DNA of 64,000 nucleotides from sequence record PQ015378.1; one strand, given 5' to 3'. Below, in pieces: positions 1-64,000 of the stretch. How positions within the stretch are numbered: position 1 is the stretch's first letter; every line of letters begins with the position of its first letter. The notes under the pieces are model-generated. The model searched no databases. It had not been told where the DNA came from and worked only from the letters and a program-made list of their open reading frames with translations. A program made the translations under genes and the position numbers.

Positions 1-336
1 ATGGAACTGCAAAAACGCAACTTCAATATCGACCCGTCGGAAATGATCTACCATAAGGACCGTTTCCTGACGGAAGGTAAGTGTGAGATGGTTCGCTTCG
101 TCGGAGCGTTCCATGGCGAGTACATCCTTACCAACGAGATCGAAGTTGTTTGCCGTGGAAACGAACTGGGCAAGATCGCTCGGTTCGTAGTCCGTAGCGG
201 TGATCAGGAAGTCGATCTCGTGATGGATCTGGAAACCTGCCGCTACGAGGCAGAGGGCAACATCAAAACCAAACTCAACGATGTGGTTCTCGTGTTCGAG
301 GCCCAGTACAAAGCTGAAGAGGTGGTACCAGCATGA
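1..336 (+). CDS. hypothetical protein (start may lie upstream of the window)
   Basis: ORF from base 1 with phage-like codon usage; its stop overlaps the next ATG (ATGA). Confidence 0.7.
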   Translation: MELQKRNFNIDPSEMIYHKDRFLTEGKCEMVRFVGAFHGEYILTNEIEVVCRGNELGKIARFVVRSGDQEVDLVMDLETCRYEAEGNIKTKLNDVVLVFEAQYKAEEVVPA

Positions 337-1283
337 TCTATATCCGTGAGAGTTACTTTGGTGGTGCGCAGTCGCGCATCGCCGAGATGGTAAAGATGCC
401 GGGTGGTGAACTCCACCCGCAACTCGGTGAACTCGATGGTGATTCGTACACCCTCATCGCAGACACCCGCAGTTCCGAAGACCTGTTCGCCATCCTGGTA
501 ACCCACAACGCGATCAAGCGAAACTGCCCCGGTGCAGTAATCGATCTGCGGATCGGCTATGTCCCATACGCTCGTCAAGACCGTGTGGCCAATGAGGGAG
601 AAGCTCTGTCCATCGAGGCAATGGCAGACTTCCTGAACATGATGAACTTCCGTAAGGTCGAAATCAGTGACCCACACAGTGACGTCACCCCGGCCCTGAT
701 CAAGAACGTCAAAGTTCGCACCCAGGTCGAGATCCTGCGCAAGTGGCTGGTGCACGTTGATCAAGGTGGTGAGTCTGGTTACCAGTCGTTCAAGATCAAC
801 CCGACAGAATGGGTCCTGGTTGCACCCGACGCTGGTGCCATCAAGAAGACCGACAAGATCGCCAAAGAACTCGGGTTCTCCGGCATCGTCTACATGGACA
901 AAGAGCGTGACACCCAAACCGGGAAGATCACTCGTACGTTCCCCCGCCTGTACGTCGAAAACGGCAAGCACACCCCGGTGAGTGAAATCGCCGGGAAGAA
1001 ACTGCTGGTCGTCGACGACATCTGTGACGGTGGCTACACCTTCATCCAGCTGGCCGATGCGCTGAAAGAGTTCGCTCCTGAAAAGCTGGATCTGTTCGTC
1101 ACCCACGGGATCTTCTCGAAGGGTACGGATTGCCTGCTCGAAGCTGGCTACAACCGCATCCTCACCACCAACGCCTACCGCCTGGACAGCTGGAACGTCG
1201 ATCAGTTCCTGGGTAGTAGCAAAGACGTCGAGGAAGTTGAAGCTTCCCGTGTCATCCGTTTCCGCGACATTCAATCCATCTAA
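333..1283 (+). CDS. prs: ribose-phosphate pyrophosphokinase-family protein (likely NARP1 Adps, ADPR-PP synthase)
   Basis: PRS motifs YVPYARQDR, DPHSDV, LVAPDAGA, LLVVDDICDGGYTF, VTHGIFS; directly upstream of a NAMPT-family gene. Confidence 0.9.
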   Translation: MIYIRESYFGGAQSRIAEMVKMPGGELHPQLGELDGDSYTLIADTRSSEDLFAILVTHNAIKRNCPGAVIDLRIGYVPYARQDRVANEGEALSIEAMADFLNMMNFRKVEISDPHSDVTPALIKNVKVRTQVEILRKWLVHVDQGGESGYQSFKINPTEWVLVAPDAGAIKKTDKIAKELGFSGIVYMDKERDTQTGKITRTFPRLYVENGKHTPVSEIAGKKLLVVDDICDGGYTFIQLADALKEFAPEKLDLFVTHGIFSKGTDCLLEAGYNRILTTNAYRLDSWNVDQFLGSSKDVEEVEASRVIRFRDIQSI

Positions 1284-1297
1284 AAGGAAAAGACATC

Positions 1298-3124
1298 ATG
1301 GCAATGTGGCTCCAAGCTGTAACCGGTACTGACTTCTATAAGCCAGGTCACGGTCCTCTGTACCCAGCCGGTACTACACGCAAGTACTCTAACTTCACCC
1401 CGCGTTCCGCCAAGAACTTCCTGCGCTCGAAGTCGGCATCGTCGTACTACGACAACAAGGTCGTGAACTTCGGTATCTACGGTACCTGGCAAGAACTGGT
1501 CGAGCTGTGGGATCGTACCTTCTTCAAGGTCGACAAAGAAAAAGCAGTCAAGTTCGCCAAGCGTCGCTTCGACAATGCCTGCGGTATGGGAGTGATCAAG
1601 ACTGAACAGATCGCCAAGCTCCATGATGTCGGCTACCTGCCTGTCACTGTCCTGGCCATCGAAGAAGGCAAGCGCGTCAACATCGGTATTCCTCTGTGGG
1701 TCCTCTACAACGAGGAAGAACACAAGGAACACTACTGGTTGGTGAACTACCTGGAAACCATCCTGTCGTCGTACAACTGGCAGCAGATCACCAACGCCAC
1801 CATCGCCTTCGAATACCGACGTGTGATGGAACGCTGGGCGGCCAAGACCTGTGACGATCGCAACCACATCCTGTTCCAGGGTCACGACTTCTCGTTCCGT
1901 GGCATGCCTGGTCCAGAAGCAGCTGGTCGCTCCAACTCCGGTCACCTCGCGTGCTTCGCCGGTACCGACACCATTCCGGCTATCGACTACCTGGAGTTCC
2001 TGTACCACGCTGACTCCGACAAGGAGCTGGTAGGTGCATCGGTAACTGCAACCGAACACGCCGTGGCCACTGCCAACATCCTCTCCCGCCTGGAAGAAGC
2101 ACTCGGCGCAATCGACCAGAAAGAACTATCGGAAATGCCGCATGAGAAATACGTGGCACTGATCGACATGCTCAAGCTGGAATGCGAGCGTGAGTTCATC
2201 CTGGAAATCATCTCGCAGAAAGTGAACGAAGGCATCGTCTCGCTGGTCTGCGACTCGTTCGACTTCTGGGGCGTGATCCGTCTGCTTCCTTCTCTCCGCA
2301 AAGAGATCGAAGCGCGACTGCGCAACTCACTGGGTATGGCCAAGGTCGTCATCCGTCCTGACTCAGGTGATCCTGTCAAGGTCATCACTGGTTTCAAACT
2401 GGCGGGCGAGTATGGTTCGGTTGAAGCCATGCAAGAAGCTATCGACAACTACGGCTGGGAAGCGATCAACGGTGAAGCAGTCAAGATCGGTGATCGTTAC
2501 TACGAACTGATCGATAACACCGTGGGTGCCGGTCTTGCTGAAGAACATATCGGTCGCGAGATGACCCGTGAGGAAACAATCGGCGCAATCGAAGCGCTGT
2601 GGGAAGGCTTCGGTGGCCACGTAAACACCAAGGGCTACAAAGTCCTGAATGAATACGTCGGCCTGATCTACGGTGACTCGATCACTGTAGAACGCACCGA
2701 GCAGATCTTCCAGCGCCTGGCTGACAAAGGCTTCGCTTCGTCGAACGTTGTTCTGGGCATCGGTTCCTACACCTACCAGTACAACACTCGTGATACCTTC
2801 GGCATGGCGATGAAAGCCACTGCGTGTGAAGTGAAAGACCGTCTGATCGAGCTGTACAAAGATCCAAAGACTGCTGCTTCGAAGAAATCGGCCCGTGGCT
2901 TCCTGCAAGTCGAGGAAACCGAGCACTTCGACTTCAAGCTGATCCAGTCGGCTGATCTGAGCTGGGGTGACCTGGCTAACGGTTCGGGTGAGCTGCGTCC
3001 TCTGTGGATGCGCGGTCAGTTCGTGGACGGCACCACGCTGAACGCTATCCGCGAGAACATCGAAGAAGCAATCGCTCTCGACATGGCCAACTTCGATCCT
3101 GAAGAGCTGTCGGTAGCCAACTGA
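1298..3124 (+). CDS. nadV: nicotinamide phosphoribosyltransferase-family protein (likely NARP1 Namat)
   Basis: TDFYKPGH, HDFSFRG, GTDT, ATEH, VSLVCDSFD, IRPDSGDP, IYGDSIT, GIGSYTYQYNTRDTFG, KDPKT motifs. Confidence 0.92.
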   Translation: MAMWLQAVTGTDFYKPGHGPLYPAGTTRKYSNFTPRSAKNFLRSKSASSYYDNKVVNFGIYGTWQELVELWDRTFFKVDKEKAVKFAKRRFDNACGMGVIKTEQIAKLHDVGYLPVTVLAIEEGKRVNIGIPLWVLYNEEEHKEHYWLVNYLETILSSYNWQQITNATIAFEYRRVMERWAAKTCDDRNHILFQGHDFSFRGMPGPEAAGRSNSGHLACFAGTDTIPAIDYLEFLYHADSDKELVGASVTATEHAVATANILSRLEEALGAIDQKELSEMPHEKYVALIDMLKLECEREFILEIISQKVNEGIVSLVCDSFDFWGVIRLLPSLRKEIEARLRNSLGMAKVVIRPDSGDPVKVITGFKLAGEYGSVEAMQEAIDNYGWEAINGEAVKIGDRYYELIDNTVGAGLAEEHIGREMTREETIGAIEALWEGFGGHVNTKGYKVLNEYVGLIYGDSITVERTEQIFQRLADKGFASSNVVLGIGSYTYQYNTRDTFGMAMKATACEVKDRLIELYKDPKTAASKKSARGFLQVEETEHFDFKLIQSADLSWGDLANGSGELRPLWMRGQFVDGTTLNAIRENIEEAIALDMANFDPEELSVAN

Positions 3125-3130
3125 TAGGAA

Positions 3131-3165
3131 GGGGGACTTCGGTCCCCAACCTACTTTTTCTTTTT
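3131..3165 (+). terminator. intrinsic terminator
   Basis: GGGGAC-TTCG-GTCCCC followed by a T-rich tract. Confidence 0.8.
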
Positions 3166-3183
3166 ATGCCGTTGGAGGTCTAT

Positions 3184-3783
3184 ATGTCCTGCTGCAATGA
3201 ATGTAAAGAACAAGCCAAGGCAGAAGGGTTTGTGGTTATCAACTTCGGTGATCAGGATAAAGTCCATCCCGAATTGGTCGGTAGTTGCTTTACCACCACA
3301 GGTTGGAGCTTCTATACCAGTCGTGGTGAACTGATCCGTGACGACTACATTATTCGTGTCAGTAACATGGGTAAGTCTTACCTGGTCTCGATCTACGTCA
3401 AGGAGCTTCCATTCGACCAGTTGGTCGCCACCCTGCAGTTCAACCCAACCACCGGCGAGACGCTGACTCGTACTTACCGTCAACTCGACTGGTGTGATTT
3501 CCATTGGTCGTTCGCCTACGTCCCTGTCAAGTCGGCTAACTGGAAACGGATCGGCCCTGGGATGTTCCGCATCCGTAACCGTATTGGAGTCCAAGAAGTT
3601 TTGGATCAATACGACGCGCGCAACACACCTCCAGGTCGGAAGATCCAGATGTACGCTGATGGCAGCATGCACGCCGATCGCTGGCCAATGTTCCTGTTGC
3701 TGGAAGGACAAAAGGAATACAGTGTACGGATGGCAGATGTGGTTGAGATCCCCAATTGGAAAGATGACGCAGCATGGAAATGA
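3184..3783 (+). CDS. hypothetical protein (N-terminal CCxxC)
   Basis: GGAGG RBS before ATG 3184. Confidence 0.75.
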   Translation: MSCCNECKEQAKAEGFVVINFGDQDKVHPELVGSCFTTTGWSFYTSRGELIRDDYIIRVSNMGKSYLVSIYVKELPFDQLVATLQFNPTTGETLTRTYRQLDWCDFHWSFAYVPVKSANWKRIGPGMFRIRNRIGVQEVLDQYDARNTPPGRKIQMYADGSMHADRWPMFLLLEGQKEYSVRMADVVEIPNWKDDAAWK

Positions 3784-3807
3784 TGTGTAATCAATAGGAG
3801 GTCTGCA

Positions 3808-5232
3808 ATGCAGCAACATCAAGACTATCTCCAGGAGATCCTGGATAGCGGCATCATGAAAGGTGACCGCACGGGTACGGGTACCCAATCTCGTTTCGGT
3901 ACGTTCTATCGTTACGACATCAGCAATGAACAACTGCTGGCGATCGGTACCAAGAAACTGCACCTGAAGACAGGCTTCGTGGAAGAAGACTGGATGTTCT
4001 CCGGTGATACCAACATCAAGTTCTTGAAAGAGAACAACTGCAACATCTGGGACGAGTGGGTCAAAGAAGGTACCGGTGTCTATCGTGAGGCAACCGTGAC
4101 CGAAATGCGTCGGTCATGGACTCGCGATAACTGGGACTGGGCGGCATTCGAGTTTGTTCCATACACCGACGGAAGCCGGTTTAAGTGGGAAGACTTCGAG
4201 GTACGCAACGATCGGTTTGCACTGGTGAGTGATCGCCAAGGATCCATGCATGGTGCCAACTCGCTCAAGCTGTATTACAAAGTCTTCTACAAAGGAGAAC
4301 TGGGCTTCTTCCCAGAAGGTGAACCCGATCATCCGAATTGGATCGAGATCTATCGGTTGGCCGGGGTGAACGACATGACCGTGGTCGAAGGTGAACTCGG
4401 CGCTGTATACGGGCAGATGTTCCGTAATATCGAAGACACCCGACTGCTGGATGACTCGGTCGATATGAACCCATACCTCAAACGTGGGTTCTCTTACGTT
4501 GGTCCAGTGACGGGTACCAAGAAGTACGTGGTGACTCGTCAGATCGATCAGCTGTCAGATCTGATCAAAGGGCTGCGTGAGAACCGGGATTCCCGTCGGC
4601 ACATCCTGTGCCCATGGAACCCAGCGTACGTTGACGAACAAGCACTGCCGCCGTGCCACTCGTTCATCCAGTTCTGGACACGTGAACTCTCCTGTGAGGA
4701 ACGAGCAACCATTTCCATGATCCGTTATGACCGGGACTACAAAGAGTTCCGTGAGAACGTTCGTAAGGGTAAAGCTCGCCCACATGAATTCAAGTTGTCG
4801 CCGCCATTATCGTCTAACGATTTCGTTCGACAGGGCGAACACCAGATGTCCATCGACTGGGCTGATTACGCGCGGTATCTGGACGAGCTGGGAATTCCAC
4901 GTGTTGCACTCAGCTGCATGGTCTACATGCGGTCGAATGATGCGTTCCTGGGTTCTCCGTACAACCTGACGTTCTACTCGTCGATGACCCACAAGCTGGC
5001 TCACGAACTCGGTTACTGGGGTGAAGAGCTCATCCACGTTGTGGGTGATGCCCACATCTACAACAACCATCGCAGTCAAGTTAATCTGCAGTTGAGCCGT
5101 CCGGTAAAAGCTGCTCCACGTCTGAAGATCAACAAACCTGTTGGCACTCGTCTGGTCGACATGACATGGCGTGACCTCGATGTGATCGGTTACGATCCTG
5201 CACCACACATCCCGGCACCTGTGGCCAAATGA
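3808..5232 (+). CDS. thyA: thymidylate synthase with large insertions
   Basis: DRTGTGT, IWDEW, LGAVYG, DSRRHIL, LPPCH (catalytic Cys), RSND, GSPYN, GDAHIY, YDPAPHIPAPVA motifs. Confidence 0.95.
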   Translation: MQQHQDYLQEILDSGIMKGDRTGTGTQSRFGTFYRYDISNEQLLAIGTKKLHLKTGFVEEDWMFSGDTNIKFLKENNCNIWDEWVKEGTGVYREATVTEMRRSWTRDNWDWAAFEFVPYTDGSRFKWEDFEVRNDRFALVSDRQGSMHGANSLKLYYKVFYKGELGFFPEGEPDHPNWIEIYRLAGVNDMTVVEGELGAVYGQMFRNIEDTRLLDDSVDMNPYLKRGFSYVGPVTGTKKYVVTRQIDQLSDLIKGLRENRDSRRHILCPWNPAYVDEQALPPCHSFIQFWTRELSCEERATISMIRYDRDYKEFRENVRKGKARPHEFKLSPPLSSNDFVRQGEHQMSIDWADYARYLDELGIPRVALSCMVYMRSNDAFLGSPYNLTFYSSMTHKLAHELGYWGEELIHVVGDAHIYNNHRSQVNLQLSRPVKAAPRLKINKPVGTRLVDMTWRDLDVIGYDPAPHIPAPVAK

Positions 5233-5262
5233 CATAAAAGCCTCCCCGAAGGGAGGCTTTAT
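5233..5262 (+). terminator. hairpin terminator
   Basis: AAAGCCTCCC-CGAA-GGGAGGCTTT. Confidence 0.8.
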
Positions 5263-5274
5263 TCCGGAGGCAAT

Positions 5275-5526
5275 GTGAAGAAGATCATCGCTGTAACAGA
5301 ATACCCCGTCGTTGATTTGGATAGCGTACGTTTCCTCCGAGAAGTCATCCATGTCAACGGTTCCTACAAACTGCATCTTACCCGTGACCCTCAAAGGGCA
5401 CAAAAGTTCGGTGCCGAAATTCATGCGGTGGCCCAATGGCTAACCAATCGACAAGACGCGGGAGCTATCGTGCGTGCGCGCGATTTTTCTTCCATCTATT
5501 CATTCAACGTTGTGGACTCAAAATGA
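5275..5526 (+). CDS. hypothetical protein
   Basis: GGAGG RBS, GTG start. Confidence 0.65.
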   Translation: MKKIIAVTEYPVVDLDSVRFLREVIHVNGSYKLHLTRDPQRAQKFGAEIHAVAQWLTNRQDAGAIVRARDFSSIYSFNVVDSK

Positions 5527-6026
5527 CTCGTGAACTTTCCATCGAAGAACGCATGAACCTGATGACTGTCGCTCTCGGTGTACAGCATCGTTACACTTAC
5601 GAGAAGATCTCACACCACAAGCGTGACGCTACCGTGGCCGAGTTACATGACTACCTCGATCATCGGTTCATCCCACGCTACACCGACTGTCCTTATCCAC
5701 TGTCGATCCTGGAAGAGCATCTGACTGAAGGCAAGCGTCTGGATGGCGCCCGTGTCAGTGAAGATGGCGCACTGAAAATGTCCTCGGACGAAATGCAGCG
5801 ACGCATGTTTGTGTATGCACTCGACGGCAAGTTGCGCCGTAGTGAGCCGAAGGGTGATCTTTACCGCATGCTGTACACACTGCAGGAAGAAGCCAGTGGC
5901 AAAGCTGTCGAGTGTGAGAAGGGTGACTTCTTCATCTATATCCCACAAGACAAGAAGATTCACGCTTTCACTGTGTGCCCTAAAGCACGCGCCAAAGCCA
6001 ATGCCCAATCGGAAGGTGCCGTATGA
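5523..6026 (+). CDS. hypothetical protein
   Basis: ATGA overlap with the upstream ORF. Confidence 0.7.
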   Translation: MTRELSIEERMNLMTVALGVQHRYTYEKISHHKRDATVAELHDYLDHRFIPRYTDCPYPLSILEEHLTEGKRLDGARVSEDGALKMSSDEMQRRMFVYALDGKLRRSEPKGDLYRMLYTLQEEASGKAVECEKGDFFIYIPQDKKIHAFTVCPKARAKANAQSEGAV

Positions 6027-6442
6027 CTCAAATGAAAATCGATCTGGGTGGCAAGACCACCCACTTCGTCAAGGCTCTCGAAAAACTGATCGAGAAGAAC
6101 AAGGTAAACGGAATCTTCTGTGAACTCGCTTACCCTGACCTGAGCCCTTACAAGGACGCCTCGCGCAAGATCTGGCGCGTAGGGCAGACGAACCCCACTC
6201 TGATCGGAGCGGTGCTCAAACACGTTGCTACGACCGATAAGGAGGTATTGTTCGATGTATTCCCTTCCGGTCCTCGTCGCGACTTCTTCCAGATGGAACG
6301 TGCCCGTGGTTTGGAATACGGGATCGGTATCCGTCAAGTCGTGAACGCATCCGGTAAGGTGCTTTCGATCGGTAGCCTGGACATGGTTGCACTCGACCAG
6401 TTCGGTGAAGTTGAACCTCTGGTTGTGGAGAAGCTGGTATAA
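6023..6442 (+). CDS. hypothetical protein
   Basis: coupled ORF (ATGA overlap). Confidence 0.75.
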   Translation: MTQMKIDLGGKTTHFVKALEKLIEKNKVNGIFCELAYPDLSPYKDASRKIWRVGQTNPTLIGAVLKHVATTDKEVLFDVFPSGPRRDFFQMERARGLEYGIGIRQVVNASGKVLSIGSLDMVALDQFGEVEPLVVEKLV

Positions 6443-6835
6443 ATGCGTAAGATCATCGAACTATTTCAAAGCGGGCGGCAGTATATCAAGAAGCATAAGC
6501 CAGATGATGTTTGGCTTATCTCCTGGCTCGTTGAGCTGGGTGTTTTGATAACGCTCGATTTGATAGTGTGGCTGTGGTGGCTCGTACGGACCCCATTCGG
6601 CAGATGGGAATCCAAAGCGACTACCGTCGGGGAACTGGATAAGATCCCCGATGTGCCATTGCCGGTAAGGCTGGTGATCAAAGAGTTGATGGTTCGTCAT
6701 CCGGAACACTACCGGGTTCATTACACAGTGCATCCGTACTGGCAACGTTATCGCGACAAGTGGACGTTCCGAACCGATAGCACTGACGTGATGTTGGTGT
6801 GTATTCGGGAACGAATTACTGACCTCGATAATTAG
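6443..6835 (+). CDS. hypothetical membrane-anchored protein
   Basis: hydrophobic segment WLISWLVELGVLITLDLIVWLWWLV. Confidence 0.65.
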   Translation: MRKIIELFQSGRQYIKKHKPDDVWLISWLVELGVLITLDLIVWLWWLVRTPFGRWESKATTVGELDKIPDVPLPVRLVIKELMVRHPEHYRVHYTVHPYWQRYRDKWTFRTDSTDVMLVCIRERITDLDN

Positions 6836-6876
6836 TTGTAGCTAACGCTTGTAATCAACCCAATAGGAATCCTGCA

Positions 6877-8322
6877 ATGACCGAACAAGCTGCTGTAGTT
6901 GTAGAAGACAAGCCAATCCGTGAAGGTCACGGTGTGGTTGAGAAAGACCGCAAGCTGGCCAAGATCGTCATCATCGACGATGTTGTGACCCACCCGAACG
7001 CAGACAAGCTGGAACTCGCCGTGATCGGTGGCTGGCAACTGTGTGTGAAGAAAGGTGAGTACACTAAAGGTCAGCGTGCGATCTACTGTGAGATCGATTC
7101 GCTCCTACCTCTGTCGAACGTTGAACTGTTCGGCTTCCTGGAAGAACGTCGTTCGGACAACCGTCGTGTCAACGGTGAGAACTACCACCGCCTGAAAACC
7201 ATCAAGCTGCGGAAAGAACTTTCGCAAGGCCTGTTGGTTCCTGTCCCAGAAGCGTTCAAAGACTACGAAGTCGATACCAACGTTACCCTGGAACTCGGCA
7301 TCCTGAAGTACGAGCCGAAGCCGGTTCGTGAACGTGACGGCGATGGTGGTGTTGCCAAGTCGGACTGGTATGGTCGTCTGGTCCGTCGCATCCTGCGTGG
7401 CCTGGATGGTTCGCTGATGCCATGGCCTGGTCAACTGACCAAGTCGGATCAAGATCGGGTTCAGAACAAGTCGGTTGCTTTCACGATCGCTAAACAAGAC
7501 CAGACCTCGTTCGAGATCACCTGGAAACTGGATGGCTCGTCGATGACCGTGTTCTGCATCGATGACTCGGGTGTTCGTACCGGTGTCTGCTCGCGTAACT
7601 ACGAGCTGTCCCTGGGTGACCAAGAGAACTGGTCGCTGTGGGATCAGATCCGTTACTACGCTGGTTCGTTCCTGGCACGTAACCGTAAGATCCTGCGCTT
7701 CGCCAAGAAGCTGCTGCCGAACGGTGACTTCCGTACCACCATTAAGTGGAACGGCATCCACTTCCCTGAATGGCGCACTGGTCCGCTGGTTACCGAGAAC
7801 AACTTCACCCGCTACGTGAAAGAACACGAAGTGGTTCAGAAGCTGCGGAAGTACCAACAGGAAACCGGTGAGTTCATCACTGTTCAGGGTGAACTGGTCG
7901 GTCCGGACATCCAGTCCAACTTCGAAGGCGTCGAGAAGCACGAGTACTACGTGTTCTCGGTTTACCGCAACGGTAACGAAGAAGTCCTGCCTGACGAAGC
8001 ACGCGAGATCGTAGCCAAGCTGGGTCTGTCCTACGTTCCTGTTCTGGATGCGAATTTCGTCATTCCAGAAGACATGGAACTGAAAGACATCGTCGCCATG
8101 GCCGAAGGTCCTCGTGGCCTGCATCCGACCAAACAGACCTTCCGTGAAGGCCTGGTGTTCAAGGCACGTCACAAGATCCTGTCCTGGAAAACCATCTCGG
8201 CGAAGTACCTGCTGAAGAAGGAAGAGGAAGAAGAGCGCAACGCTCGTGCTGAAGAAGCAGCCGCTAAAGCTGCAGCAGAAGCCGAGACCGCTGAAACTTC
8301 GACCGAAGCCAAAGCCGAGTAA
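6877..8322 (+). CDS. ATP-dependent RNA ligase, DRB0094-like family, with N-terminal OB/tRNA-binding-type module
   Basis: HPNADKL N-terminal motif; nucleotidyltransferase motifs KLDG, SRN, QGEL, YVFSV, EGLVFK, WKTIS. Confidence 0.9.
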   Translation: MTEQAAVVVEDKPIREGHGVVEKDRKLAKIVIIDDVVTHPNADKLELAVIGGWQLCVKKGEYTKGQRAIYCEIDSLLPLSNVELFGFLEERRSDNRRVNGENYHRLKTIKLRKELSQGLLVPVPEAFKDYEVDTNVTLELGILKYEPKPVRERDGDGGVAKSDWYGRLVRRILRGLDGSLMPWPGQLTKSDQDRVQNKSVAFTIAKQDQTSFEITWKLDGSSMTVFCIDDSGVRTGVCSRNYELSLGDQENWSLWDQIRYYAGSFLARNRKILRFAKKLLPNGDFRTTIKWNGIHFPEWRTGPLVTENNFTRYVKEHEVVQKLRKYQQETGEFITVQGELVGPDIQSNFEGVEKHEYYVFSVYRNGNEEVLPDEAREIVAKLGLSYVPVLDANFVIPEDMELKDIVAMAEGPRGLHPTKQTFREGLVFKARHKILSWKTISAKYLLKKEEEEERNARAEEAAAKAAAEAETAETSTEAKAE

Positions 8323-8327
8323 ACAAT

Positions 8328-8351
8328 GCGGGACCTTCGGGTCCCGCTTTT
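8328..8351 (+). terminator. intrinsic terminator
   Basis: GCGGGACC-TTCG-GGTCCCGC-TTTT. Confidence 0.85.
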
Positions 8352-8365
8352 GTCGTAGGAGCATC

Positions 8366-8608
8366 ATGAAAGTTTACATCGAAGGCCCACAAGAAGCTGT
8401 TGTGAGTGCCATGGATTCACACAAGAACTATTGGGTTGACCTTGAGTCAGCAATGCATACCGTGCGCAAGACGCATCACTGCAACTACGTTGTTCGGATG
8501 CATCGTTATAAGAAGTTCTGGTTGTTCGGCCCAAGCATCGAAGTTATCACTGTGAAGACCAACAACGATAACGATGTTCTCTATGCTGGTAAAAGGAGAA
8601 CGTATTGA
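8366..8608 (+). CDS. hypothetical protein (paralog of the next ORF)
   Basis: AGGAG RBS; begins MKVYIEG. Confidence 0.7.
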   Translation: MKVYIEGPQEAVVSAMDSHKNYWVDLESAMHTVRKTHHCNYVVRMHRYKKFWLFGPSIEVITVKTNNDNDVLYAGKRRTY

Positions 8609-8955
8609 AAATGTATTTCGAAGGTGGCTCAGTAACCGTGCTGAGAGCCTTAGCGCAACACGTGGGTCCTGAGTGGGTTAACAGCGAGGAACTTCGCCGA
8701 CACATCTCCAGGTATCCACGCAACGGCTATCGTATTTGGTTGAAGCAGCGGAAACGTTGGTTCTCTAAGACGATGGTCCAAACCATCACAGTACGCGACG
8801 TTACGGGTGAGGTTGATTATTACTCGAAAGTTGTCGTACCCATAAAGGAACAGCCTGATGTGGTACAAGAATCCGTGGACACTCCTTTTGTCCGCTGTAA
8901 TTGCAACAGTCATGGTGCTGGGAACTGCACTATCGTTGAACACCGTCGTGGTTAA
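8605..8955 (+). CDS. hypothetical protein (paralog of the previous ORF)
   Basis: TTG start overlapping the upstream stop; begins MKMYFEG. Confidence 0.65.
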   Translation: MKMYFEGGSVTVLRALAQHVGPEWVNSEELRRHISRYPRNGYRIWLKQRKRWFSKTMVQTITVRDVTGEVDYYSKVVVPIKEQPDVVQESVDTPFVRCNCNSHGAGNCTIVEHRRG

Positions 8956-8979
8956 CCGTCATCACCTGGAACAGCAAAA

Positions 8980-9279
8980 ATGAAACGATACCTCGTGCCT
9001 TTATTTCTTGCACTAACCTTGTCTGCCTGTGAGCCAGAAGGCGCGCCTGATGTAATGGCACAAGGTAAGGTCACAGGACAAACCTGTGAGATGATTAACG
9101 CTGGTCGATTCGGTGGATTGCAGGAAGGTAACTGCATCGCTGTAATCGACATTGGCGAAAAGAAACCGATGGTCTACCGCACCACCCGAAAGTACTCTGA
9201 GTACCTAGGGAAAGAGGTAATCGTTGTACGCGCCAGCAAACATACTTTCCGACTCGTCCCTGTGGAGACTGCACCATGA
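8980..9279 (+). CDS. putative lipoprotein
   Basis: signal peptide with lipobox LTLSA-C. Confidence 0.75.
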   Translation: MKRYLVPLFLALTLSACEPEGAPDVMAQGKVTGQTCEMINAGRFGGLQEGNCIAVIDIGEKKPMVYRTTRKYSEYLGKEVIVVRASKHTFRLVPVETAP

Positions 9280-9605
9280 TCGCTATCCTGAAAACCCTGC
9301 TGGAAAAATGGGGCTTCATCAAAGTTCAACGTCACTTCATCCTGCGTGACAAAATCAACCCGGAGTTCGAAGTACGTCGGGCTTACATGTGGGATGGTCG
9401 TGACGAATCCCGTGCGGAACTGAAGAAGTTCCTTGGTGCAGTACCAGTCAAGTTCTACAGCGGTGACGGTTCGGTAACTGTCGCTGGTTACCAGCAGATC
9501 TACCTGCAGCCAAACATGCTGATCTGGGAAGACTCGGACGGCTACGACGTGGGTTCGATGTACCACGTAGAACGCAACTTCATCGTGGAGGCTTGCACGT
9601 CGTGA
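9276..9605 (+). CDS. hypothetical protein
   Basis: ATGA-coupled ORF. Confidence 0.75.
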   Translation: MIAILKTLLEKWGFIKVQRHFILRDKINPEFEVRRAYMWDGRDESRAELKKFLGAVPVKFYSGDGSVTVAGYQQIYLQPNMLIWEDSDGYDVGSMYHVERNFIVEACTS

Positions 9606-9943
9606 GTGGAAAGCTTCGTTACAAAGGTTGTGTACTGAGCAACGTGAAAGTGGGTAATGAGAAAGTTGCTCAATATCACGTACCGCCATGCGTCGTAATG
9701 CCGAACACCACGGCATATGAACTCATGACCACCAAGACCGACCAACAGAAGAAGCCCGGTGGCATCAAGATGATCGACGAACATATGTTCGAGATGGATG
9801 TCAAGTGGCGGAAGATGGAAGGTCGCAAACCATATGACCAACTGTCCGAACGTGAGAAAATGCTGGAAGGCGGAATCCGTTGGGACCCCATCCGTTTGAA
9901 GGAGTTGACCGATGCAGAAAGAGCTGGACTGGGACCTGTTTGA
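9602..9943 (+). CDS. hypothetical protein (start uncertain)
   Basis: GTGA overlap with the upstream stop. Confidence 0.55.
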   Translation: MSGKLRYKGCVLSNVKVGNEKVAQYHVPPCVVMPNTTAYELMTTKTDQQKKPGGIKMIDEHMFEMDVKWRKMEGRKPYDQLSEREKMLEGGIRWDPIRLKELTDAERAGLGPV

Positions 9944-9961
9944 AGAATACGAGGGCCTGTG

Positions 9962-10072
9962 ATGCGCGAGATCGATTTGGGCTTCATGCTCACCAAAGAG
10001 TGGTCCGATGAGCGACCAGACATTATCACCGATGAGCACGACGATCTCATCTCGGAAGAGGACTGGATCTGA
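9962..10072 (+). CDS. 36-aa acidic micro-protein
   Basis: read manually: MREIDLGFMLTKEWSDERPDIITDEHDDLISEEDWI; GAGGG upstream. Confidence 0.45.
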   Translation: MREIDLGFMLTKEWSDERPDIITDEHDDLISEEDWI

Positions 10073-10176
10073 TGAGCGGTGATGCTTCCGATGTTCGTCC
10101 TGACATCTAAGGGGATGTAAATGCCGACCTACAACCAACTCCACCCTGGCTTTAATAACGTAAGCCTGTGGAGGCA

Positions 10177-10362
10177 ATGTACCAAATGGCAAAGTCCTAT
10201 CGCACCTGCTACCGCCGTGACTGGAAAGAGTTCTGGACCCCACGTCCCCTGACCTTCTTCTCGTCCAATAAAGAACACAAAGCGCTGTGCCATCGGGTGG
10301 AGCGTCGTGTGATCAAGAAGGCAGCGATCGCTGCTGCTGTGGCGGAGCATTACGCCGAATAA
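10177..10362 (+). CDS. small basic hypothetical protein
   Basis: GGAGG RBS; followed by a terminator. Confidence 0.65.
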   Translation: MYQMAKSYRTCYRRDWKEFWTPRPLTFFSSNKEHKALCHRVERRVIKKAAIAAAVAEHYAE

Positions 10363-10400
10363 CATAAAGGGAGCCTTCGGGCTCCCTTTATGTCGTTTTT
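10363..10400 (+). terminator. hairpin terminator
   Basis: CATAAAGGGAGCC-TTCG-GGCTCCCTTTATG. Confidence 0.85.
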
Positions 10401-10404
10401 CTTT

Positions 10405-10434
10405 TATTTAAACCGTTTAAAAGCCTATATTACT
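10405..10434 (+). promoter_or_regulatory. phiKZ-type early (virion RNAP) promoter
   Basis: TATTTAAACCGTTTAAAAGCCTATATTACT, identical 30-mer at 23692-23721; contains the TATTAC early consensus. Confidence 0.8.
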
Positions 10435-10472
10435 TTCTTGAATCTAAGCCCTAAATCTAAAGGAATATACCC

Positions 10473-11090
10473 ATGAACGTACAATTCACTTCCACCATCT
10501 ACAGCATCAACGAACTGCTGGCTGCCGGTTACAAACTGGAACTGATGCCAGAGTGGCGTACCAACGAAGGTTGGACCATCAACTACACCGAACACGATGT
10601 TCCTGGTAAAGTTGGTCTGATCATCACTCGTGATTGGGCTTATGCCCTGATCGTTGGTAACGTTGTCGATGGTGTATTCGTCAACGTAGAAGAAGAAGCT
10701 TCCGGTGAATACGAGCTGGAGTACTTCTACAAGCAATTCGAAAACTACCGCACTCGTGTGGTAACCATGGTAACTCCCCATGGTGATGAAACCGAGATAA
10801 CTCGGGATCGTCGTAAGGCTATTGATAATAGCATTCTCACCAACGCTTGGCAAACCCTGCCGAACAACGTAACTCACGAAGAGAAGATGTACTTCGAAGG
10901 TGCGCGTGTTGTTTGTGATATTCGTCGCAAGCATGGTGGTAATGGCGTAGTATCGGTGAAGTGCCAATCGGGCAAGTACTTCTACGTGCAGTTCGAGAAG
11001 AACGAAGTTCGGGCATTCAACACCAAAGGCTATACCCGTGAAACCATTCTTCAACAAATCGGCGGTATCCTCGATACCGTTCTTCGCTAA
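10473..11090 (+). CDS. hypothetical early protein
   Basis: AAGGA RBS; first ORF after the early promoter. Confidence 0.75.
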   Translation: MNVQFTSTIYSINELLAAGYKLELMPEWRTNEGWTINYTEHDVPGKVGLIITRDWAYALIVGNVVDGVFVNVEEEASGEYELEYFYKQFENYRTRVVTMVTPHGDETEITRDRRKAIDNSILTNAWQTLPNNVTHEEKMYFEGARVVCDIRRKHGGNGVVSVKCQSGKYFYVQFEKNEVRAFNTKGYTRETILQQIGGILDTVLR

Positions 11091-11099
11091 GGAGCTATC

Positions 11100-11357
11100 A
11101 TGGCCGGAGCAAGCGCTGTAGCTGTAGCATTCATGTCTGTAATGATCGGACACAACGTCACGGCGCGCCCAGCGCCAGTGCCTGACCACAAGGTCACTAT
11201 TATCGAAGGAGCTTCGGCGATGGCAGTATGCCGTCGTCTGGAAGCGAACTTCCATATCGGCCCGACCACGACCTACGGCGACATGAAAGTGTCGTCGTCG
11301 AAGCTCGATGATGCTACCGTTCGTCGAGAAACGAGCTGCGTGCAATTCTCGCAATAA
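11100..11357 (+). CDS. hypothetical exported/membrane protein
   Basis: AAGGAG RBS; hydrophobic N-terminus. Confidence 0.65.
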   Translation: MAGASAVAVAFMSVMIGHNVTARPAPVPDHKVTIIEGASAMAVCRRLEANFHIGPTTTYGDMKVSSSKLDDATVRRETSCVQFSQ

Positions 11358-11364
11358 AAAAGTA

Positions 11365-11393
11365 TTGACACCGATGTGAGCCCGGTACATAAT
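11365..11393 (+). promoter_or_regulatory. host sigma70-type promoter
   Basis: TTGACA-17 bp-CATAAT preceded by an A-tract. Confidence 0.7.
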
Positions 11394-11422
11394 AGGCTCA
11401 CCAACAACGAAGGAGATACACC

Positions 11423-11623
11423 ATGAAATACCAAGATATGCTGGCTAAGGCTTCCGACGTAAAAGCTGCCTACTACGTCGATATCCTCAACGCGGTGGTT
11501 TACGAATCCCGCCTCGCCGCAGACCAGCGTCGTGCAGCCCGGTCGGTACTCAGCAACTGGCGCCTGACCACGGTAGAAGAAGACGCTATCTTCAACGAAG
11601 CTTGCCGGATCATGCAGGCTTAA
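11423..11623 (+). CDS. 66-aa helical hypothetical protein
   Basis: strong RBS AAGGAGATACACC-ATG; lies between the sigma70 promoter and a hairpin. Confidence 0.8.
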   Translation: MKYQDMLAKASDVKAAYYVDILNAVVYESRLAADQRRAARSVLSNWRLTTVEEDAIFNEACRIMQA

Positions 11624-11634
11624 CATCAACAACA

Positions 11635-11654
11635 GAGGCTCCGAAAGGGGCCTC
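11635..11654 (+). terminator. hairpin (GAAA loop)
   Basis: GAGGCTCC-GAAA-GGGGCCTC. Confidence 0.6.
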
Positions 11655-11676
11655 ACCTCATTTAAGGATAATCAAA

Positions 11677-12588
11677 ATGGCTAAGGTCAAACATACAAGG
11701 CTGTACCGGATCGAGAGCATCTATGGGGATGGGCTCTACTGCAGCAACAAACAAATCGGTTCTCGCATGGGCCTGGAAGTCATCCGTGACGTCGACCTCT
11801 ATAACTGTGGTCGGTTAAAGAACATCCGCTATCGTACCCATGGTGGGGAAGAACGCTGTCATAACACCATGACGGGTATGATCGGGCGGATGCCCTCACT
11901 GATGTCTATCTACGGTGAGTTACCTGAAACAGTAAAGCAGCTCTCCTTGGACCTGGATACCGTACCACCCAGTCTGATGGATCCGGGTCCATTTGCAAAC
12001 TACATGCGTTCAGTTCTGAACGTAGACCCAATTTTTCAAGCCGAGTTCCCACACCCAGAACCCATTGAAGTGCTGGGGGGTGGTCGTGAAGAACGTCGGA
12101 TGATCCGTTATCCCAACGGAGATGAAGTCTATATCACTCCCTGGGAACAACTGAAGCTTGACATTCGGCACGAAGACAAGATCGTGTCTACCAAGCTGTA
12201 CAAGCAAGGTAACATGACCATCGCCGATCTGATCGAAATGGAACACTACAAGGAAACTTGCGCGTATCGTTTCGCGGATGCAGACGACAATCGTCCGATG
12301 CCAAACCGAGATGGGATCGAAGTACCACAGCACAAGATCTCCGGGGACTACCTGTTCGCGTTCTCTTCCCTGGAACGCATGTCGGAATGGTTGGACGGGG
12401 CTTTCCCGAAAGACATTCTGAATGTGGGTGCGGTGATCAAGATCATCGATGTTCGTGAAGCCCACATTGGTAAGTGCCAAGCGATCTATCGCCCTCGGGA
12501 TGTCATGAAGTCATTCACTGTTTGCCACACGGGTCAGTACAACCTGCGCGGTAAACCAAAGGCACGCGATGCTGCTTATCGCTACTAA
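11677..12588 (+). CDS. hypothetical protein
   Basis: AAGGA RBS, 303 aa. Confidence 0.75.
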   Translation: MAKVKHTRLYRIESIYGDGLYCSNKQIGSRMGLEVIRDVDLYNCGRLKNIRYRTHGGEERCHNTMTGMIGRMPSLMSIYGELPETVKQLSLDLDTVPPSLMDPGPFANYMRSVLNVDPIFQAEFPHPEPIEVLGGGREERRMIRYPNGDEVYITPWEQLKLDIRHEDKIVSTKLYKQGNMTIADLIEMEHYKETCAYRFADADDNRPMPNRDGIEVPQHKISGDYLFAFSSLERMSEWLDGAFPKDILNVGAVIKIIDVREAHIGKCQAIYRPRDVMKSFTVCHTGQYNLRGKPKARDAAYRY

Positions 12589-12597
12589 GGAGTAGTC

Positions 12598-13242
12598 ATG
12601 CAATATACTGGTGTTCAAATCGATATCCGTCTTTCCCGGACGTTGCCGCAACAGGTAGCTCACTGGTTGTCACTGCACAGCCAAGGGAAAGGGAACTTCA
12701 AACCAATCAACGATTTCATGATGGTTGGTTCTCCAGAGTTCCGTAACTGGGAAGGTGGTCACTTCCGGTTGATTGAAGACCACCCGGAGTATGGTACTCA
12801 TTGGCATCTGAAGACGGCAGGTAGTTGTCAGGACCTGTCGATGGAACATCTCAGTTTCTTCTTGCATGAGATCCAACCTTGGAGTATCATGAAAGAAAAC
12901 GAGGTGATCTGTCGGGTGGTTGGTGAAGACCAGACATCGTACGAAAAGATCTGGTATCACGATCGGGCCGACACCCTGGTTGTAATGCAGAACGGAAACC
13001 GGTATCCACTCGATGCATCCCACCCACGAAACTGGGAAGTCTGGGATCTGTTGAAAGGACTCGGTTTCAAAGATGACTATCCCGACAACGGCGGTTGGCG
13101 TAAGTGGTACTACCCAACCAACGCTGTGGTTAGTCCGAAGCAAGAAGAGAAAAGGATCTTGGCTCGGGTTCACAACGAAAACCGCGAAGCTGAGAAACTC
13201 GCAGAAATTCAAAAGCAAATCGATGCCTTGGAGGGCAAATAA
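12598..13242 (+). CDS. hypothetical protein
   Basis: AAGGAG RBS. Confidence 0.75.
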   Translation: MQYTGVQIDIRLSRTLPQQVAHWLSLHSQGKGNFKPINDFMMVGSPEFRNWEGGHFRLIEDHPEYGTHWHLKTAGSCQDLSMEHLSFFLHEIQPWSIMKENEVICRVVGEDQTSYEKIWYHDRADTLVVMQNGNRYPLDASHPRNWEVWDLLKGLGFKDDYPDNGGWRKWYYPTNAVVSPKQEEKRILARVHNENREAEKLAEIQKQIDALEGK

Positions 13243-13243
13243 C

Positions 13244-13654
13244 ATGGAATTCAAATCTCGTCGTGACGCCCGTTTCGTTCTGATCAAAGACCAACTGCAT
13301 GGTATCGCCCAGCGGTTGGGCTACCTGCGTGAAGCCGAACTGAACCAAGTCGGTGAGATCAGCATCGACGATGGCTTCGTCGTGGACATCCGTGCTTCGG
13401 GTGGTATCGGCATGAAGATCCAGCACACCATGCTGGTCGAAGTGTCTCACCCAGACTGGGACAAAGCACTCAAGTTCACAATTGATGTACTGGGTAAGAA
13501 TCAGTGCAAGAACTGCTACTTCCCAGACTTCGGCAACTTCGGTAAAGACGTCGATTCCCTCGACGACGAAACCTGGGAAGATATGCTGTTGTTACCAGAG
13601 CTCTTCGCTGATGCAGTGGAAGAGCTGATCTTCGAACGTTACAAGGCGAAGTAA
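13244..13654 (+). CDS. hypothetical protein
   Basis: GGAGG RBS within the upstream ORF end. Confidence 0.75.
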   Translation: MEFKSRRDARFVLIKDQLHGIAQRLGYLREAELNQVGEISIDDGFVVDIRASGGIGMKIQHTMLVEVSHPDWDKALKFTIDVLGKNQCKNCYFPDFGNFGKDVDSLDDETWEDMLLLPELFADAVEELIFERYKAK

Positions 13655-13693
13655 TTCGCCCTCTACCCTCAATCTCGCAATAAGGAATTCACA

Positions 13694-14179
13694 ATGACTC
13701 ACACTACCTCTTCCCGTCGTATGGGCAACGCAATGGCTGAAGTCCTCATCGAGGATTTCAAGAAGTCCGGCTATATCTCCATGTTCTCGGAAGAAAAGAA
13801 ATCGGTCCGCGTCGGTAAGAACGGCGATATGCTCACCATCCGTTGCTGGAACGAGGCAGGGTATACTCACCTGGAGTTCATCGTCTCTGACAAATCCCAG
13901 CGGGTCGAAACACTTCATCATCGGTTCACCACCCGCAACACCGGTTGGACCAAGGTGATGCGCAACATCTCGGCCCAGTGGGAACTCGATATGCTGTGGG
14001 TCTGCAATAAACTGGCAATCCTGCTGGATCTGCTTTACGAGAACTTCACCATCAATGGCGAACGTAAAGAACTCCATCAGGGTGGTACCGGTTTCTCCAG
14101 CATCGCCAAGGAATCCGTGGCGGCTGAGTGGGACAGCTTCCGCCACTCCGGTTCTCTGGCCGGGGGTAACGAGGGATGA
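13694..14179 (+). CDS. hypothetical protein
   Basis: AAGGA RBS. Confidence 0.75.
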   Translation: MTHTTSSRRMGNAMAEVLIEDFKKSGYISMFSEEKKSVRVGKNGDMLTIRCWNEAGYTHLEFIVSDKSQRVETLHHRFTTRNTGWTKVMRNISAQWELDMLWVCNKLAILLDLLYENFTINGERKELHQGGTGFSSIAKESVAAEWDSFRHSGSLAGGNEG

Positions 14180-14427
14180 ACCTGACCCAAGCATGCATGC
14201 TGATCAGTTTCCTGTCGTTGATCTGGGCCTGGGGCGACACCTGGGCTCAGCGCGTTAAGGTCACTGACATGGCCTGGATGTACAAGCCGAGTGTCCATGG
14301 CGATGATTACAAAGCCAAATGCCTGGAACTCTTCCGTGACTACAAAGTGAAGTTCTGGATGTCGACAGCGGTATCGTTGATCTACATCGGCTTCGCCTGG
14401 TACTACTTCGATAAGGGGGCTCTGTGA
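14176..14427 (+). CDS. hypothetical two-TM membrane protein
   Basis: two hydrophobic segments; ATGA overlap. Confidence 0.7.
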   Translation: MNLTQACMLISFLSLIWAWGDTWAQRVKVTDMAWMYKPSVHGDDYKAKCLELFRDYKVKFWMSTAVSLIYIGFAWYYFDKGAL

Positions 14428-14849
14428 ACCTTCAGAAAGGCGAGTACGACCTCGCATTCGTAAAGTGTATGGCTGAGGTTACGCAGGTAACTAACGAGGC
14501 CACGCGAAAAGCATTTATGCGCTGGTCCCACATCGTGGAACGGTGGTTCGATACGCAACCACCAAGACGTACTCAGGTGGAACTCAGTCCGCTTTACACC
14601 TACAAAATGGAAAACTTGTTCATCAACAAGAAACTCCATCGTTGCCTGGTGATTACCCATGAGCACAATGGGCAACAGCTGTTCCTGGCTGTCGATTGGG
14701 ACAAGAGCTTCGATGTGAAGCCATTCTTCCAAGGGCGTATTCCACGTGAGCGTCAGCTGGACTGCTGTACGTTCCACATCTCGGGCCAACCTGCGTGGTT
14801 GTTCGATCCAAAAGAACTCTTCCTGGAGGCCGGACGTGAAGGTGTTTAA
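14424..14849 (+). CDS. hypothetical protein
   Basis: GTGA overlap. Confidence 0.7.
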   Translation: MNLQKGEYDLAFVKCMAEVTQVTNEATRKAFMRWSHIVERWFDTQPPRRTQVELSPLYTYKMENLFINKKLHRCLVITHEHNGQQLFLAVDWDKSFDVKPFFQGRIPRERQLDCCTFHISGQPAWLFDPKELFLEAGREGV

Positions 14850-15204
14850 AACCATCATGGCTCTGGCAATGACACTCGGGATGGTTACATGCCATCCCGT
14901 AGCTGTTACGGCCAAAGAGCAGCGTATCGGTCAGATCTCCATGGGCGTGTGCAACATGGCTGACCACTACATCGATACCACCTACCACATGGCCAAACAA
15001 GGTCGGGGTAACTACGAGATCATGGCGTATCTCGACAGCATCACCGATGAGGATGACCGCGAGTACGTGGCCATCCTGATGACCAAGGTAAATGTGGCGA
15101 GTGTGCAGAACGCTGTGCGCAAAGCATACTCGGCTAAAGAAGTAAAAGAACGTCACAAAGAGATCTGCATCAAGCAAATCGGTGACAACGTAAACCGCTA
15201 TTAA
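14836..15204 (+). CDS. hypothetical exported protein
   Basis: GGAGG RBS; signal-peptide-like N-terminus. Confidence 0.65.
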   Translation: MKVFKTIMALAMTLGMVTCHPVAVTAKEQRIGQISMGVCNMADHYIDTTYHMAKQGRGNYEIMAYLDSITDEDDREYVAILMTKVNVASVQNAVRKAYSAKEVKERHKEICIKQIGDNVNRY

Positions 15205-15216
15205 AGGAGTATACCC

Positions 15217-15663
15217 ATGAACCTCGAAATGATCAAGTGGCTGAAGGAACACTTTGGCGACCGTTACGTCTCTGCGGACGCTCTGTTCCGTAAGTCGTTG
15301 AACGAAGTTGCCGTACCAGCAATGGGTCACAAGAAAGCGACCCTCTGGATCATCGTCGACAACTGCCGTGGGGAAGACATCGCTCGTCGTCACTACGAAA
15401 CGATGTTGCAATGTGACAAGGAACTCACCGGGGAAGAACAACTGATCGACCCTTATGGTGGTCCTCGTGAAATGACCAACCGCCTGCGTGCGCAAGGCTT
15501 CGACATCAAGATGACCGCTTACCCGAAAGGGTTTGACAAAATGGTCGACCATGCTAAACTGTACGCAGCCAAGTTTGCAATGGAGCAACTGGATGTACAG
15601 ATGGTCTGCTACAACCTCGAAGACCGCGTAATGCCAACTGAAGAAATGGAGAAACAAGCATGA
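15217..15663 (+). CDS. hypothetical protein
   Basis: AAGGAG RBS. Confidence 0.75.
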   Translation: MNLEMIKWLKEHFGDRYVSADALFRKSLNEVAVPAMGHKKATLWIIVDNCRGEDIARRHYETMLQCDKELTGEEQLIDPYGGPREMTNRLRAQGFDIKMTAYPKGFDKMVDHAKLYAAKFAMEQLDVQMVCYNLEDRVMPTEEMEKQA

Positions 15664-16124
15664 AACCTTACCACCTGTTCCTGAGCTTAATCGTTGCTGT
15701 CCTGGCCACCATCGGTACCTGTTCCAACGCTCACGCCGAATGGGTCATCGAAGGCGGGAAGTTCGAAGAAGTCACCATCAACGAGGCTGTCTGCGGTTAC
15801 TACTCGGGTGGCTATGCTGCCCTGACTGATCGCCACATGAACTACGGCGAAACTGCAAAGCAACTGCAAGACGGTGCAACTCGTGGCGCTGTTCGCACCA
15901 TGACCAACACCGACCAGTACGCTTCGTTCTCACTGCTGTGGACTGACGCACCATCGATCCCTGAGATTGCTTCCAATCCGAACATCCGCAAGCTGGCGCA
16001 GATGCGTACCCAAACCATCGCTGACGTACTTCAGCAGTTCTCCCGTGAGGAGTGCATGAAGCGTCTGGGTGAAGTGATAGAAGTTCCAAAACGCGTGTGG
16101 CGCAAGCCTGGTGTACAGATGTAA
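15660..16124 (+). CDS. hypothetical exported protein
   Basis: signal peptide ending NAHA. Confidence 0.7.
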   Translation: MKPYHLFLSLIVAVLATIGTCSNAHAEWVIEGGKFEEVTINEAVCGYYSGGYAALTDRHMNYGETAKQLQDGATRGAVRTMTNTDQYASFSLLWTDAPSIPEIASNPNIRKLAQMRTQTIADVLQQFSREECMKRLGEVIEVPKRVWRKPGVQM

Positions 16125-16130
16125 GTGATA

Positions 16131-16164
16131 GCCGCCCTTCGGGGCGGCATCCCTTTCTTTTTTT
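16131..16164 (+). terminator. intrinsic terminator
   Basis: GCCGCCC-TTCG-GGGCGGC plus T-tract. Confidence 0.85.
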
Positions 16165-16173
16165 GTTGCAAAA

Positions 16174-16192
16174 AATCTCAGATCTATATTAC
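16174..16192 (+). promoter_or_regulatory. phiKZ-type early promoter
   Basis: AATCTCAGATCTATATTAC, identical at 40045-40063. Confidence 0.8.
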
Positions 16193-16222
16193 TGTAGTGC
16201 AATCTAGATATAGGAGCAAACA

Positions 16223-16792
16223 ATGGCACTTTACAAAGTAGCTGTTGTTAGGGGAGAATGGCAACTTGATCCTGATCAGGTAGTCAGGCTCTACGTGCGC
16301 CCGTCCATAATCCTTATCGACCCTGGAGGCACGCATCATGTACCATCACTCGCAGAACCAGACGGACGAGGAAGTGACCCACAAGGCCTTCCGTCGGGTC
16401 TTGTCTTTCAGGCCACCTCCCACATTCGTGGAACGCCTGGGATGCAATATTGGCAAACCACGCTTCCAGAAGACGGATTCCGGTTGGAACCGGAGGCCGA
16501 TCTAACAGCAACGGTTTTCGGCATCTATACCGAGAACTGTAGTCCGTTCGTGGCCGTGCTAGTTACCCCGTGTTCGATCCGCTGGGATGTCTCCGAGATG
16601 GACACCCTTGCTATACCGGTGAAAGACGTTGTGTCGATTAACCAGTACGATCAGCATTTCATACAACCCCTCAAAAGGCTACGAGTCAATGAGTGTAGAA
16701 CTGGTATTATCCCAGATCCCGTCGAAGGACGAACTGGTGAAAGCGGGACTGGCGCATCAGGTCCAGCAGATCCTGGAACTGTTCCGGGATGA
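16223..16792 (+). CDS. hypothetical early protein
   Basis: AGGAG RBS; 3' end overlaps the next ORF by ~100 nt. Confidence 0.6.
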   Translation: MALYKVAVVRGEWQLDPDQVVRLYVRPSIILIDPGGTHHVPSLAEPDGRGSDPQGLPSGLVFQATSHIRGTPGMQYWQTTLPEDGFRLEPEADLTATVFGIYTENCSPFVAVLVTPCSIRWDVSEMDTLAIPVKDVVSINQYDQHFIQPLKRLRVNECRTGIIPDPVEGRTGESGTGASGPADPGTVPG

Positions 16793-17018
16793 GTTCCCTG
16801 CTAATGATATCATGGCGAAGGCTGTGGATCGTGGGACCTACTGGCAATGGTTCGCCGAAGTACCTTTCGAAGTTCCTCCGATTCTGGAGCACGCTTTGAA
16901 AGATGCCTTGGCCGACAAGTGGTTCGATCGAATCACCGTCAACCCGTATCACGAAGGCTACACCCGTGTGTCCATCACCGTCATGAAAGGAGAGACCGAT
17001 GAGTCTCATGAAGGTTGA
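16689..17018 (+). CDS. hypothetical protein
   Basis: begins MSVELVLSQ; coupled to the next ORF. Confidence 0.65.
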   Translation: MSVELVLSQIPSKDELVKAGLAHQVQQILELFRDEFPANDIMAKAVDRGTYWQWFAEVPFEVPPILEHALKDALADKWFDRITVNPYHEGYTRVSITVMKGETDESHEG

Positions 17019-17349
17019 AATCCGTAACAAGCTGTTGCATGAATCTGAAACCATGGCCGATGGCTTGGTAGAGATCATCACGACGGCACACAAAAACGAC
17101 GCCGAGATGGTCGAATCCATCCACAAGGGTGAAGACGGCACTGACCGCTTTACCTACCGGATGCCACTGACTGTTTACATCTCCGAACAGTCCCACACGC
17201 TCAAGCGTCTGGCTGCAGGGTTGGAAGATCTCGGTTTCTCTAACGTCAACATTCGAGGTGTCGGCGATCTTCCACGTGAAGATTGTGAAGTCCGCGCCTG
17301 GTTGTTCTACGATCTGGTCTTACCGGACGAGGAAGCACCAAGTGTTTGA
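16999..17349 (+). CDS. hypothetical protein
   Basis: AAGGAG RBS. Confidence 0.75.
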   Translation: MSLMKVEIRNKLLHESETMADGLVEIITTAHKNDAEMVESIHKGEDGTDRFTYRMPLTVYISEQSHTLKRLAAGLEDLGFSNVNIRGVGDLPREDCEVRAWLFYDLVLPDEEAPSV

Positions 17350-17635
17350 CCTTTCCAAAGCCGATCTGTTCCGTGACTCGGACATCATCATCACCGTAAA
17401 AACCGAACACTGTGACGAACGTCTGAAGGTGTACCTGGATAAGTTCAAGGAACTGGGTATGGAAGTCCATGCTTATTCCGATCGCGGTTGTCACCGACAG
17501 TACATGTTGGTACCTGATCGCGAGGCGCTCCAGGAACAACTGCATGCAAGCTGTCGCAACTCGGCAGGAGGTATCTTCCCAGATGAATTCGCCAAAGGAC
17601 TCATCTCTGCCGTTTCCGGAGAACAAGTCGTTTGA
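17342..17635 (+). CDS. hypothetical protein
   Basis: GTG start with GAGGA RBS. Confidence 0.65.
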   Translation: MFDLSKADLFRDSDIIITVKTEHCDERLKVYLDKFKELGMEVHAYSDRGCHRQYMLVPDREALQEQLHASCRNSAGGIFPDEFAKGLISAVSGEQVV

Positions 17636-17843
17636 GGAAATCCTCACCGACATCGGGGGCGGAGTTCTGTTGAATCCCACTCCTGAACCACATCGTCACG
17701 TCGATACATCCATGACGCCAGACGAAGCCTGTGCTGCATCTTTCGGGGCGCGGTACATGTTACTACGCATGCGGAAGCTTCACGATCCAGAGGACGTTGT
17801 GCGAGCTGCTCTGCCTTTAATGGAGAAGCCTCATGACAAATGA
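17583..17843 (+). CDS. hypothetical protein (start uncertain)
   Basis: fills the gap between flanking ORFs. Confidence 0.45.
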   Translation: MNSPKDSSLPFPENKSFEEILTDIGGGVLLNPTPEPHRHVDTSMTPDEACAASFGARYMLLRMRKLHDPEDVVRAALPLMEKPHDK

Positions 17844-18213
17844 AGAACGCTGGAACGAAGCCGTGGCTAAGGTTGCCGAGTCTGCCCGTGATAAGAGCAT
17901 CAATGATCGTTGGAAGGCTGCTATCAAAGCAACTCCAATGGACATCGCTGCTGACCGTATCGCGGATGAGCTGGTGGAAATGAACTCCACCGTTGTGGAA
18001 GAGATCTACACAGGTTTCGCTACTACCACAACCGACCAACTTGCGGTCATTACCGAAGCGGTACACCTCACAACGAACATGACGTTGAACGTACTTGACG
18101 ACCATGCTCAGATCTTCCCCCACGGTCTGGACCTCGGTGACAATCCCTGGTTCGACTACGGCGAGTTGCAAGACCGATTCAATCGCAACTACGCCGACGC
18201 CATCAACACATAA
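17833..18213 (+). CDS. acidic protein with C-terminal YADAINT motif
   Basis: GGAG RBS; shared C-terminal motif (see findings). Confidence 0.8.
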   Translation: MTNEERWNEAVAKVAESARDKSINDRWKAAIKATPMDIAADRIADELVEMNSTVVEEIYTGFATTTTDQLAVITEAVHLTTNMTLNVLDDHAQIFPHGLDLGDNPWFDYGELQDRFNRNYADAINT

Positions 18214-18222
18214 GGAGTCCAC

Positions 18223-18483
18223 ATGGACGACGCAGCAGTAGAAAACGCAGTAGCCTCCGTTGGTGAAGCGAACGACAACAAACAACGTGAAGTCCTCGAC
18301 AGCCTGATCGGCATCCGTATCGAAGCGGAAGCCATGCCTGATCGCACCAAGGCTGTGGACCACGCCATCTCTGAAACTGCCCGTGTGTACGAAGATGCTT
18401 TCGTACTGGAAGTCAGTGCCGAAGGTTGCGCAACCGAGTTCATGGGCGCGGCTGACCGCTACCTGGAACAAGTCAACTCGTAA
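18223..18483 (+). CDS. acidic protein with C-terminal YLEQVNS motif
   Basis: AAGGAG RBS. Confidence 0.8.
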   Translation: MDDAAVENAVASVGEANDNKQREVLDSLIGIRIEAEAMPDRTKAVDHAISETARVYEDAFVLEVSAEGCATEFMGAADRYLEQVNS

Positions 18484-18508
18484 CAAAAGTACTGGGTGGG
18501 GTAATAAC

Positions 18509-18844
18509 ATGAGTCACTCCGCCTTCGAGCGAAACAAAATCCGAAACTTCATCGCCAGCTCAGCTCTGGACGGTGTACACTTCTCTGAACAGGAAATACT
18601 CGCAATGACCGAACAAACCAAAATCGTCGAAGCCAACGTCGAATCCCGTGCCGAACTGATCGCCGCTGTCAACGCTGTCCGTACCGATGCCAAAGCTGAA
18701 GCCACTGTCTCCGCCGCTGTCGACGTCGCCATCACCGGTACTGTCCTGGCCGTAGAAGCCGCTGTCCTGACCGGCGGTATGGGTTCCGTGGTCGAGCTCA
18801 ACCAAGAGCTGGGCAAGTCCTGGGCCGAGACCGTCAACTCGTAA
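18509..18844 (+). CDS. Ala/Val-rich protein with C-terminal WAETVNS motif
   Basis: ORF with strongly phage-typical codons. Confidence 0.75.
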   Translation: MSHSAFERNKIRNFIASSALDGVHFSEQEILAMTEQTKIVEANVESRAELIAAVNAVRTDAKAEATVSAAVDVAITGTVLAVEAAVLTGGMGSVVELNQELGKSWAETVNS

Positions 18845-18903
18845 TCGGTCGTGGGGTCGTAATTCTATGTGAGCCAATTCCGGCTAATGACACAGAGGTT
18901 ACC

Positions 18904-19221
18904 ATGACTCCACTTCCAGAACCACACAACGATGTGAACCTGTTCAACGATACGCTCGAAGCAGCGCTCGTAGGCGCGTTCCTGTACGAGATCGATACCT
19001 TCTCTCGCCAAGCTGAGCAAGCACGTTACTACGTGTTCGCCAACGAAGCAGACGGCACTTCGTTCTCGTACAACATCGGTAACTACACCGACGCTTCCCC
19101 AGTCTTCATCCGCCTGAAGGCTAGCCTCGAAGGTCGCGGCTACGCCAACGTTCGGATGGAAGGTACGCAAGTGGTGTTCAAAGCTACTCGCAAACCAGTG
19201 GAAGAAGTCGCTCCTGAATAA
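18904..19221 (+). CDS. hypothetical protein
   Basis: GAGG RBS. Confidence 0.75.
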   Translation: MTPLPEPHNDVNLFNDTLEAALVGAFLYEIDTFSRQAEQARYYVFANEADGTSFSYNIGNYTDASPVFIRLKASLEGRGYANVRMEGTQVVFKATRKPVEEVAPE

Positions 19222-19231
19222 GGGCTTCTGA

Positions 19232-19564
19232 ATGATTCCGTTTTACTGGCAAGGTAGTGTGATCGGCTCGATCCTGGGCTGTATCATCATCCTGGTTGCA
19301 GGTTGGTTCTTCGTCCGTGCGAAGCTGGACTTCGTCTCCAAGAAAGCGCGCTTCTGGATCTCCAGTGCGATCCTCGCTCTCTGGATGGCATCGTTCATCA
19401 ACGTCGGACACACGCAGAACTCCCTCGGTCGACAGTCGTTCGATTCGGTTGGAAAGATGGGACTGGAAAACGTTGAACGCGTTTCCAAGCCTGGTCTGAC
19501 TCCAGCCGACGTGCGGCAGAAAGCCGAGGAAACGTCGCGCGAAATTCGCGCTAACGCCCAGTAA
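19232..19564 (+). CDS. two-TM membrane protein, partner of the SPFH gene
   Basis: two hydrophobic helices followed by a soluble tail. Confidence 0.7.
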   Translation: MIPFYWQGSVIGSILGCIIILVAGWFFVRAKLDFVSKKARFWISSAILALWMASFINVGHTQNSLGRQSFDSVGKMGLENVERVSKPGLTPADVRQKAEETSREIRANAQ

Positions 19565-19628
19565 CAAAAGCTGTCTCAGGTAGGGTCATCCGGCCCTACC
19601 TATCTGTCCCTCCAATAGGAAATCCGCA

Positions 19629-20492
19629 ATGAAATTCTTCTATGCAATCAAAGCTGCTGCACTCGCTCTCGTCGCCACCGTTGCCCTGACCGGCTGCTCG
19701 TTCGAAACCATTCCTCCTGCCTACAAAGGCAAGATCCTGACCACCACCGGTTACAACCCGGAGATCCTGGAACCAGGCAAGCTGACTACCTGGGGTCGAG
19801 ACAAGCTGATCCTGCTGGAAACCGGTACTCGCACCGTGACCGAAACCATCACCGTCAAGATGCAGGACAAGCTGGACCTGACCTTCGACGTCCGCATGCG
19901 TACCCGCATCGGTGGTTCGGACAAGGCCCTGAACGGCATGTTCAACGACATCCAAGTGAAAGACTCCATCGTATCCCTGCCACAGATCTACTCGGTCTAC
20001 GGCCTAGACGTGGTGCAGTCCACTGCTCGCTCCATCGTGGGCAAGTACAACACTGAAGACGTCGCTGCGAACTTCGACAAGATCACCAGTGAGCTGCAAG
20101 AGCGTCTCGTGAAGAACATGGCGAACTCCCCTCTGGAAGTATCGAACGTCACCCTGGGTAACCTCCAGTACCCGAAAGTGATCACCGATGCAATCGAGAA
20201 GCAGTCCGAGCGTAAGCTGGCGATCGAAACTGAAACCAACCAGCAAGCAATCGAAGCCGTGAAACGTGAGAACCAACTGAAGCTGGCTCAGATGGACCAG
20301 GATATCGAGCTGACCAAAGCCCGTACCCTGCGTGATGCCAACCAGATCACTGCCAACGGCCTGACCCCAATGCTGCTGTCCTATCGCGCTCTGGAAGTAC
20401 AAGAGAAAATGGCCGAGAACAACAACGCCATCTTCGTACCGTACGAAGCCATGGGCACTTCCGGTCTGAGCAACCGCATCTTCGCCAAGTAA
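19629..20492 (+). CDS. SPFH/band-7 (prohibitin-like) lipoprotein
   Basis: lipobox ALTG-C; band-7 core (ITVKMQDKLDLTFDV, VSNVTLGNLQYPKVITDAIE) and C-terminal coiled coil. Confidence 0.85.
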   Translation: MKFFYAIKAAALALVATVALTGCSFETIPPAYKGKILTTTGYNPEILEPGKLTTWGRDKLILLETGTRTVTETITVKMQDKLDLTFDVRMRTRIGGSDKALNGMFNDIQVKDSIVSLPQIYSVYGLDVVQSTARSIVGKYNTEDVAANFDKITSELQERLVKNMANSPLEVSNVTLGNLQYPKVITDAIEKQSERKLAIETETNQQAIEAVKRENQLKLAQMDQDIELTKARTLRDANQITANGLTPMLLSYRALEVQEKMAENNNAIFVPYEAMGTSGLSNRIFAK

Positions 20493-20499
20493 ACCGATC

Positions 20500-20537
20500 G
20501 CCGCCCTTCGGGGCGGCTTTCTGCCCCTTTCTTTTTT
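20500..20537 (+). terminator. intrinsic terminator
   Basis: GCCGCCC-TTCG-GGGCGGC, same hairpin as at 16131. Confidence 0.85.
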
Positions 20538-20548
20538 GTGAGGTTCAG

Positions 20549-20830
20549 ATGTCATTTGAATCTTTGTTCCACGACATGGTTATTGAATCCCAGAGTGATT
20601 CGTATACCCATCGTTCTGGCTTGAGTGACCCCATCAGTTCTGCGTATGACAATGGATTACGACACGGCATTCTCCACGGGATAACCCTAGGGTTCCGCAC
20701 CATGGCTGAGTCTGGTCATATTTCCGAGAAGATATACGAGGACTGGCATGAGTTCGTCTATTCCGACGCCATGTCCGATCCTCAGGAATTCCGAAAACGC
20801 ATCATGAAGAAACGGAGTGAAGGGGAATAA
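20549..20830 (+). CDS. hypothetical protein
   Basis: GAGG RBS. Confidence 0.65.
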   Translation: MSFESLFHDMVIESQSDSYTHRSGLSDPISSAYDNGLRHGILHGITLGFRTMAESGHISEKIYEDWHEFVYSDAMSDPQEFRKRIMKKRSEGE

Positions 20831-21428
20831 ATACGCAGGGCGTCAAGGTATGTATACAAACGCACCGGTGCCCTTCAATGAAACAAAAGATCCTCGCTTT
20901 CTTCTACGAGTACAGAGCCGTCATTGGTTTTGGTCTCGTCGTCGCAGCATACATCACAACCGTCAAACTGGCAGGCCTATCATGACTCTTCCAATCGTAC
21001 TCACTCATCCCGTTACTCTCGCCGTAATCGTAGTTGTCCTTCTGGTCATCTACTACTCGCTACAGTATTCGTCGCATGGATCTGTACGGGAATGGGCGGA
21101 TAAAGACTTCCCAGAAATCAAACACACTCCGAAACCTACGTGGCTGACGGGCTTCCGTTTCAAGCGTCATGGCATCGAAACCACTGCTCTCCTGGAAACG
21201 CCGATCTATCTCGAATACGAGACAGAGGGCAGACTGGGTATGTTCGGGGTTGCCGATAACCATGCCTGGAATGTGAAAGACAAAGAACAAACTTCCTACG
21301 ACTTCGGTGTCGATCTGGATCTGCTCGCTGGCGGTCAAGTGGCTGTTACCGAGAAGTTCAAGAAGATCAGCATCACGGAAATCGAACCAATCATCGAGGA
21401 CAATGCTGATGCTGGCGCCGAAGGTTAG
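20817..21428 (+). CDS. hypothetical membrane-anchored protein (true start may be 20982)
   Basis: TM segment LAVIVVVLLVIYY. Confidence 0.65.
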   Translation: MKGNKYAGRQGMYTNAPVPFNETKDPRFLLRVQSRHWFWSRRRSIHHNRQTGRPIMTLPIVLTHPVTLAVIVVVLLVIYYSLQYSSHGSVREWADKDFPEIKHTPKPTWLTGFRFKRHGIETTALLETPIYLEYETEGRLGMFGVADNHAWNVKDKEQTSYDFGVDLDLLAGGQVAVTEKFKKISITEIEPIIEDNADAGAEG

Positions 21429-21756
21429 TAGCAAACAACTGGAAGAAGCGTACGCCAAGACCAATGAGCTGGAAAAGGCATTGGTCCAATCTTCCGTAGA
21501 GCAGCGTATGCTGTTCTTCTGTGAAGTGCAAGGCGAGATGAACGACTTCAACGTGCCGAAGTTTGAGCGTGGTGCTACCATGTCTCAAGCTTTCCGCATG
21601 GGTATGGATTACGGCGTAGAGGCTACACTCAATGCCATCGAGAAACGCGGTCTCATGATCATCAACGACGAAACCCCAATCAACGTCGTTATGACTGATG
21701 AAGGCGCAGACCTCGGTAACATTGCTGACCTCTGGGCTAACTACATCAACTCGTGA
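21403..21756 (+). CDS. protein with C-terminal WANYINS motif
   Basis: GAGGA RBS. Confidence 0.7.
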   Translation: MLMLAPKVSSKQLEEAYAKTNELEKALVQSSVEQRMLFFCEVQGEMNDFNVPKFERGATMSQAFRMGMDYGVEATLNAIEKRGLMIINDETPINVVMTDEGADLGNIADLWANYINS

Positions 21757-21760
21757 GGTA

Positions 21761-22060
21761 ATGATGTCTCAATCCGGTCCTCCTTTTAGCGAAGCGGATA
21801 TCGCTATCGCTTCGACTCACATGGGTCGACAAGTATTCATGGATCAACTGGCGGATGACATGATCGGTATCCGCGCAGTGGCAACAGCGGATCAAATGAA
21901 AGCAGTCCATGCTGGTGTTCGTTTGGTCTTTGACTGTATTGATAACTACGGTTACCAGATCGTGGGTGAAGAAGGGGACTCCCTGAATCCACCACACGAG
22001 TCCGTGGACTTCGGTATGGCAAAGCTTTGGGACAACTATGTCGAAAGGGTTAACTCCTGA
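21761..22060 (+). CDS. acidic protein with C-terminal YVERVNS motif
   Basis: GAGG RBS. Confidence 0.75.
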   Translation: MMSQSGPPFSEADIAIASTHMGRQVFMDQLADDMIGIRAVATADQMKAVHAGVRLVFDCIDNYGYQIVGEEGDSLNPPHESVDFGMAKLWDNYVERVNS

Positions 22061-22106
22061 TTATATGTATCAACTGTCGATACTGTGATCACAAAGGAGC
22101 CATCCC

Positions 22107-22664
22107 ATGGCAGTTCTGAAGTTGCAAGAAGCTGTTGACGCTCGCGTAGCGCTCGACATCACTCCGGTCGAAGAGCGTATCAACGACCACCTGAAAACCC
22201 AGCGCGTTGTTGACTATGTCACCAACCCAGAAATCGCCAACCCGAATCTGCAAGTCAACGCCGATGGCGTACAACTGACCAAAGCTGCGCAAGAAGCTCT
22301 GAAGGCCTCGATTGAAGCCGCCGAGTGGAAGTCGGTCGAAGTCAAGCAGAACGCGAAGGGTGTCATCGTCACCTTCTCGAAGAACGAAAAGACCGTCCCT
22401 GGCGGCCCTGATGTCTACGTCGCTACCCCGACCAAGACCCAGGAAGATCTGAAAGTCGGCGACAAAGCCACCATCGGTCTGACCGTTACCAAGAATGGTC
22501 AGCCGTACACTGGTACCCCGACCTTCAGGTCGAACAAGACCAACATCGCTACCGTAAGCGCCACTGGCGAAATCGAAGCGATCGCGATCGGCTCGGCCGT
22601 CATCACCATCTCGGAAGGCGAGTTCTACTCGGTAACCGTGAACGTGACTGTCACCGCTGCCTAA
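22107..22664 (+). CDS. Ig-like (Big_2-type) domain protein
   Basis: C-terminal LKVGDKATIGLTV...FRSNKTNIATVSATGEIEAIAIGSAVITI pattern. Confidence 0.8.
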   Translation: MAVLKLQEAVDARVALDITPVEERINDHLKTQRVVDYVTNPEIANPNLQVNADGVQLTKAAQEALKASIEAAEWKSVEVKQNAKGVIVTFSKNEKTVPGGPDVYVATPTKTQEDLKVGDKATIGLTVTKNGQPYTGTPTFRSNKTNIATVSATGEIEAIAIGSAVITISEGEFYSVTVNVTVTAA

Positions 22665-22676
22665 GGCGACATAATT

Positions 22677-22704
22677 GGCTTCCCTTCGGGGAAGCCTTTA
22701 TGCC
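22677..22704. terminator. hairpin terminator between convergent genes
   Basis: GGCTTCCC-TTCG-GGGAAGCC-TTTATGCC. Confidence 0.8.
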
Positions 22705-22713
22705 ATCTTTTTT

Positions 22714-23658
22714 TTATTGCTGTAAGCGATAGATACCGGAGTGAGCTAATCCACCACCACCGTATCCTTCTACACAGTAGATGTCATCACCATTAACCAA
22801 CAGTGATTGGAAAGCGATACCAGCAAGGAAGTTCTTACACTTGGTCCAGGTATTGGTTGAGATCGTGTACAACCAGCAATCAGCAACAACCTGACCATCG
22901 GCAATACGACCACCCATCAGATACAATGAGTCGTCGGTATATCGGCGCATCACTACAGAACGACCTGCTGGCGCAACCGATGGGCGAGGTAACTTAGTCC
23001 ACTTAGCGGCAACTGGATCATACTCGCGAATGTCTTGATCACGTCCACCGGCGTAATAGTTTTCACCACCGTAATAGTAAAGCTTACCGTCCTGGATCCA
23101 CGATCCCGAACTGTGAACACCCATGGTCGCATCGTGGTAAGTCAGCTGTTCCCACGTCTTTGTTGTGAGGTTAAGCCGATAGAACTGTCTTGGTAAGTTC
23201 TCTTCAACCTGGTTAACGAGACCACCATAGACGTAGAGATAACCATCGAGTATGTCTGAACAGCCTCCGAGAGAGGCGAATGGCATGGTAACCAGTTCCT
23301 CGTATACATCGAGTGCGGGATCATACGTGTAAACCTTACGGCTCTCCTGCCCGTTGACCAGATTGAAACATCCACCGACGATGTAGATCAGATTCCCGTC
23401 ACTCGCTACGGAAGGAAGAATCAATGTAGTGGGCAAAGCACGCAATGCAACAAGGCTTGTCTTGTTGAATCGGTATGCCGTTGATCGACCAGACCCGGAC
23501 AACCCCTGTCGTCCGCCGAAGATGAAGAACTCGTCATTGTGCGTAATTGATCCAGCTTGGAGCGACACTTGTGTGCTGCCCGTACTCTGTATCACCCAGT
23601 TCCTTAGTTCGATTGGCGGAGTCTTATACTCACCAACCCCCAATAAAATTTCGTTCAT
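22714..23658 (-). CDS. Kelch-repeat beta-propeller protein with MNEILL N-terminus
   Basis: repeated Kelch motifs FIFGG, YIVGG, YVYGG, YYYGG, YLMGG with Y-D-P...W; lone - strand gene in the + strand block. Confidence 0.88.
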   Translation of the reverse strand: MNEILLGVGEYKTPPIELRNWVIQSTGSTQVSLQAGSITHNDEFFIFGGRQGLSGSGRSTAYRFNKTSLVALRALPTTLILPSVASDGNLIYIVGGCFNLVNGQESRKVYTYDPALDVYEELVTMPFASLGGCSDILDGYLYVYGGLVNQVEENLPRQFYRLNLTTKTWEQLTYHDATMGVHSSGSWIQDGKLYYYGGENYYAGGRDQDIREYDPVAAKWTKLPRPSVAPAGRSVVMRRYTDDSLYLMGGRIADGQVVADCWLYTISTNTWTKCKNFLAGIAFQSLLVNGDDIYCVEGYGGGGLAHSGIYRLQQ

Positions 23659-23691
23659 GTGCAAGCCCTCTAATAAACATAGCATTGTCAA

Positions 23692-23721
23692 TATTTAAAC
23701 CGTTTAAAAGCCTATATTACT
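23692..23721 (+). promoter_or_regulatory. phiKZ-type early promoter
   Basis: identical 30-mer to 10405-10434. Confidence 0.8.
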
Positions 23722-23750
23722 ACAGTGCATATTCTAATAGGAGGTTCCCC

Positions 23751-24173
23751 ATGCCAGTACAAATCAGTCAGTTACTCATCGGCTCCGGTCTCATGTTGGC
23801 AGCTATCTTGACCCTCTTCGGTCTCGGGCTTTCGATCTACCGACTGTGTCACTGGAAAGCGCATCGTGTGTTCAAGGATGGACAGTTGATCATCCGTATT
23901 CGTCAAACCGTCATCAGTGACAATGGTGAGCCGCGCATCCGTACGGGTTACCTCACTGCCGGTGGGCAGCCAGAGACGTTCCCTAACCTGTCTGCGATAC
24001 AAGCACACGCACAGTGCTGGGGTACGCTGGGCCGGGCGACTATCGAACTGGAAAAGTTCCAACGCGGCACTTCAGTGTTCGGTGAACCCACCCACATCAT
24101 CGAGGTGCTGGAGAAAACCACGTGGCCTCTCTTTGGCGAGGTCTGGAATCCAATCCGCAAAAAGGTAATCTGA
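23751..24173 (+). CDS. hypothetical membrane-anchored early protein
   Basis: AGGAGG RBS; N-terminal TM. Confidence 0.75.
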   Translation: MPVQISQLLIGSGLMLAAILTLFGLGLSIYRLCHWKAHRVFKDGQLIIRIRQTVISDNGEPRIRTGYLTAGGQPETFPNLSAIQAHAQCWGTLGRATIELEKFQRGTSVFGEPTHIIEVLEKTTWPLFGEVWNPIRKKVI

Positions 24174-24517
24174 TGGATAACTTTATCTTTGAAATCGTGA
24201 AGGGCGATCAGCACCTATATATCGTCCAAGGTGATCCAATCAAGAAGCCCGGTCCACTGGGGCCTCTGATGCCGAACTACACCCTGAAGCTGGATCCGAA
24301 ACCACGCAATGCGTTGCGGATATCGGGGTTCAAACAAGCCAAGGGTTTCCTTGACTCGGCAATTGCCTTGTCACCGAAAGCATTCCGTAAACTGGCACGT
24401 GTTGAAGAAGACTGGGATCGTCCCATTGCTGTCAACATGCGTCGCTGCAGTGAATCCAAAGGCCTCGTAGATTGCGTGGCCGCACAACGTCTGTATGTTT
24501 TTAAGGAGCAAGCATAA
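24173..24517 (+). CDS. hypothetical protein
   Basis: TGATG coupling. Confidence 0.7.
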   Translation: MDNFIFEIVKGDQHLYIVQGDPIKKPGPLGPLMPNYTLKLDPKPRNALRISGFKQAKGFLDSAIALSPKAFRKLARVEEDWDRPIAVNMRRCSESKGLVDCVAAQRLYVFKEQA

Positions 24518-25176
24518 TGCGTTTCGAACTTCATGCCCAACATACCGGTGTAGTCCATCCCTACATCTCTTTCCACAACCCAACCACCGCGATGCAGCAG
24601 ATCTGCAAACACACCGTAGAGAAAACCACCGTCGGTGTTCACGCTGGTGCTAAGTATGTGTTCGCAACTGGCGCCCACGGTTGCGGGATGCGTATCGACA
24701 TCACCACTGGTATCTACACTGGATTCCTGAACGAACTCAAGCGTAACCTGTCGTTGCTGTGTCCAGAAGGCAAGCCGCGTGATCTGGTTGTACACTACGG
24801 CCGTAGCTCCAATGCTCAGGCTACCTGTGAAGACATCACCACGTATCTCGAAGGTCACTATCGTCATGATCGTGAAACCCGTGAGATCACTTTCTTCCCG
24901 AAAGACGGTGACGATGCGCTCTACGTGATGGAGCTCGTTAGCCAGCACAAAGACCTGATGTGCCTCCGTCGCAAGGAAGCACGTATCGATCCAATCTCGG
25001 TAAAAGAACATGCCGCTACTGGTGTGTTCATCGACCTTGAGCGTTTCACGGGTGTGTCCTGTGTGACTGACGAAGATGGTGGTGTGCGCTTCCTGGCACG
25101 CAGCCATGATCAGTGGGAAGCCATCAGCTCTGCTCTGATGTCCTACAAGATCGCCTACGTCATGGACAAGTGGTAA
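24517..25176 (+). CDS. hypothetical protein
   Basis: AAGGAG RBS; TAATG coupling. Confidence 0.75.
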   Translation: MRFELHAQHTGVVHPYISFHNPTTAMQQICKHTVEKTTVGVHAGAKYVFATGAHGCGMRIDITTGIYTGFLNELKRNLSLLCPEGKPRDLVVHYGRSSNAQATCEDITTYLEGHYRHDRETREITFFPKDGDDALYVMELVSQHKDLMCLRRKEARIDPISVKEHAATGVFIDLERFTGVSCVTDEDGGVRFLARSHDQWEAISSALMSYKIAYVMDKW

Positions 25177-25529
25177 TGGACGCCTGGTATCTGCTGAAGC
25201 AGCTCTGCGAAGAACATCGGGATAAACCCTCGTTGCATTGGGAACTCGAATGGGTTCGTGAGCACACCGAACGTTACGAGGGTCACTGGCACCAGCTTGC
25301 CGTATGCCGCAACATCGTAACTCGGTACTTCAAAAACAAGCTTGTAAAGCAGGATGTGTTCTACAAGCCACGCCCTGAGAAAATATACAAGTTCCTTGGG
25401 GTGTCTCATGGGGCTGGTTGGTGTCAGGGTGAACGCAAATACGTTTACTGGGATCCGATCCATGGACAACTCTTCCACCGAGAACCCGCAGACTACCGAG
25501 ATCGGATGTCTGATGTGGGAACTCGCTGA
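25176..25529 (+). CDS. hypothetical protein
   Basis: TAATG coupling. Confidence 0.7.
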   Translation: MDAWYLLKQLCEEHRDKPSLHWELEWVREHTERYEGHWHQLAVCRNIVTRYFKNKLVKQDVFYKPRPEKIYKFLGVSHGAGWCQGERKYVYWDPIHGQLFHREPADYRDRMSDVGTR

Positions 25530-25743
25530 TGGTGAATACGATACGTGCCCGAAGTTTGGGCCGTACGTTTACATGCCGTACCGCCGGGTCAGTGTTAAGG
25601 ATAATGTCGTAAGGCTTATCCACCCTGACCCATCATTCGAAAGAGATACGCCCGAGTGGTTGAAGAACAAGACTTGGGCATTCACCGTCAATGACTTCTT
25701 TAAAGTCAACGTCATCTACAAACCTCAACAGGAATCAGTCTAA
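25513..25743 (+). CDS. hypothetical protein (start uncertain)
   Basis: fills a gap in the coupled operon. Confidence 0.55.
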   Translation: MWELADGEYDTCPKFGPYVYMPYRRVSVKDNVVRLIHPDPSFERDTPEWLKNKTWAFTVNDFFKVNVIYKPQQESV

Positions 25744-26441
25744 TGCAACTCGTCGCTTACATCGAAATCCCTACCGGTCGCGACATGGCCCCTCAGCGCT
25801 GGTACTTCCAGGAAGCTGAATCGTTTGGCATGTCGCAACCGTACTACGAACACTCGGAACACCAAGCGCCGCTGTGTGCTCTGGATTCCCGTGTGCGCAT
25901 CTTCACCAAGCCTAAGCAGATCCTGGATCTGTTCCAAGCTTTCCGTGGTACCGACCCGAACCATCGTACCAGCACCTTCGGCTATCATGGTATCACCGAA
26001 GCCGGTAACGCCTGCAAGCCATTCGCCACCGTACACAAGGGCGAAGATCGTCAGGAGTTGTTCGCCAAGATCGGCAAGCAGATGTCTGAAGGCGCTGCCT
26101 GGGCAAAGGCGATGGGCGAGCTCGGCATTCCTATGCCGTGGGTATTCTCCCCAGTAGCTGTCGGCCGTAAGGACACCGAACTGGACAAGTTCGAAGTCAT
26201 CGGCCTGTGCCAATCCCACATCATGAACCAGATGCCGGAAGATGAAGAAGCAATCCTCACCGGCCTGGCGGTGGTGTCGGATGCTGGCTGGCGCTTCACC
26301 ACTGTAGAGATCCATGGTCCGTGCGCATTCGTGCACATGTCCCGTGTGGTTAAAGGCAAAGACCAACATGCCTCTGCTGTAATCACCGCGTTCAACCTGA
26401 TGGACGCCACTGACATCGCTCAGATGAAGGAAGACATGTAA
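25743..26441 (+). CDS. hypothetical protein
   Basis: TAATG coupling; phage-typical codons. Confidence 0.8.
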   Translation: MQLVAYIEIPTGRDMAPQRWYFQEAESFGMSQPYYEHSEHQAPLCALDSRVRIFTKPKQILDLFQAFRGTDPNHRTSTFGYHGITEAGNACKPFATVHKGEDRQELFAKIGKQMSEGAAWAKAMGELGIPMPWVFSPVAVGRKDTELDKFEVIGLCQSHIMNQMPEDEEAILTGLAVVSDAGWRFTTVEIHGPCAFVHMSRVVKGKDQHASAVITAFNLMDATDIAQMKEDM

Positions 26442-26911
26442 TGATCGGTCTCGATAAAGTAGAAGTAGCCCCATCGGTAGCAGAGCGTTCCGACCCGGTA
26501 GTAATGATGAAGGGCTTCGGTTTCATCGTTCCTCCGGAAAAGGTACAGGCAATCCACGAAAAGTGGGATGCCCGCGATACCCTGCGGATGTACATGCGCA
26601 TGCGTGCGTGGCTCGGTTACACCCGTGAAGAAATCAACCAGAAGCTGGGTGAAGCCGTAGAAGGTAAGCAGCTCCTGGTTGAAGTCCATGATCTGGATGA
26701 GACCCATGCAGCCGTGGAAGCTGTGGAGTCTCGCCGTCATCTGCTGTCCAACGTCGTGGAAGATCTCAGCAACATCTACGCGTTCTCGCTGGAACTGGAA
26801 CTGGTCTACAACCCTGACCGTAAGCCGGAACTGTATCACCAACCACTGCAGCAACAAACTACGGCCATGGCTGATCTTCTTCGCGAAGCCATGGCAAAGC
26901 AAACGGAGTAA
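26441..26911 (+). CDS. hypothetical protein
   Basis: TAATG coupling. Confidence 0.75.
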   Translation: MIGLDKVEVAPSVAERSDPVVMMKGFGFIVPPEKVQAIHEKWDARDTLRMYMRMRAWLGYTREEINQKLGEAVEGKQLLVEVHDLDETHAAVEAVESRRHLLSNVVEDLSNIYAFSLELELVYNPDRKPELYHQPLQQQTTAMADLLREAMAKQTE

Positions 26912-26916
26912 TCGTA

Positions 26917-27195
26917 ATGGGCGTCAAGTTGACTAAACGCGGTAACGAGTGGACTGTGGAATTCCTTGGCAAAGAACGTCACGTGAAGCTCGAATCGGAG
27001 CTGGTCACTTGGCGCTCTCTCGGAATCCTTCCACACTCGGCAATCGAGTTCAATCTGGATCTGGATGGTGCGATCGAATCAATCGTCGAGCTGTCTACCC
27101 AGACCGAGTTAACCGAACTCGACATTCCAAAGAACCATTCCGTGGCTGGGATGGTTCGACCTACAAAGCCATACACGGGAGGAACCCATGCTTAG
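26917..27195 (+). CDS. hypothetical protein
   Basis: GGAG RBS. Confidence 0.7.
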   Translation: MGVKLTKRGNEWTVEFLGKERHVKLESELVTWRSLGILPHSAIEFNLDLDGAIESIVELSTQTELTELDIPKNHSVAGMVRPTKPYTGGTHA

Positions 27196-27595
27196 CAATA
27201 TCTTCATCGTCATCATGATCTTCGCATTCTTCTGGCTTGCCTGGAAGATCTCTGTGCGGATCATGGTTCCAGTCAACACCATCCAAATCACCGGAGCACA
27301 GCAAGAGTTCCGGGAAGGCTTCGTCCGCCGCATCGAGCGAATCGAACTGAAGACCGACAAAGGCCATCCGCTCTACGCTGGTAACAATGACTTCTACGTT
27401 ACCATCCAGAAGGGCAAGGTCAAGTACCACTCCCGTTACGTTCTCGACACCATCACCCCAATCATACGTGACGCTGAAGACATCCTGTTCTTCCGTATTC
27501 AAGTAAAGACGGTGAATGGTAAGGTGGTGAAGTTCAACCAAACCAACCTGTCGCAACCCAACGTAACTCTCCAGTGGAGAACCAAGGAGGGATAA
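27188..27595 (+). CDS. hypothetical membrane-anchored protein
   Basis: GGAGG RBS; N-terminal TM. Confidence 0.75.
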   Translation: MLSNIFIVIMIFAFFWLAWKISVRIMVPVNTIQITGAQQEFREGFVRRIERIELKTDKGHPLYAGNNDFYVTIQKGKVKYHSRYVLDTITPIIRDAEDILFFRIQVKTVNGKVVKFNQTNLSQPNVTLQWRTKEG

Positions 27596-27598
27596 GCC

Positions 27599-27781
27599 AT
27601 GTGTGGCGATATTCCATTCTTAGTAGGTGTCGTCTTGACACTGGGAGTGGTGGTCATTACAATTTTAGTGAGGTCTCGTTATGATCGAGAAGCTGAATCC
27701 GGGTCAGTTCCCGGTGCTCCAACGTCCAAGCAGCGTTGCACATTTTGTGCAGCACTCACAGTCGATGCCACAACGGGTTGA
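27599..27781 (+). CDS. small membrane protein (uncertain)
   Basis: GGAGG RBS and a TM segment, but overlaps the next ORF. Confidence 0.4.
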   Translation: MCGDIPFLVGVVLTLGVVVITILVRSRYDREAESGSVPGAPTSKQRCTFCAALTVDATTG

Positions 27782-28142
27782 AATCCCTGGTGGTGATCTG
27801 GCTGAAACTGGTTTCGTGAAAGTCACTGGCGAGAAGTCGGTTGACCTGTATGCCCTCTGTCAGAACGATGGTCGGGCCAAAACGCTGTCGGTCAAAGCGA
27901 TCGCTTACGTGGATGAAGGTGATAACCTCCGTATCCATGAACTGACCAACCGTGCACCGACTGATCTCCGTGATCCTGCCCATACCCGCAACGGTAAGGC
28001 ACGTGTGGAAATCGGTCACGTGACCAAGCTCTGCAATCTGCGCTGGGGTTTCAACCTGGTGATCGATCCGCTGACTGGTTACACCACCATCGAAGTCGAC
28101 CGGGAGTCCCCGATCGTTGGCTTGAAACTGCAGTTCGATTGA
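27681..28142 (+). CDS. hypothetical protein
   Basis: GAGG RBS. Confidence 0.7.
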   Translation: MIEKLNPGQFPVLQRPSSVAHFVQHSQSMPQRVEIPGGDLAETGFVKVTGEKSVDLYALCQNDGRAKTLSVKAIAYVDEGDNLRIHELTNRAPTDLRDPAHTRNGKARVEIGHVTKLCNLRWGFNLVIDPLTGYTTIEVDRESPIVGLKLQFD

Positions 28143-28147
28143 ATATC

Positions 28148-28173
28148 GGAGTCCCTTCGGGGACTCCTTTATG
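28148..28173 (+). terminator. hairpin terminator
   Basis: GGAGTCCC-TTCG-GGGACTCC-TTTATG. Confidence 0.8.
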
Positions 28174-28274
28174 TTCTAACTTTCTAAAGCCCTATATAAC
28201 AATCGAGCTGTTAATGTCTAAACCTGCAATCAATTCGATCCTAGATCAATCGTGGCGCAATACTCGTAAGGTAA

Positions 28275-28562
28275 ATGTTTATGATCAGCAATCTCTTCAG
28301 CCTGGCAATTCGCGGAATCGCAGCAGCGAAGGTCGAGCCGGAAATGGTATTGACTGCCGCCCGAGACATCTTCATCACGATCATCGACCGTGATGGAACC
28401 AGCCATGACATCCTCTATGCAAATGAGGGTGATCAAATCAAAGTTGAATCGGGAGATCCCCGAGACAGCGATTCGTTCATCTGCACCAACGTCGACAACC
28501 ATGATGAGATCGGTAGCGTAAGTTGCAACGATCTCGAAGATACCTTGAAGGAGTACACCTGA
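28275..28562 (+). CDS. hypothetical acidic protein
   Basis: AAGG RBS. Confidence 0.65.
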   Translation: MFMISNLFSLAIRGIAAAKVEPEMVLTAARDIFITIIDRDGTSHDILYANEGDQIKVESGDPRDSDSFICTNVDNHDEIGSVSCNDLEDTLKEYT

Positions 28563-28888
28563 TGGCCCTGCAATTCGATAACATCGTTGACTATATCTGG
28601 CAAATCTACAGCGTCGGCATTCCAGTCGAGTACGCCGAGAAGAACGCCAAGCCCCTCACCTACTACAAGCTGGTTCGGGTTCTGCAAAAGCTGAACATCG
28701 ATCCGACAGATCTGAACTCGGTACAACTGTTCTCCGAAGCAGTGCGCCTGGAAAAAGGTTCTCACTTCGACCCGCGTGCGAACCTGATGTTCCAACTGGC
28801 GGATCTGCATGAAGAGTGCGAGATCCTGATTCGTGGGTCCGGTGTCCTGGATAAAGGTGACGCATATGTCGACAGCATTAACAGCTAA
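28562..28888 (+). CDS. protein with C-terminal YVDSINS motif
   Basis: AAGGAG RBS; TGATG coupling. Confidence 0.75.
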   Translation: MALQFDNIVDYIWQIYSVGIPVEYAEKNAKPLTYYKLVRVLQKLNIDPTDLNSVQLFSEAVRLEKGSHFDPRANLMFQLADLHEECEILIRGSGVLDKGDAYVDSINS

Positions 28889-29051
28889 AGAAGACATCCG
28901 TATCTCGTTCGGCGAAATGACGGGTGGGATGATCATCGCCAAAGCCGGTGAAACGCTGACGTTAGTAGAAGACAACGGTGATACTATCGTTGTCAAGTCC
29001 GCTGATGACATCGAGGTAACCATTGGTCGGGACAAAGTACAGTTCTCCTAA
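28866..29051 (+). CDS. small beta-rich hypothetical protein
   Basis: AAGG RBS. Confidence 0.6.
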   Translation: MSTALTAKEDIRISFGEMTGGMIIAKAGETLTLVEDNGDTIVVKSADDIEVTIGRDKVQFS

Positions 29052-29076
29052 ATCAAATGTGATATAGGAGCGCACC

Positions 29077-29445
29077 ATGTACGAAATCCCACCAATTACC
29101 AAACATGTCTGGTCTTCCACTCACCGCATCTTGAAGAACGGTGACATGGTACCAAACAACGGCGAACGTTCGACGTTAGTAACGCAGGGTGTTTACGTCA
29201 TCGACCACATTCCTACTGGAAAGTTCATCATCGGACAATCCCGTACGGTTAGTGCCGAAGTCGACAAGCACATCGCTCTGTTGAAAACCGGGCGACATCC
29301 GAACAAGATCTTACAGCGTCAGTACTCCGGTTACAACATGGACCTGCGCATGATCGAGATCCCTGCGTCTAACTCCAAAGAAGCCAAAAAGATCGAGGCC
29401 CAGATCCGTGCGTCAAACACCACGGACTACTGCCTCCTTAACTGA
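29077..29445 (+). CDS. GIY-YIG-like nuclease domain protein
   Basis: GVYVIDHIPTGKFIIGQS...H...L..G.HPN..LQ..Y pattern. Confidence 0.7.
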   Translation: MYEIPPITKHVWSSTHRILKNGDMVPNNGERSTLVTQGVYVIDHIPTGKFIIGQSRTVSAEVDKHIALLKTGRHPNKILQRQYSGYNMDLRMIEIPASNSKEAKKIEAQIRASNTTDYCLLN

Positions 29446-29454
29446 GGTGTAAAT

Positions 29455-30090
29455 ATGTTAGCGTACGACAGCTGCCACTCCCCCGAATGTATCGAAGACC
29501 TGAAGGTAAACGTGGTTGAAACCATTCGTGAAGGACTGAAGGGTGTCAACTACCAGTTCATCCGTACCAACACCGTTGCCGAGATCGACTCGATGTCGAC
29601 CGTAGGTTTCGCTTCCATCGGTATGCCGGACATTGTGTTCGGTTTGCCGTTCACTGAAGACTCTCTGGAATTCTGGAAGGAAGCTGTAGACAAGCTCCAG
29701 AAGTACATGATCATCTACGGTGTACCGGAAGTGGGTGATGTCATCGATCCAATTCAGTTCGCCAACTTCGACGCTGACGAAACGAAAGCACCAATCACCT
29801 GCGTAAGTCAGCTGGGTGTGGGTGACCGTGAGATCCGCATCGTTCGCCTGGCTACCGATCGTTGGTTCGCTGGTGATGGGTGGCAGCATGCGTTGCACTA
29901 CAACGAACAGGAACGCAAAGATGCTGTGTTCCTGCAGTGGATCCTCCCGGATGAAGAGAATCGCTACCCAACCGATGTGGGCTACAATGGCCCTTACCAA
30001 CATCAGTTCGAAACGCTGCCTTTCGGTCAGCGTTGGGTAGAGAACAAACCAACTCCAGAGCGTGCCGCTCGTAACCGCTACATGCACTGA
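29455..30090 (+). CDS. DUF4262-like protein
   Basis: TVGFASIGMPDIVFGL and LQWILPDEENRYP resemble DUF4262 motifs. Confidence 0.55.
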   Translation: MLAYDSCHSPECIEDLKVNVVETIREGLKGVNYQFIRTNTVAEIDSMSTVGFASIGMPDIVFGLPFTEDSLEFWKEAVDKLQKYMIIYGVPEVGDVIDPIQFANFDADETKAPITCVSQLGVGDREIRIVRLATDRWFAGDGWQHALHYNEQERKDAVFLQWILPDEENRYPTDVGYNGPYQHQFETLPFGQRWVENKPTPERAARNRYMH

Positions 30091-30097
30091 GGTAAAC

Positions 30098-30400
30098 ATG
30101 TTGACACCAGAAGCAATCGCAGCAATCGCCACCCGCAAGTTCTTCACCAAACAAATGGTGTGGGCAGCAGAAGACATCATGGCTGTTAAACCTGGTTTGG
30201 GCATGCATGTGTACGCCCGTAAGGGTGATCCATTGCACGTGATGTCCTTCGACCCTAACGCAGATGCCCCACACGGCGTGCGCCTCGCTCTGCGCAATAC
30301 AGACGGCTCTGCAGTGGAGTCGTATCGCAACGTATCCGTCAAGGATGCACAACTCAGCGCCAGCCCGATCATCGTCGATGCCGAGTCCGTGGGACTATAG
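30098..30400 (+). CDS. hypothetical protein
   Basis: GAGG RBS. Confidence 0.7.
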   Translation: MLTPEAIAAIATRKFFTKQMVWAAEDIMAVKPGLGMHVYARKGDPLHVMSFDPNADAPHGVRLALRNTDGSAVESYRNVSVKDAQLSASPIIVDAESVGL

Positions 30401-30833
30401 GTCCGACCAACGTCAGGGGGTAGTATGGGAACGCGGATACTACCTCCTGTTGGCAGAAGAGGAAACTCGGAAACCCCTGTACATCTTCTCGCAAATGAAG
30501 GGGAAGATATACAGCCGTAACAAGAACACCAGCAAGTCATACTGGGAAGATGTTACGAAGGAACATGATCGTGTGAGGTTCCATTCGTATGAGCGTGCTA
30601 AGTACGCCATGATCGAGATCGGAAGAGCTCACGCTAGTAATGTACCAATCGGTCGTTACGTCATCCTGGTAATGCAAACGTTCGACAACGAAATCGTTGC
30701 CACCCTTCCATTCGAAGTAAAGAGGACAATTCCAAATGAGCAACTTGCCACCTGCGGCGGAAGCACGAATTTTGAACACCCGGCTGTTCAACCAGTCGAC
30801 GCATCACTACAAACTCGTAGTCAGCAAGACTGA
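30264..30833 (+). CDS. hypothetical protein (true start probably downstream of 30400)
   Basis: only frame covering 30400-30740. Confidence 0.5.
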   Translation: MPHTACASLCAIQTALQWSRIATYPSRMHNSAPARSSSMPSPWDYRSDQRQGVVWERGYYLLLAEEETRKPLYIFSQMKGKIYSRNKNTSKSYWEDVTKEHDRVRFHSYERAKYAMIEIGRAHASNVPIGRYVILVMQTFDNEIVATLPFEVKRTIPNEQLATCGGSTNFEHPAVQPVDASLQTRSQQD

Positions 30834-31155
30834 CTTCGCCCTGACTTCCAACGAGGAATCCCAGGAGTTCAACGAGTGGTTCGTGACTCCCGACGACACC
30901 CTGTTCGAGGGCAAGATCGTTCGCCAAGTGTTCTGCCTGGGTAACCAACATGCACCGGCAACTGTTCGTGATCTGATCAAGATCCTGCGCAGCGGTCGTG
31001 CGATCGATGAGCAGACCCTGAAAGAGTACTCGATGTTCACCATCGGTGACCACGTACTCCTGACTGCCGATGAAGTGATCGTAGCCGTCAACGGCGACAT
31101 CACACGTCACGATCGCAACGGCGAAACCTTCACCCTGGAAATCGGGAAAGCCTGA
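30736..31155 (+). CDS. hypothetical protein
   Basis: GAGGA RBS. Confidence 0.7.
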   Translation: MSNLPPAAEARILNTRLFNQSTHHYKLVVSKTDFALTSNEESQEFNEWFVTPDDTLFEGKIVRQVFCLGNQHAPATVRDLIKILRSGRAIDEQTLKEYSMFTIGDHVLLTADEVIVAVNGDITRHDRNGETFTLEIGKA

Positions 31156-31448
31156 TGCACGTTATTCGAGTAGCAACAGATCGCCTGGGTTCGAATCCTA
31201 TCGGACAAGTCTGTGAAGGTTCCAAATCCAAGATCCTGCTGTGGTGTCCGAAAGGTACCAGCAACACGATCGCGGACACGGCCGACTATCACGTGGCTAT
31301 GACCATCGCGATGGGTTTTGTCAATGAACCAGAGAAACTCCGTAAGTTCCTCCACAAGCTGAAACAGCCGCCGGGTGAATACTACGTGTTGATCTGGAAC
31401 GTCAACCGCGGTAACTCTGACGCTGTATTCGAGTTTGACCACGAGTGA
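31155..31448 (+). CDS. hypothetical protein
   Basis: TGATG coupling. Confidence 0.7.
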   Translation: MHVIRVATDRLGSNPIGQVCEGSKSKILLWCPKGTSNTIADTADYHVAMTIAMGFVNEPEKLRKFLHKLKQPPGEYYVLIWNVNRGNSDAVFEFDHE

Positions 31449-31470
31449 GCCTTCGGGCTCACTTTATGCC
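31445..31470 (+). terminator. hairpin terminator
   Basis: GTGAGCC-TTCG-GGCTCAC-TTTATGCC. Confidence 0.8.
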
Positions 31471-31483
31471 TTCTTAGGAGAAT

Positions 31484-32089
31484 GTGATGAAAAAGATTAG
31501 CCAGGACGTAATGTACTGGGTGATGCTATTCGGCTTCGTATTCGGTGAATTCTTCGGGTTCTGGTTAATCCAGCAAATCTTCGAACCTGGCTTCGACCGC
31601 ATCGTCCCCAACTCGATCTTCTTCTTCGGGTGGCTGTTCTGCTACCCGCTGGCATGTATTGCCATCTGGCAGAGCAACTACCGTAATGAGTCGGTACGGT
31701 TGTTCACGCTGCGTGGCGTGAAACTCAGTCAGTTCTCTGGCCTGGGTAATTACACCGAGGTGTTCGATTTCGAAACCCAGCAGTGGTATATCCCACACGG
31801 CACCAAAGAGTTCTACATTGACCTCGAAGATACTGGTAAAGTCTGGAATACCATAACGGGCTGTGAAACTGAATGCAGTCCGATACTACGCTGGTCGATG
31901 AAGGACCGTAACGTCTTCAGTGAGATGGATGTGATTCGTTTCCGTTTGCTCGAAGATGGCACTGTACTCGTCAGCTACCTGGGTAACGACGAACACCAAC
32001 TGACCTGTACCTGGGATCTGTCGGAACCATTTACTCCGGAACCCAATGTTGTACGTAAACCGTCCGAAGAGGATCTCCCCAATGACTGA
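31484..32089 (+). CDS. hypothetical two-TM membrane protein
   Basis: AGGAG RBS; two N-terminal TMs. Confidence 0.75.
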   Translation: MMKKISQDVMYWVMLFGFVFGEFFGFWLIQQIFEPGFDRIVPNSIFFFGWLFCYPLACIAIWQSNYRNESVRLFTLRGVKLSQFSGLGNYTEVFDFETQQWYIPHGTKEFYIDLEDTGKVWNTITGCETECSPILRWSMKDRNVFSEMDVIRFRLLEDGTVLVSYLGNDEHQLTCTWDLSEPFTPEPNVVRKPSEEDLPND

Positions 32090-32408
32090 AGCTGTACGCA
32101 CGCAAGAACAACTCCACGAAGACTTTCTGATGGTCGAGTGGCCTCGTTTCATCGAACTTTTCCCAGGTTCGCCGAAGTTTGAAGGCGAAGGCGTCTTTGA
32201 ACAGAAAGCCGTTCAGATGGTCGAACTGGCTCTGGCTGCTGGTTGTGGTATGACAGGGGCGAAGTTGTCGGAAGATGAACTGGCTCTGGCTGCCCGACGT
32301 CCGGCGAAGGATTTCCTGATCCACGTACGCTCGACCTACAACCGCAACAACCTGTTATCACAGTATCGCACTACTCGCGATCTGTACCTGCTGGACAAAG
32401 AAGACTGA
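32082..32408 (+). CDS. hypothetical protein
   Basis: GAGGA RBS. Confidence 0.7.
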   Translation: MTEAVRTQEQLHEDFLMVEWPRFIELFPGSPKFEGEGVFEQKAVQMVELALAAGCGMTGAKLSEDELALAARRPAKDFLIHVRSTYNRNNLLSQYRTTRDLYLLDKED

Positions 32409-32410
32409 GT

Positions 32411-32431
32411 GCAGGCCTTCGGGCCTGCCTT
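32411..32431 (+). terminator. hairpin
   Basis: GCAGGCC-TTCG-GGCCTGC. Confidence 0.7.
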
Positions 32432-32462
32432 ATTCCCCAATCTCGTAAAAAAGGAAATCTAT

Positions 32463-32945
32463 ATGAACTCGTCGTACGTCCACCTGATCTGCTCCGCCTT
32501 CCCAACATGGCAGTCGTACCTGCCGACTGGCCGCAACTATATCGAAGAGATCCCGATGGCTGCGCGGATCGAATTGATCGCTAGCCAAGCCAAGATCCTC
32601 GTGTCGGCTGCACAACTGGCCGAATGTCACCATACCGGCAACAAGACCAAGAAGCCTGTGCCAAATCACCTGGCCATGCTGTCACGTCTGATCCAGGAAG
32701 GGTGCAACCGCAACGACAAGAAAGCCTGGAAAGAAGCAGCCAAGGCAGATGGTCTGTGGTCCGGTACCCCCGAGTGGTCTAATGGCGAGAAGTCGGATGC
32801 CATCAAGGACAAGCGCAAGTGGATCGATTTCCGTGAAGCGCTGTCGGTTTACCTGAAAGCAGAACATGCAAAGATTCGTAAGGCACAGGAGCAAGCAGAA
32901 CATGATGCGCGTGACGAAACCCAAGCGATTCCTTCCCTGGTATAA
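32463..32945 (+). CDS. hypothetical protein
   Basis: AAGGA RBS. Confidence 0.75.
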   Translation: MNSSYVHLICSAFPTWQSYLPTGRNYIEEIPMAARIELIASQAKILVSAAQLAECHHTGNKTKKPVPNHLAMLSRLIQEGCNRNDKKAWKEAAKADGLWSGTPEWSNGEKSDAIKDKRKWIDFREALSVYLKAEHAKIRKAQEQAEHDARDETQAIPSLV

Positions 32946-33285
32946 GCTGTCGAAGAACCAACCCATCGGTACTAAGGTATTCGGTGACATCGATCGGAAA
33001 GGCAATGCCTACCAGTTGACTGTTCACGAATCCCTCAACAAAGATGGTGAGCTAGTACAAGACGTCATCCGGGTGGAACACTTCGGCAACCTGTGGGATG
33101 AAGACAAACGGGCGATCGCTCTGATGGTCCTTGTTAGTGCCCACGATATCTGGTGGCCTCGCTGTATCGAATCTGGCGATATTCGCCAGTGCATGATCTA
33201 CCTGGAACACCGCATGGCTATCGGCCCTGTGGGTCACCTGGTACACCGTCTCTATAACGACTTGAAGGAACGTTGCAATGCGTGA
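32902..33285 (+). CDS. hypothetical protein
   Basis: AGGAG RBS. Confidence 0.65.
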   Translation: MMRVTKPKRFLPWYKLSKNQPIGTKVFGDIDRKGNAYQLTVHESLNKDGELVQDVIRVEHFGNLWDEDKRAIALMVLVSAHDIWWPRCIESGDIRQCMIYLEHRMAIGPVGHLVHRLYNDLKERCNA

Positions 33286-33757
33286 AGATGCCAAAGACTA
33301 TTTCCACCGCATGTCGGGTAACCCGCACTGGGAATACTACATGAAGCAGATCTTCCCAACGATGATCTCGTACACCCCAGGTGGTCTCAACTACGACATG
33401 ACCAAGTCCATCGAAGAACGTGTCGATGCCTGGGTTGAGCAGCAAGAGATCTGCATCACCTGGTGCATGCGTCTGGACATCCGCACCGACGGTTACAAAG
33501 GTGGGTTCCTGACTCCTGACCACGCAGTACCGAACGCACTGCATTACAGTGTGTCGTCTCGCCTGCGTAAGTGCCGTCGTCAGTGGAAGCGTACCATGGA
33601 TATCGTCGGCTGGAACTACGACGATGCTCTGTGGCGTCGTGTCGATGGTCGTGATCAAGATGTATGGGCTCAGGAATGGCGGATCTTCCGTCAGACCATG
33701 CACAACCGCTACGGTGACCAGCAGCGGGAGCTGAACGTCGAGATGTGCTGCGACTAA
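33278..33757 (+). CDS. hypothetical protein
   Basis: AAGGA RBS. Confidence 0.75.
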   Translation: MREDAKDYFHRMSGNPHWEYYMKQIFPTMISYTPGGLNYDMTKSIEERVDAWVEQQEICITWCMRLDIRTDGYKGGFLTPDHAVPNALHYSVSSRLRKCRRQWKRTMDIVGWNYDDALWRRVDGRDQDVWAQEWRIFRQTMHNRYGDQQRELNVEMCCD

Positions 33758-33806
33758 TTACCGGGGTTCTAAATCCTATACACAAACCTCCAACAGGAAC
33801 ACTGCA

Positions 33807-34025
33807 ATGCCGCTGATCAAAGACCAATACGTTACCCTCAAGCAGGAGATCAAAGTGAAAGCGCTGAAAGGTCGCTCTTACTACTCGCTGGGTACCGCTG
33901 GTATGAAGTTCAAGGTCGTACGTCCCCACGAAACTCTGGCGGGCTACTTCTACATGAACCAGCTGGAGAACACCAACGCGTATCCTCCACAGTCGGTTCT
34001 GCACTTCACCGAAGTCAACATCTAA
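33807..34025 (+). CDS. small hypothetical protein
   Basis: AGGA RBS; highly biased codons. Confidence 0.7.
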   Translation: MPLIKDQYVTLKQEIKVKALKGRSYYSLGTAGMKFKVVRPHETLAGYFYMNQLENTNAYPPQSVLHFTEVNI

Positions 34026-34031
34026 TCCCTC

Positions 34032-34056
34032 GGGGCCTTCGGGCCCCACTTTATTT
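34032..34056 (+). terminator. hairpin terminator
   Basis: GGGGCC-TTCG-GGCCCC followed by a T-rich tail. Confidence 0.75.
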
Positions 34057-34073
34057 CGTCTTAGGAGTTAATC

Positions 34074-34574
34074 ATGTCTAAAGCTATCGACCAACTGTTC
34101 ACTGATCGCCAGAAGCAAATGATCCTCTGGGTCCTCATCGTCATCTGTGTGTTCCTGCTCGGCCTCACTGCGCTCGCCTGGAAGTGGAGCAGCGAATCCC
34201 AACAACGTTGGGCCAATGCATCTCAACCAGAAAAACCCGTGATGCGCTACATCTCGCAAGCTGAACGCGATCTCCAGATCGAGAAGTGTCGTCTGGAACG
34301 TAGTGTGGAGTTCTACGACGTTGTCGATGGTAAGTTGGCCCCTCGTCAGCTGTCTGCCAAAGACCTCATCGCGTGCATCGACTTCGCATATGCCCTGAAT
34401 GGCAACGATAACGATAAGAACCTCATTGATCTGGCTTCCGAAGCATCGCATGCTCGTCGTGACCTGTACTTCACCCATTTCCGCAACTGCACCAAAGGCG
34501 ACACCAGTCAAGCGGTGGAACTGGTGTGTGCAAAGGTAGCCCACGACATCACGTACGACTACCTACTGAAATAA
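34074..34574 (+). CDS. hypothetical membrane-anchored protein
   Basis: AGGAG RBS; N-terminal TM. Confidence 0.75.
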   Translation: MSKAIDQLFTDRQKQMILWVLIVICVFLLGLTALAWKWSSESQQRWANASQPEKPVMRYISQAERDLQIEKCRLERSVEFYDVVDGKLAPRQLSAKDLIACIDFAYALNGNDNDKNLIDLASEASHARRDLYFTHFRNCTKGDTSQAVELVCAKVAHDITYDYLLK

Positions 34575-34580
34575 ACCGAA

Positions 34581-34596
34581 CTCAGATCTACATTAC
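34581..34596 (+). promoter_or_regulatory. early-promoter variant
   Basis: CTCAGATCTACATTAC, one change from the 16174/40045 motif. Confidence 0.6.
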
Positions 34597-34623
34597 CTAA
34601 GTAACTTAACAAGGAAACCAAGC

Positions 34624-34965
34624 ATGAAAACCAAACTGTTTGCTCTCGTTGTAATCGCTGCTACCCTGGTTGGTTGCAACCAACCGGTAACACCAGCTCC
34701 CAAGGTTGAGAAACCCAAAGAGCGTAACGAAGTCATTGCTCGTCGGGCAGCCCTGGAAGTAAAACTGACTGATGATCGTTCGCAGTGGGCAAACGACTGC
34801 ATGAAGAAGAAAGAGGTGGAGATGATGTTCGAATCCGATCGTGCAGCTCGCTGCCTTATGTTTTCCAAGGAAATCTACCCAGACAACATCACCCAGAAAT
34901 TGCTGGCCGAGTTCGGTGGTGATCTGGTAGTGCACCTGCCGGAAGAGGTGAAACATGGGGAGTGA
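34624..34965 (+). CDS. putative lipoprotein
   Basis: lipobox TLVG-C. Confidence 0.75.
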   Translation: MKTKLFALVVIAATLVGCNQPVTPAPKVEKPKERNEVIARRAALEVKLTDDRSQWANDCMKKKEVEMMFESDRAARCLMFSKEIYPDNITQKLLAEFGGDLVVHLPEEVKHGE

Positions 34966-35209
34966 TTCGGATTTCCTGTGGAAGCTGGGGCTGGCCATTG
35001 CAGTCGTGGCGTTCCTCGGTTGTTTGATCAACGGCGCCATGTTGAAGGCCCATGCTTTTGCTGATCGTCGTAACTTCGTTGATGGGTGCATCAAGGACAC
35101 GTCGACAGAAGACATCGAAGCATATACCCTCAAAATCAAAGGCTGCAGCGAGGCCGCCAAAATCAAGTTCCCTCTTCCGGATTTCCTGGAAGACAAGAAA
35201 GGAGAATAA
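34955..35209 (+). CDS. small membrane protein
   Basis: GAGG RBS; TM segment. Confidence 0.65.
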   Translation: MGSDSDFLWKLGLAIAVVAFLGCLINGAMLKAHAFADRRNFVDGCIKDTSTEDIEAYTLKIKGCSEAAKIKFPLPDFLEDKKGE

Positions 35210-35212
35210 GCA

Positions 35213-35875
35213 ATGCAAGTTAAGACCAATTACGAAATCGCCCGTGGTATCGTCCGCCGTTACATGGCGGAGTACACTGGTCAGCAAACCCCACCAAAGT
35301 CGATCAAAGGTGGCTTCTTCGCCATCATCATGAAAGATACCGGTGAAGTATGGTTGTCGGAAAGCACTTCGTTCGCTACCACACTGACTCGCTTCCGTGC
35401 AAAGTCACAGTCCCATGCCAACTGTGTCATGGAGGCCCTAAAGCGCGGTTCTGAGCTCGAACTGTGGTTGCTGACCCAACCAGCTCGCTTCTCGGCTCAA
35501 GCCCTGGAAAACGAGCTGTACGAGGCTGACCTGCTGGCCATGCGCAAGAAGCCGGTGAAAGATGGAGAAGGTGATCTGTACGTGATCCGTCACCGTATTA
35601 CCCAGGATTATTTCGTGGTGACCAACCGTCAGGCTATCGCTGAATCCACGATCCTGTCGAACTTCCTGACCCGTCTGGTGAACATGGGTGGGAACTCCCG
35701 TAACAAGTTGCTGCATGACTTCGTTACCGACCAGGCTGATGACATTCTGGCACAACGTAACTTCGACATAACCCACATCGCCAAGTTCCTGAATAAGGAA
35801 GACGAGTGGTTGGAGCGCCAAGTTTACATCGACCGCGCAATCGGTCGTAACCTCAACTTCCTGTCAGTCGACTAA
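35213..35875 (+). CDS. protein with two degenerate GIY-YIG-like modules
   Basis: GGFFAIIMKDTGEVWLSES and GDLYVIRHRITQDYFVVTN. Confidence 0.5.
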   Translation: MQVKTNYEIARGIVRRYMAEYTGQQTPPKSIKGGFFAIIMKDTGEVWLSESTSFATTLTRFRAKSQSHANCVMEALKRGSELELWLLTQPARFSAQALENELYEADLLAMRKKPVKDGEGDLYVIRHRITQDYFVVTNRQAIAESTILSNFLTRLVNMGGNSRNKLLHDFVTDQADDILAQRNFDITHIAKFLNKEDEWLERQVYIDRAIGRNLNFLSVD

Positions 35876-35947
35876 ATCTACTGACGTTTATTATTTGGTG
35901 AGTAAAACTCATGACTTCTATCAAAATGCACAAAAGGTTCAACCACA

Positions 35948-36598
35948 ATGTCAGCTCACATCGTCGAGGTCCCTGATGTAATCAGAATCCTCCTAAAACG
36001 CATTGAAAATTATACCTTGAATAAAGGCTACGGTGAAGGGAACGTTCCTCATCTGTGCATCAAGGTCAAACACAACAACGGCTTCGCCTGGTTCGGTGTC
36101 CACATTCTGGAAGCTCAAGCTACCCAGTGGACACCGGAAGAGCGTGATCGTATCGAATTCGAGATCCGTGATGGACTCGACAAGATCTGCGACATCCAGG
36201 AACTGGTTACCGACATGCCTCGTCTGATGGATTCCATCTCGGACGTGGTATCGCAACGTAAACGCCCAACCATCTTCGGTGGTCTGGGTAACGACTTCAT
36301 TCAACTGCATGCAAACTCCAATATCCAACTCGATGTGTACCGTGATTTCCGCAACCCGGAGACCCTGTCTTACGGTGGCTTTGAAGTCGAGGTCATGGTA
36401 AACGGTCGCTGGTACGCTGGCTTCCTCTATCATCGTGGTGTGATCCTGTACAACTACATCGATGCCGAAGCGGCACAAAAGTTGGTAACCCTGGCACTGT
36501 CTCGGCAGTTTCCAGAGTTGTTCGACGTCGATGACGGCGAGTACGTTGAAGTTGATCGTGTAGTTGACCGCACCCGGAACAAACGTCGGGAGGGGTAA
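35948..36598 (+). CDS. hypothetical protein
   Basis: 216-aa ORF. Confidence 0.75.
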   Translation: MSAHIVEVPDVIRILLKRIENYTLNKGYGEGNVPHLCIKVKHNNGFAWFGVHILEAQATQWTPEERDRIEFEIRDGLDKICDIQELVTDMPRLMDSISDVVSQRKRPTIFGGLGNDFIQLHANSNIQLDVYRDFRNPETLSYGGFEVEVMVNGRWYAGFLYHRGVILYNYIDAEAAQKLVTLALSRQFPELFDVDDGEYVEVDRVVDRTRNKRREG

Positions 36599-37029
36599 TG
36601 TCCCAGATAGTGATCATCGAAGCAGGTTTCTCAGATAGGCAACTGAGCTTCGAGACACTTACCGGTGAATCGAGGACTTGTCTAGCGTCCTACGCAGACC
36701 GTGAGCATGGTCCTGTGAAACTGCGACAATTTGAGTACCATCCAGAGTTCGGGGCCACCCTTTATGAATTCATAGTGGACTGGGGAGATACGAGATCGAA
36801 CCAACCACGTCCAGCTGAGCTGGGTGAAATCCTAGAGCGGTCGCCTATCGATCTGGCTATCACGGAGTTGCGAAAGCAATACGAGGCCGTAACTGAAACC
36901 ACTTGTTTCCTGGTGCGCCACGAGGGTCGGGTTACGCGGTGTTCTTTCAAACCGAAAGGTGAATATCGTGATCCCCCAGTGAACCTTGACTGGATTGACG
37001 TACCGCCTCCACCGTCGGAACTCATTTAA
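36598..37029 (+). CDS. hypothetical protein
   Basis: GGAGG RBS; TAATG coupling. Confidence 0.65.
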   Translation: MSQIVIIEAGFSDRQLSFETLTGESRTCLASYADREHGPVKLRQFEYHPEFGATLYEFIVDWGDTRSNQPRPAELGEILERSPIDLAITELRKQYEAVTETTCFLVRHEGRVTRCSFKPKGEYRDPPVNLDWIDVPPPPSELI

Positions 37030-37049
37030 CAAGAGTTAGTGTACAACTA

Positions 37050-37234
37050 TATATGTGGAGAAATTCGCATGTGTTGCTTTCCTTTCTCTTGATCACGCTC
37101 TTTAACAATTTATCGCTGAACAACTAGCAGTGGTTGGATTCCCTGCACCTTGGCTTTCATACAACGTATGAAAGCAGACCCTAGGTTACTAGGTCAAAAA
37201 AGAAACGGGCTACCTTCGGGTAGCCCTTATGTCC
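37050..37234 (+). ncRNA. candidate structured RNA or leader (three hairpins plus terminator)
   Basis: ORF-poor interval with GCTTTCATAC-AAC-GTATGAAAGC, GACC(C)TAG-GTTA-CTAGGTC and GGGCTACC-TTCG-GGTAGCCC. Confidence 0.4.
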
Positions 37235-37256
37235 CCAACTACCAATCCCAAAACGA

Positions 37257-37718
37257 GTGAGTATCATGAAAGTCTATGAATTTCAACACAGCGATCTACC
37301 CTTCCAACTTTCCACCGGCTTGCGTTTCATCTGCAAGTCGGCTGTGGCCCGTCGTCAGTATGCCCAAGGCGAGCGAGTGGAGTTCTCAGACAAGACCATC
37401 GTCAAGATCATCGTACCGTCTGACGACAGCATCCTGCCGTATCTCTCCTGCACCTGCCCAGTCTCTGGCAGTACTCTGCGGATCAACATCCAGATCCAAC
37501 CAGAGCGCGCCCTGCTCGAATTCAACGACGCCAAGGCCTACCTCCGTCGTATCCTGTGCATCGAAGCTGTATCCGTCAGCCAGCGTGATCTCGCCAACGT
37601 CCTGCGTCACGGTCCGCGCCAGCACTACACTGAGGATTTCTTCCGTGACCAGATCGAGAAATACCAATACCGAGCTGACACTTTCCACACCTACGAACTG
37701 GGTCCCCAGTATGACTGA
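37257..37718 (+). CDS. hypothetical protein
   Basis: 153-aa ORF. Confidence 0.7.
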   Translation: MSIMKVYEFQHSDLPFQLSTGLRFICKSAVARRQYAQGERVEFSDKTIVKIIVPSDDSILPYLSCTCPVSGSTLRINIQIQPERALLEFNDAKAYLRRILCIEAVSVSQRDLANVLRHGPRQHYTEDFFRDQIEKYQYRADTFHTYELGPQYD

Positions 37719-37959
37719 GCAAAAGGCCACCCGCTGGAAAGATGAACTGAAGCTGTTGGGTGCAGCTATCCTGGGTATCCTGTGCGCTATGGGTACACTC
37801 TACTTCGCCATCGGTTCTCTGGCTCTGTTGGGTCAGGGTAATGTCATGGCACTGTTCGTCTTCCTGACGGTACCAATGGCCGTTGTATGTGCACGAGCGT
37901 CGTACCTGTCGTCAAAGTATGCCTCCAAAAACTGGAACGTGAGGGCGCGTAAATGGTAA
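37711..37959 (+). CDS. two-TM membrane protein
   Basis: begins MTEQKAT; two hydrophobic helices. Confidence 0.65.
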   Translation: MTEQKATRWKDELKLLGAAILGILCAMGTLYFAIGSLALLGQGNVMALFVFLTVPMAVVCARASYLSSKYASKNWNVRARKW

Positions 37960-38291
37960 TCGACATCCCAACCAATGCGGAACGCATCGCTCACAAATAT
38001 GAGCGCGAACTCGAAGTCGTCAGTGGTGGCTTGAACAACGCCATTAAGAACGATACCCTGCAGTCCAACTACAAAGATCACCGCTGGGTATCGTTTTATC
38101 TGCATGGGGATAACCGTCAACTGGACATCAGCGATGAGTTCTTTGACCATATCTCCAAGCTGTACCTCAAAGCAGGTTGGTTCCTGGAACGGCGTTATGG
38201 CGAAGAGACCACCGAAGATGAAGGTAAGCTCATTGCTATCGATTGCTTCGTTGCAAGTAAAAGCTCGGTCGATGCGGCCAACGCAGAATAA
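37953..38291 (+). CDS. hypothetical protein
   Basis: GAGGG RBS. Confidence 0.7.
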   Translation: MVIDIPTNAERIAHKYERELEVVSGGLNNAIKNDTLQSNYKDHRWVSFYLHGDNRQLDISDEFFDHISKLYLKAGWFLERRYGEETTEDEGKLIAIDCFVASKSSVDAANAE

Positions 38292-38312
38292 TACTCACCG
38301 TGCAATAGTATG
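38287..38312 (+). promoter_or_regulatory. middle-type promoter overlapping a stop codon
   Basis: AATAATACT-N8-AATAGTATG matches six - strand copies. Confidence 0.7.
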
Positions 38313-38314
38313 TA

Positions 38315-38428
38315 AAACGAACCGGAGTGCAGCGGAACATCTCCCAGCTTAAGCTTACCCGTCAGCCAGCTGGTGCCGGGTGCACTCCACCTATTTATAG
38401 AGCCAGACTTCGAGTCTGGTTTTATGCC
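38315..38428 (+). ncRNA. stand-alone ~100-nt structured sRNA
   Basis: no ORF between promoter and terminator; GGAGTGCA/TGCACTCC outer helix and CCAGCT/AGCTGG inner helix; ends in CCAGAC-TTCG-A-GTCTGG-TTTT. Confidence 0.6.
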
Positions 38429-38445
38429 GTCTTAAGGAGACAGCT

Positions 38446-38679
38446 ATGACTACCGAAACCAAAAAGCCGTCGTACTGGGCCAAAGTATTCAAAGAGATCG
38501 GCATGGTCTGTTTGGTGGTGCTGGGCTATCACTTGTTCAGCTGGGGTATCGAGATCCGCTACGGTCTGGAGGTGAAAGAGCCACAGACTTGGGGCTCGAT
38601 CATCGGCACGTTTTTCACCCTGATGGGTTTCTATATCCTGGGTAACGTCATGGTTGAGAAGTTCAAGGGGGACAAATGA
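38446..38679 (+). CDS. two-TM membrane protein
   Basis: AAGGAG RBS. Confidence 0.75.
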   Translation: MTTETKKPSYWAKVFKEIGMVCLVVLGYHLFSWGIEIRYGLEVKEPQTWGSIIGTFFTLMGFYILGNVMVEKFKGDK

Positions 38680-39416
38680 CTTACATTGTCAACGATGGAA
38701 AGACCATGATCGCCGACTGTTTGGTGGTCGAACGAAATACCGGCACCCGTACACTGGGTCGTCTCCCAACCCTAGAGAACGGTTACCTGGATCTGCACGG
38801 ACAGGCCAAGGGTGTAGACGTCTACTATAACGACTGCCACAAGATCATCTTCCATCCAACTGCCACCCATGAAGGCAAGCGGATCAAAACGATGGCCTTT
38901 GCTGGTTCTGTTGGTAACGTCTGGGACCTGCTGAATGCCCTGGACGCAGGGGTTGACCTGGCCGACTGGTTCAAGGTCGAAGTTAACATCCAGCCTGTCG
39001 AAGAACGTCGGTTGTTCAACGGTGAGACGTCGATGATGTTTACCTTGGAGGATGGCGAGATTTTCATCGCTCGTCTCCGTGGTAAGTCCATCGACCTCAG
39101 TAACATGCGCTGGGCTCACCTGGGCAGTGGCATTGATGCAGTTAACAGTGCGAACGAGTTCATCCCCAATCGCTTCAAAGGGGAAAACACTGAACTGACT
39201 GCGTTGGAAGCTTTCGCTATTGCGTGCGCTCACACCAACAACGTCAGTCGTAAGTTCGACTACTTCATCCATGCTACGGGTGAATACAAGCAGAACCAGG
39301 AACTATCCACCAAACAACTCAAGTGGATCCTGGCCCGTGTACAGAAGCGTATGGATCTTACCCGGATCTATAAAGACATCCAATACGCCAATAACATCTG
39401 GGGTGTAAAGAAATGA
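38676..39416 (+). CDS. hypothetical protein
   Basis: ATGA coupling; 246 aa. Confidence 0.75.
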   Translation: MTYIVNDGKTMIADCLVVERNTGTRTLGRLPTLENGYLDLHGQAKGVDVYYNDCHKIIFHPTATHEGKRIKTMAFAGSVGNVWDLLNALDAGVDLADWFKVEVNIQPVEERRLFNGETSMMFTLEDGEIFIARLRGKSIDLSNMRWAHLGSGIDAVNSANEFIPNRFKGENTELTALEAFAIACAHTNNVSRKFDYFIHATGEYKQNQELSTKQLKWILARVQKRMDLTRIYKDIQYANNIWGVKK

Positions 39417-39574
39417 CACTCTTCGGTGTGGGTCTGTTGGTCCTCCTGATCGGGATGGCCGCTTCTTCTCTTTGTCTCGCTATTGGTGGTTACCTGGCAG
39501 ACTACAAACAAGCATGGCGCTGGAACTTCACCATTATGGGTGTTGGGGCCATGCTCATGATCGTGGGGCACTAA
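39413..39574 (+). CDS. 53-aa membrane protein
   Basis: read manually: MTLFGVGLLVLLIGMA...; ATGA coupling. Confidence 0.6.
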   Translation: MTLFGVGLLVLLIGMAASSLCLAIGGYLADYKQAWRWNFTIMGVGAMLMIVGH

Positions 39575-39718
39575 ATGGACAATCCCTTACAGGAGCGAAT
39601 GTTTCGTCGTCAGAAAGCTCGTCGGCTCGACACCGCTCAACGTTTTGTCATGAAGGCGTTCATTACCTTCGTGGTTCTCTTTTCTCTCTACGAATTAGGG
39701 GTAGCTTTAAGTGGCTGA
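39575..39718 (+). CDS. 47-aa membrane protein
   Basis: read manually: MDNPLQERMF...LSG. Confidence 0.5.
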   Translation: MDNPLQERMFRRQKARRLDTAQRFVMKAFITFVVLFSLYELGVALSG

Positions 39719-40037
39719 ATATATCGTCATCGGTTTCATAGCAGAGGTTGTCATTCTCTGGCTCGGCATGCACGCTTGGCGTTGGCGTATCTCGAAGACC
39801 TATGTCAAGAGCGAAGCTGTAATTGCTGAACTGATCTGCGATCAGCCGAACTGGGCAAAACCACTGCTTCGCCAATCGCTGGAAGCCAAAGACTGGCAGA
39901 AGCATTACAACACAATGACCATCCACCACAAGCGCGCTTGGCCGATCATTGTGACAGCATCGATTATCTTCCTGGTCAGTATACTGGCTATGATCGGTGC
40001 CATCATCGGTGATGTCATGGGTTGGATCACGCTGTAA
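39711..40037 (+). CDS. two-TM membrane protein
   Basis: GTG start; two TMs. Confidence 0.65.
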   Translation: MAEYIVIGFIAEVVILWLGMHAWRWRISKTYVKSEAVIAELICDQPNWAKPLLRQSLEAKDWQKHYNTMTIHHKRAWPIIVTASIIFLVSILAMIGAIIGDVMGWITL

Positions 40038-40044
40038 CGCATCC

Positions 40045-40063
40045 AATCTCAGATCTATATTAC
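40045..40063 (+). promoter_or_regulatory. phiKZ-type early promoter
   Basis: AATCTCAGATCTATATTAC, identical to 16174-16192. Confidence 0.8.
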
Positions 40064-40104
40064 GTTAGTGCAATAACCCCCAATCCCACAAAAGGAATCC
40101 TGCA

Positions 40105-40278
40105 ATGCAACTTGAATCCACCCGCATGTACACCCTGGAAATCAAAGACCTGAACGGCAACGAAGTCACCACCGTTACCCAACAGGGCATGGAAATCAAC
40201 GCGATGTATCCTGGCCTGGTCGTCGGTCAAACTGTCCGCGACTACAAGATGTTCATCGTCGTTCCGTTCGGAGCCTAA
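40105..40278 (+). CDS. 57-aa early protein
   Basis: AAGGA RBS; read manually, MQLESTRMYTLEIK... Confidence 0.65.
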   Translation: MQLESTRMYTLEIKDLNGNEVTTVTQQGMEINAMYPGLVVGQTVRDYKMFIVVPFGA

Positions 40279-40280
40279 GT

Positions 40281-40796
40281 ATGGCACGCTTGAAAGAGCT
40301 GGCCGCTGTCTACGCGGATGAAGACAAATGCATCCCTCTCGAATATTTCACCCCAACAGGTGAAATCATCCGTGGTGTGGTGCAGCGTGTACTGGATAAC
40401 GATGTGTGTCTTGTCGTCACTCAGTATGTTGACCAAGCAATGACTGTGAAAGTTGAGACTCATGACTTCGCTGGTCCGGCTCGCCCAGGTACGTGGTGTT
40501 TGTCACGCACTGCAAATGCGATGCACGCTTCTCTGGGGGATCCTAAGTTCAGTGAGATCACGGCAAAAAGCCAGCAGATCGTTGAGCTGACCTGGGGTGT
40601 GATGAACCAGTTCTTCACTCCGAAGCTTGCAACGTTCAAGTCGTGGGATGGCCATGATCTTCTGAATGTTGCTGGTTTCATCCAGTTGTCGGAAGGTACC
40701 GTTGATCGTTCTGGGTTCATCATTCGAACCGATGGCACGCCACCAGAGTTCGTGAAGTTCCTGTCGAAAACCGCGGTACTGACTTACTTCAAGTAA
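40281..40796 (+). CDS. hypothetical protein
   Basis: GGAG RBS. Confidence 0.7.
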   Translation: MARLKELAAVYADEDKCIPLEYFTPTGEIIRGVVQRVLDNDVCLVVTQYVDQAMTVKVETHDFAGPARPGTWCLSRTANAMHASLGDPKFSEITAKSQQIVELTWGVMNQFFTPKLATFKSWDGHDLLNVAGFIQLSEGTVDRSGFIIRTDGTPPEFVKFLSKTAVLTYFK

Positions 40797-40800
40797 GACG

Positions 40801-40847
40801 GCATAAAGCCTCCACCTTCGGGTGGAGGCAATATGTTATTTTTTTTG
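40801..40847. terminator. terminator at the strand-switch point
   Basis: GCCTCCACC-TTCG-GGTGGAGGC plus T-tract; convergent gene blocks. Confidence 0.85.
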
Positions 40848-42713
40848 TTACAGGATTTCCATCCGCTTCGCCCACTGAGCAACGTCTTCGCGTTCGGTTG
40901 CCAGTTTACGAATCACTCGCACGAACAGCTTCTCGTGCTGTGGATGTTTGCGGAAGACCATGCCGCCAGGGCCGGTCAGTGTCAGGTAACCCGACAGAGG
41001 GATGGCGATTGGGAAATCGTCACCTGGCTCTTTCAGTATCGGGTCGAGGTAAGCCAGAGCTTCTGGATAGTTCAGGCGAGTCCACGCTTGCTCCAGGAGA
41101 TCCCACAGAGCGTGCGGCACTTGACCCTGATCGAGTTCCATGAAGTTCAGCTCGTCGAGCTTCGCACGAACGACCTTGGTCTTGTCACCGAAACGCTTGA
41201 TGAATGCTTCGTTGTTGTCGTAGACATTCGACGACACGTGACCTGGGAAGTCGATGTTCTCGTCCAACAGTTTCATCAGCTCGTTACGGAATGGTACGTA
41301 ACCATTATCGATTGGAGCAACACACCAGCTGGCTGACGGGTACACCTTCGTGCAGAACTCTTCGTCAGTGACGTCGATGAACTGAATGGAGTACTGACCA
41401 TCGGCATGACGGATCAGGTGAGCCCCGTTCAGGTCTTCCTGATTGTTCAGCGAACGCTTTTGTTGCACCGGCATGGTCAGGGAGGTGGTCAAAGCGCTTT
41501 TGACATCAGCCAGGATTTCCTCACCGTTTTCCAGGCCTTCGGGCAGTAACTCAGGAGTGATCGTACGCTCGACGATCTCAGCCACGCCGTCTTTGATCCG
41601 TACTTCAGTAGTCCAGGACTTGCCTTCAGCTGGATCTACTGCCAGAGGGAAAGCTTTCTTGGCAGCTTCGGTGATGATCGACTGGATAGCTGCCACGGTT
41701 GCTTCCGGATCAGGATCTTTCGGATCCAGTGTCAGGATGAGCTGCTTGCGTGGTTGGTGGTGTGCATGGAAGGCATCGGTCACGTAATGATCGAGTTCCA
41801 TACGAACGTTGATGTCCGCTTTCGGGAACTGATCTTCGATGTGCTGCACTGTCAGGATCGGATTCGAATCCACGTTGGACAGAATCAGATCGATCTTGGT
41901 ACGACCGTCACGCCATGGGCGACCGGAACCTTCTACGTCGTGGCAGTCACCAGGGCAGCATGGGTCCTCACCTGGATCACCGAGGTCTTCACCTTCAGCG
42001 AAGTCTTCGCCACCTTCACCAAATTCCGGCTCATCGGCGTCGTCACCGTAATCACAGCACATGCCGCAATTACAGAGCTCGGCTTCATCGATCTCTTCAA
42101 TCGGTTCTTCAGCTGGGATTTCGTCAGGAGCAACAGGACGACCGGCAGCGTACGCTTCGACGATCTGTTCGGCTACAGCATCTACCTCAGCAGCACCGAC
42201 ACGATCGGTATGCCAGCGGGATTCCACACCGGTTACAACGAACAGTGCGTTCTTCTCTGGTTCTTTCGGAGAGCGCTCATGTGGCAACAGGGTGGTGTCA
42301 GCGATGTTCAGCTTGGCACGGTAGCCCTGGAGCTTCAACAGCTCCGCCAGCGCCTTGGCGGTGGCTTCCGCGCCGGAGTTTTCTTTGAAGCCGGTGATGG
42401 TCACGTAGATCGAGTTCTCGTCTACTTCGGAAACCTCTTGTACGGTTTCCTTCAGAACGTTGGTACGCAGCTTTTGCGCGGTACCGCAGATCTTGGCATC
42501 AGGGTTGTTGATGATGTCTTGGTATTCTTTCCAACCAGTGACATCGATCGAGAAGAGATGTTGGAACAGATGCGCAGCAGCGACATTAGCGTCGTGATGC
42601 GAAATGTCCAGGCGGTCCATCAGTGGGACAGCGATGTTGCAGAACCAGGACCAAGCCCACGGCTGATCTTCAGCCAGGCCATTGCGGAATTTGTCGAATA
42701 CAGTTTCACCCAT
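40848..42713 (-). CDS. large acidic multi-module hypothetical protein
   Basis: 621 aa with GAGG RBS; acidic Cys-rich linker. Confidence 0.8.
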   Translation of the reverse strand: MGETVFDKFRNGLAEDQPWAWSWFCNIAVPLMDRLDISHHDANVAAAHLFQHLFSIDVTGWKEYQDIINNPDAKICGTAQKLRTNVLKETVQEVSEVDENSIYVTITGFKENSGAEATAKALAELLKLQGYRAKLNIADTTLLPHERSPKEPEKNALFVVTGVESRWHTDRVGAAEVDAVAEQIVEAYAAGRPVAPDEIPAEEPIEEIDEAELCNCGMCCDYGDDADEPEFGEGGEDFAEGEDLGDPGEDPCCPGDCHDVEGSGRPWRDGRTKIDLILSNVDSNPILTVQHIEDQFPKADINVRMELDHYVTDAFHAHHQPRKQLILTLDPKDPDPEATVAAIQSIITEAAKKAFPLAVDPAEGKSWTTEVRIKDGVAEIVERTITPELLPEGLENGEEILADVKSALTTSLTMPVQQKRSLNNQEDLNGAHLIRHADGQYSIQFIDVTDEEFCTKVYPSASWCVAPIDNGYVPFRNELMKLLDENIDFPGHVSSNVYDNNEAFIKRFGDKTKVVRAKLDELNFMELDQGQVPHALWDLLEQAWTRLNYPEALAYLDPILKEPGDDFPIAIPLSGYLTLTGPGGMVFRKHPQHEKLFVRVIRKLATEREDVAQWAKRMEIL

Positions 42714-42721
42714 GGTGCACC

Positions 42722-43129
42722 TCAGATTGCTTGCCAGAAGCCATTGGAAAGTTTGACGACACCCATGGTCTCGCCCTGTTGAATTACTTGCTCGGTCTGC
42801 TTGGTAACCATGACCTTCTCGCCGTCACGCAGGCGAGCCATCACAGTGCAGTTGTAGATCTTGTTTCCGGAGGCACCGTAAGCAGCGCCACCCAGACCAC
42901 CGGCGATAGCACCGATGGACTTACCCGATTTCCCGAACAACGAACCGACCAGCGCACCACCGGCAGTGCCCAAGGCGCCCCCGACGAGACCACCGACCAT
43001 GGATTCGTTTTGACCCACTTGTACACAGTTCGCACCTTCAACGTACGCCGACTGTTGGTCGACGATTTGGTTGGCATGCGCAGCCGTTGCCACCAGAAAG
43101 GCGAGAGCGAAAGCGAGACTCTTTTTCAT
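42722..43129 (-). CDS. exported glycine-zipper 2TM protein
   Basis: signal peptide plus GGLVGGALGTAGGALVG / GAIAGGLGGAAYG. Confidence 0.8.
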   Translation of the reverse strand: MKKSLAFALAFLVATAAHANQIVDQQSAYVEGANCVQVGQNESMVGGLVGGALGTAGGALVGSLFGKSGKSIGAIAGGLGGAAYGASGNKIYNCTVMARLRDGEKVMVTKQTEQVIQQGETMGVVKLSNGFWQAI

Positions 43130-43138
43130 TGCGGTTTC

Positions 43139-44098
43139 CTATTTACGTTTTGCGACGAGAGATACGGTGATGTTGCGACCGAGTTCGATCACAGCGACGT
43201 TCACCGATTTGATTGGGAGGTAGTACGATACCGAGACAGAGAACTTCAGATCATTCAGCTCCTGAGTTAATTTCTTCTCGATCTCGTATTGGATCGCGTA
43301 CAGGGCAGCTTCGTCTGGAAGACGATCTTCGATAGCCAGGTAGGTATCCACCAGCGCTGTGGTAGCAATCGTGGTCATCTTTGTATAGATCCGATTGCGC
43401 TCTGGATCTTGCCCATCTTCTTCGGTACCGATGACAACTTCCGCCGGTAGCTCCGCGACTGGGTCCTCGATTATCTTCTCCATATACTCAAGTGTAACTT
43501 GGTATCCTTCGCTAACGTCCTCTACGGACGCCGTGTAGGCGATATCGCGACCATGACTGATCGTGAGTGACACTTCGAACGAATCGCGCTGGAATCGATT
43601 CTGAAGAGCTTCCAGCATACGTTCCTCCCACAGCTCGATGAACTCCGACGAATTGATCGCAGGATCACCAGCCAGGAGATTAAAGTGATGGTCACCGAAC
43701 TCGTAGACCGCATCTTCGAAAGCGAAGCGCGGCCAGCTCGATTGCTCTACCAGTTTCCAGGTATCCACTGGCGGAGTCATGTTGTCATGGATCTCGCCAC
43801 GAGTGCAACGAACACGGACACAGTGCACATGCATGATCTCGTTGATCATGAACGACACGGCGTATTCGTAGGTAGTGGTCATCCACTCGTGTACGTCACG
43901 ACGAATGTAAGCCTCGACGTTCAGCTGGCCTTCCGGCAATACCTCACGGATGGTAGAAGCCATGCGCCCCTCCATGTAAATGAGGGACTGGTGCTCACCC
44001 AGGTAAACGGCTTTGGCAACGTTGGACAGGATATCCACCGCGTTGTCATTGATACACTCTACAACTTGTCTCAGCTGAGACTTGCGAACGGTCGACAT
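43139..44098 (-). CDS. hypothetical protein
   Basis: AGGAG RBS; 319 aa. Confidence 0.75.
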   Translation of the reverse strand: MSTVRKSQLRQVVECINDNAVDILSNVAKAVYLGEHQSLIYMEGRMASTIREVLPEGQLNVEAYIRRDVHEWMTTTYEYAVSFMINEIMHVHCVRVRCTRGEIHDNMTPPVDTWKLVEQSSWPRFAFEDAVYEFGDHHFNLLAGDPAINSSEFIELWEERMLEALQNRFQRDSFEVSLTISHGRDIAYTASVEDVSEGYQVTLEYMEKIIEDPVAELPAEVVIGTEEDGQDPERNRIYTKMTTIATTALVDTYLAIEDRLPDEAALYAIQYEIEKKLTQELNDLKFSVSVSYYLPIKSVNVAVIELGRNITVSLVAKRK

Positions 44099-44580
44099 TT
44101 GTCTTCTCCTGTGTCCATGTGCATTTCGGATGGGATGAGGTCCAGTGCGATGACTTCCCGGCAGACGCGGTCAGCGTGTCGACCGTAACCATCGGTGAAC
44201 GTACGGGCCCCAGGGATGAACATACGTCCTTCCTCTAGTGCATCTCGAACGACTTCTCCGTAAGGGCCATATGGGATCAGTTGGAAAACGATCTTGTCAG
44301 CGTGGATCACTGGCTCGACCAGGCGGGCGCAAACACGTTCTTCGTCAATAGTGCGGAACCGACGCAAGCTTTCTTCCTCGTGCACGGTGTGGTGACGCGT
44401 CAGGGTTACAGCCACCCCGTCTTCGAGGCAACTGAGTACACGGCGGAACATCTTGGTTGCATCGTTCGGATGACCGAACTCGCAATAGATGCCATGTTTT
44501 TCGTGCTTCTTCCAGAACTCTTGGAAGCGCTCGGAGAAATCTCGCTGGCGCTTGGTCAGATCGATTGTCGTGTAGTACAT
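44071..44580 (-). CDS. hypothetical protein
   Basis: immediately downstream of rtcB. Confidence 0.75.
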   Translation of the reverse strand: MYYTTIDLTKRQRDFSERFQEFWKKHEKHGIYCEFGHPNDATKMFRRVLSCLEDGVAVTLTRHHTVHEEESLRRFRTIDEERVCARLVEPVIHADKIVFQLIPYGPYGEVVRDALEEGRMFIPGARTFTDGYGRHADRVCREVIALDLIPSEMHMDTGEDKCRPFASLS

Positions 44581-44582
44581 GG

Positions 44583-45848
44583 TTATCCCTTCACGCAGAG
44601 GACTTGTTTGAGAGTGTGGACGATGTCGACCAGTTCAGCCTGAGCTGCCATCACGTCATCGATGTTCTTGTAGGCCTTTGGAGTTTCGTCCAGTACGCCT
44701 TCATCCTTACGGCACTCGATACCTGCAGTGTCACGGATATGATCTTCCAGAGTGAAGGTACGCTCTGCCGCCTTACGGGACATGATACGACCTGCGCCGT
44801 GGGAGCACGAGCAGAAGGACTCACGGTTACCCTTACCACGCACGATGAACGACTTGGCACCCATCGACCCAGGGATGATCCCCAACGTACCTTCATGAGC
44901 CGCTACGGCGCCCTTACGGGTAACCAGTACGTTCTCACCGAAGTGACGTTCTTCGGACACGTAGTTGTGGTGACAGTTGATCGCTTCCATGTCGGTATCG
45001 ATCGGGAGACCCAGAGTGCGGTGGATGGCATCCAGGGTAGCATGCATCATCACGGTACGGTTCAGCGCTGCGAAGCGTTGGGCCCAGGTTACTGCTTCCA
45101 GGTAATCGTTGTAGTACTTCGATCCCTGAGGTAGATAAGCCAGGTCTTGGTCAGGCAGGTTGATAAAGAAGCGACGCATCTCTTCTTTAGCCATGTTGAT
45201 GAAATAAGTCCCGATAGCGTTACCGATACCACGTGAACCAGAGTGGAGCATTACCCACACACGTTGTTCTTCGTCCAGACAGAGTTCAACGAAGTGGTTG
45301 CCTGTCCCAAGAGTACCGATGTGATTCCAGGCACGGTTTGCGGCTTTGCCGAGTTTCGGGTGGCGAGCAACGATCTGGTCCAGATGCACGCGGAGCTTGG
45401 TAGCTTCATCACGAACTGCTTTGACTGGATGATCGAAGACTTTCACCGAACCCCATGCACCGCGGTCCATTGGACCACCGTTATCCGTACGACCATGCGG
45501 TACGGCCGCTTCGATAGCTGCGCGTACGTGCCCCAGGGAATCCGGCAGGTCTTCTGCGCGGGCGTTCAGACGATACGCAGCCATACCACAACCCAGATCA
45601 ACACCTACGGCGGCTGGGATGATCGCACCGACAGTGGAGATCACCGAACCGATGGTTGCACCTTTACCGACGTGAACGTCAGGCATTACTGCCAGGTGGG
45701 ACTTGATGAATGGCAGGGCAGCCAGGTTCTTCAGCTGTTTGATTGCGTCTGGTTCGACTGGTACGCCGACGGTCCAGGCTTTGATCGGCTTGGAACCTTG
45801 TTCTGGTTCACCACCGAGAATTTCGAAAGTGCGTTTCACTTGTTTCAT
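44583..45848 (-). CDS. rtcB: RtcB RNA ligase (3'-phosphate/2',3'-cyclic phosphate to 5'-OH)
   Basis: MPDVH, GVDLGCG, GTLGTGNHF, HSGSRG, HHNY, RKGA, PGSMG, SHGAGR, DETPKAYK motifs. Confidence 0.96.
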   Translation of the reverse strand: MKQVKRTFEILGGEPEQGSKPIKAWTVGVPVEPDAIKQLKNLAALPFIKSHLAVMPDVHVGKGATIGSVISTVGAIIPAAVGVDLGCGMAAYRLNARAEDLPDSLGHVRAAIEAAVPHGRTDNGGPMDRGAWGSVKVFDHPVKAVRDEATKLRVHLDQIVARHPKLGKAANRAWNHIGTLGTGNHFVELCLDEEQRVWVMLHSGSRGIGNAIGTYFINMAKEEMRRFFINLPDQDLAYLPQGSKYYNDYLEAVTWAQRFAALNRTVMMHATLDAIHRTLGLPIDTDMEAINCHHNYVSEERHFGENVLVTRKGAVAAHEGTLGIIPGSMGAKSFIVRGKGNRESFCSCSHGAGRIMSRKAAERTFTLEDHIRDTAGIECRKDEGVLDETPKAYKNIDDVMAAQAELVDIVHTLKQVLCVKG

Positions 45849-45875
45849 ACAAACCTCACACGGATGGAATTGAGA

Positions 45876-46217
45876 TTAAGCGCGTTTTACAAAACCGAAA
45901 CTGAGCACGTAACGTGTGCCTTTAGTCACGGTAGTTACACTGTGTGTTGCGATGTCTGGTCGGAACAGAGTAAAGAACCGATTGCTGATGATTACTTCAT
46001 CATGCTCCGGGACACCACCAGCTTTCGCATTCCACAGGTAGATGTTCAGACGGTAGTGTCGATGGTTTGGCGCAGGATCACGATGTCGTGGAATACCTGA
46101 ACCTACGGGATAACGCAGCAGGTACAGATCCCACTTAAACCGACTGAAGAACTTCCAACGATTCAGAAGCTCTAACTTTTCATAGCCGGTACCTTGACGG
46201 CCAGCTTCCCATTTCAT
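45876..46217 (-). CDS. minimal 2OG-Fe(II) oxygenase
   Basis: LLRYPVGSGIPRHRD (HxD), THSV (distal His), TRYVLS (2OG-binding Arg). Confidence 0.8.
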   Translation of the reverse strand: MKWEAGRQGTGYEKLELLNRWKFFSRFKWDLYLLRYPVGSGIPRHRDPAPNHRHYRLNIYLWNAKAGGVPEHDEVIISNRFFTLFRPDIATHSVTTVTKGTRYVLSFGFVKRA

Positions 46218-46229
46218 CGAACACCTCCG

Positions 46230-46595
46230 TTAGTTATTGCGTGGGTGGTACAGATCGTTCAGTACCCAACCCCATTGGCCGATGAATTCCAGTTCTGGAT
46301 ATTTCAGGCTCGGTCGTTGGATAGCCCGACTGTTATTGTGGTTGTGGATAACGTCACGCATTTGAGAACCGTAATGCATCCACGACAGATGTAGACGACC
46401 CATGATGTCTGGATCCGCCTCTATCAGCATGTTCTGGTAGAGCTCGTACTCCACTTCATGCTGTGCCAGAAACTCGACCGTTTGAATATGGCCCATGTGT
46501 ACTGAAGGAGACTTACGAGAAGTCTCGGATTCGAGCATATCGAAATGCCGCTCACGATTGATCAGAAGCAACTTGCGGTCGAAATCAGAAAGCAT
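46230..46595 (-). CDS. hypothetical protein
   Basis: GGAG RBS. Confidence 0.7.
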   Translation of the reverse strand: MLSDFDRKLLLINRERHFDMLESETSRKSPSVHMGHIQTVEFLAQHEVEYELYQNMLIEADPDIMGRLHLSWMHYGSQMRDVIHNHNNSRAIQRPSLKYPELEFIGQWGWVLNDLYHPRNN

Positions 46596-46609
46596 GTGGA
46601 CTCCGTATA

Positions 46610-47125
46610 TCAGTTGGCTGGTACGTCAATTTCTTCACATGGTACCAGGGGAAGGGTTTCTTCCATGTCGTTGATGGCTTTGGTGATCGCCTCGTCAATG
46701 TACAGGAACTGGACAAATCGGTGATACTGGGATACCTTACCGGAGTCAATGTAGTTCATGTAGTGGTGACAGCCTTCGAACATACGCTCGAAGAACAGCT
46801 CCACCGTGCGGTGGAACAAGTCGATGTGTTCGCGTGTCATGTTTGCACCGCGAACGATGACCATCGAGTTATCTTTGTTCAGTTTGTGCTCTTCACGAAT
46901 TTGTGCTTCCGCTTTACGGAATGCATCGTGCAGATCCAGGAAACCTTCTTTACGTTCCTCACCCCAGATGCGATCGAACACCAGTGCGCCGAGGACCACG
47001 TGGTGATCGAGTTCTTCGGTGGTCAGTGTGCTACCGAGCTCCAGGGATTTGGAGCACAGGGGAACCCCGAGTTGATCTTTCAGTTCAGGGGTGAGGAATT
47101 TACCGTACTGCTTGAGATGCTTCAT
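46610..47125 (-). CDS. hypothetical protein
   Basis: AGG RBS. Confidence 0.7.
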   Translation of the reverse strand: MKHLKQYGKFLTPELKDQLGVPLCSKSLELGSTLTTEELDHHVVLGALVFDRIWGEERKEGFLDLHDAFRKAEAQIREEHKLNKDNSMVIVRGANMTREHIDLFHRTVELFFERMFEGCHHYMNYIDSGKVSQYHRFVQFLYIDEAITKAINDMEETLPLVPCEEIDVPAN

Positions 47126-47156
47126 TGTAAGTACCTGTTTGGAGTTGACGAAATAA

Positions 47157-47174
47157 GGGAGGCTTTCGCCTCCC
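47157..47174 (-). terminator. hairpin terminator
   Basis: GGGAGGC-GAAA-GCCTCCC-TTATTT on the - strand. Confidence 0.75.
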
Positions 47175-47179
47175 TTAAA

Positions 47180-47503
47180 TCAGGACCGACCCTTTAACTG
47201 CATGAAACGATGTAGATTCAGTAGAGCTTCAGTATCTACGCTTCCACGATCAACCATCTCCATTAACTGGGTGATGGTGACTTCCTCTGGTTCCCACTGA
47301 TCTTCCAAGCCGTAGCAGGAACAGTGAGATCCATGTACTTCGAAATACTTGCCATCCTTGTAGTACAGCACGTAAGAACTACCGGAGTAGTCCTCGTAAG
47401 TGTAGTCTGCATGGATAACATGAGCTCCGTCGAGATCGTTGGCCGCGTTTCCACGGTAGTTGCTGATTACATCGGACACATCAGAAAAATCGTTGTAAAA
47501 CAT
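47180..47503 (-). CDS. conserved-looking acidic phage protein (GSHCSCYG motif)
   Basis: YEDYSGSSYVLY...GSHCSCYGLEDQWEPEE; own promoter at 47573-47600. Confidence 0.7.
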   Translation of the reverse strand: MFYNDFSDVSDVISNYRGNAANDLDGAHVIHADYTYEDYSGSSYVLYYKDGKYFEVHGSHCSCYGLEDQWEPEEVTITQLMEMVDRGSVDTEALLNLHRFMQLKGRS

Positions 47504-47572
47504 TTTGGTGATTCCATTGACAAGGCGAGATTGCCCGCTGCATTCTCTTTTAATAGTCAATGGTCAGTCCTG

Positions 47573-47600
47573 TATACTGTATCGCCACCAGTATTTTATT
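47573..47600 (-). promoter_or_regulatory. middle-type promoter
   Basis: AATAAAATACT-N8-TACAGTATA. Confidence 0.7.
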
Positions 47601-47602
47601 AC

Positions 47603-47632
47603 GGCATAGAGCCTCCCGAAGGGAGGCTCTAT
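47603..47632 (-). terminator. hairpin terminator closing the ncRNA cassette
   Basis: ATAGAGCCTCCC-TTCG-GGAGGCTCTAT. Confidence 0.8.
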
Positions 47633-47886
47633 TAATAGTGTTATGCATGCCTTTCAAGGTCGGCCAACTACACCCCCAGAAACCAGAGGTCATGTTCAGC
47701 ATGCCGCCGCAGCGCTAATCAATTCAGAATCGTCCCGATGCGAATCCGCACCATCTGGGGACGACCTCAAAAGAAGAGCTAACCACGTTCCGATCGTGCG
47801 CCGAGTCAAGGCTGGCACGAACTGTGGTATAGAGATTGACAGTCTCTGTTATATGTCGCTCTACGAAACCACTAAGCGTAGGCCTT
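47633..47886 (-). ncRNA. stand-alone ~250-nt structured RNA with a tRNA-Asp anticodon-loop mimic
   Basis: own promoter and terminator; no - strand ORF of 60 aa or more; many helices including AGAGA-CTGTCAA-TCTCT. Confidence 0.65.
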
Positions 47887-47887
47887 A

Positions 47888-47917
47888 CATACTATCATGA
47901 TGACAGTAATTTATTTC
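47888..47917 (-). promoter_or_regulatory. middle-type promoter overlapping the radical SAM gene stop
   Basis: GAAATAAATTACT-N8-GATAGTATG. Confidence 0.75.
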
Positions 47918-48804
47918 AGGAACGTTCCACAGCTAGCTTGAACGTCAGTGCCCACGCGTGGGATCACTTTCACCCGAGCGTCGGGCAAACGAGAACGGAT
48001 GTATCCAGCCAGGTATTGGATATGTCCTTCAACCGGTTCTTTCGAGTAATGTCCCACTGGTGGGTTGTAACGAACGATGTTCCAGTTGACATCGACAGCG
48101 TATTCCTTGATCGCATCAACAACACGCTTTACATCACCCAGGGAATCATTCTCCCCGTCAATGAATGCGTAATGGATCTTTGGCTTCTTACCAGTAGCTT
48201 GCTGCCATTCGAACAACTTATCCAAACCAGCTTCCGGGTTCAGGGCTTTAGGGAGCCACCGTTTGCGGAACTTTGGATTCATGCTGTAGATTGAGTAATA
48301 GATCTCTGGGTACACTGCGGGGTTCTTGAAGATCTGGTAGAACTCGATGCCCGTTACCTCATGTGGAATGATCGTCGATATCAGGAACTTGTATTCCAGT
48401 CCGTGTGACATCGCTAGGTCAGCGAGGCGTTCCAGTACTTCGTCTGCGTTGTCCAAGAAGATCTTATTAGCCAGTGGCTCGCCACGGGCCATGAAGTTGA
48501 AGTGAACCATCTTCGCAGGGACGCCACCTTTACGACATTGCTCAGCGTAGTACTGCATGACTTGTCCAGCTTGTTGTAGATATTCGTCAACGGTAACATC
48601 ACGTGCTTTGTTCTGACCTGTGGCAGTCAGCCAACACATCCGGCATGCTTTCTCGCAACCGGTCTGTGAAGACAGGTAAATGATGAAGTAATCGTCAACC
48701 CGGCGAACGAAACGTGCCTCGATCATCCCGTCGTCTACACGACATTCGAAGTTAACTGATTGGTCGAGTTGGGAATGATGCTCTTTGAAGATTAGTTGCG
48801 ACAT
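47911..48804 (-). CDS. RlmN/Cfr-like radical SAM protein
   Basis: SSQTGCEKACRMC (CxxxCxxC), MARGEPL, NIVRYN, GTDVQASCG (counterpart of RlmN GxDIxAACG). Confidence 0.85.
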   Translation of the reverse strand: MSQLIFKEHHSQLDQSVNFECRVDDGMIEARFVRRVDDYFIIYLSSQTGCEKACRMCWLTATGQNKARDVTVDEYLQQAGQVMQYYAEQCRKGGVPAKMVHFNFMARGEPLANKIFLDNADEVLERLADLAMSHGLEYKFLISTIIPHEVTGIEFYQIFKNPAVYPEIYYSIYSMNPKFRKRWLPKALNPEAGLDKLFEWQQATGKKPKIHYAFIDGENDSLGDVKRVVDAIKEYAVDVNWNIVRYNPPVGHYSKEPVEGHIQYLAGYIRSRLPDARVKVIPRVGTDVQASCGTFLK

Positions 48805-48828
48805 GGTAAACCTCTTTTAGGATTGAAG

Positions 48829-48854
48829 GCATAAAGGTCATCCGAAGATGACCC
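48829..48854 (-). terminator. terminator of tRNA operon 1
   Basis: GGTCATC-TTCG-GATGACC-TTTATGCC. Confidence 0.8.
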
Positions 48855-48864
48855 AATGCATGTA

Positions 48865-48940
48865 TGGTGCCGCCAACAAGGATCGAACTCGTGACCTTCT
48901 CATTACAAGTGAGCTGCTCTACCGACTGAGCTATAGCGGC
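48865..48940 (-). tRNA. tRNA-Thr(TGT)
   Basis: 76-nt cloverleaf, loop CTTGTAA, encoded CCA. Confidence 0.95.
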
Positions 48941-49028
48941 TGGAGCTGAGAGCTGGATTCGAACCAGCGCGTGCGTTTGAGCAAAAGGATTTGCAATCCC
49001 CTACATTCGTCCACTCTGCCATCTCAGC
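48941..49028 (-). tRNA. tRNA-Cys(GCA) with long variable arm
   Basis: 88 nt; loop TTGCAAA, U73 discriminator, CCA; variable hairpin TGC-TCAAAC-GCA. Confidence 0.85.
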
Positions 49029-49036
49029 GAATATAA

Positions 49037-49110
49037 AGGAACAGGATCGTCCAGGGTAGCTACACCCCCAACCCACTTGTGACCGAAACTAACTCGGACA
49101 ACCTGTTCCT
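49037..49110 (-). ncRNA. structured spacer RNA within the tRNA operon
   Basis: AGGAACAGG-TTGTCC ... GGACGA-T-CCTGTTCCT closing helix with internal hairpins. Confidence 0.45.
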
Positions 49111-49115
49111 ATGTT

Positions 49116-49203
<88 letters not shown>

Positions 49204-49209
49204 TGAAAT

Positions 49210-49295
49210 TGGTGGGGATGGAGGGACTCGAACCCACACGGTCTAAGACCGCTGGAACCTAAATCCAGTGCGTCTACCAATTTCGCCACATCCCC
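49210..49295 (-). tRNA. tRNA-Leu(TAG)
   Basis: class II cloverleaf, loop TTTAGGT, CCA. Confidence 0.95.
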
Positions 49296-49299
49296 GTCG

Positions 49300-49328
49300 T
49301 ATATCATTACGCGGGGAGTATTTCTTTA
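49300..49328 (-). promoter_or_regulatory. middle-type promoter of tRNA operon 1
   Basis: TAAAGAAATACT-N8-AATGATATA, beginning at the upstream stop codon. Confidence 0.75.
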
Positions 49329-51308
49329 CGCGTCCCCTAGAAGCTCCAACACTGGGCGCCAGACGTTCATTTGGTTCTGGGTTGCTCGACTCACGATCTG
49401 TAGAGACATCCACTGATCCATGGCACCAGGGAAGATACCATTGTTACCGTTACGCATGACGCATTCTGTTGGACTAACTGCTTCCTGACAGATGATTCGC
49501 TGATACGGCGAACCCCCTCCACGTTCTGGCTGTAACCCTAGCTCTAGCAGTGTGAAGTCGGCAAACTTAAGTCCCATGTCGGTGACCGGGGCCGAGTTCG
49601 TCAGACGATAAATGATCCGGTTAAACTCCGACCTGTCGGCACTTGTTGTTGGGAATTCCTCAGGTACCGGCGTAGTTCCTGGATTGGTACCGGTCATTAG
49701 TCGGACATGGAAGCGCTTGCCAAATTTCTCAACGACCTTTGGTGTTGTTTCATTACCGATCACTCCCAGACCGAACAAGTGGTCGTATGGTAGACCCCAA
49801 CGAATTGGCAGTTTGGGCATGTAGATGATTTTACCGTCCAGAATCACTTTTACCCAATCGGTATTATTATTGATTGTGAAACCACTGGTCTCTGTCTTAA
49901 CAGCGATAGCTAGCTCATCCCCAGTGAAGAACTCATCCGCCGTTAGCGTACCATAGTACCCATCAGTTTCATCGCCAACTATGATGTCTTTCGGGCCTGG
50001 GCCATCGACTGGCGCAGCTTTCTCGAATTCCAAGACCGGACGCCACCCATAGTGGGTAATCACGTTGATTGCTGGAGGGTTGAAGTCAGGATAGTTGAAG
50101 TTCTTAAGTCCCGAGTTAGAGCGAGCCACGCATGAGCCGCTCAATGCCGACGCCGCAAACTTCTCTTTACAGATAGTCATCCGTCCGTTGGCACCAGCCT
50201 GGATACCTAGGTCAGTATCTGTAAACTTCTCAAATTGCCCGCTGGATTCATGTACCTTGTACAACGTTCGGTTGTATTCGGATGCCGCCACGATACCAGG
50301 ATCATTCTGACCATATGCCGCGATCCATTCAGAAGGATTCTTCTCTGCTCCTTCCATCAAGCGAATTCGATAAGTATCCCCATTCGCAATAACCACTTTG
50401 GTTGAACCATCGATAGCACCAGCGTCTTCCAGCATCTGCCATGTGACGTTATAACGGACTGGTTTCTTCGCAACGAGGATAGTTCTTCCTTTAACTACAA
50501 ACTTCAACCACTCGGTAGGTCGAGCAATGTTGTTCCCTTTCGTTAGGCCCAACTGTGCAGCAAGACTGGTTCCCGAGATAACCTCTGCTTCAGAAAGAGT
50601 CCCCAGGTATTCATCACCAGTGATTGGATCGAAGTTCGAAGTATACACTGGTCCCTCATATACTCGAAGGTCTGCAATCTTCCCGACGAATGGTGTGTTG
50701 CCCGTGGGGTTCGGTTGGGCAGAACCATTGAGATACGTTCCCAAGAACCAGTCAATGCTTAGCTGCGCGCGTGAACCAGCGTATTGCGTAGTCCCAACTT
50801 GTCGTCCGTTGATATACTGGATCCACGTTGTGCCAGTTCTCACCCAGGCGACGTGTTGCCACGCGTTGACAGAGTAAACTTGGTTAGATAACAATGCTCC
50901 GTTTTCACTCGCTGCCCCGAAGTGGAATTGACAGGCATTACCCGCTGCGATAGCACACAGTATTCCGCCTTGGAATACTGATTGTTGCCACTGGCCGAAG
51001 ATACTGCGGTTCCCTTGGTTGGTTTCAACCTTAGCCCAATACTCAATCGTGAAGCTTCCTTCGAGTAAGTTCGGCATGCGTCCAAATGGTAACCTTAGGT
51101 ATTTGTATGCACCCCCAGTAAACTGCATGGACTTCATCCCAACTAGAGGTGCATCATCACTAACGGTAACGCCCATATTGGTTACAGGAACAAGGCGTTC
51201 CGATTTGTCTACGATATTTGTACTGCCGACTTGTTCATCTGAAGGATCGAGCCAAAGAACAGGTTTATACACCCTCCGACCCAAGACGTTAAGCAAAAGT
51301 TCATTCAT
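49326..51308 (-). CDS. putative virion protein: MNELLL peptide, LamG/ConA-like domain and two paralogous domains
   Basis: FTIEYW, WQHVAWVRTG...YINGRQV, GKIADLRVY (LamG); repeated W.K...G......K.P.R...VRLM.G...WRPVLE domain. Confidence 0.8.
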   Translation of the reverse strand: MNELLLNVLGRRVYKPVLWLDPSDEQVGSTNIVDKSERLVPVTNMGVTVSDDAPLVGMKSMQFTGGAYKYLRLPFGRMPNLLEGSFTIEYWAKVETNQGNRSIFGQWQQSVFQGGILCAIAAGNACQFHFGAASENGALLSNQVYSVNAWQHVAWVRTGTTWIQYINGRQVGTTQYAGSRAQLSIDWFLGTYLNGSAQPNPTGNTPFVGKIADLRVYEGPVYTSNFDPITGDEYLGTLSEAEVISGTSLAAQLGLTKGNNIARPTEWLKFVVKGRTILVAKKPVRYNVTWQMLEDAGAIDGSTKVVIANGDTYRIRLMEGAEKNPSEWIAAYGQNDPGIVAASEYNRTLYKVHESSGQFEKFTDTDLGIQAGANGRMTICKEKFAASALSGSCVARSNSGLKNFNYPDFNPPAINVITHYGWRPVLEFEKAAPVDGPGPKDIIVGDETDGYYGTLTADEFFTGDELAIAVKTETSGFTINNNTDWVKVILDGKIIYMPKLPIRWGLPYDHLFGLGVIGNETTPKVVEKFGKRFHVRLMTGTNPGTTPVPEEFPTTSADRSEFNRIIYRLTNSAPVTDMGLKFADFTLLELGLQPERGGGSPYQRIICQEAVSPTECVMRNGNNGIFPGAMDQWMSLQIVSRATQNQMNVWRPVLELLGDA

Positions 51309-51339
51309 GATAGTTTCTCCTGTAAACATACCATAACAG

Positions 51340-51363
51340 CATAAAACCCAGCCTAGGCTGGGC
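51340..51363 (-). terminator. terminator of tRNA operon 2
   Basis: CCCAGC-CTAG-GCTGGG-TTTTATGC. Confidence 0.75.
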
Positions 51364-51374
51364 GATATGTTGTT

Positions 51375-51461
51375 TGGTACCGGAAGCGAGATTCGAACTC
51401 GCAATCCTCAAGGGCGGGAGGGCTTAAAGCTCCAGTGTATAGCCAATTCCACCATTCCGGC
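51375..51461 (-). tRNA. tRNA-Leu(TAA)
   Basis: class II cloverleaf resembling leuZ-type; loop TTTAAGC; C31-C39 mismatch; CCA. Confidence 0.85.
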
Positions 51462-51464
51462 AAT

Positions 51465-52310
51465 GTCGGTCCAACTTCCAGGATTGAAGGCCCCAGTCTC
51501 CCGTAGATCATCGTGGGGATAGATCGCGGTTGGATCGCTTTTCATCCTAGTCTGTAGCAACCCCTGACGGCTTTCGCTAGAGGGGAAACCCGGAGACTAG
51601 GTCTATCTATCTAACTCACCTCTAAGCAGCTTCAGGATGCGATGGAGGGTAAGTATTCAGGAATAGGTGCATATCAGGCAACCCCACCGGGTACGCCCAT
51701 ATGCGCGTGGGAAACGCCCTTCCCAATTGGAGCTATGACCACCCGAAGGCTCACTGCTAAGCATGGCCCAGGAGTCCCTTTACGGGGGATGACCTGGGGG
51801 AGCTTCACGTGACGGGACTGTCACCTTCTATGGCGCTGTATTCCAGCAGCTTCACGTAAGCCCAGTGACGGAATCTACTAATCCGTTGTAGCCACCTTAT
51901 CTCGCTTCGGTGGTAATGCGCGTGTCTTAAACCGGGATCATCCAAGACGCTTTAGACAATTGCTCAGGGTACGGGACTCGCCTTCCCATGCTAGTCGCTG
52001 GCTATGATCATTCCAGCAACCGTCGTAGGGTTCGATAGTCTCGTTAGCATGCAGGCTTTGCCCTAGGTAGTTGGGACATCGCTAACGAACTTGCCCACGC
52101 TTTTGATCGCGAGGGACTCTCCACCGCTAGCTGCGATGGGTTTGTAAGAGGTTGATGGAACGATCCTCTACCGTCATCTATTCGGACTCCGGCGACCTTT
52201 TCAGCGCAGTGGGGTGGAGTGCACTTACCCAACACCCTGCCATGGCTCTTACGAACTAGGTTGCCCAAGGCGGGTTAGGCCAGGGGACTTGCAGACCTAA
52301 GTCTGTATGG
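51465..52310 (-). ncRNA. giant (~850 nt) structured non-coding RNA, GOLLD/ROOL-like context
   Basis: no credible ORF; more than 15 helices read by eye; co-transcribed between tRNA-Ser and tRNA-Leu. Confidence 0.75.
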
Positions 52311-52313
52311 AAC

Positions 52314-52403
52314 TGGAGGCAAGACTGGGATTTGAACCCAGGGGGCCTTCGAAGGCCCGTCCCCTTAGCAAGGGGATGTGTTAAACCACTCCACCATCTT
52401 GCC
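52314..52403 (-). tRNA. tRNA-Ser(GCT)
   Basis: class II cloverleaf, loop TTGCTAA, CCA. Confidence 0.93.
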
Positions 52404-52408
52404 GAAAC

Positions 52409-52484
52409 TGGCGGGCTAGACTGGACTCGAACCAATAACACGTGGCTTTGGAGGCCACTGTTCTGCCAATTGAACTACTAACCC
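52409..52484 (-). tRNA. tRNA-Trp(CCA)
   Basis: 76 nt, loop CTCCAAA, G73, CCA. Confidence 0.93.
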
Positions 52485-52503
52485 GATGAGGCGTAACCTC
52501 TCG

Positions 52504-52533
52504 TATACTATTACCCTCGGAGTATTTTATTTC
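52504..52533 (-). promoter_or_regulatory. middle-type promoter of tRNA operon 2
   Basis: GAAATAAAATACT-N8-AATAGTATA immediately after a stop codon. Confidence 0.8.
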
Positions 52534-53274
52534 TCAGAATGGTTCTGGCAGGAAGTTGGTCGCATACTTCAGGTAATTACACATGCGTAGATTACCATAG
52601 AATCGAGGTACGTTGTTTGCATATGCCGTCCACCCTCCGAGATGGAGTGTATTGAGGTTATCCAGGTTGGCAGGTGATTTCACTTGCATGTGGTCAAGAA
52701 CAGGTTGGTTGGTCGATGACGAAAGGTATAGCTGTATATTTTGCTTTACCCCATTAAACCAGTATCTGATCTTTCCATCTTTGGTGCATGTGATTGCATG
52801 GTGCGTTAGTCTTCGCCCATAGTTACTTGCTCTAAGCATGACCCTCCCTTCATTACGGGTAGCATCATTACCGGTGCTCGCTTCGCACAACAGCGGCCAG
52901 CCGCCATAACCAGCGTCACCAATCCGCATCATTACCCCGTAGAGACCATTAGCATTGGAAAGATACAGCATGTTTGTCCAGACGTTTACATCCCCAACGA
53001 TCTCATCCCACCATTCGATGGTCCATGACGTACCACCTAAGTTGATTACCGGGTTTAGGTTCATCAGGAAGTGTGAGTATACACTAGGGCAGCTCAGACT
53101 ACCTTTCCCATTGACGAGATGATCTTTTGTGAACACTGCACCGCCAGATAGCTGGATTGGTCGGTCATTAATGGTTTCCTTCCCTTGGTCCATATCCAGG
53201 AAAAAGATAACATCCCCAGTTTCTGGTGGCTCTGGGTTAACCCACGTGGGTGTCCCTAATAGTAATTCATTCAT
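52534..53274 (-). CDS. MNELLL plus LamG/ConA-like putative virion protein
   Basis: WTIEWW, HHAITC...YWFNGVK, FYGNLRMC. Confidence 0.8.
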   Translation of the reverse strand: MNELLLGTPTWVNPEPPETGDVIFFLDMDQGKETINDRPIQLSGGAVFTKDHLVNGKGSLSCPSVYSHFLMNLNPVINLGGTSWTIEWWDEIVGDVNVWTNMLYLSNANGLYGVMMRIGDAGYGGWPLLCEASTGNDATRNEGRVMLRASNYGRRLTHHAITCTKDGKIRYWFNGVKQNIQLYLSSSTNQPVLDHMQVKSPANLDNLNTLHLGGWTAYANNVPRFYGNLRMCNYLKYATNFLPEPF

Positions 53275-53990
53275 CAGTCAAGTTCCAGTGGTTTGATTGT
53301 GTAGTTTCGCGTATAGCGCGCGCCGAGGCTCAGGCGAATACGCCCACGGTTTCCTAATTGGTTGATCATGCCCGAACCAGAACTATTGATCTGCATATAG
53401 GCTAGAGACGATAGATTCGCACCCACCGGGTAATTCGGTGTGTTGTAAACACCACCAGTTCCGTTTGCCAACATCTGTAGGACACCATTTCTGAATACCG
53501 ATACACGACCATTCTTACAGGACAGTGCCATATTGGTATCAACGTTCAAGGATGCTGCTTTTGAGATAGGTGGGTTCCAGATAGAGTTCACTGCACCCAT
53601 CGACCCACCGACTTGTAATCGATTACCGAAACCAGTATCTCCCCAACGCGATAGGATCCCTTGGCCAGCTACGGCAGAAGGCAATGTCAGTTCCGTAGCA
53701 TATGCCGTTCCAGCAGAGACCGTGTTTCGAAAAGACCATTCTAATGTCCAGTCTTTATCCTGCAAGTTGAAAGGTGTTGCAAAAGTGATCTGCATACCAG
53801 ACACGTTGGTGCCCAATTTCAAAGTCTTATGTCCATTGATTTCCAAATCGTCGGGTGTTACCGTACCGTATTTGGTGTATGTATGGACTACACCCATCAG
53901 GTCAGACTCTGTCTCTGGGTCATAGAGAAAGATAGTCGTTCCTTCGTCTTCCTGGAACTCTTCTCCAGTTGCTAAAAGTAATTCATTCAT
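53274..53990 (-). CDS. MNELLL plus LamG/ConA-like putative virion protein (paralog of the previous)
   Basis: WTLEWS, RWGDTGFGNRL vs RIGDAGYGGWP, ALSCKNG..SVFRNGV, ARYTRNY. Confidence 0.8.
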   Translation of the reverse strand: MNELLLATGEEFQEDEGTTIFLYDPETESDLMGVVHTYTKYGTVTPDDLEINGHKTLKLGTNVSGMQITFATPFNLQDKDWTLEWSFRNTVSAGTAYATELTLPSAVAGQGILSRWGDTGFGNRLQVGGSMGAVNSIWNPPISKAASLNVDTNMALSCKNGRVSVFRNGVLQMLANGTGGVYNTPNYPVGANLSSLAYMQINSSGSGMINQLGNRGRIRLSLGARYTRNYTIKPLELD

Positions 53991-54024
53991 GGTCGTCACC
54001 ATTTACCTGTATACAAAGGATAAC

Positions 54025-54047
54025 GGCATAAAGGAGCCGAAGCTCCT
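54025..54047 (-). terminator. hairpin terminator
   Basis: GGAGC-TTCG-GCTCC-TTTATGCC. Confidence 0.75.
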
Positions 54048-54243
54048 AAGGGTTTCGAATACCGTAGTCAATCACCCGGTTGAGTTGTTCTTGTGTTGGG
54101 ATACGTTGACGATGTCGTTCAGCACATTCCATATCGAACTCCGCCACACGCTTACGAGATTCTTCAATCCGTTGTGCTCTTTCCTCAGGGGTCTGATTAG
54201 GTAACATGTTGTTAGCCAGGTCGATCAAAGCTTTCAGACTCAT
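54046..54243 (-). CDS. small helical paralog 4
   Basis: C-terminus RQRIPTQEQLNRVIDY; ATGA coupling. Confidence 0.7.
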   Translation of the reverse strand: MSLKALIDLANNMLPNQTPEERAQRIEESRKRVAEFDMECAERHRQRIPTQEQLNRVIDYGIRNP

Positions 54244-54407
54244 AGCGAAATCACCCGCTCTAATAGTTCTCGGGAAACTTCCTGGGCTTTGAATTCACGG
54301 CCCAGACGTTCATTGGTTTGACGCATTCGATCTTGTGCAGCTTGCAAACTGGAAGCATGGGTTCCATTACGGGTACGTGCTTCCTCTATCAGTTTCTCTA
54401 GGGTCAT
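54240..54407 (-). CDS. small helical paralog 3 (55 aa, not in the ORF track)
   Basis: read manually: MTLEKLIEEARTRNGTHASSLQAAQDRMRQTNERLGREFKAQEVSRELLERVISL. Confidence 0.7.
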   Translation of the reverse strand: MTLEKLIEEARTRNGTHASSLQAAQDRMRQTNERLGREFKAQEVSRELLERVISL

Positions 54408-54414
54408 GATTCAC

Positions 54415-54594
54415 CTAACAACGTTCGTCCCAGTTCTTCTGGACATCGGATGGAATGGGAATACCATGTCGGTCTTGATCTTCCCAGGCTTGGAACATAG
54501 CGACCTTAGCCTCGTATCGCTCACGATCTTTACGATCCTCTTCCTGACGCCATTTGTGGAAGTCGAATGAGGGCGGTTCGATTAGAGGGTACAT
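54415..54594 (-). CDS. 59-aa charged protein (not in the ORF track)
   Basis: read manually: MYPLIEPPSFDFHKWRQEEDRKDRERYEAK...DERC. Confidence 0.55.
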   Translation of the reverse strand: MYPLIEPPSFDFHKWRQEEDRKDRERYEAKVAMFQAWEDQDRHGIPIPSDVQKNWDERC

Positions 54595-54755
54595 GTTTTG
54601 GCCAACAGTTCTGGAGTTACTCGTTGGGCTTCGAAATCAGCTTCGGCTTTACGATTGAACTCGATGGATCTTTCACGGGCGGCCTTTAGTCTAATAGCTT
54701 TGGTGGCACCCATTCGTTTACGAGCAGCGTTACAGAGTTCCTCCAGTCCACTCAT
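54582..54755 (-). CDS. small helical paralog 2
   Basis: MSGLEELCNAARKR...AQRVTPELLAKTCTL. Confidence 0.7.
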   Translation of the reverse strand: MSGLEELCNAARKRMGATKAIRLKAARERSIEFNRKAEADFEAQRVTPELLAKTCTL

Positions 54756-54937
54756 AACGTACACCGTTTCTCTAAGACCTCGGGGGTCATGCGCTGTGCT
54801 TTCATTTGCGCTTCGAGTTGTCCGTTCAGTGCGACCATGCGCCCACGCCCATATGAACGGAATTGTTCTTCAGTCATACCACGTTGTTTCGCTGCTCTAC
54901 CACGTAAGCGGTCTATCAATCCAGCTGAAAGAGCCAT
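54752..54937 (-). CDS. small helical paralog 1
   Basis: GAGGA RBS; ...AQRMTPEVLEKRCTL. Confidence 0.7.
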   Translation of the reverse strand: MALSAGLIDRLRGRAAKQRGMTEEQFRSYGRGRMVALNGQLEAQMKAQRMTPEVLEKRCTL

Positions 54938-54988
54938 GTTAGTTCCTCACGGTATTTGTACTATAAATCTAAGTACCCAGTAATATCC

Positions 54989-55015
54989 GGCATAAAGGGG
55001 GAACCCCCTTATGTC
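54989..55015. terminator. hairpin terminator
   Basis: CATAAAGGGGG-AA-CCCCCTTATG. Confidence 0.65.
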
Positions 55016-55733
55016 AATCAGGAACGTATTCCAATACTGGTTTCCAACCTCGGTTGAAGTCTGCCCCTGTCAATGGATGACGATAGAGACCTTTGTATGC
55101 TCCACTAGCATTACCCCGCACCAATCCGTCAGTGCCGGAAGCGATCTCTTGGATGATAGGGCTAGAACCACCAGTACTGTTTACGCCAGTCAAACCGAGT
55201 GCTGTTGGACTCATGTTAGCCAATGCAGGACCCTCAAGGTCAGTACCTGCCGAATCTGCCATCAGGCCATACATGATCTTGTTCCACTCAGTGCCGACTG
55301 TTTGTGGTCCACCAGCTGCGTTGTTACTTCCGGTATATGGATTAACATTACAGCCATTCATCAACCGAACTCGGAACTTGTATCCTTGGATCTCGATGAT
55401 TTTGTTCTGTGCTGCAGTGACGACCCCAATGCCGTTGAGTAGGTTCCATGACACCGTATTGCGCACAGACGATTTAGGGATATATAGTACGTTCTCTTTG
55501 TATGCCACTTTCACCCAACCCAGACCTGTGGCAGCTATAGCGGCGGCGGTAGGCTTAGTACCGAATGTCATACCCACAGCGGTAACTAGATCATCGTACT
55601 TGATGAGTGCGCTCTCGGCCATTTCACCAAAGAAACCTAATTGTGCGTCACCCTTCAGGATAACGTCTGGACCGGGCAACCCTTTCGGATAATCCCCTTT
55701 GTCTTTCATAACGTTTAGCAGTTGTTCGTTCAT
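55014..55733 (-). CDS. MNEQLL putative virion protein (single copy of the domain repeated in 49326-51308)
   Basis: GPDVILKGD..LGFFGE, WVKVAYKENVLYIPK, FRVRLMNG, EWNKIMY, GWKPVLE. Confidence 0.8.
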   Translation of the reverse strand: MNEQLLNVMKDKGDYPKGLPGPDVILKGDAQLGFFGEMAESALIKYDDLVTAVGMTFGTKPTAAAIAATGLGWVKVAYKENVLYIPKSSVRNTVSWNLLNGIGVVTAAQNKIIEIQGYKFRVRLMNGCNVNPYTGSNNAAGGPQTVGTEWNKIMYGLMADSAGTDLEGPALANMSPTALGLTGVNSTGGSSPIIQEIASGTDGLVRGNASGAYKGLYRHPLTGADFNRGWKPVLEYVPD

Positions 55734-55761
55734 GGTAAATTCCCCTCTAACATACCATAAC

Positions 55762-55790
55762 GACATAAGAGCATCCCGGAGGATGCTCTC
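55762..55790 (-). terminator. terminator of tRNA operon 3
   Basis: GAGCATCC-TCCG-GGATGCTC-TTATGTC. Confidence 0.75.
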
Positions 55791-55796
55791 ATTAAT

Positions 55797-55872
55797 TGGC
55801 TCCGAGACCAGGGTTCGAACCTGGGACCAACGGATTAACAGTCCGCTGCTCTACCGACTGAGCTATCTCGAA
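55797..55872 (-). tRNA. tRNA-Asn(GTT)
   Basis: 76 nt, loop CTGTTAA, G73, CCA. Confidence 0.95.
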
Positions 55873-55917
55873 TTGAAACTGTGGTGGTCGTATACTATTG
55901 TACACAACTCACCGAAA

Positions 55918-55993
55918 TGGTCGGAGTGGCAGGACTCGAACCTACGACCTCCTGGTCCCAAACCAGGCGCCCTACCAACTAGGCTACACTCCG
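55918..55993 (-). tRNA. tRNA-Pro(TGG)
   Basis: 76 nt, C1-G72, loop TTTGGGA, CCA. Confidence 0.95.
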
Positions 55994-56000
55994 ATGAAAC

Positions 56001-56077
56001 TGGCGGTTCCTACGGGGCTCGAACCCGTGACCTCTCGCGTGACAGGCGAGCGCTCTAACCGACTGAGCTAAGGAACC
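56001..56077 (-). tRNA. tRNA-Asp(GTC)
   Basis: 77 nt, loop CTGTCAC, G73, CCA. Confidence 0.95.
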
Positions 56078-56079
56078 TT

Positions 56080-56241
56080 TTAAGCGTGACGCTTGCGGCT
56101 AAGTGCGTAGTCCGCATCATTAACCGCTTCTTTGAGAGCTTGACGATCAAGCTTGAGATCTTTCCAACTGAGTCTGCTGCAGCAGCGACAATCAGCTGGG
56201 CCCATGTCCTTAAGAGGACGCTGATGAATCTTCACTTTCAT
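56080..56241 (-). CDS. 53-aa basic CxCC protein inside the tRNA operon
   Basis: GGAGAG RBS; MKVKIHQRPLKDMGPADCRCCSRL... Confidence 0.55.
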   Translation of the reverse strand: MKVKIHQRPLKDMGPADCRCCSRLSWKDLKLDRQALKEAVNDADYALSRKRHA

Positions 56242-56257
56242 GACAAGCTCTCCGAAA

Positions 56258-56344
56258 TGGTGGATCAAGGCTGGAATTGAACCGCTAGCCGGGGGCGGGG
56301 TGGTTACAGCACCCTGTCAGTAGCCATCTGACTCTACAAGATCC
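56258..56344 (-). tRNA. atypical tRNA-Tyr(GTA)-like gene
   Basis: GGGTG-CTGTAAC-CACCC anticodon arm, A73-CCA, TTCAATT T-loop; irregular acceptor, D and T stems. Confidence 0.65.
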
Positions 56345-56350
56345 GGAATG

Positions 56351-56442
56351 CATTGATAGCGCTCTAACCAGTAAGCTAACAGCCCTGTTCGATAGGCGGG
56401 CCTTCCGAGTCAAGGGAATTGAACCCAAGTTCTCTATCAATG
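56351..56442 (-). ncRNA. circularly permuted tRNA-like RNA (YrlA-type topology)
   Basis: order CATTGATAG - T arm - closed acceptor-like hairpin - D arm - CTATCAATG. Confidence 0.7.
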
Positions 56443-56477
56443 TCAAGATTAGTCATCGCAAGCGACAACTGCTCTCG

Positions 56478-56507
56478 TATACTATTACACACAAAGTATT
56501 TTATTTC
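56478..56507 (-). promoter_or_regulatory. middle-type promoter of tRNA operon 3
   Basis: GAAATAAAATACT-N8-AATAGTATA(CGAG). Confidence 0.8.
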
Positions 56508-56584
56508 TACGAGAGGGAACAACTGTGACTGGATCGCACTATCGCACTGATCCAATCACATATAGTTGTATACAAAACAACAAC

Positions 56585-57454
56585 TTACCCAATGAACACC
56601 ACTCTGGTATTCACGCGACCCAGTCGTGCCAACACACGGTACAGCTTGTTGATGTTGAAGTCGTCACTGTGGAAGCGACGATAAGCGTTAGTGATCACGA
56701 TGGTGTGGAAGTTCTTGTGGAACTGAGGGAAGTGTTCCAGCAGGTAGTCGTATGCCCACTTGGACTCCCAGAACCACTTACGGTGGGTAGTCATTACCTG
56801 AGCGCCATCACCCGGTTGAGACATGTCGATCGAGATCTCTTCATCCGGTTCAGCCGATACGAATGCAAGTGCCTTACGGACATCGGTCGTGTTGATCAGT
56901 TGTTGTTCCACGATGTTCTTGTGGAGGGTATCCATCTCCATCAGCTTGTACAGCACGGAGTAGCTGGAACGGTCGGTACGAGAATGCATGTCATCTACAT
57001 CGATGTGCACGTAGCCGTCGCCCAGGTTTTCCAGGAATACTTTCTGGAATTGCTTGAGGTCACCCAATGCTGGGCCGACCAGGAAAGAGGTATTGTCACG
57101 GACTTGTTTCCAGTCCGGCACCTGATCATAAGTCAGATGGGCAAACGAAGGCTTGTAGGTGATACTCGCCAGATGCATGGCGGCTACTTGGTCCGGTTGA
57201 TCGTAGACCAGTTCTTCACTATCACGTTCCGGTTCAGAGAACCAATAATGCAATGCATCGTAACGCACGTAAGTGCTCTGACCAATCAGTTGATCGACTA
57301 AACGCTTGGATGATGGCATCAGGTGGTAGAGGCCGGTGTACGAATTATCAGCACTGCAGACCGCGTAAGTGGTCAGTGGCATGAACTCGATTGGTTTTCC
57401 GTCATCCTCTAGAGCGACACGGCATTCTTGCATTGTGGAGCGGAGGCTTTTCAT
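56585..57454 (-). CDS. hypothetical protein
   Basis: AAGGA RBS; 289 aa. Confidence 0.75.
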   Translation of the reverse strand: MKSLRSTMQECRVALEDDGKPIEFMPLTTYAVCSADNSYTGLYHLMPSSKRLVDQLIGQSTYVRYDALHYWFSEPERDSEELVYDQPDQVAAMHLASITYKPSFAHLTYDQVPDWKQVRDNTSFLVGPALGDLKQFQKVFLENLGDGYVHIDVDDMHSRTDRSSYSVLYKLMEMDTLHKNIVEQQLINTTDVRKALAFVSAEPDEEISIDMSQPGDGAQVMTTHRKWFWESKWAYDYLLEHFPQFHKNFHTIVITNAYRRFHSDDFNINKLYRVLARLGRVNTRVVFIG

Positions 57455-57534
57455 TTCTGTATCCTTTCCCCTTACTGGGGTGTGGTGTCAGTATAAGTAG
57501 CGGTATTGCTACACAGCATAACTTCCCGAGTATT

Positions 57535-57939
57535 TTAACTCGGGAAGGTACCAGTGTAGATGTCGTAGAAGGCTGTACCGTAACGATCATTAGGCCAGCG
57601 CTTCTTGAATGCTTCGCGTGCTTCTTGCATTTGTTCTGGAGTCAGGATGATTTCATTGTAATCGAAATCATGCCAACCTAGGGTAACGAACCGTCCGGTC
57701 TTCGGATGGTAATAGAGATACTCGCCGCTATCGACAGGCATGAACAGAGTGTTCGCCTTCTCGTCCAGTTCTTTACGACGCTCGCGCTCAGCAGACAACC
57801 GCGACTCCCTTTCCAGCCAAGTCTCTTTCGGCTGCATCGATGGATACTCCACGATGTGCAGAATCGTCGGACGACGAATGTACGGGGTAGGTGCACAGAG
57901 CATGCGCATCTGTTCTTCTGTAACCAGGTATCCACTCAT
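57535..57939 (-). CDS. hypothetical protein
   Basis: ATGA coupling. Confidence 0.7.
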   Translation of the reverse strand: MSGYLVTEEQMRMLCAPTPYIRRPTILHIVEYPSMQPKETWLERESRLSAERERRKELDEKANTLFMPVDSGEYLYYHPKTGRFVTLGWHDFDYNEIILTPEQMQEAREAFKKRWPNDRYGTAFYDIYTGTFPS

Positions 57940-58112
57940 TTGCTTTTCACCGTTACGCGGTAAGCTTTGCTCCAGAGGTCTACTCGGGCAAAGGGACGGA
58001 ATTTATGGCGCCCTGCACCAACACGAATCATTTCACCGCCAGCTTCAAGTTCGATGGGTGTGACTTCGAGTTGGGAGAACAGTTTGTACACGGGGTTGAC
58101 GAGGTATTCCAT
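57936..58112 (-). CDS. small hypothetical protein
   Basis: GGAG RBS; begins MEYLVNP. Confidence 0.65.
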   Translation of the reverse strand: MEYLVNPVYKLFSQLEVTPIELEAGGEMIRVGAGRHKFRPFARVDLWSKAYRVTVKSK

Positions 58113-58132
58113 TGCTATCTCCAAATGAGCCG

Positions 58133-58160
58133 GACATAAGGCTGCCCGCAGGCAGCCCTA
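58133..58160 (-). terminator. hairpin terminator closing an sRNA cassette
   Basis: AGGGCTGCC-TGCG-GGCAGCCTT-ATGTC. Confidence 0.75.
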
Positions 58161-58250
58161 AGAGGTGAAGCCACAGAAGGATTACTTCTAGAAGCGCTCC
58201 GAGGATGCTCCGGCGAGTGACTGGTGGTGTCGAAGCATGCAGATCTTCAA
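58160..58250 (-). ncRNA. stand-alone ~100-nt sRNA candidate
   Basis: lies between a consensus promoter and a terminator; only a 16-codon ORF without a good RBS; short hairpins. Confidence 0.5.
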
Positions 58251-58251
58251 C

Positions 58252-58281
58252 TATACTATCACCCGCTGAGTATTTTATTTC
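58252..58281 (-). promoter_or_regulatory. middle-type promoter overlapping a stop codon
   Basis: GAAATAAAATACT-N8-GATAGTATA. Confidence 0.8.
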
Positions 58282-60032
58282 ACGGAACGTTCGATCAATT
58301 GGAAGCGTGCCATCAAGTGCGCCTTGATGCCATGAAGTTCCCCGCCCATCCGTGCATCATCTGTCAGCTTCTCCACCAGGTTACCGTAGTTCTCAAGGAA
58401 CTTGTAGGCTCCTTCATAACCGGCTTCCTTCATTTCATCCATGGCACTCTTATATGACTGACCTTCGACGTATTTCCAGTTACGGTACCAATCCTTACCA
58501 TTCCCTTTGACGAAACCGGTAATCTCAGAAAGCATCTTCGTATCTGCTTTGAATGTATCAAAAATTTCCACCAAGCGTTTGGCCAGTTGGTTTACTTCCA
58601 GTTCACTCAGTGCGTCAGTGGTACCCTCACGCGGCTTAGTGGTATCCGGCTCGTATTTGGAGATCTTGTAAGTGCGGACTGAGTTGAGCTTAGTATTTAG
58701 CTCTTTCATCTTGGACGCATCTTTACAGGCACCGTTGTCCATTGCACTCACTATCTCTTCCAACACTTTCGCGACGGGAGCTAGTACTTCACGTTTCTCT
58801 TTCCGACGTGCTTCTGTTTTGACCAGGTAGTCGGCGATGGTTTTGTCACCTTCTTTACCGAGTAGGTTCAGCCCATTGATGGATACGGTACCTTCGTTAA
58901 CGCCGCGACGTTTCACCCAACCAGGGTTGGCATACTTCTCACGGAGCTCTTTCTCGATGTCATATAGGAACCCTTTACCAACGGTGTCGTAAATCTTACC
59001 GTCTTTGTCTGCGTCGAACAGTTTACGAACGGAGTCAACAATGCCTTCGTTGGATGCTACTTCGTCACCAGCCACGCCTTTACCACCTTTGAATGAACGT
59101 TCCATATAGACCACTGCTGCTACGCACGACGCTTCGAACTGGCGGAATGCTGCCATCATTTCCGGAACGTTGTCGATGTTGATTTTGCGGAAGACTCCTT
59201 TGATGAGTTCTTGCCATGCTTCGATGTTGTAGGACTTCGAGTGTCCGTCGTTACGATCGACTTCATTATCTACGTCGAAGAACCCTTCCAAGTCATCGTA
59301 GAGATAGTCCAACCCAGTCTCGATCTTGGAACTATCTTCCTTCATCGAGGTCAGGATGATCGTAGCCAGTTCGAGTGTATCTTCTGGAGACAGTGGGTCT
59401 GCACCTTCTTTGGATGCTTCGCCGGGCAACAGGTTGGTCTTGATACGCGTGGGCTTCTTGATGACCTCACCCACCGATTTGACTTCTTTGAGCATTGCAC
59501 GAGTTTCTTCGTACAGTTCGTCAGTGATATTGTCGACAGACCACTTCGACATAACGGGCATCATCTGTTTCAAGACTTCTTGCTGCGCGGTGTTCAGCGC
59601 GTCTTGGAAAGAAGCGTTGATCGCATAGGTCTCTTTGATGGTACCTGTCAAGTTGGTGAAGTTTAGGCGATCAGCCAGATCACCGACTTTGATCTTGTGG
59701 TCGATTGGTGTTTGCTTGTCGATCCATGCTTTGTTGGCAAAGGTATCACCGAGAGTCTTCAACAGCTTGGCTGCGTTAGCCTGTGCGTTGCCATCCATCT
59801 CGACGAAGTTACGACCGCGGTTGTGCACCTTGAAAAACTTACGAACGGATTCGATGATCGACTCGTTGGATGCAGTGAGGTCTTCCGTCATTTGTGGGTC
59901 AGCAATGACGTGGTCGGGTTTTGGTGTTTCTTGCTCAGGGAGCTGGGGCCGGTGGGACGGATCTTCGCGGGAGTCTTCCTCGTGCAGAGGGGCTTCATCC
60001 GGTTGAGCCGACATCCATTCGTACGTGTTCAT
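58275..60032 (-). CDS. putative internal head protein with two tandem paralogous domains and S-N-E protease sites
   Basis: acidic propeptide then ASNE/SIIESVRKFF; internal ASNE/GIVDSVRKLF; both halves end in MERSFK / IERSVK. Confidence 0.75.
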   Translation of the reverse strand: MNTYEWMSAQPDEAPLHEEDSREDPSHRPQLPEQETPKPDHVIADPQMTEDLTASNESIIESVRKFFKVHNRGRNFVEMDGNAQANAAKLLKTLGDTFANKAWIDKQTPIDHKIKVGDLADRLNFTNLTGTIKETYAINASFQDALNTAQQEVLKQMMPVMSKWSVDNITDELYEETRAMLKEVKSVGEVIKKPTRIKTNLLPGEASKEGADPLSPEDTLELATIILTSMKEDSSKIETGLDYLYDDLEGFFDVDNEVDRNDGHSKSYNIEAWQELIKGVFRKINIDNVPEMMAAFRQFEASCVAAVVYMERSFKGGKGVAGDEVASNEGIVDSVRKLFDADKDGKIYDTVGKGFLYDIEKELREKYANPGWVKRRGVNEGTVSINGLNLLGKEGDKTIADYLVKTEARRKEKREVLAPVAKVLEEIVSAMDNGACKDASKMKELNTKLNSVRTYKISKYEPDTTKPREGTTDALSELEVNQLAKRLVEIFDTFKADTKMLSEITGFVKGNGKDWYRNWKYVEGQSYKSAMDEMKEAGYEGAYKFLENYGNLVEKLTDDARMGGELHGIKAHLMARFQLIERSVK

Positions 60033-60071
60033 GTTCGGTCCTTGGGGGAGTGTGATGTGTATAAGATTGCC

Positions 60072-60098
60072 GACATAAGGCCTCCCGTTGGGGAGGCC
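60072..60098 (-). terminator. hairpin terminator after nrdB
   Basis: GGCCTCCC-CAAC-GGGAGGCC-TTATGTC. Confidence 0.8.
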
Positions 60099-60107
60099 AG
60101 TATGTTG

Positions 60108-61328
60108 TTACGGTGTGCCGATGGCTTCGTTCATTTTGAAGTTCGACATGTCGACACCAGGGATACTGAATGCGAACACATCAGTTTCCGAACGACGGTC
60201 GAGAAGGTTGGTCATGTAGTCACCTTTCTTCTCTTCCTGTGGGGACGACTGGGTACCCGAGATGTTGATGTACTTCGTCATGTACGGCAGCGGGTTGGCT
60301 TCCGGCCATACGAAGTCGAAACCAGCCATCTCAGCGAAGTCTGCATCGAAGCGGAACCAGATGTCATCCTTCACTTCGAAGAACTCAGCAGCTGCTTTGG
60401 CGTTGTACAGTACCCAGTTGATCAGCGACTTGGCAGTAACACCAGTCAGTTCACGACCTTCAGAGAACAGATACATTACCCAGCGGATTTCAGTAGCAAT
60501 GATTTCCCACAGTAGTTTGATGATCAGCTCACGGCACTGCTCGTAGGCTACACGACCACGTTCGGTTGCCAGCTCGTTACGCATCACGAACTGACCGAAC
60601 TGTGCGTGGATCTCGAACTCGTCCACAGCGATCTTCTGGACAGCTTTGGTGATCTGTTGGAACAGGCCGGTACGACCGATAGCGAAGGTCACAGCGAACG
60701 ACGCCATGAACTGGATACGCTCCAGGAAGTACAGAGCGACCAGGAACATGAAGATGTCGTTATAGGTCTCTTGGTTGTTCTCAACCTGGCCCAGACCATA
60801 CTTCAGTGATGTCTCTTGAGCTTTCGCCATTACCGCAGCAACGGTAGCCATACGACCGTGTGCTTCTTCTACTGCCAGGATCTCGTCACGGATTTCATCT
60901 GGGTCATCGAACGAACCACGAACGATTTCCGAGTAGGTCAGTGCGTGTACACATTCGTTTTCGGAGATGCGGTTGTAGCCGGTCCAGATACGACCATCAG
61001 TGATGACGTTACCCAGGATGGTAACGATCGAGCGAGAAGCAACGGAGTCTGCTTCCCATTGCCAGGCCAGCGTCTTGATCATCATGTCGTAGATCGAGCG
61101 ATCGCACGACTTGAAGTCAGCGTTACAGGTGAAGAAGTCGAATTCGAGTTCGTCCCAGTCCAGGTTACGCAAACGCTTGTAGACAGCCCAGGCTTCTGGG
61201 TGGTTGTTGGTGATCGAGTCCAGCAGGCCAGATTCCTGACCCAGGACGATGTTGTACGAGCCGTAGTCTGACTTGTTCAGGTTGAAGATCTTTGGGTTGA
61301 GTACGGATGCAACAGTTTGTTCGGTCAT
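60108..61328 (-). CDS. nrdB: class Ia ribonucleotide reductase beta subunit
   Basis: diiron motifs WEAD, ENECVHALTY (ExxHxxxY), YFLERIQF, VDEFEIH; C-terminal SPQE...DY tail. Confidence 0.93.
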   Translation of the reverse strand: MTEQTVASVLNPKIFNLNKSDYGSYNIVLGQESGLLDSITNNHPEAWAVYKRLRNLDWDELEFDFFTCNADFKSCDRSIYDMMIKTLAWQWEADSVASRSIVTILGNVITDGRIWTGYNRISENECVHALTYSEIVRGSFDDPDEIRDEILAVEEAHGRMATVAAVMAKAQETSLKYGLGQVENNQETYNDIFMFLVALYFLERIQFMASFAVTFAIGRTGLFQQITKAVQKIAVDEFEIHAQFGQFVMRNELATERGRVAYEQCRELIIKLLWEIIATEIRWVMYLFSEGRELTGVTAKSLINWVLYNAKAAAEFFEVKDDIWFRFDADFAEMAGFDFVWPEANPLPYMTKYINISGTQSSPQEEKKGDYMTNLLDRRSETDVFAFSIPGVDMSNFKMNEAIGTP

Positions 61329-61377
61329 GTGGGTATTCCAGATTGGGGGTAGAAGGGTGGCCAGAGCCACCCAGTCT

Positions 61378-63672
61378 TTAGAGAGAGCAAGCGCCGCCAG
61401 CACAGCCGACTTCAGCACCATCAGTGTTGGTACGAGCGATACCGGAGACAACACCGTCCAGGCTCAGACCCGAAGGTAGTTCCACGTTGTGGTAGTACCG
61501 GGTCTTCATACCGACTTCGTTCATGTACAGCCAGTCACCGATCAGTTCATCGGAAGTGATCTTCTCTTTGCCCGGTTCGATCCGGCGGAACAGGTCGGCC
61601 GATACAGCACCGTCTGTAAGAGATTGGATGACAGCGTAGAACATGATCTGGCGTCGAGTTGGGATATCCCATGCCAGCTGGTATTTGTACGCTGGGTTGT
61701 CACCGTAAGGAGCAGCCCACTGGATGGTCACGTTGTTGTCGGTCTTGATGATCGTCAGTGCACGGATAGCGTAAACCGAGTTAGCACCACCCAGAGCTTT
61801 CGAGGAAGCTTCGCCGGGCATGAATGCCGACAGCACGGAGTGAGCCAGACCGCCATTGGCGATGACACGAGCACGCAGACCTTCCCAGTCTTGATAGAAG
61901 ACGAAACCGCCTTCAACGAAGCCCTGGACGTTCTGGTTGGCGGTATCGATTGGCATCCAACCTTGAGGCCACTTGGTTTTATGGATCCATGGAGCCAGGC
62001 CACGTTCTGTCGAGATCTTCAGCGATGCTTCGATCAGGCAGTACATGTGCATTTCGGTAACGCGGTGAACTTCACGCAGACCTTCATCGGACGAGTAGTC
62101 CAGACCCAGTTCAGCCATGTGGGTAGCGAGACCCATGATACCAACACCTGCAGAACGGCGAGCTTGTGCAGTCATCTTCAGGTGAGGGAAGGCGTACTCG
62201 GAGTGATCGATACAGTAATCGATCATCTTCAGGGCGTAGTACATGACCAGAGCGTAACGCGCTTGGGTCTTGATGTTGTTGATCACGCCAGCCGCCAGCG
62301 AGCAGGTAGCAATCTCACCACGACCATGGTCTTCTTCCGAGTGTAGGTCCTGCATCGAATAGTACGGTGCAGTTGGCTGGACGATTTCCAGGCACAGGTT
62401 CGACGAGTAGATCGGATCGAGGAACGGGGTGTGACGGTTGATCTCGGAGATGTTCGCCCAGTACGACGTACCAGTTTCGATACCTTCGTTCAGTGCGGTC
62501 AGGACGATCTTACGTGCATCGACGTAGACCTTCTTGAACTTCGGATCTTTCTCGTAGCGCTGATAGATCTTGATGAAGTCACCGACGTCGCCTTTGTAGA
62601 AGGCTTCGTGTAGATCTGGAGCAGTGAAGACGTTCCAGGTCATCATCGGCAGTCGGTGTGCAACCAGGTATGCCGTGAAGGTGTTGGTCATCATTGCGTA
62701 GTGCAGGTCACGGTTCTTCTTGTCGTCAGTCGACTTCGGGTTACGCAGTCGAGCAATGACTTCTGCTTCTGGATCGTACGCGTTGTAGTACAGGGAGATT
62801 GCACCGCCACGACCGTTCTGGGTGTTTGCACGGACAGCTTTACCCAGTGCTGCGATGTAAGGCAGTTTGCCCTGGTGCTTGATCAGTCCGTTGCGGACTT
62901 GGTCGTGCAGCGAACGAGTAATCAGGTTGACGCCGATACCAGCAGCTTTCTGGGTCATGACGTTGGCGATGTAGTCGCCGATAGCCAGAGACACGCCGTT
63001 ATCGCCTTGAGCGAACAGGCAGCACGAAGCGAAGCCTTTCAGGACGGTACCCAGGTTAACGTAGTTCGGAGTTGGTGCAGACAGTTCACGCTGGGAGAAC
63101 ATCTCGTAGAAGTTACGGACGTGTTCCATGCGAGTCTCACGCGGCTCATGTTCGGACAGAGCCATCGCCATTCGCATGTAGGTGAACTGAGGTGTTTCGT
63201 ATTCTTTCTTGGTTACACGGTTCATCAGGGAATACTTCTGACGAATGTGGTGCAACGCGAAGTGTGGGGAGTCCATGTCCAGATCGTGATTGATCAGACG
63301 CTCCAGTTGGGCATACTCACGAGTGGAGTAGTCCAGTTTGACCATGACGCCATCTTTACGCATGCGGGCATGCAGAGCCTTGATAGAAGGCAGCCCTTCC
63401 AGACCGTAGATGTGTTTACGGACCTTGACTGAGTACAGTCGACCTGCTGCAACGTATGCAGACCAGGTTTCCATGTCCAGCAGTCGATCGATCAGAGCTT
63501 GTTGGAAGTCCTGTGAGTGTACGGTCTCTGGCATCGAAGCCACAGTGTCCATTACTACAGAAGCCCAGTCGATGTTGTAAAGGTTCTTCGAGAACCATTC
63601 GCCCCAGCCATTCACTTTAGCAGCGCTGAAAGGTTCGGAAGTTCCGTCCATTTTGATGATGGTCTTGATCAT
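61378..63672 (-). CDS. nrdA: class Ia ribonucleotide reductase alpha subunit
   Basis: SAPTP, FASCCL, NLCLE (thiyl Cys), MPGEASS, KTRYY, C-terminal CAGGAC; N-terminal ATP-cone-like IIKMDG. Confidence 0.95.
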   Translation of the reverse strand: MIKTIIKMDGTSEPFSAAKVNGWGEWFSKNLYNIDWASVVMDTVASMPETVHSQDFQQALIDRLLDMETWSAYVAAGRLYSVKVRKHIYGLEGLPSIKALHARMRKDGVMVKLDYSTREYAQLERLINHDLDMDSPHFALHHIRQKYSLMNRVTKKEYETPQFTYMRMAMALSEHEPRETRMEHVRNFYEMFSQRELSAPTPNYVNLGTVLKGFASCCLFAQGDNGVSLAIGDYIANVMTQKAAGIGVNLITRSLHDQVRNGLIKHQGKLPYIAALGKAVRANTQNGRGGAISLYYNAYDPEAEVIARLRNPKSTDDKKNRDLHYAMMTNTFTAYLVAHRLPMMTWNVFTAPDLHEAFYKGDVGDFIKIYQRYEKDPKFKKVYVDARKIVLTALNEGIETGTSYWANISEINRHTPFLDPIYSSNLCLEIVQPTAPYYSMQDLHSEEDHGRGEIATCSLAAGVINNIKTQARYALVMYYALKMIDYCIDHSEYAFPHLKMTAQARRSAGVGIMGLATHMAELGLDYSSDEGLREVHRVTEMHMYCLIEASLKISTERGLAPWIHKTKWPQGWMPIDTANQNVQGFVEGGFVFYQDWEGLRARVIANGGLAHSVLSAFMPGEASSKALGGANSVYAIRALTIIKTDNNVTIQWAAPYGDNPAYKYQLAWDIPTRRQIMFYAVIQSLTDGAVSADLFRRIEPGKEKITSDELIGDWLYMNEVGMKTRYYHNVELPSGLSLDGVVSGIARTNTDGAEVGCAGGACSL

Positions 63673-63723
63673 TTGTTACTACCATGTCTGTCGGTGTGAG
63701 GGTTGGGAGATCAGAGATCTAAA

Positions 63724-63751
63724 CATACTCTTAGGGTGATGAGTATTTCCC
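63724..63751 (-). promoter_or_regulatory. middle-type promoter for nrdAB
   Basis: GGGAAATACT-N9-AAGAGTATG. Confidence 0.55.
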
Positions 63752-63770
63752 AATTTGTACTTCAAAGGGA

Positions 63771-63797
63771 AGTTTTACTCCCCGGTCGCATAGTATG
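63771..63797 (+). promoter_or_regulatory. divergent middle-type promoter
   Basis: AGTTTTACT-N9-CATAGTATG. Confidence 0.5.
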
Positions 63798-63971
63798 TGA
63801 GTAAGCCACTAAGAGCAAAGGAGGAAGGCTTTTATTTCGCTTTATAACATCATTAGAGGCTTCTAATGATAGACCTAGGTAAACCCCTAGCCTTCTTCCT
63901 TATTGCTTTATAAACCCCTCCCAGGGGTTTAAATACTCATTGTCTTTTTCATATACACAACAGGAGGTCGC

Positions 63972-64000
63972 ATGGCCATTTACATACCCAAACCAGAACC
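63972..64000 (+). CDS. start of an ORF running off the window
   Basis: AGGAGG RBS then ATGGCCATTTAC... Confidence 0.6.

Follow-up and report, generated by a model that had tools for sequence, protein, structure and literature searches.

A large multi-domain RNA in the tRNA operon of Pseudomonas jumbo phages

What lies in the 852 nt that separate two tRNA genes of the Pseudomonas phage RVTF4, and, if the product is an RNA, does it belong to a known class and act on its own? A preliminary description, made from a 64,000-nt stretch of record PQ015378.1 (the window), had placed at this locus a tRNA-Trp, a tRNA-Ser, about 850 nt without a credible ORF, a tRNA-Leu and a terminator, and had proposed a large structured RNA in a jumbo phage. 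The source genome, at 302,537 bp, is that of a jumbo phage, and ARAGORN and Rfam confirmed the gene order. On the minus strand, to which all features of the unit belong, a promoter motif is followed by tRNA-Trp(CCA) (52409-52484; Rfam tRNA, 63.3 bits), tRNA-Ser(GCU) (52314-52403; 57.3 bits), the large RNA, tRNA-Leu(UAA) (51375-51461; 39.5 bits) and an intrinsic-terminator-like hairpin with a T-run (GCCCAGCCUAGGCUGGGU, then UUUAU; 51346-51363), the last in agreement with the terminator described. By the ARAGORN and Rfam tRNA bounds, the gap spans 51462-52313, the 3′ end of tRNA-Ser forming the 5′ bound of the large RNA and the RNase P site of tRNA-Leu its 3′ bound. The RNA is present in a single copy in RVTF4; the GenBank record annotates no feature within the gap, and the flanking tRNAs are unannotated as well.

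The promoter had been placed at 52504-52533, a position that the analysis bore out in part. A scan for sigma-70-type promoters gave one weak 9/12 site (52551-52524), not above chance, while the 15-mer TAATAGTATACGAGA at 52499-52513, 14 nt upstream of tRNA-Trp, was found to recur. An exact second copy (56473-56487) stands ahead of the next tRNA cluster, a copy with three mismatches lies at 55886-55900, and the motif directly precedes the homologous RNA of phage Phabio, too. Related GTA[AG]ATA[GC]TAT motifs are found upstream of the RNAs in Viktualia, 201phi2-1 and L026. The 15-mer probably marks the start of the operon, and we regard it as a putative promoter.

The interval is non-coding, as the preliminary description had held. 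The longest ORF touching the gap has 74 aa, and in RVTF4 and a nine-sequence homolog set the longest stop-free stretch does not exceed that of shuffled sequence. A search of the same sequences for a conserved small ORF or a recoded gene found none. In Viktualia, a spurious small ORF has been called over the homolog.

Homologs and their distribution

We found ten fused versions of the RNA, three split versions and one minimal leader. The fused versions besides that of RVTF4 come from the phages D6, Psa21 and Phabio and from six uncultivated phage contigs of ~300-317 kb, all of them in the same position directly 5′ of a tRNA-Leu(UAA). The split form, in which the modules make up two separately transcribed RNAs, belongs to more distant relatives, Viktualia and two UViGs. 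The class measures about 600-850 nt and appears specific to a clade of Pseudomonas jumbo phages of about 300-325 kb, about a dozen related phages with RVTF4, D6, Psa21, Phabio, Viktualia and uncultivated relatives as its members. The family is narrow, with pairwise identities of 49-85%, and this relatedness inflates any significance estimated from shuffles. Pattern scans also gave many loci that nhmmer or BLAST led us to discard as chance matches, namely L005-L007, L011, L012, L015, L017 and L018, further L030-L034, one of which lies within carbamoyl-phosphate synthase genes, and most of L036-L063.

Covariation and architecture of the RNA

Folding energies of the single sequence gave z = -1.4 on the minus strand and z = -1.0 on the plus strand in comparison with shuffles. 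As neither strand folds better than shuffled sequence, we dropped this measure as evidence of structure and, the single-sequence energy being uninformative, built the case on covariation. G–U pairs are often conserved, for example in 9 of 10, 8 of 9 and 7 of 9 sequences at single positions, and point to the minus strand since the opposite strand would give A–C mismatches. RNAalifold on a plain MAFFT alignment provided the first structure map. Column-wise pair counts on the MAFFT alignment A5 failed because of register shifts in the variable helices and were replaced by a covariance-model alignment.

The central domain (51932-52089; covariance model R1 and alignment A7) was aligned by fitting a covariance model to its nested helices. 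Across the alignment, 94.8% of the cells were paired and 27 of the 41 pairs showed changes on both sides; none of 500 shuffles performed as well, and sliding the partners reduced the pairing to 29-39%. The RVTF4 row matched the model weakly (22 bits, E = 0.004), and its hairpin M6 was read by hand. The domain is closed by the long helix M3 (52081-52089 with 52040-52048) and contains the hairpins M5 (51993-52021), with the loop UGAUCA at 52005-52010, and M6 (51932-51946), with the loop AUGAUC. These two loops form a 5-bp kissing loop that the alignment model did not include and that was 100% paired in four sequence versions: GACUA/UAGUC, GAUCA/UGAUC (RVTF4, L021 and L045), AGUCG/CGACU (L026 and L027) and CAUCG/CGAUG (Viktualia). 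The two RVTF4 loops share the palindrome GAUC. The central pseudoknot (52054-52065 with 51972-51982) covaries likewise, reading by hand GAG/CUC in most homologs, GCC/GGC in RVTF4 and L045 and GAC/GUC in L026; in the alignment fitted by the model, the three variable pairs of the pseudoknot were 93.1% paired, a shortfall due to a one-column register shift of L026 and L027.

Upstream of the central domain, the hairpins M1 (52121-52139) and M2 (52094-52115) were read directly from the aligned sequences. M1 appears as CCAUCGC/GCGGUGG, CCAUUCCC/GGGAGUGG, CGUCUCUC/GAGAGAUG and CACUGAGCC/GGCUUGGUG, and M2 as CCCUCGC/GCGUGGG, CCUUUGC/GCGAAGG and CCUAGCCC/GGGAUAGG. The RNA begins with a 5′ extension (52248-52313) of two hairpins, CAGAC-UUAG-GUCUG (52292-52305) and CCCCUGGCC..GCC-UU-GGG (52264-52286). 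This extension is kept in D6, UViG28260, L021 and L045, with compensatory stems CCGGUU/AACCAG in D6, CUACUG/CGGUAG in L045, and CCU/AGG and GGU/ACC in UViG28260, and is missing in Psa21, L013, L016 and L019, where an ORF for a PL7 lyase precedes the RNA.

Downstream of the central domain, hairpin M7 (51892-51913) occurs as CCACC/GGUGG, CCGA/UCGG and GCCG/CGGC. It is followed by hairpin M8 (51868-51886; ACGGA-UUAGUAGAU-UCCGU), the most widely kept element of all, which stands directly ahead of tRNA-Leu in Viktualia and 201phi2-1 as ACGGAC/GUCCGU. The adjoining variable region (51655-51867) ranges from ~50 to ~250 nt across the homologs and includes a ~130-nt insertion that is missing from D6. 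It contains the motif GAAGGUGACAGUCCCGU (51812-51828); the motif GAAGGUGAUAGUCCCGU occurs in Phabio as well. Even here the sub-hairpins covary, CCCAGG/CCUGGG being exchanged for CCCAGUAG/CUACUGGG and UGGGAA/UUCCCA for GAGGAA/UUCCUC.

Hairpin H1 (51614-51654; ACUUACC/GGUGAGU), whose invariant loop CCCUCCAUC..CUGAAGC lies at 51641-51649, is 100% paired. Its pair at columns 7-40 is A–U in two sequences, G–C in five and G–U in two, and the hairpin reads ACUUGG/CCAGU in L026 and CACAC/GUGUG in Viktualia. The RNAalifold map had instead contained a long-range helix, GGGUAAGU/ACUUGCCC, in competition with this local hairpin. We rejected the long-range helix and preferred H1 because H1 truly covaries, while the changes in the former are of the G–U/A–U kind only; from that helix, only a shorter pairing between the 5′ part and the H1 loop was retained. 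The 5′ partner lies in a module of type A (52144-52252), containing GGGUGUUGGG at 52228-52237. Six homologs have a near-identical type A module, whereas Psa21, L021 and Phabio have unrelated modules in its place; every 5′ variant keeps either GGA-(0-4 nt)-GGG or, in RVTF4 and UViG28260, GGGUGUUGGG, complementary to the invariant CCCUCC. We infer that GGGUGUUGGG or GGA..GGG pairs at long range with CCCUCC in the H1 loop; an invariant target precludes covariation, and the register differs among the variants.

The 3′ part folds into a three-way junction (51518-51611; alignment A4), consisting of H2 (51605-51611 with 51518-51524), H3 (51594-51601 with 51546-51553), the variable, GAAA-capped H4 (51561-51585), a conserved joiner AUGAAAAG (51538-51545) and H5 (51526-51538). 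In this domain, 98.4% of the pairs were formed and 6 of 21 were compensatory; 0-1 of 500 shuffles were as good, and slid partners were 28-43% paired. In the 3′ tail (51462-51517), GUUGGA (51470-51475) pairs with UCCAAC in the H5 loop (51529-51534), making a pseudoknot that in RVTF4 lies 8 nt upstream of tRNA-Leu. The pseudoknot is outside the alignment model and shows both-side change at two positions, with UCCAAC/GUUGGA in RVTF4, UCCAGC/GCUGGA in D6 and Psa21, CCCAGC/GCUGGG in five sequences and CCCAGU/GCUGGG in UViG28260.

These comparisons sort the helices proposed in the preliminary description. The comparative data bear out CAGAC/GTCTG, CCCAGG/CCTGGG and TGGGA/TCCCA as well as those now seen as M3 (TCGTTAGC/GCTAACGA), M5 (TGCTGG/CCAGCG), M7 (CCACC/GGTGG), M8 (ACGGA/TCCGT), H3 (CCTAGTCT/AGACTAGG) and the GAAA-capped H4 (CCCCT/AGGGG). 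Others fell away: GGGTG/CACCC is broken by GGATG in most homologs, the ATCGC of ATCGC/GCGAT pairs inside M1 instead, the register of GTGAC/GTCAC is not conserved, GTCTT/AAGAC is confined to RVTF4, and the alternative partner GGAGACTGGG was unsupported or RVTF4-specific. The recurrent internal words are present, and the two copies of ACGTGAAGCT reflect the opposing strands of a helix that closes off a sub-domain. With the homologs collected, compensatory pairs exceeded the shuffle and slide controls, and the covariation in many helices, together with the kissing loop and the pseudoknots, upholds the proposal of a large structured RNA.

The fold of the RNA is under selection. Were the interval a non-functional spacer, the remnant of a decayed gene or mobile element, or a protein gene in a non-standard code, one would readily understand its variable content, that is, the module swaps, the 130-nt indel and the tRNA fragment at the 3′ side in D6 and Psa21; a suppressor-like tRNA(UCA) was also called in one relative. 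Such an origin appears contradicted by the covariation, however, as dozens of pairs are maintained by both-side changes and the kissing loop exists in four versions. Some blocks of the RNA are, moreover, more conserved than the flanking tRNAs, the stop-free stretches are at chance level in all nine homologs, and the indels among homologs have lengths that are not multiples of three. We consider an origin of this kind extremely unlikely.

Release and mode of action

We think it highly probable that the locus represents an uncatalogued class of multi-domain RNA whose fold is selected and which is freed by tRNA nucleases and acts in trans. The RNA would be co-transcribed with the tRNAs. As its ends are tRNA ends, RNase P and the tRNA 3′-end nucleases would excise it without dedicated signals: the RNase P cut at the 5′ end of tRNA-Leu would create the 3′ end of the RNA, and 3′-processing of tRNA-Ser its 5′ end. 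Judged from this arrangement, the RNA is probably excised by tRNA processing. The released RNA would be a discrete stable molecule, its ends shielded by the terminal hairpin and the 3′ pseudoknot, and would work during infection in the form of a folded RNA or an RNP, and not as a leader in cis.

Action in trans is favored because in the distant relatives the modules are expressed in the form of two independent RNAs that have promoter motifs and terminators of their own. The pieces in L026 and Viktualia carry promoter-like motifs and terminator hairpins, with piece 1 terminator-ended in both, and in L026 and L027 the central-domain RNA is closed by its own terminator, with no tRNA-Leu downstream. 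These arrangements speak against the idea of a cis-acting RNA, a 5′ leader of tRNA-Leu(UAA) that has become greatly expanded and would tune the maturation of that single tRNA, in timing, efficiency or protection, and be degraded after RNase P cleavage. A leader would be consistent with the position of the fused homologs, all of which abut tRNA-Leu(UAA), and with the situation in 201phi2-1, where just a ~110-nt leader with an M8-like hairpin is found at that place. It would also fit Viktualia, where tRNA-Leu adjoins the end of the central-domain RNA, and the 3′ pseudoknot, at a distance of 7-18 nt from the RNase P site. On the other hand, known tRNA leaders need far less than some 600-850 nt of sequence folded with kissing loops and pseudoknots, and D6 and Psa21 have retained the RNA even though a dead tRNA fragment stands between it and tRNA-Leu. 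We regard the leader function as improbable.

For the trans-acting RNA, the likeliest role, suggested tentatively and with low confidence, is that of a scaffold or a platform for binding, linked to the phage tRNAs and the takeover of translation, as proposed for GOLLD and ROOL. A bolder and rather doubtful idea is that of a self-assembling machine, in which the ~850-nt fused RNA and its two-piece counterpart in Viktualia-like phages would build the same higher-order particle, with a defined biochemical role in the infection by nucleus-forming jumbo phages. The particle might be held together by the CCCUCC/GGA..GGG pairing and the M5-M6 kissing loops, possibly domain-swapped between molecules; its assembly might be intramolecular or in trans, and its role might be, e.g., caging or escorting phage tRNAs, or catalysis. 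If true, phages would thereby have a third independent RNA-only quaternary assembly, and genetically tractable Pseudomonas phages their first.

The homologs form a natural series from the 110-nt leader of 201phi2-1 through the two RNAs of Viktualia to the fused 850-nt RNA of RVTF4 and, with the swappable 5′ modules, offer an unusual view of the growth of a large RNA by accretion. The analysis also corrects the annotation of the interval and its tRNAs in RVTF4 and of the ORF in Viktualia.

Relation to known large RNAs

The Rfam 15 search of the window at gathering score returned tRNAs only and no non-tRNA family. Among five homologs (RVTF4, UViG28260, L019, Phabio and L026), there was no match at E ≤ 10 to GOLLD, whose family model Rfam distributes, to ROOL, or to group I intron, RNase P and tmRNA models, and ARAGORN found no tmRNA in the window. 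The best non-tRNA Rfam match in the five was sub-threshold (E ~0.006), antisense and located on a tRNA. The only signal of a group II intron was of 13.9-16.6 bits to one D1-D4 fragment model, for which the gathering score is 49 bits. Apparent resemblances to conserved regions of RNase P, the group I R/S elements (CAGACUA, AUAGUC), a 5S rRNA loop, the hammerhead core and a T-box specifier were dropped after comparison with Rfam and the other homologs, the group I-like motifs proving to be the opposing sides of the kissing loop and pseudoknot that covary.

That the RNA descends from a known large RNA as a divergent member or relic, be it of GOLLD, ROOL, group I or group II introns, RNase P RNA or tmRNA, is refuted by these searches at the level of sequence and structure profile, and we hold such a descent very unlikely. 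The thought is not without grounds: the context resembles that of GOLLD and ROOL as phage RNAs near tRNA islands, the group II fragment matches exist below threshold, and HNH endonuclease genes lie near the locus in D6 and Psa21. Furthermore, tRNA-Leu(UAA) is a classic host of group I introns. Like these, the RNA studied here is large, with a pseudoknot and peripheral kissing loops, and in relatives has homing-endonuclease genes close by. No gene is interrupted, however, the flanks being intact tRNAs, the stop codon of an ORF or a promoter motif. The RNA lies outside an intact tRNA and not in its anticodon loop, no exon is split, and the Phabio RNA starts at the promoter motif, unlike an intron. 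A reverse transcriptase, a maturase and a domain V-like element are likewise absent.

By the available tests, then, this is a new RNA class. The literature searched contained no description of the RNA, and a sub-motif may be listed in a 2023 catalogue of viral structured RNAs. The preliminary description had left the choice between a GOLLD-like RNA and a new class; the latter agrees with the absence of an Rfam match, while the likeness to GOLLD holds for context and general build and not for family membership.

Few RNAs of bacteria and phages are as poorly understood as the large, highly structured ones such as GOLLD, ROOL, OLE and raiA, and the sources of GOLLD and ROOL are for the most part metagenomes or hosts difficult to handle. 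The class described here, unrelated to them in sequence, shares the genomic habit of GOLLD and ROOL inside a phage tRNA array and has isolated, culturable carriers in Psa21, D6 and Viktualia (P. syringae), Phabio (P. fluorescens SBW25) and RVTF4, which makes genetics, end-mapping, pull-downs and cryo-EM straightforward. To our knowledge, bacterial tRNA-operon spacers are short and unstructured, in contrast to the 852 nt with conserved tertiary structure at this locus. The coincidence of its ends with tRNA ends is a trait shared with tRNA-linked RNAs that are freed by tRNA-processing enzymes, e.g., of the mascRNA/MALAT1 type.

In context, the RNA appears to be an analogue of GOLLD and ROOL and a member of neither. 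GOLLD is similar in length (~800 nt versus 852 nt), is encoded by phages or prophages, often beside tRNA genes, a context that is not specific to GOLLD, and likewise combines a better conserved 3′ region with a variable 5′ region, pseudoknots and loop-loop contacts. It is known from Lactobacillales and from lake and marine samples, whereas the present RNA is found in Pseudomonas jumbo phages of the nucleus-forming type. ROOL, too, is a large (about 580-660 nt), pseudoknotted RNA of phages and prophages near tRNA islands, abundant and with no protein partner known, but its secondary structure is unrelated and its Rfam model gives no match. GOLLD builds a 14-mer RNA-only cage and ROOL an octameric one.

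The tRNA operon and its neighbours

BLAST against the GenBank phages matched 51300–52550 at 100% to Pseudomonas phage RVTF4 (PQ015378.1), a pond-water phage of 302,537 bp whose record coordinates are those of the window. The GenBank features near the operon are CDSs only, and the record is blank from 51309 to 52533. ARAGORN and Rfam agreed on tRNA-Trp(CCA) (52409–52484), tRNA-Ser(GCU) (52314–52403), and tRNA-Leu(UAA) (51375–51461), all on the minus strand, and a terminator-like hairpin with a U-run lies 3' of tRNA-Leu (51363–51346, minus strand), confirming the gene order of the preliminary description. Its 850 nt without a credible ORF correspond to an 852-nt gap between tRNA-Ser and tRNA-Leu (51462–52313): no ORF that touches the gap exceeds 74 aa, and the longest stop-free stretches in RVTF4 and eight homologs were no longer than in shuffled sequence. 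RVTF4 carries a single copy of the large RNA, and the single-sequence folding energy of the interval was uninformative on both strands.

A sigma-70-type promoter scan near the operon gave matches at chance level, and of the promoter originally placed at 52504–52533 what stands is a recurring 15-mer, TAATAGTATACGAGA, at 52499–52513 (minus strand), 14 nt 5' of tRNA-Trp. The 64 kb contain two exact copies, each just 5' of a tRNA cluster, the second in front of the next cluster (56473–56487, minus strand); a degenerate copy with three mismatches lies between tRNA-Pro and tRNA-Asn (55886–55900, minus strand). The 15-mer also occurs 5' of the homolog in phage Phabio, and similar GTA[AG]ATA[GC]TAT motifs precede related RNAs in phage locus L026, Viktualia, and 201phi2-1. 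It looks like a dedicated phage promoter of tRNA and ncRNA operons, with presumed activity, and we consider the unit of promoter motif, tRNA-Trp, tRNA-Ser, large RNA, tRNA-Leu(UAA), and terminator to be real.

The RVTF4 record lists zero tRNA features within 45300–58550, and ARAGORN called ten tRNAs across the whole window. An unannotated stretch of about 200 nt between the promoter motif and tRNA-Asp (56262–56460, minus strand) has a tRNA-Tyr(GUA)-like sequence with a terminal CCA as well as two elements resembling T arms. Neither ARAGORN nor Rfam called this stretch, which is probably a degenerate or unusual tRNA; its part 56360–56433 is conserved in L026, L023, Psa21, and the uncultivated phage UViG28260, where a tRNA-Tyr is called nearby (ARAGORN or GenBank). 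A 5' tRNA half (acceptor, D arm, and start of the anticodon stem) separates the large RNA from the intact tRNA-Leu in D6 (L002:6834–6878) and Psa21 (L003:6790–6833), and an HNH endonuclease gene comes just after tRNA-Leu in both; we see in these signs of endonuclease-driven rearrangement of the array. The array of L013 includes a tRNA with anticodon UCA (L013:9711–9787, minus strand), labelled SeC by ARAGORN, which may be opal-suppressor-like.

A 126-aa ORF at 47180–47560 is annotated as 'integrase', though RVTF4 is a lytic-type jumbo phage. The 'virion structural protein' at 49326–51308 and the hypothetical protein at 52534–53274 share the N-terminus MNELLL, a third hypothetical protein adjoins at 53274–53990 (all minus strand), and three consecutive hypothetical proteins occupy the corresponding position in D6. 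The shared start, the neighbours, and the D6 run suggest that the flanking proteins may be a local paralog family, within which the operon appears to have been inserted.

Homologs and modular architecture

The preliminary description had proposed collecting homologs, and copies were found in D6, Psa21, Phabio, and uncultivated phages. In D6 the corresponding gap measures 709 nt. Aligned with RVTF4, it is a patchwork of blocks better conserved than the flanking tRNAs and of variable ones with paired changes, and 130 nt are inserted in RVTF4. The Psa21 copy is divergent and lies behind a polysaccharide-lyase ORF. Further homologs came from motif scans of the IMG/VR and JGI metagenome data, from profile searches, and from a scan that started from the neighbouring RlmN-like protein: UViG28260 (3300028260_000001, identical at four loci: three IMG/VR contigs and the corresponding JGI metagenome contig), L013, L016, L019, L021, Phabio (L020), and, from one sample, L045 and L022. 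All are on phage genomes or fragments of about 300–317 kb and in every case on the tRNA strand directly 5' of tRNA-Leu(UAA). Pairwise identities are 49–85%, and the family totals about 14 distinct, mutually related sequences from one phage clade; among 185,579 bacterial and archaeal genomes, scanning turned up nothing beyond chance matches.

At least three unrelated versions of the 5' module occur. L016 has two of them one after the other, a Psa21-type module (L016:6282–6400, minus strand) upstream of the common type A, an arrangement that looks like module swapping caught in progress. Two hairpins form a 5' extension that is present in RVTF4, D6, UViG28260, L021, and L045 and absent wherever a lyase ORF precedes the RNA, and the stretch separating hairpin M8 from helix H1 is about 50 nt long at its shortest and about 250 nt at its longest. 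The H1 loop is invariant (CCCUCCAUC..CUGAAGC), and CCCUCC has a complementary run of purines in every 5' module variant: GGAUGUUGGG in five of the seven sequences of types A and B, GGGUGUUGGG in RVTF4 and UViG28260, GGAGGG in L021, GGACGAGGG in Phabio, GGACAGAGGG in L026, and GGAUGAGGG in Viktualia. The pairing would enclose about 600 nt of the molecule; conservation is its basis, the CCCUCC target being invariant.

In L026 and L027, whose RlmN-like protein is 63–65% identical, and in the Viktualia isolate (322,655 bp), found by RNA similarity, the modules are two RNAs. The first piece, 3' of tRNA-Trp or tRNA-Ser, carries hairpins resembling M1 and M2 along with H1 and its CCCUCCAUC loop, and has a terminator of its own at the end; the second has its own promoter-like motif, holds M3, M5, M6, the pseudoknot, and M8, and ends at a terminator in L026 and at tRNA-Leu in Viktualia. 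No counterpart of the 3' junction domain was found in the regions examined in these split phages. Phage 201phi2-1 has only a leader of about 110 nt 5' of tRNA-Leu(UAA), comprising an M8-like hairpin (ACGGAC/GUCCGU) and a second hairpin. The free-standing pieces of L026, L027, and Viktualia argue that the modules would function as RNAs themselves rather than merely as a tRNA-Leu leader, and they count against the main rival account of the large RNA, a cis role in tRNA-Leu maturation, which we hold to be improbable.

Small CDSs are annotated over the Viktualia pieces: two tiny ones across the first (L035:8825–8941 and 9073–9162) and a 33-aa 'hypothetical protein', antisense to the central-domain RNA and overlapping its 3' part (L035:12192–12293; PV037725.1 75206–75307). 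They are probably spurious gene calls over ncRNA.

Compensatory changes and tertiary contacts

The covariance model R1 of the central domain (51932–52089), built from seven sequences and limited to nested helices (M3, its inner hairpin, M9, M5, and M6), picked up every fused homolog. Its hits also included L026 and L027 (E~1e-10), the divergent copy of RVTF4 itself (E = 0.004), and Viktualia (E = 0.005). In the ten-sequence R1 alignment, which is fitted to the nested helices and thus favours them, 94.8% of cells were paired and 27 of the 41 pairs had changes on both sides. None of 500 shuffles reached the observed pairing, compensatory-pair counts, or covariation score, and two equalled the count of further pair types, significances that are overstated because the family is small and its sequences related; slid controls paired at 29–39%. 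The many conserved G–U pairs place the RNA on the tRNA strand.

Two contacts lie outside the model. The central pseudoknot pairs UAGGGC..GAG with CUC..GCCC and reads GCC/GGC in RVTF4 and L045 and, by hand, GAC/GUC in L026; its three variable pairs were 93.1% paired in the model-fitted alignment, since L026 and L027 are each shifted by one column there. A kissing contact of five base pairs between the M5 and M6 loops was 100% paired with double changes at all five: GACUA/UAGUC in six sequences, GAUCA/UGAUC in RVTF4, L021, and L045, AGUCG/CGACU in L026 and L027, and CAUCG/CGAUG in Viktualia. We consider this predicted contact the strongest single piece of evidence for a defined three-dimensional fold.

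For the 3' domain (51462–51654), we specified four helices, H1 (ACUURCC/GGYRAGU), H2 (GUAGAU/AUCUAC), H3 (CCUAG/CUAGG), and H5, on a nine-sequence MAFFT alignment. Standard pairs filled 98.4% of cells, with changes on both sides in 6 of 21 pairs; at most 1 of 500 shuffles matched the observed values, controls that overstate significance among related sequences, and sliding the partners by 1–3 columns left 28–43% pairing and 0–1 compensatory pairs. The H5 loop pairs with the 3' tail, 7–18 nt 5' of tRNA-Leu, as UCCAAC/GUUGGA in RVTF4, UCCAGC/GCUGGA in D6 and Psa21, CCCAGC/GCUGGG in five sequences, and CCCAGU/GCUGGG in UViG28260; this predicted pairing is a pseudoknot with two doubly changed positions. 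Both-side changes were also read directly from the alignments in M1, M2, M7, M8, and several variable-region hairpins. The large structured RNA of the preliminary description is thus borne out by compensatory pairs in two domains, a kissing contact, and two pseudoknots.

Possible role and relation to known RNAs

The comparisons establish, at the level of sequence, a modular non-coding RNA on the tRNA strand, in an operon context, with a selected fold and tertiary contacts. It would be co-transcribed with the tRNAs, its 3' end formed by RNase P cleavage at tRNA-Leu and its 5' end probably by 3'-end processing of tRNA-Ser, as such processing is established in bacterial tRNA operons. The terminal hairpin and the 3' pseudoknot may stabilise the ends, and the product would act in trans during infection. 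Nearby are tRNA clusters and genes for an RNA ligase and an RlmN-like methyltransferase, with RtcB in relatives; from these genes and the precedent of GOLLD and ROOL, large phage RNAs near tRNA arrays, our best guess, a tentative one, is a scaffold or binding platform tied to the phage tRNA and translation programme.

The tRNA-repair and modification genes (RNA ligase and RlmN-like radical-SAM methyltransferase) lie 3' of the tRNA arrays at 44583–48804 (minus strand) and L002:10560–13815, with an additional RtcB in D6. This neighbourhood fits a tRNA-centred counter-defence or translation module.

The Rfam comparison proposed at the outset matched tRNAs only in the whole window (Rfam 15, gathering thresholds), and permissive searches (E<=10) of the RVTF4 interval, two uncultivated homologs, the Phabio homolog, and the L026 split homolog gave tRNAs and noise. 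Across these five there were zero matches to GOLLD, ROOL, OLE, HEARO, group I, RNase P, tmRNA, 6S, or riboswitch models; the sole intron signal was 13.9–16.6 bits to one group II fragment model with a threshold of 49 bits, and ARAGORN found no tmRNA in the window. We accordingly rejected an intron, RNase P RNA, or tmRNA identity. Full-text literature searches on GOLLD/ROOL, jumbo-phage ncRNAs, Psa21/Phabio, and viral structured RNAs, outside the roughly 8,500 entries of an IMG/VR catalogue of candidate RNAs, yielded no description of it. Of the original alternatives, "GOLLD-like or new class", the GOLLD likeness holds for context and general build, as it does for ROOL, but neither family model was matched. 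We therefore file the RVTF4 RNA as a new class within a known kind, the large ornate phage RNAs in tRNA arrays.
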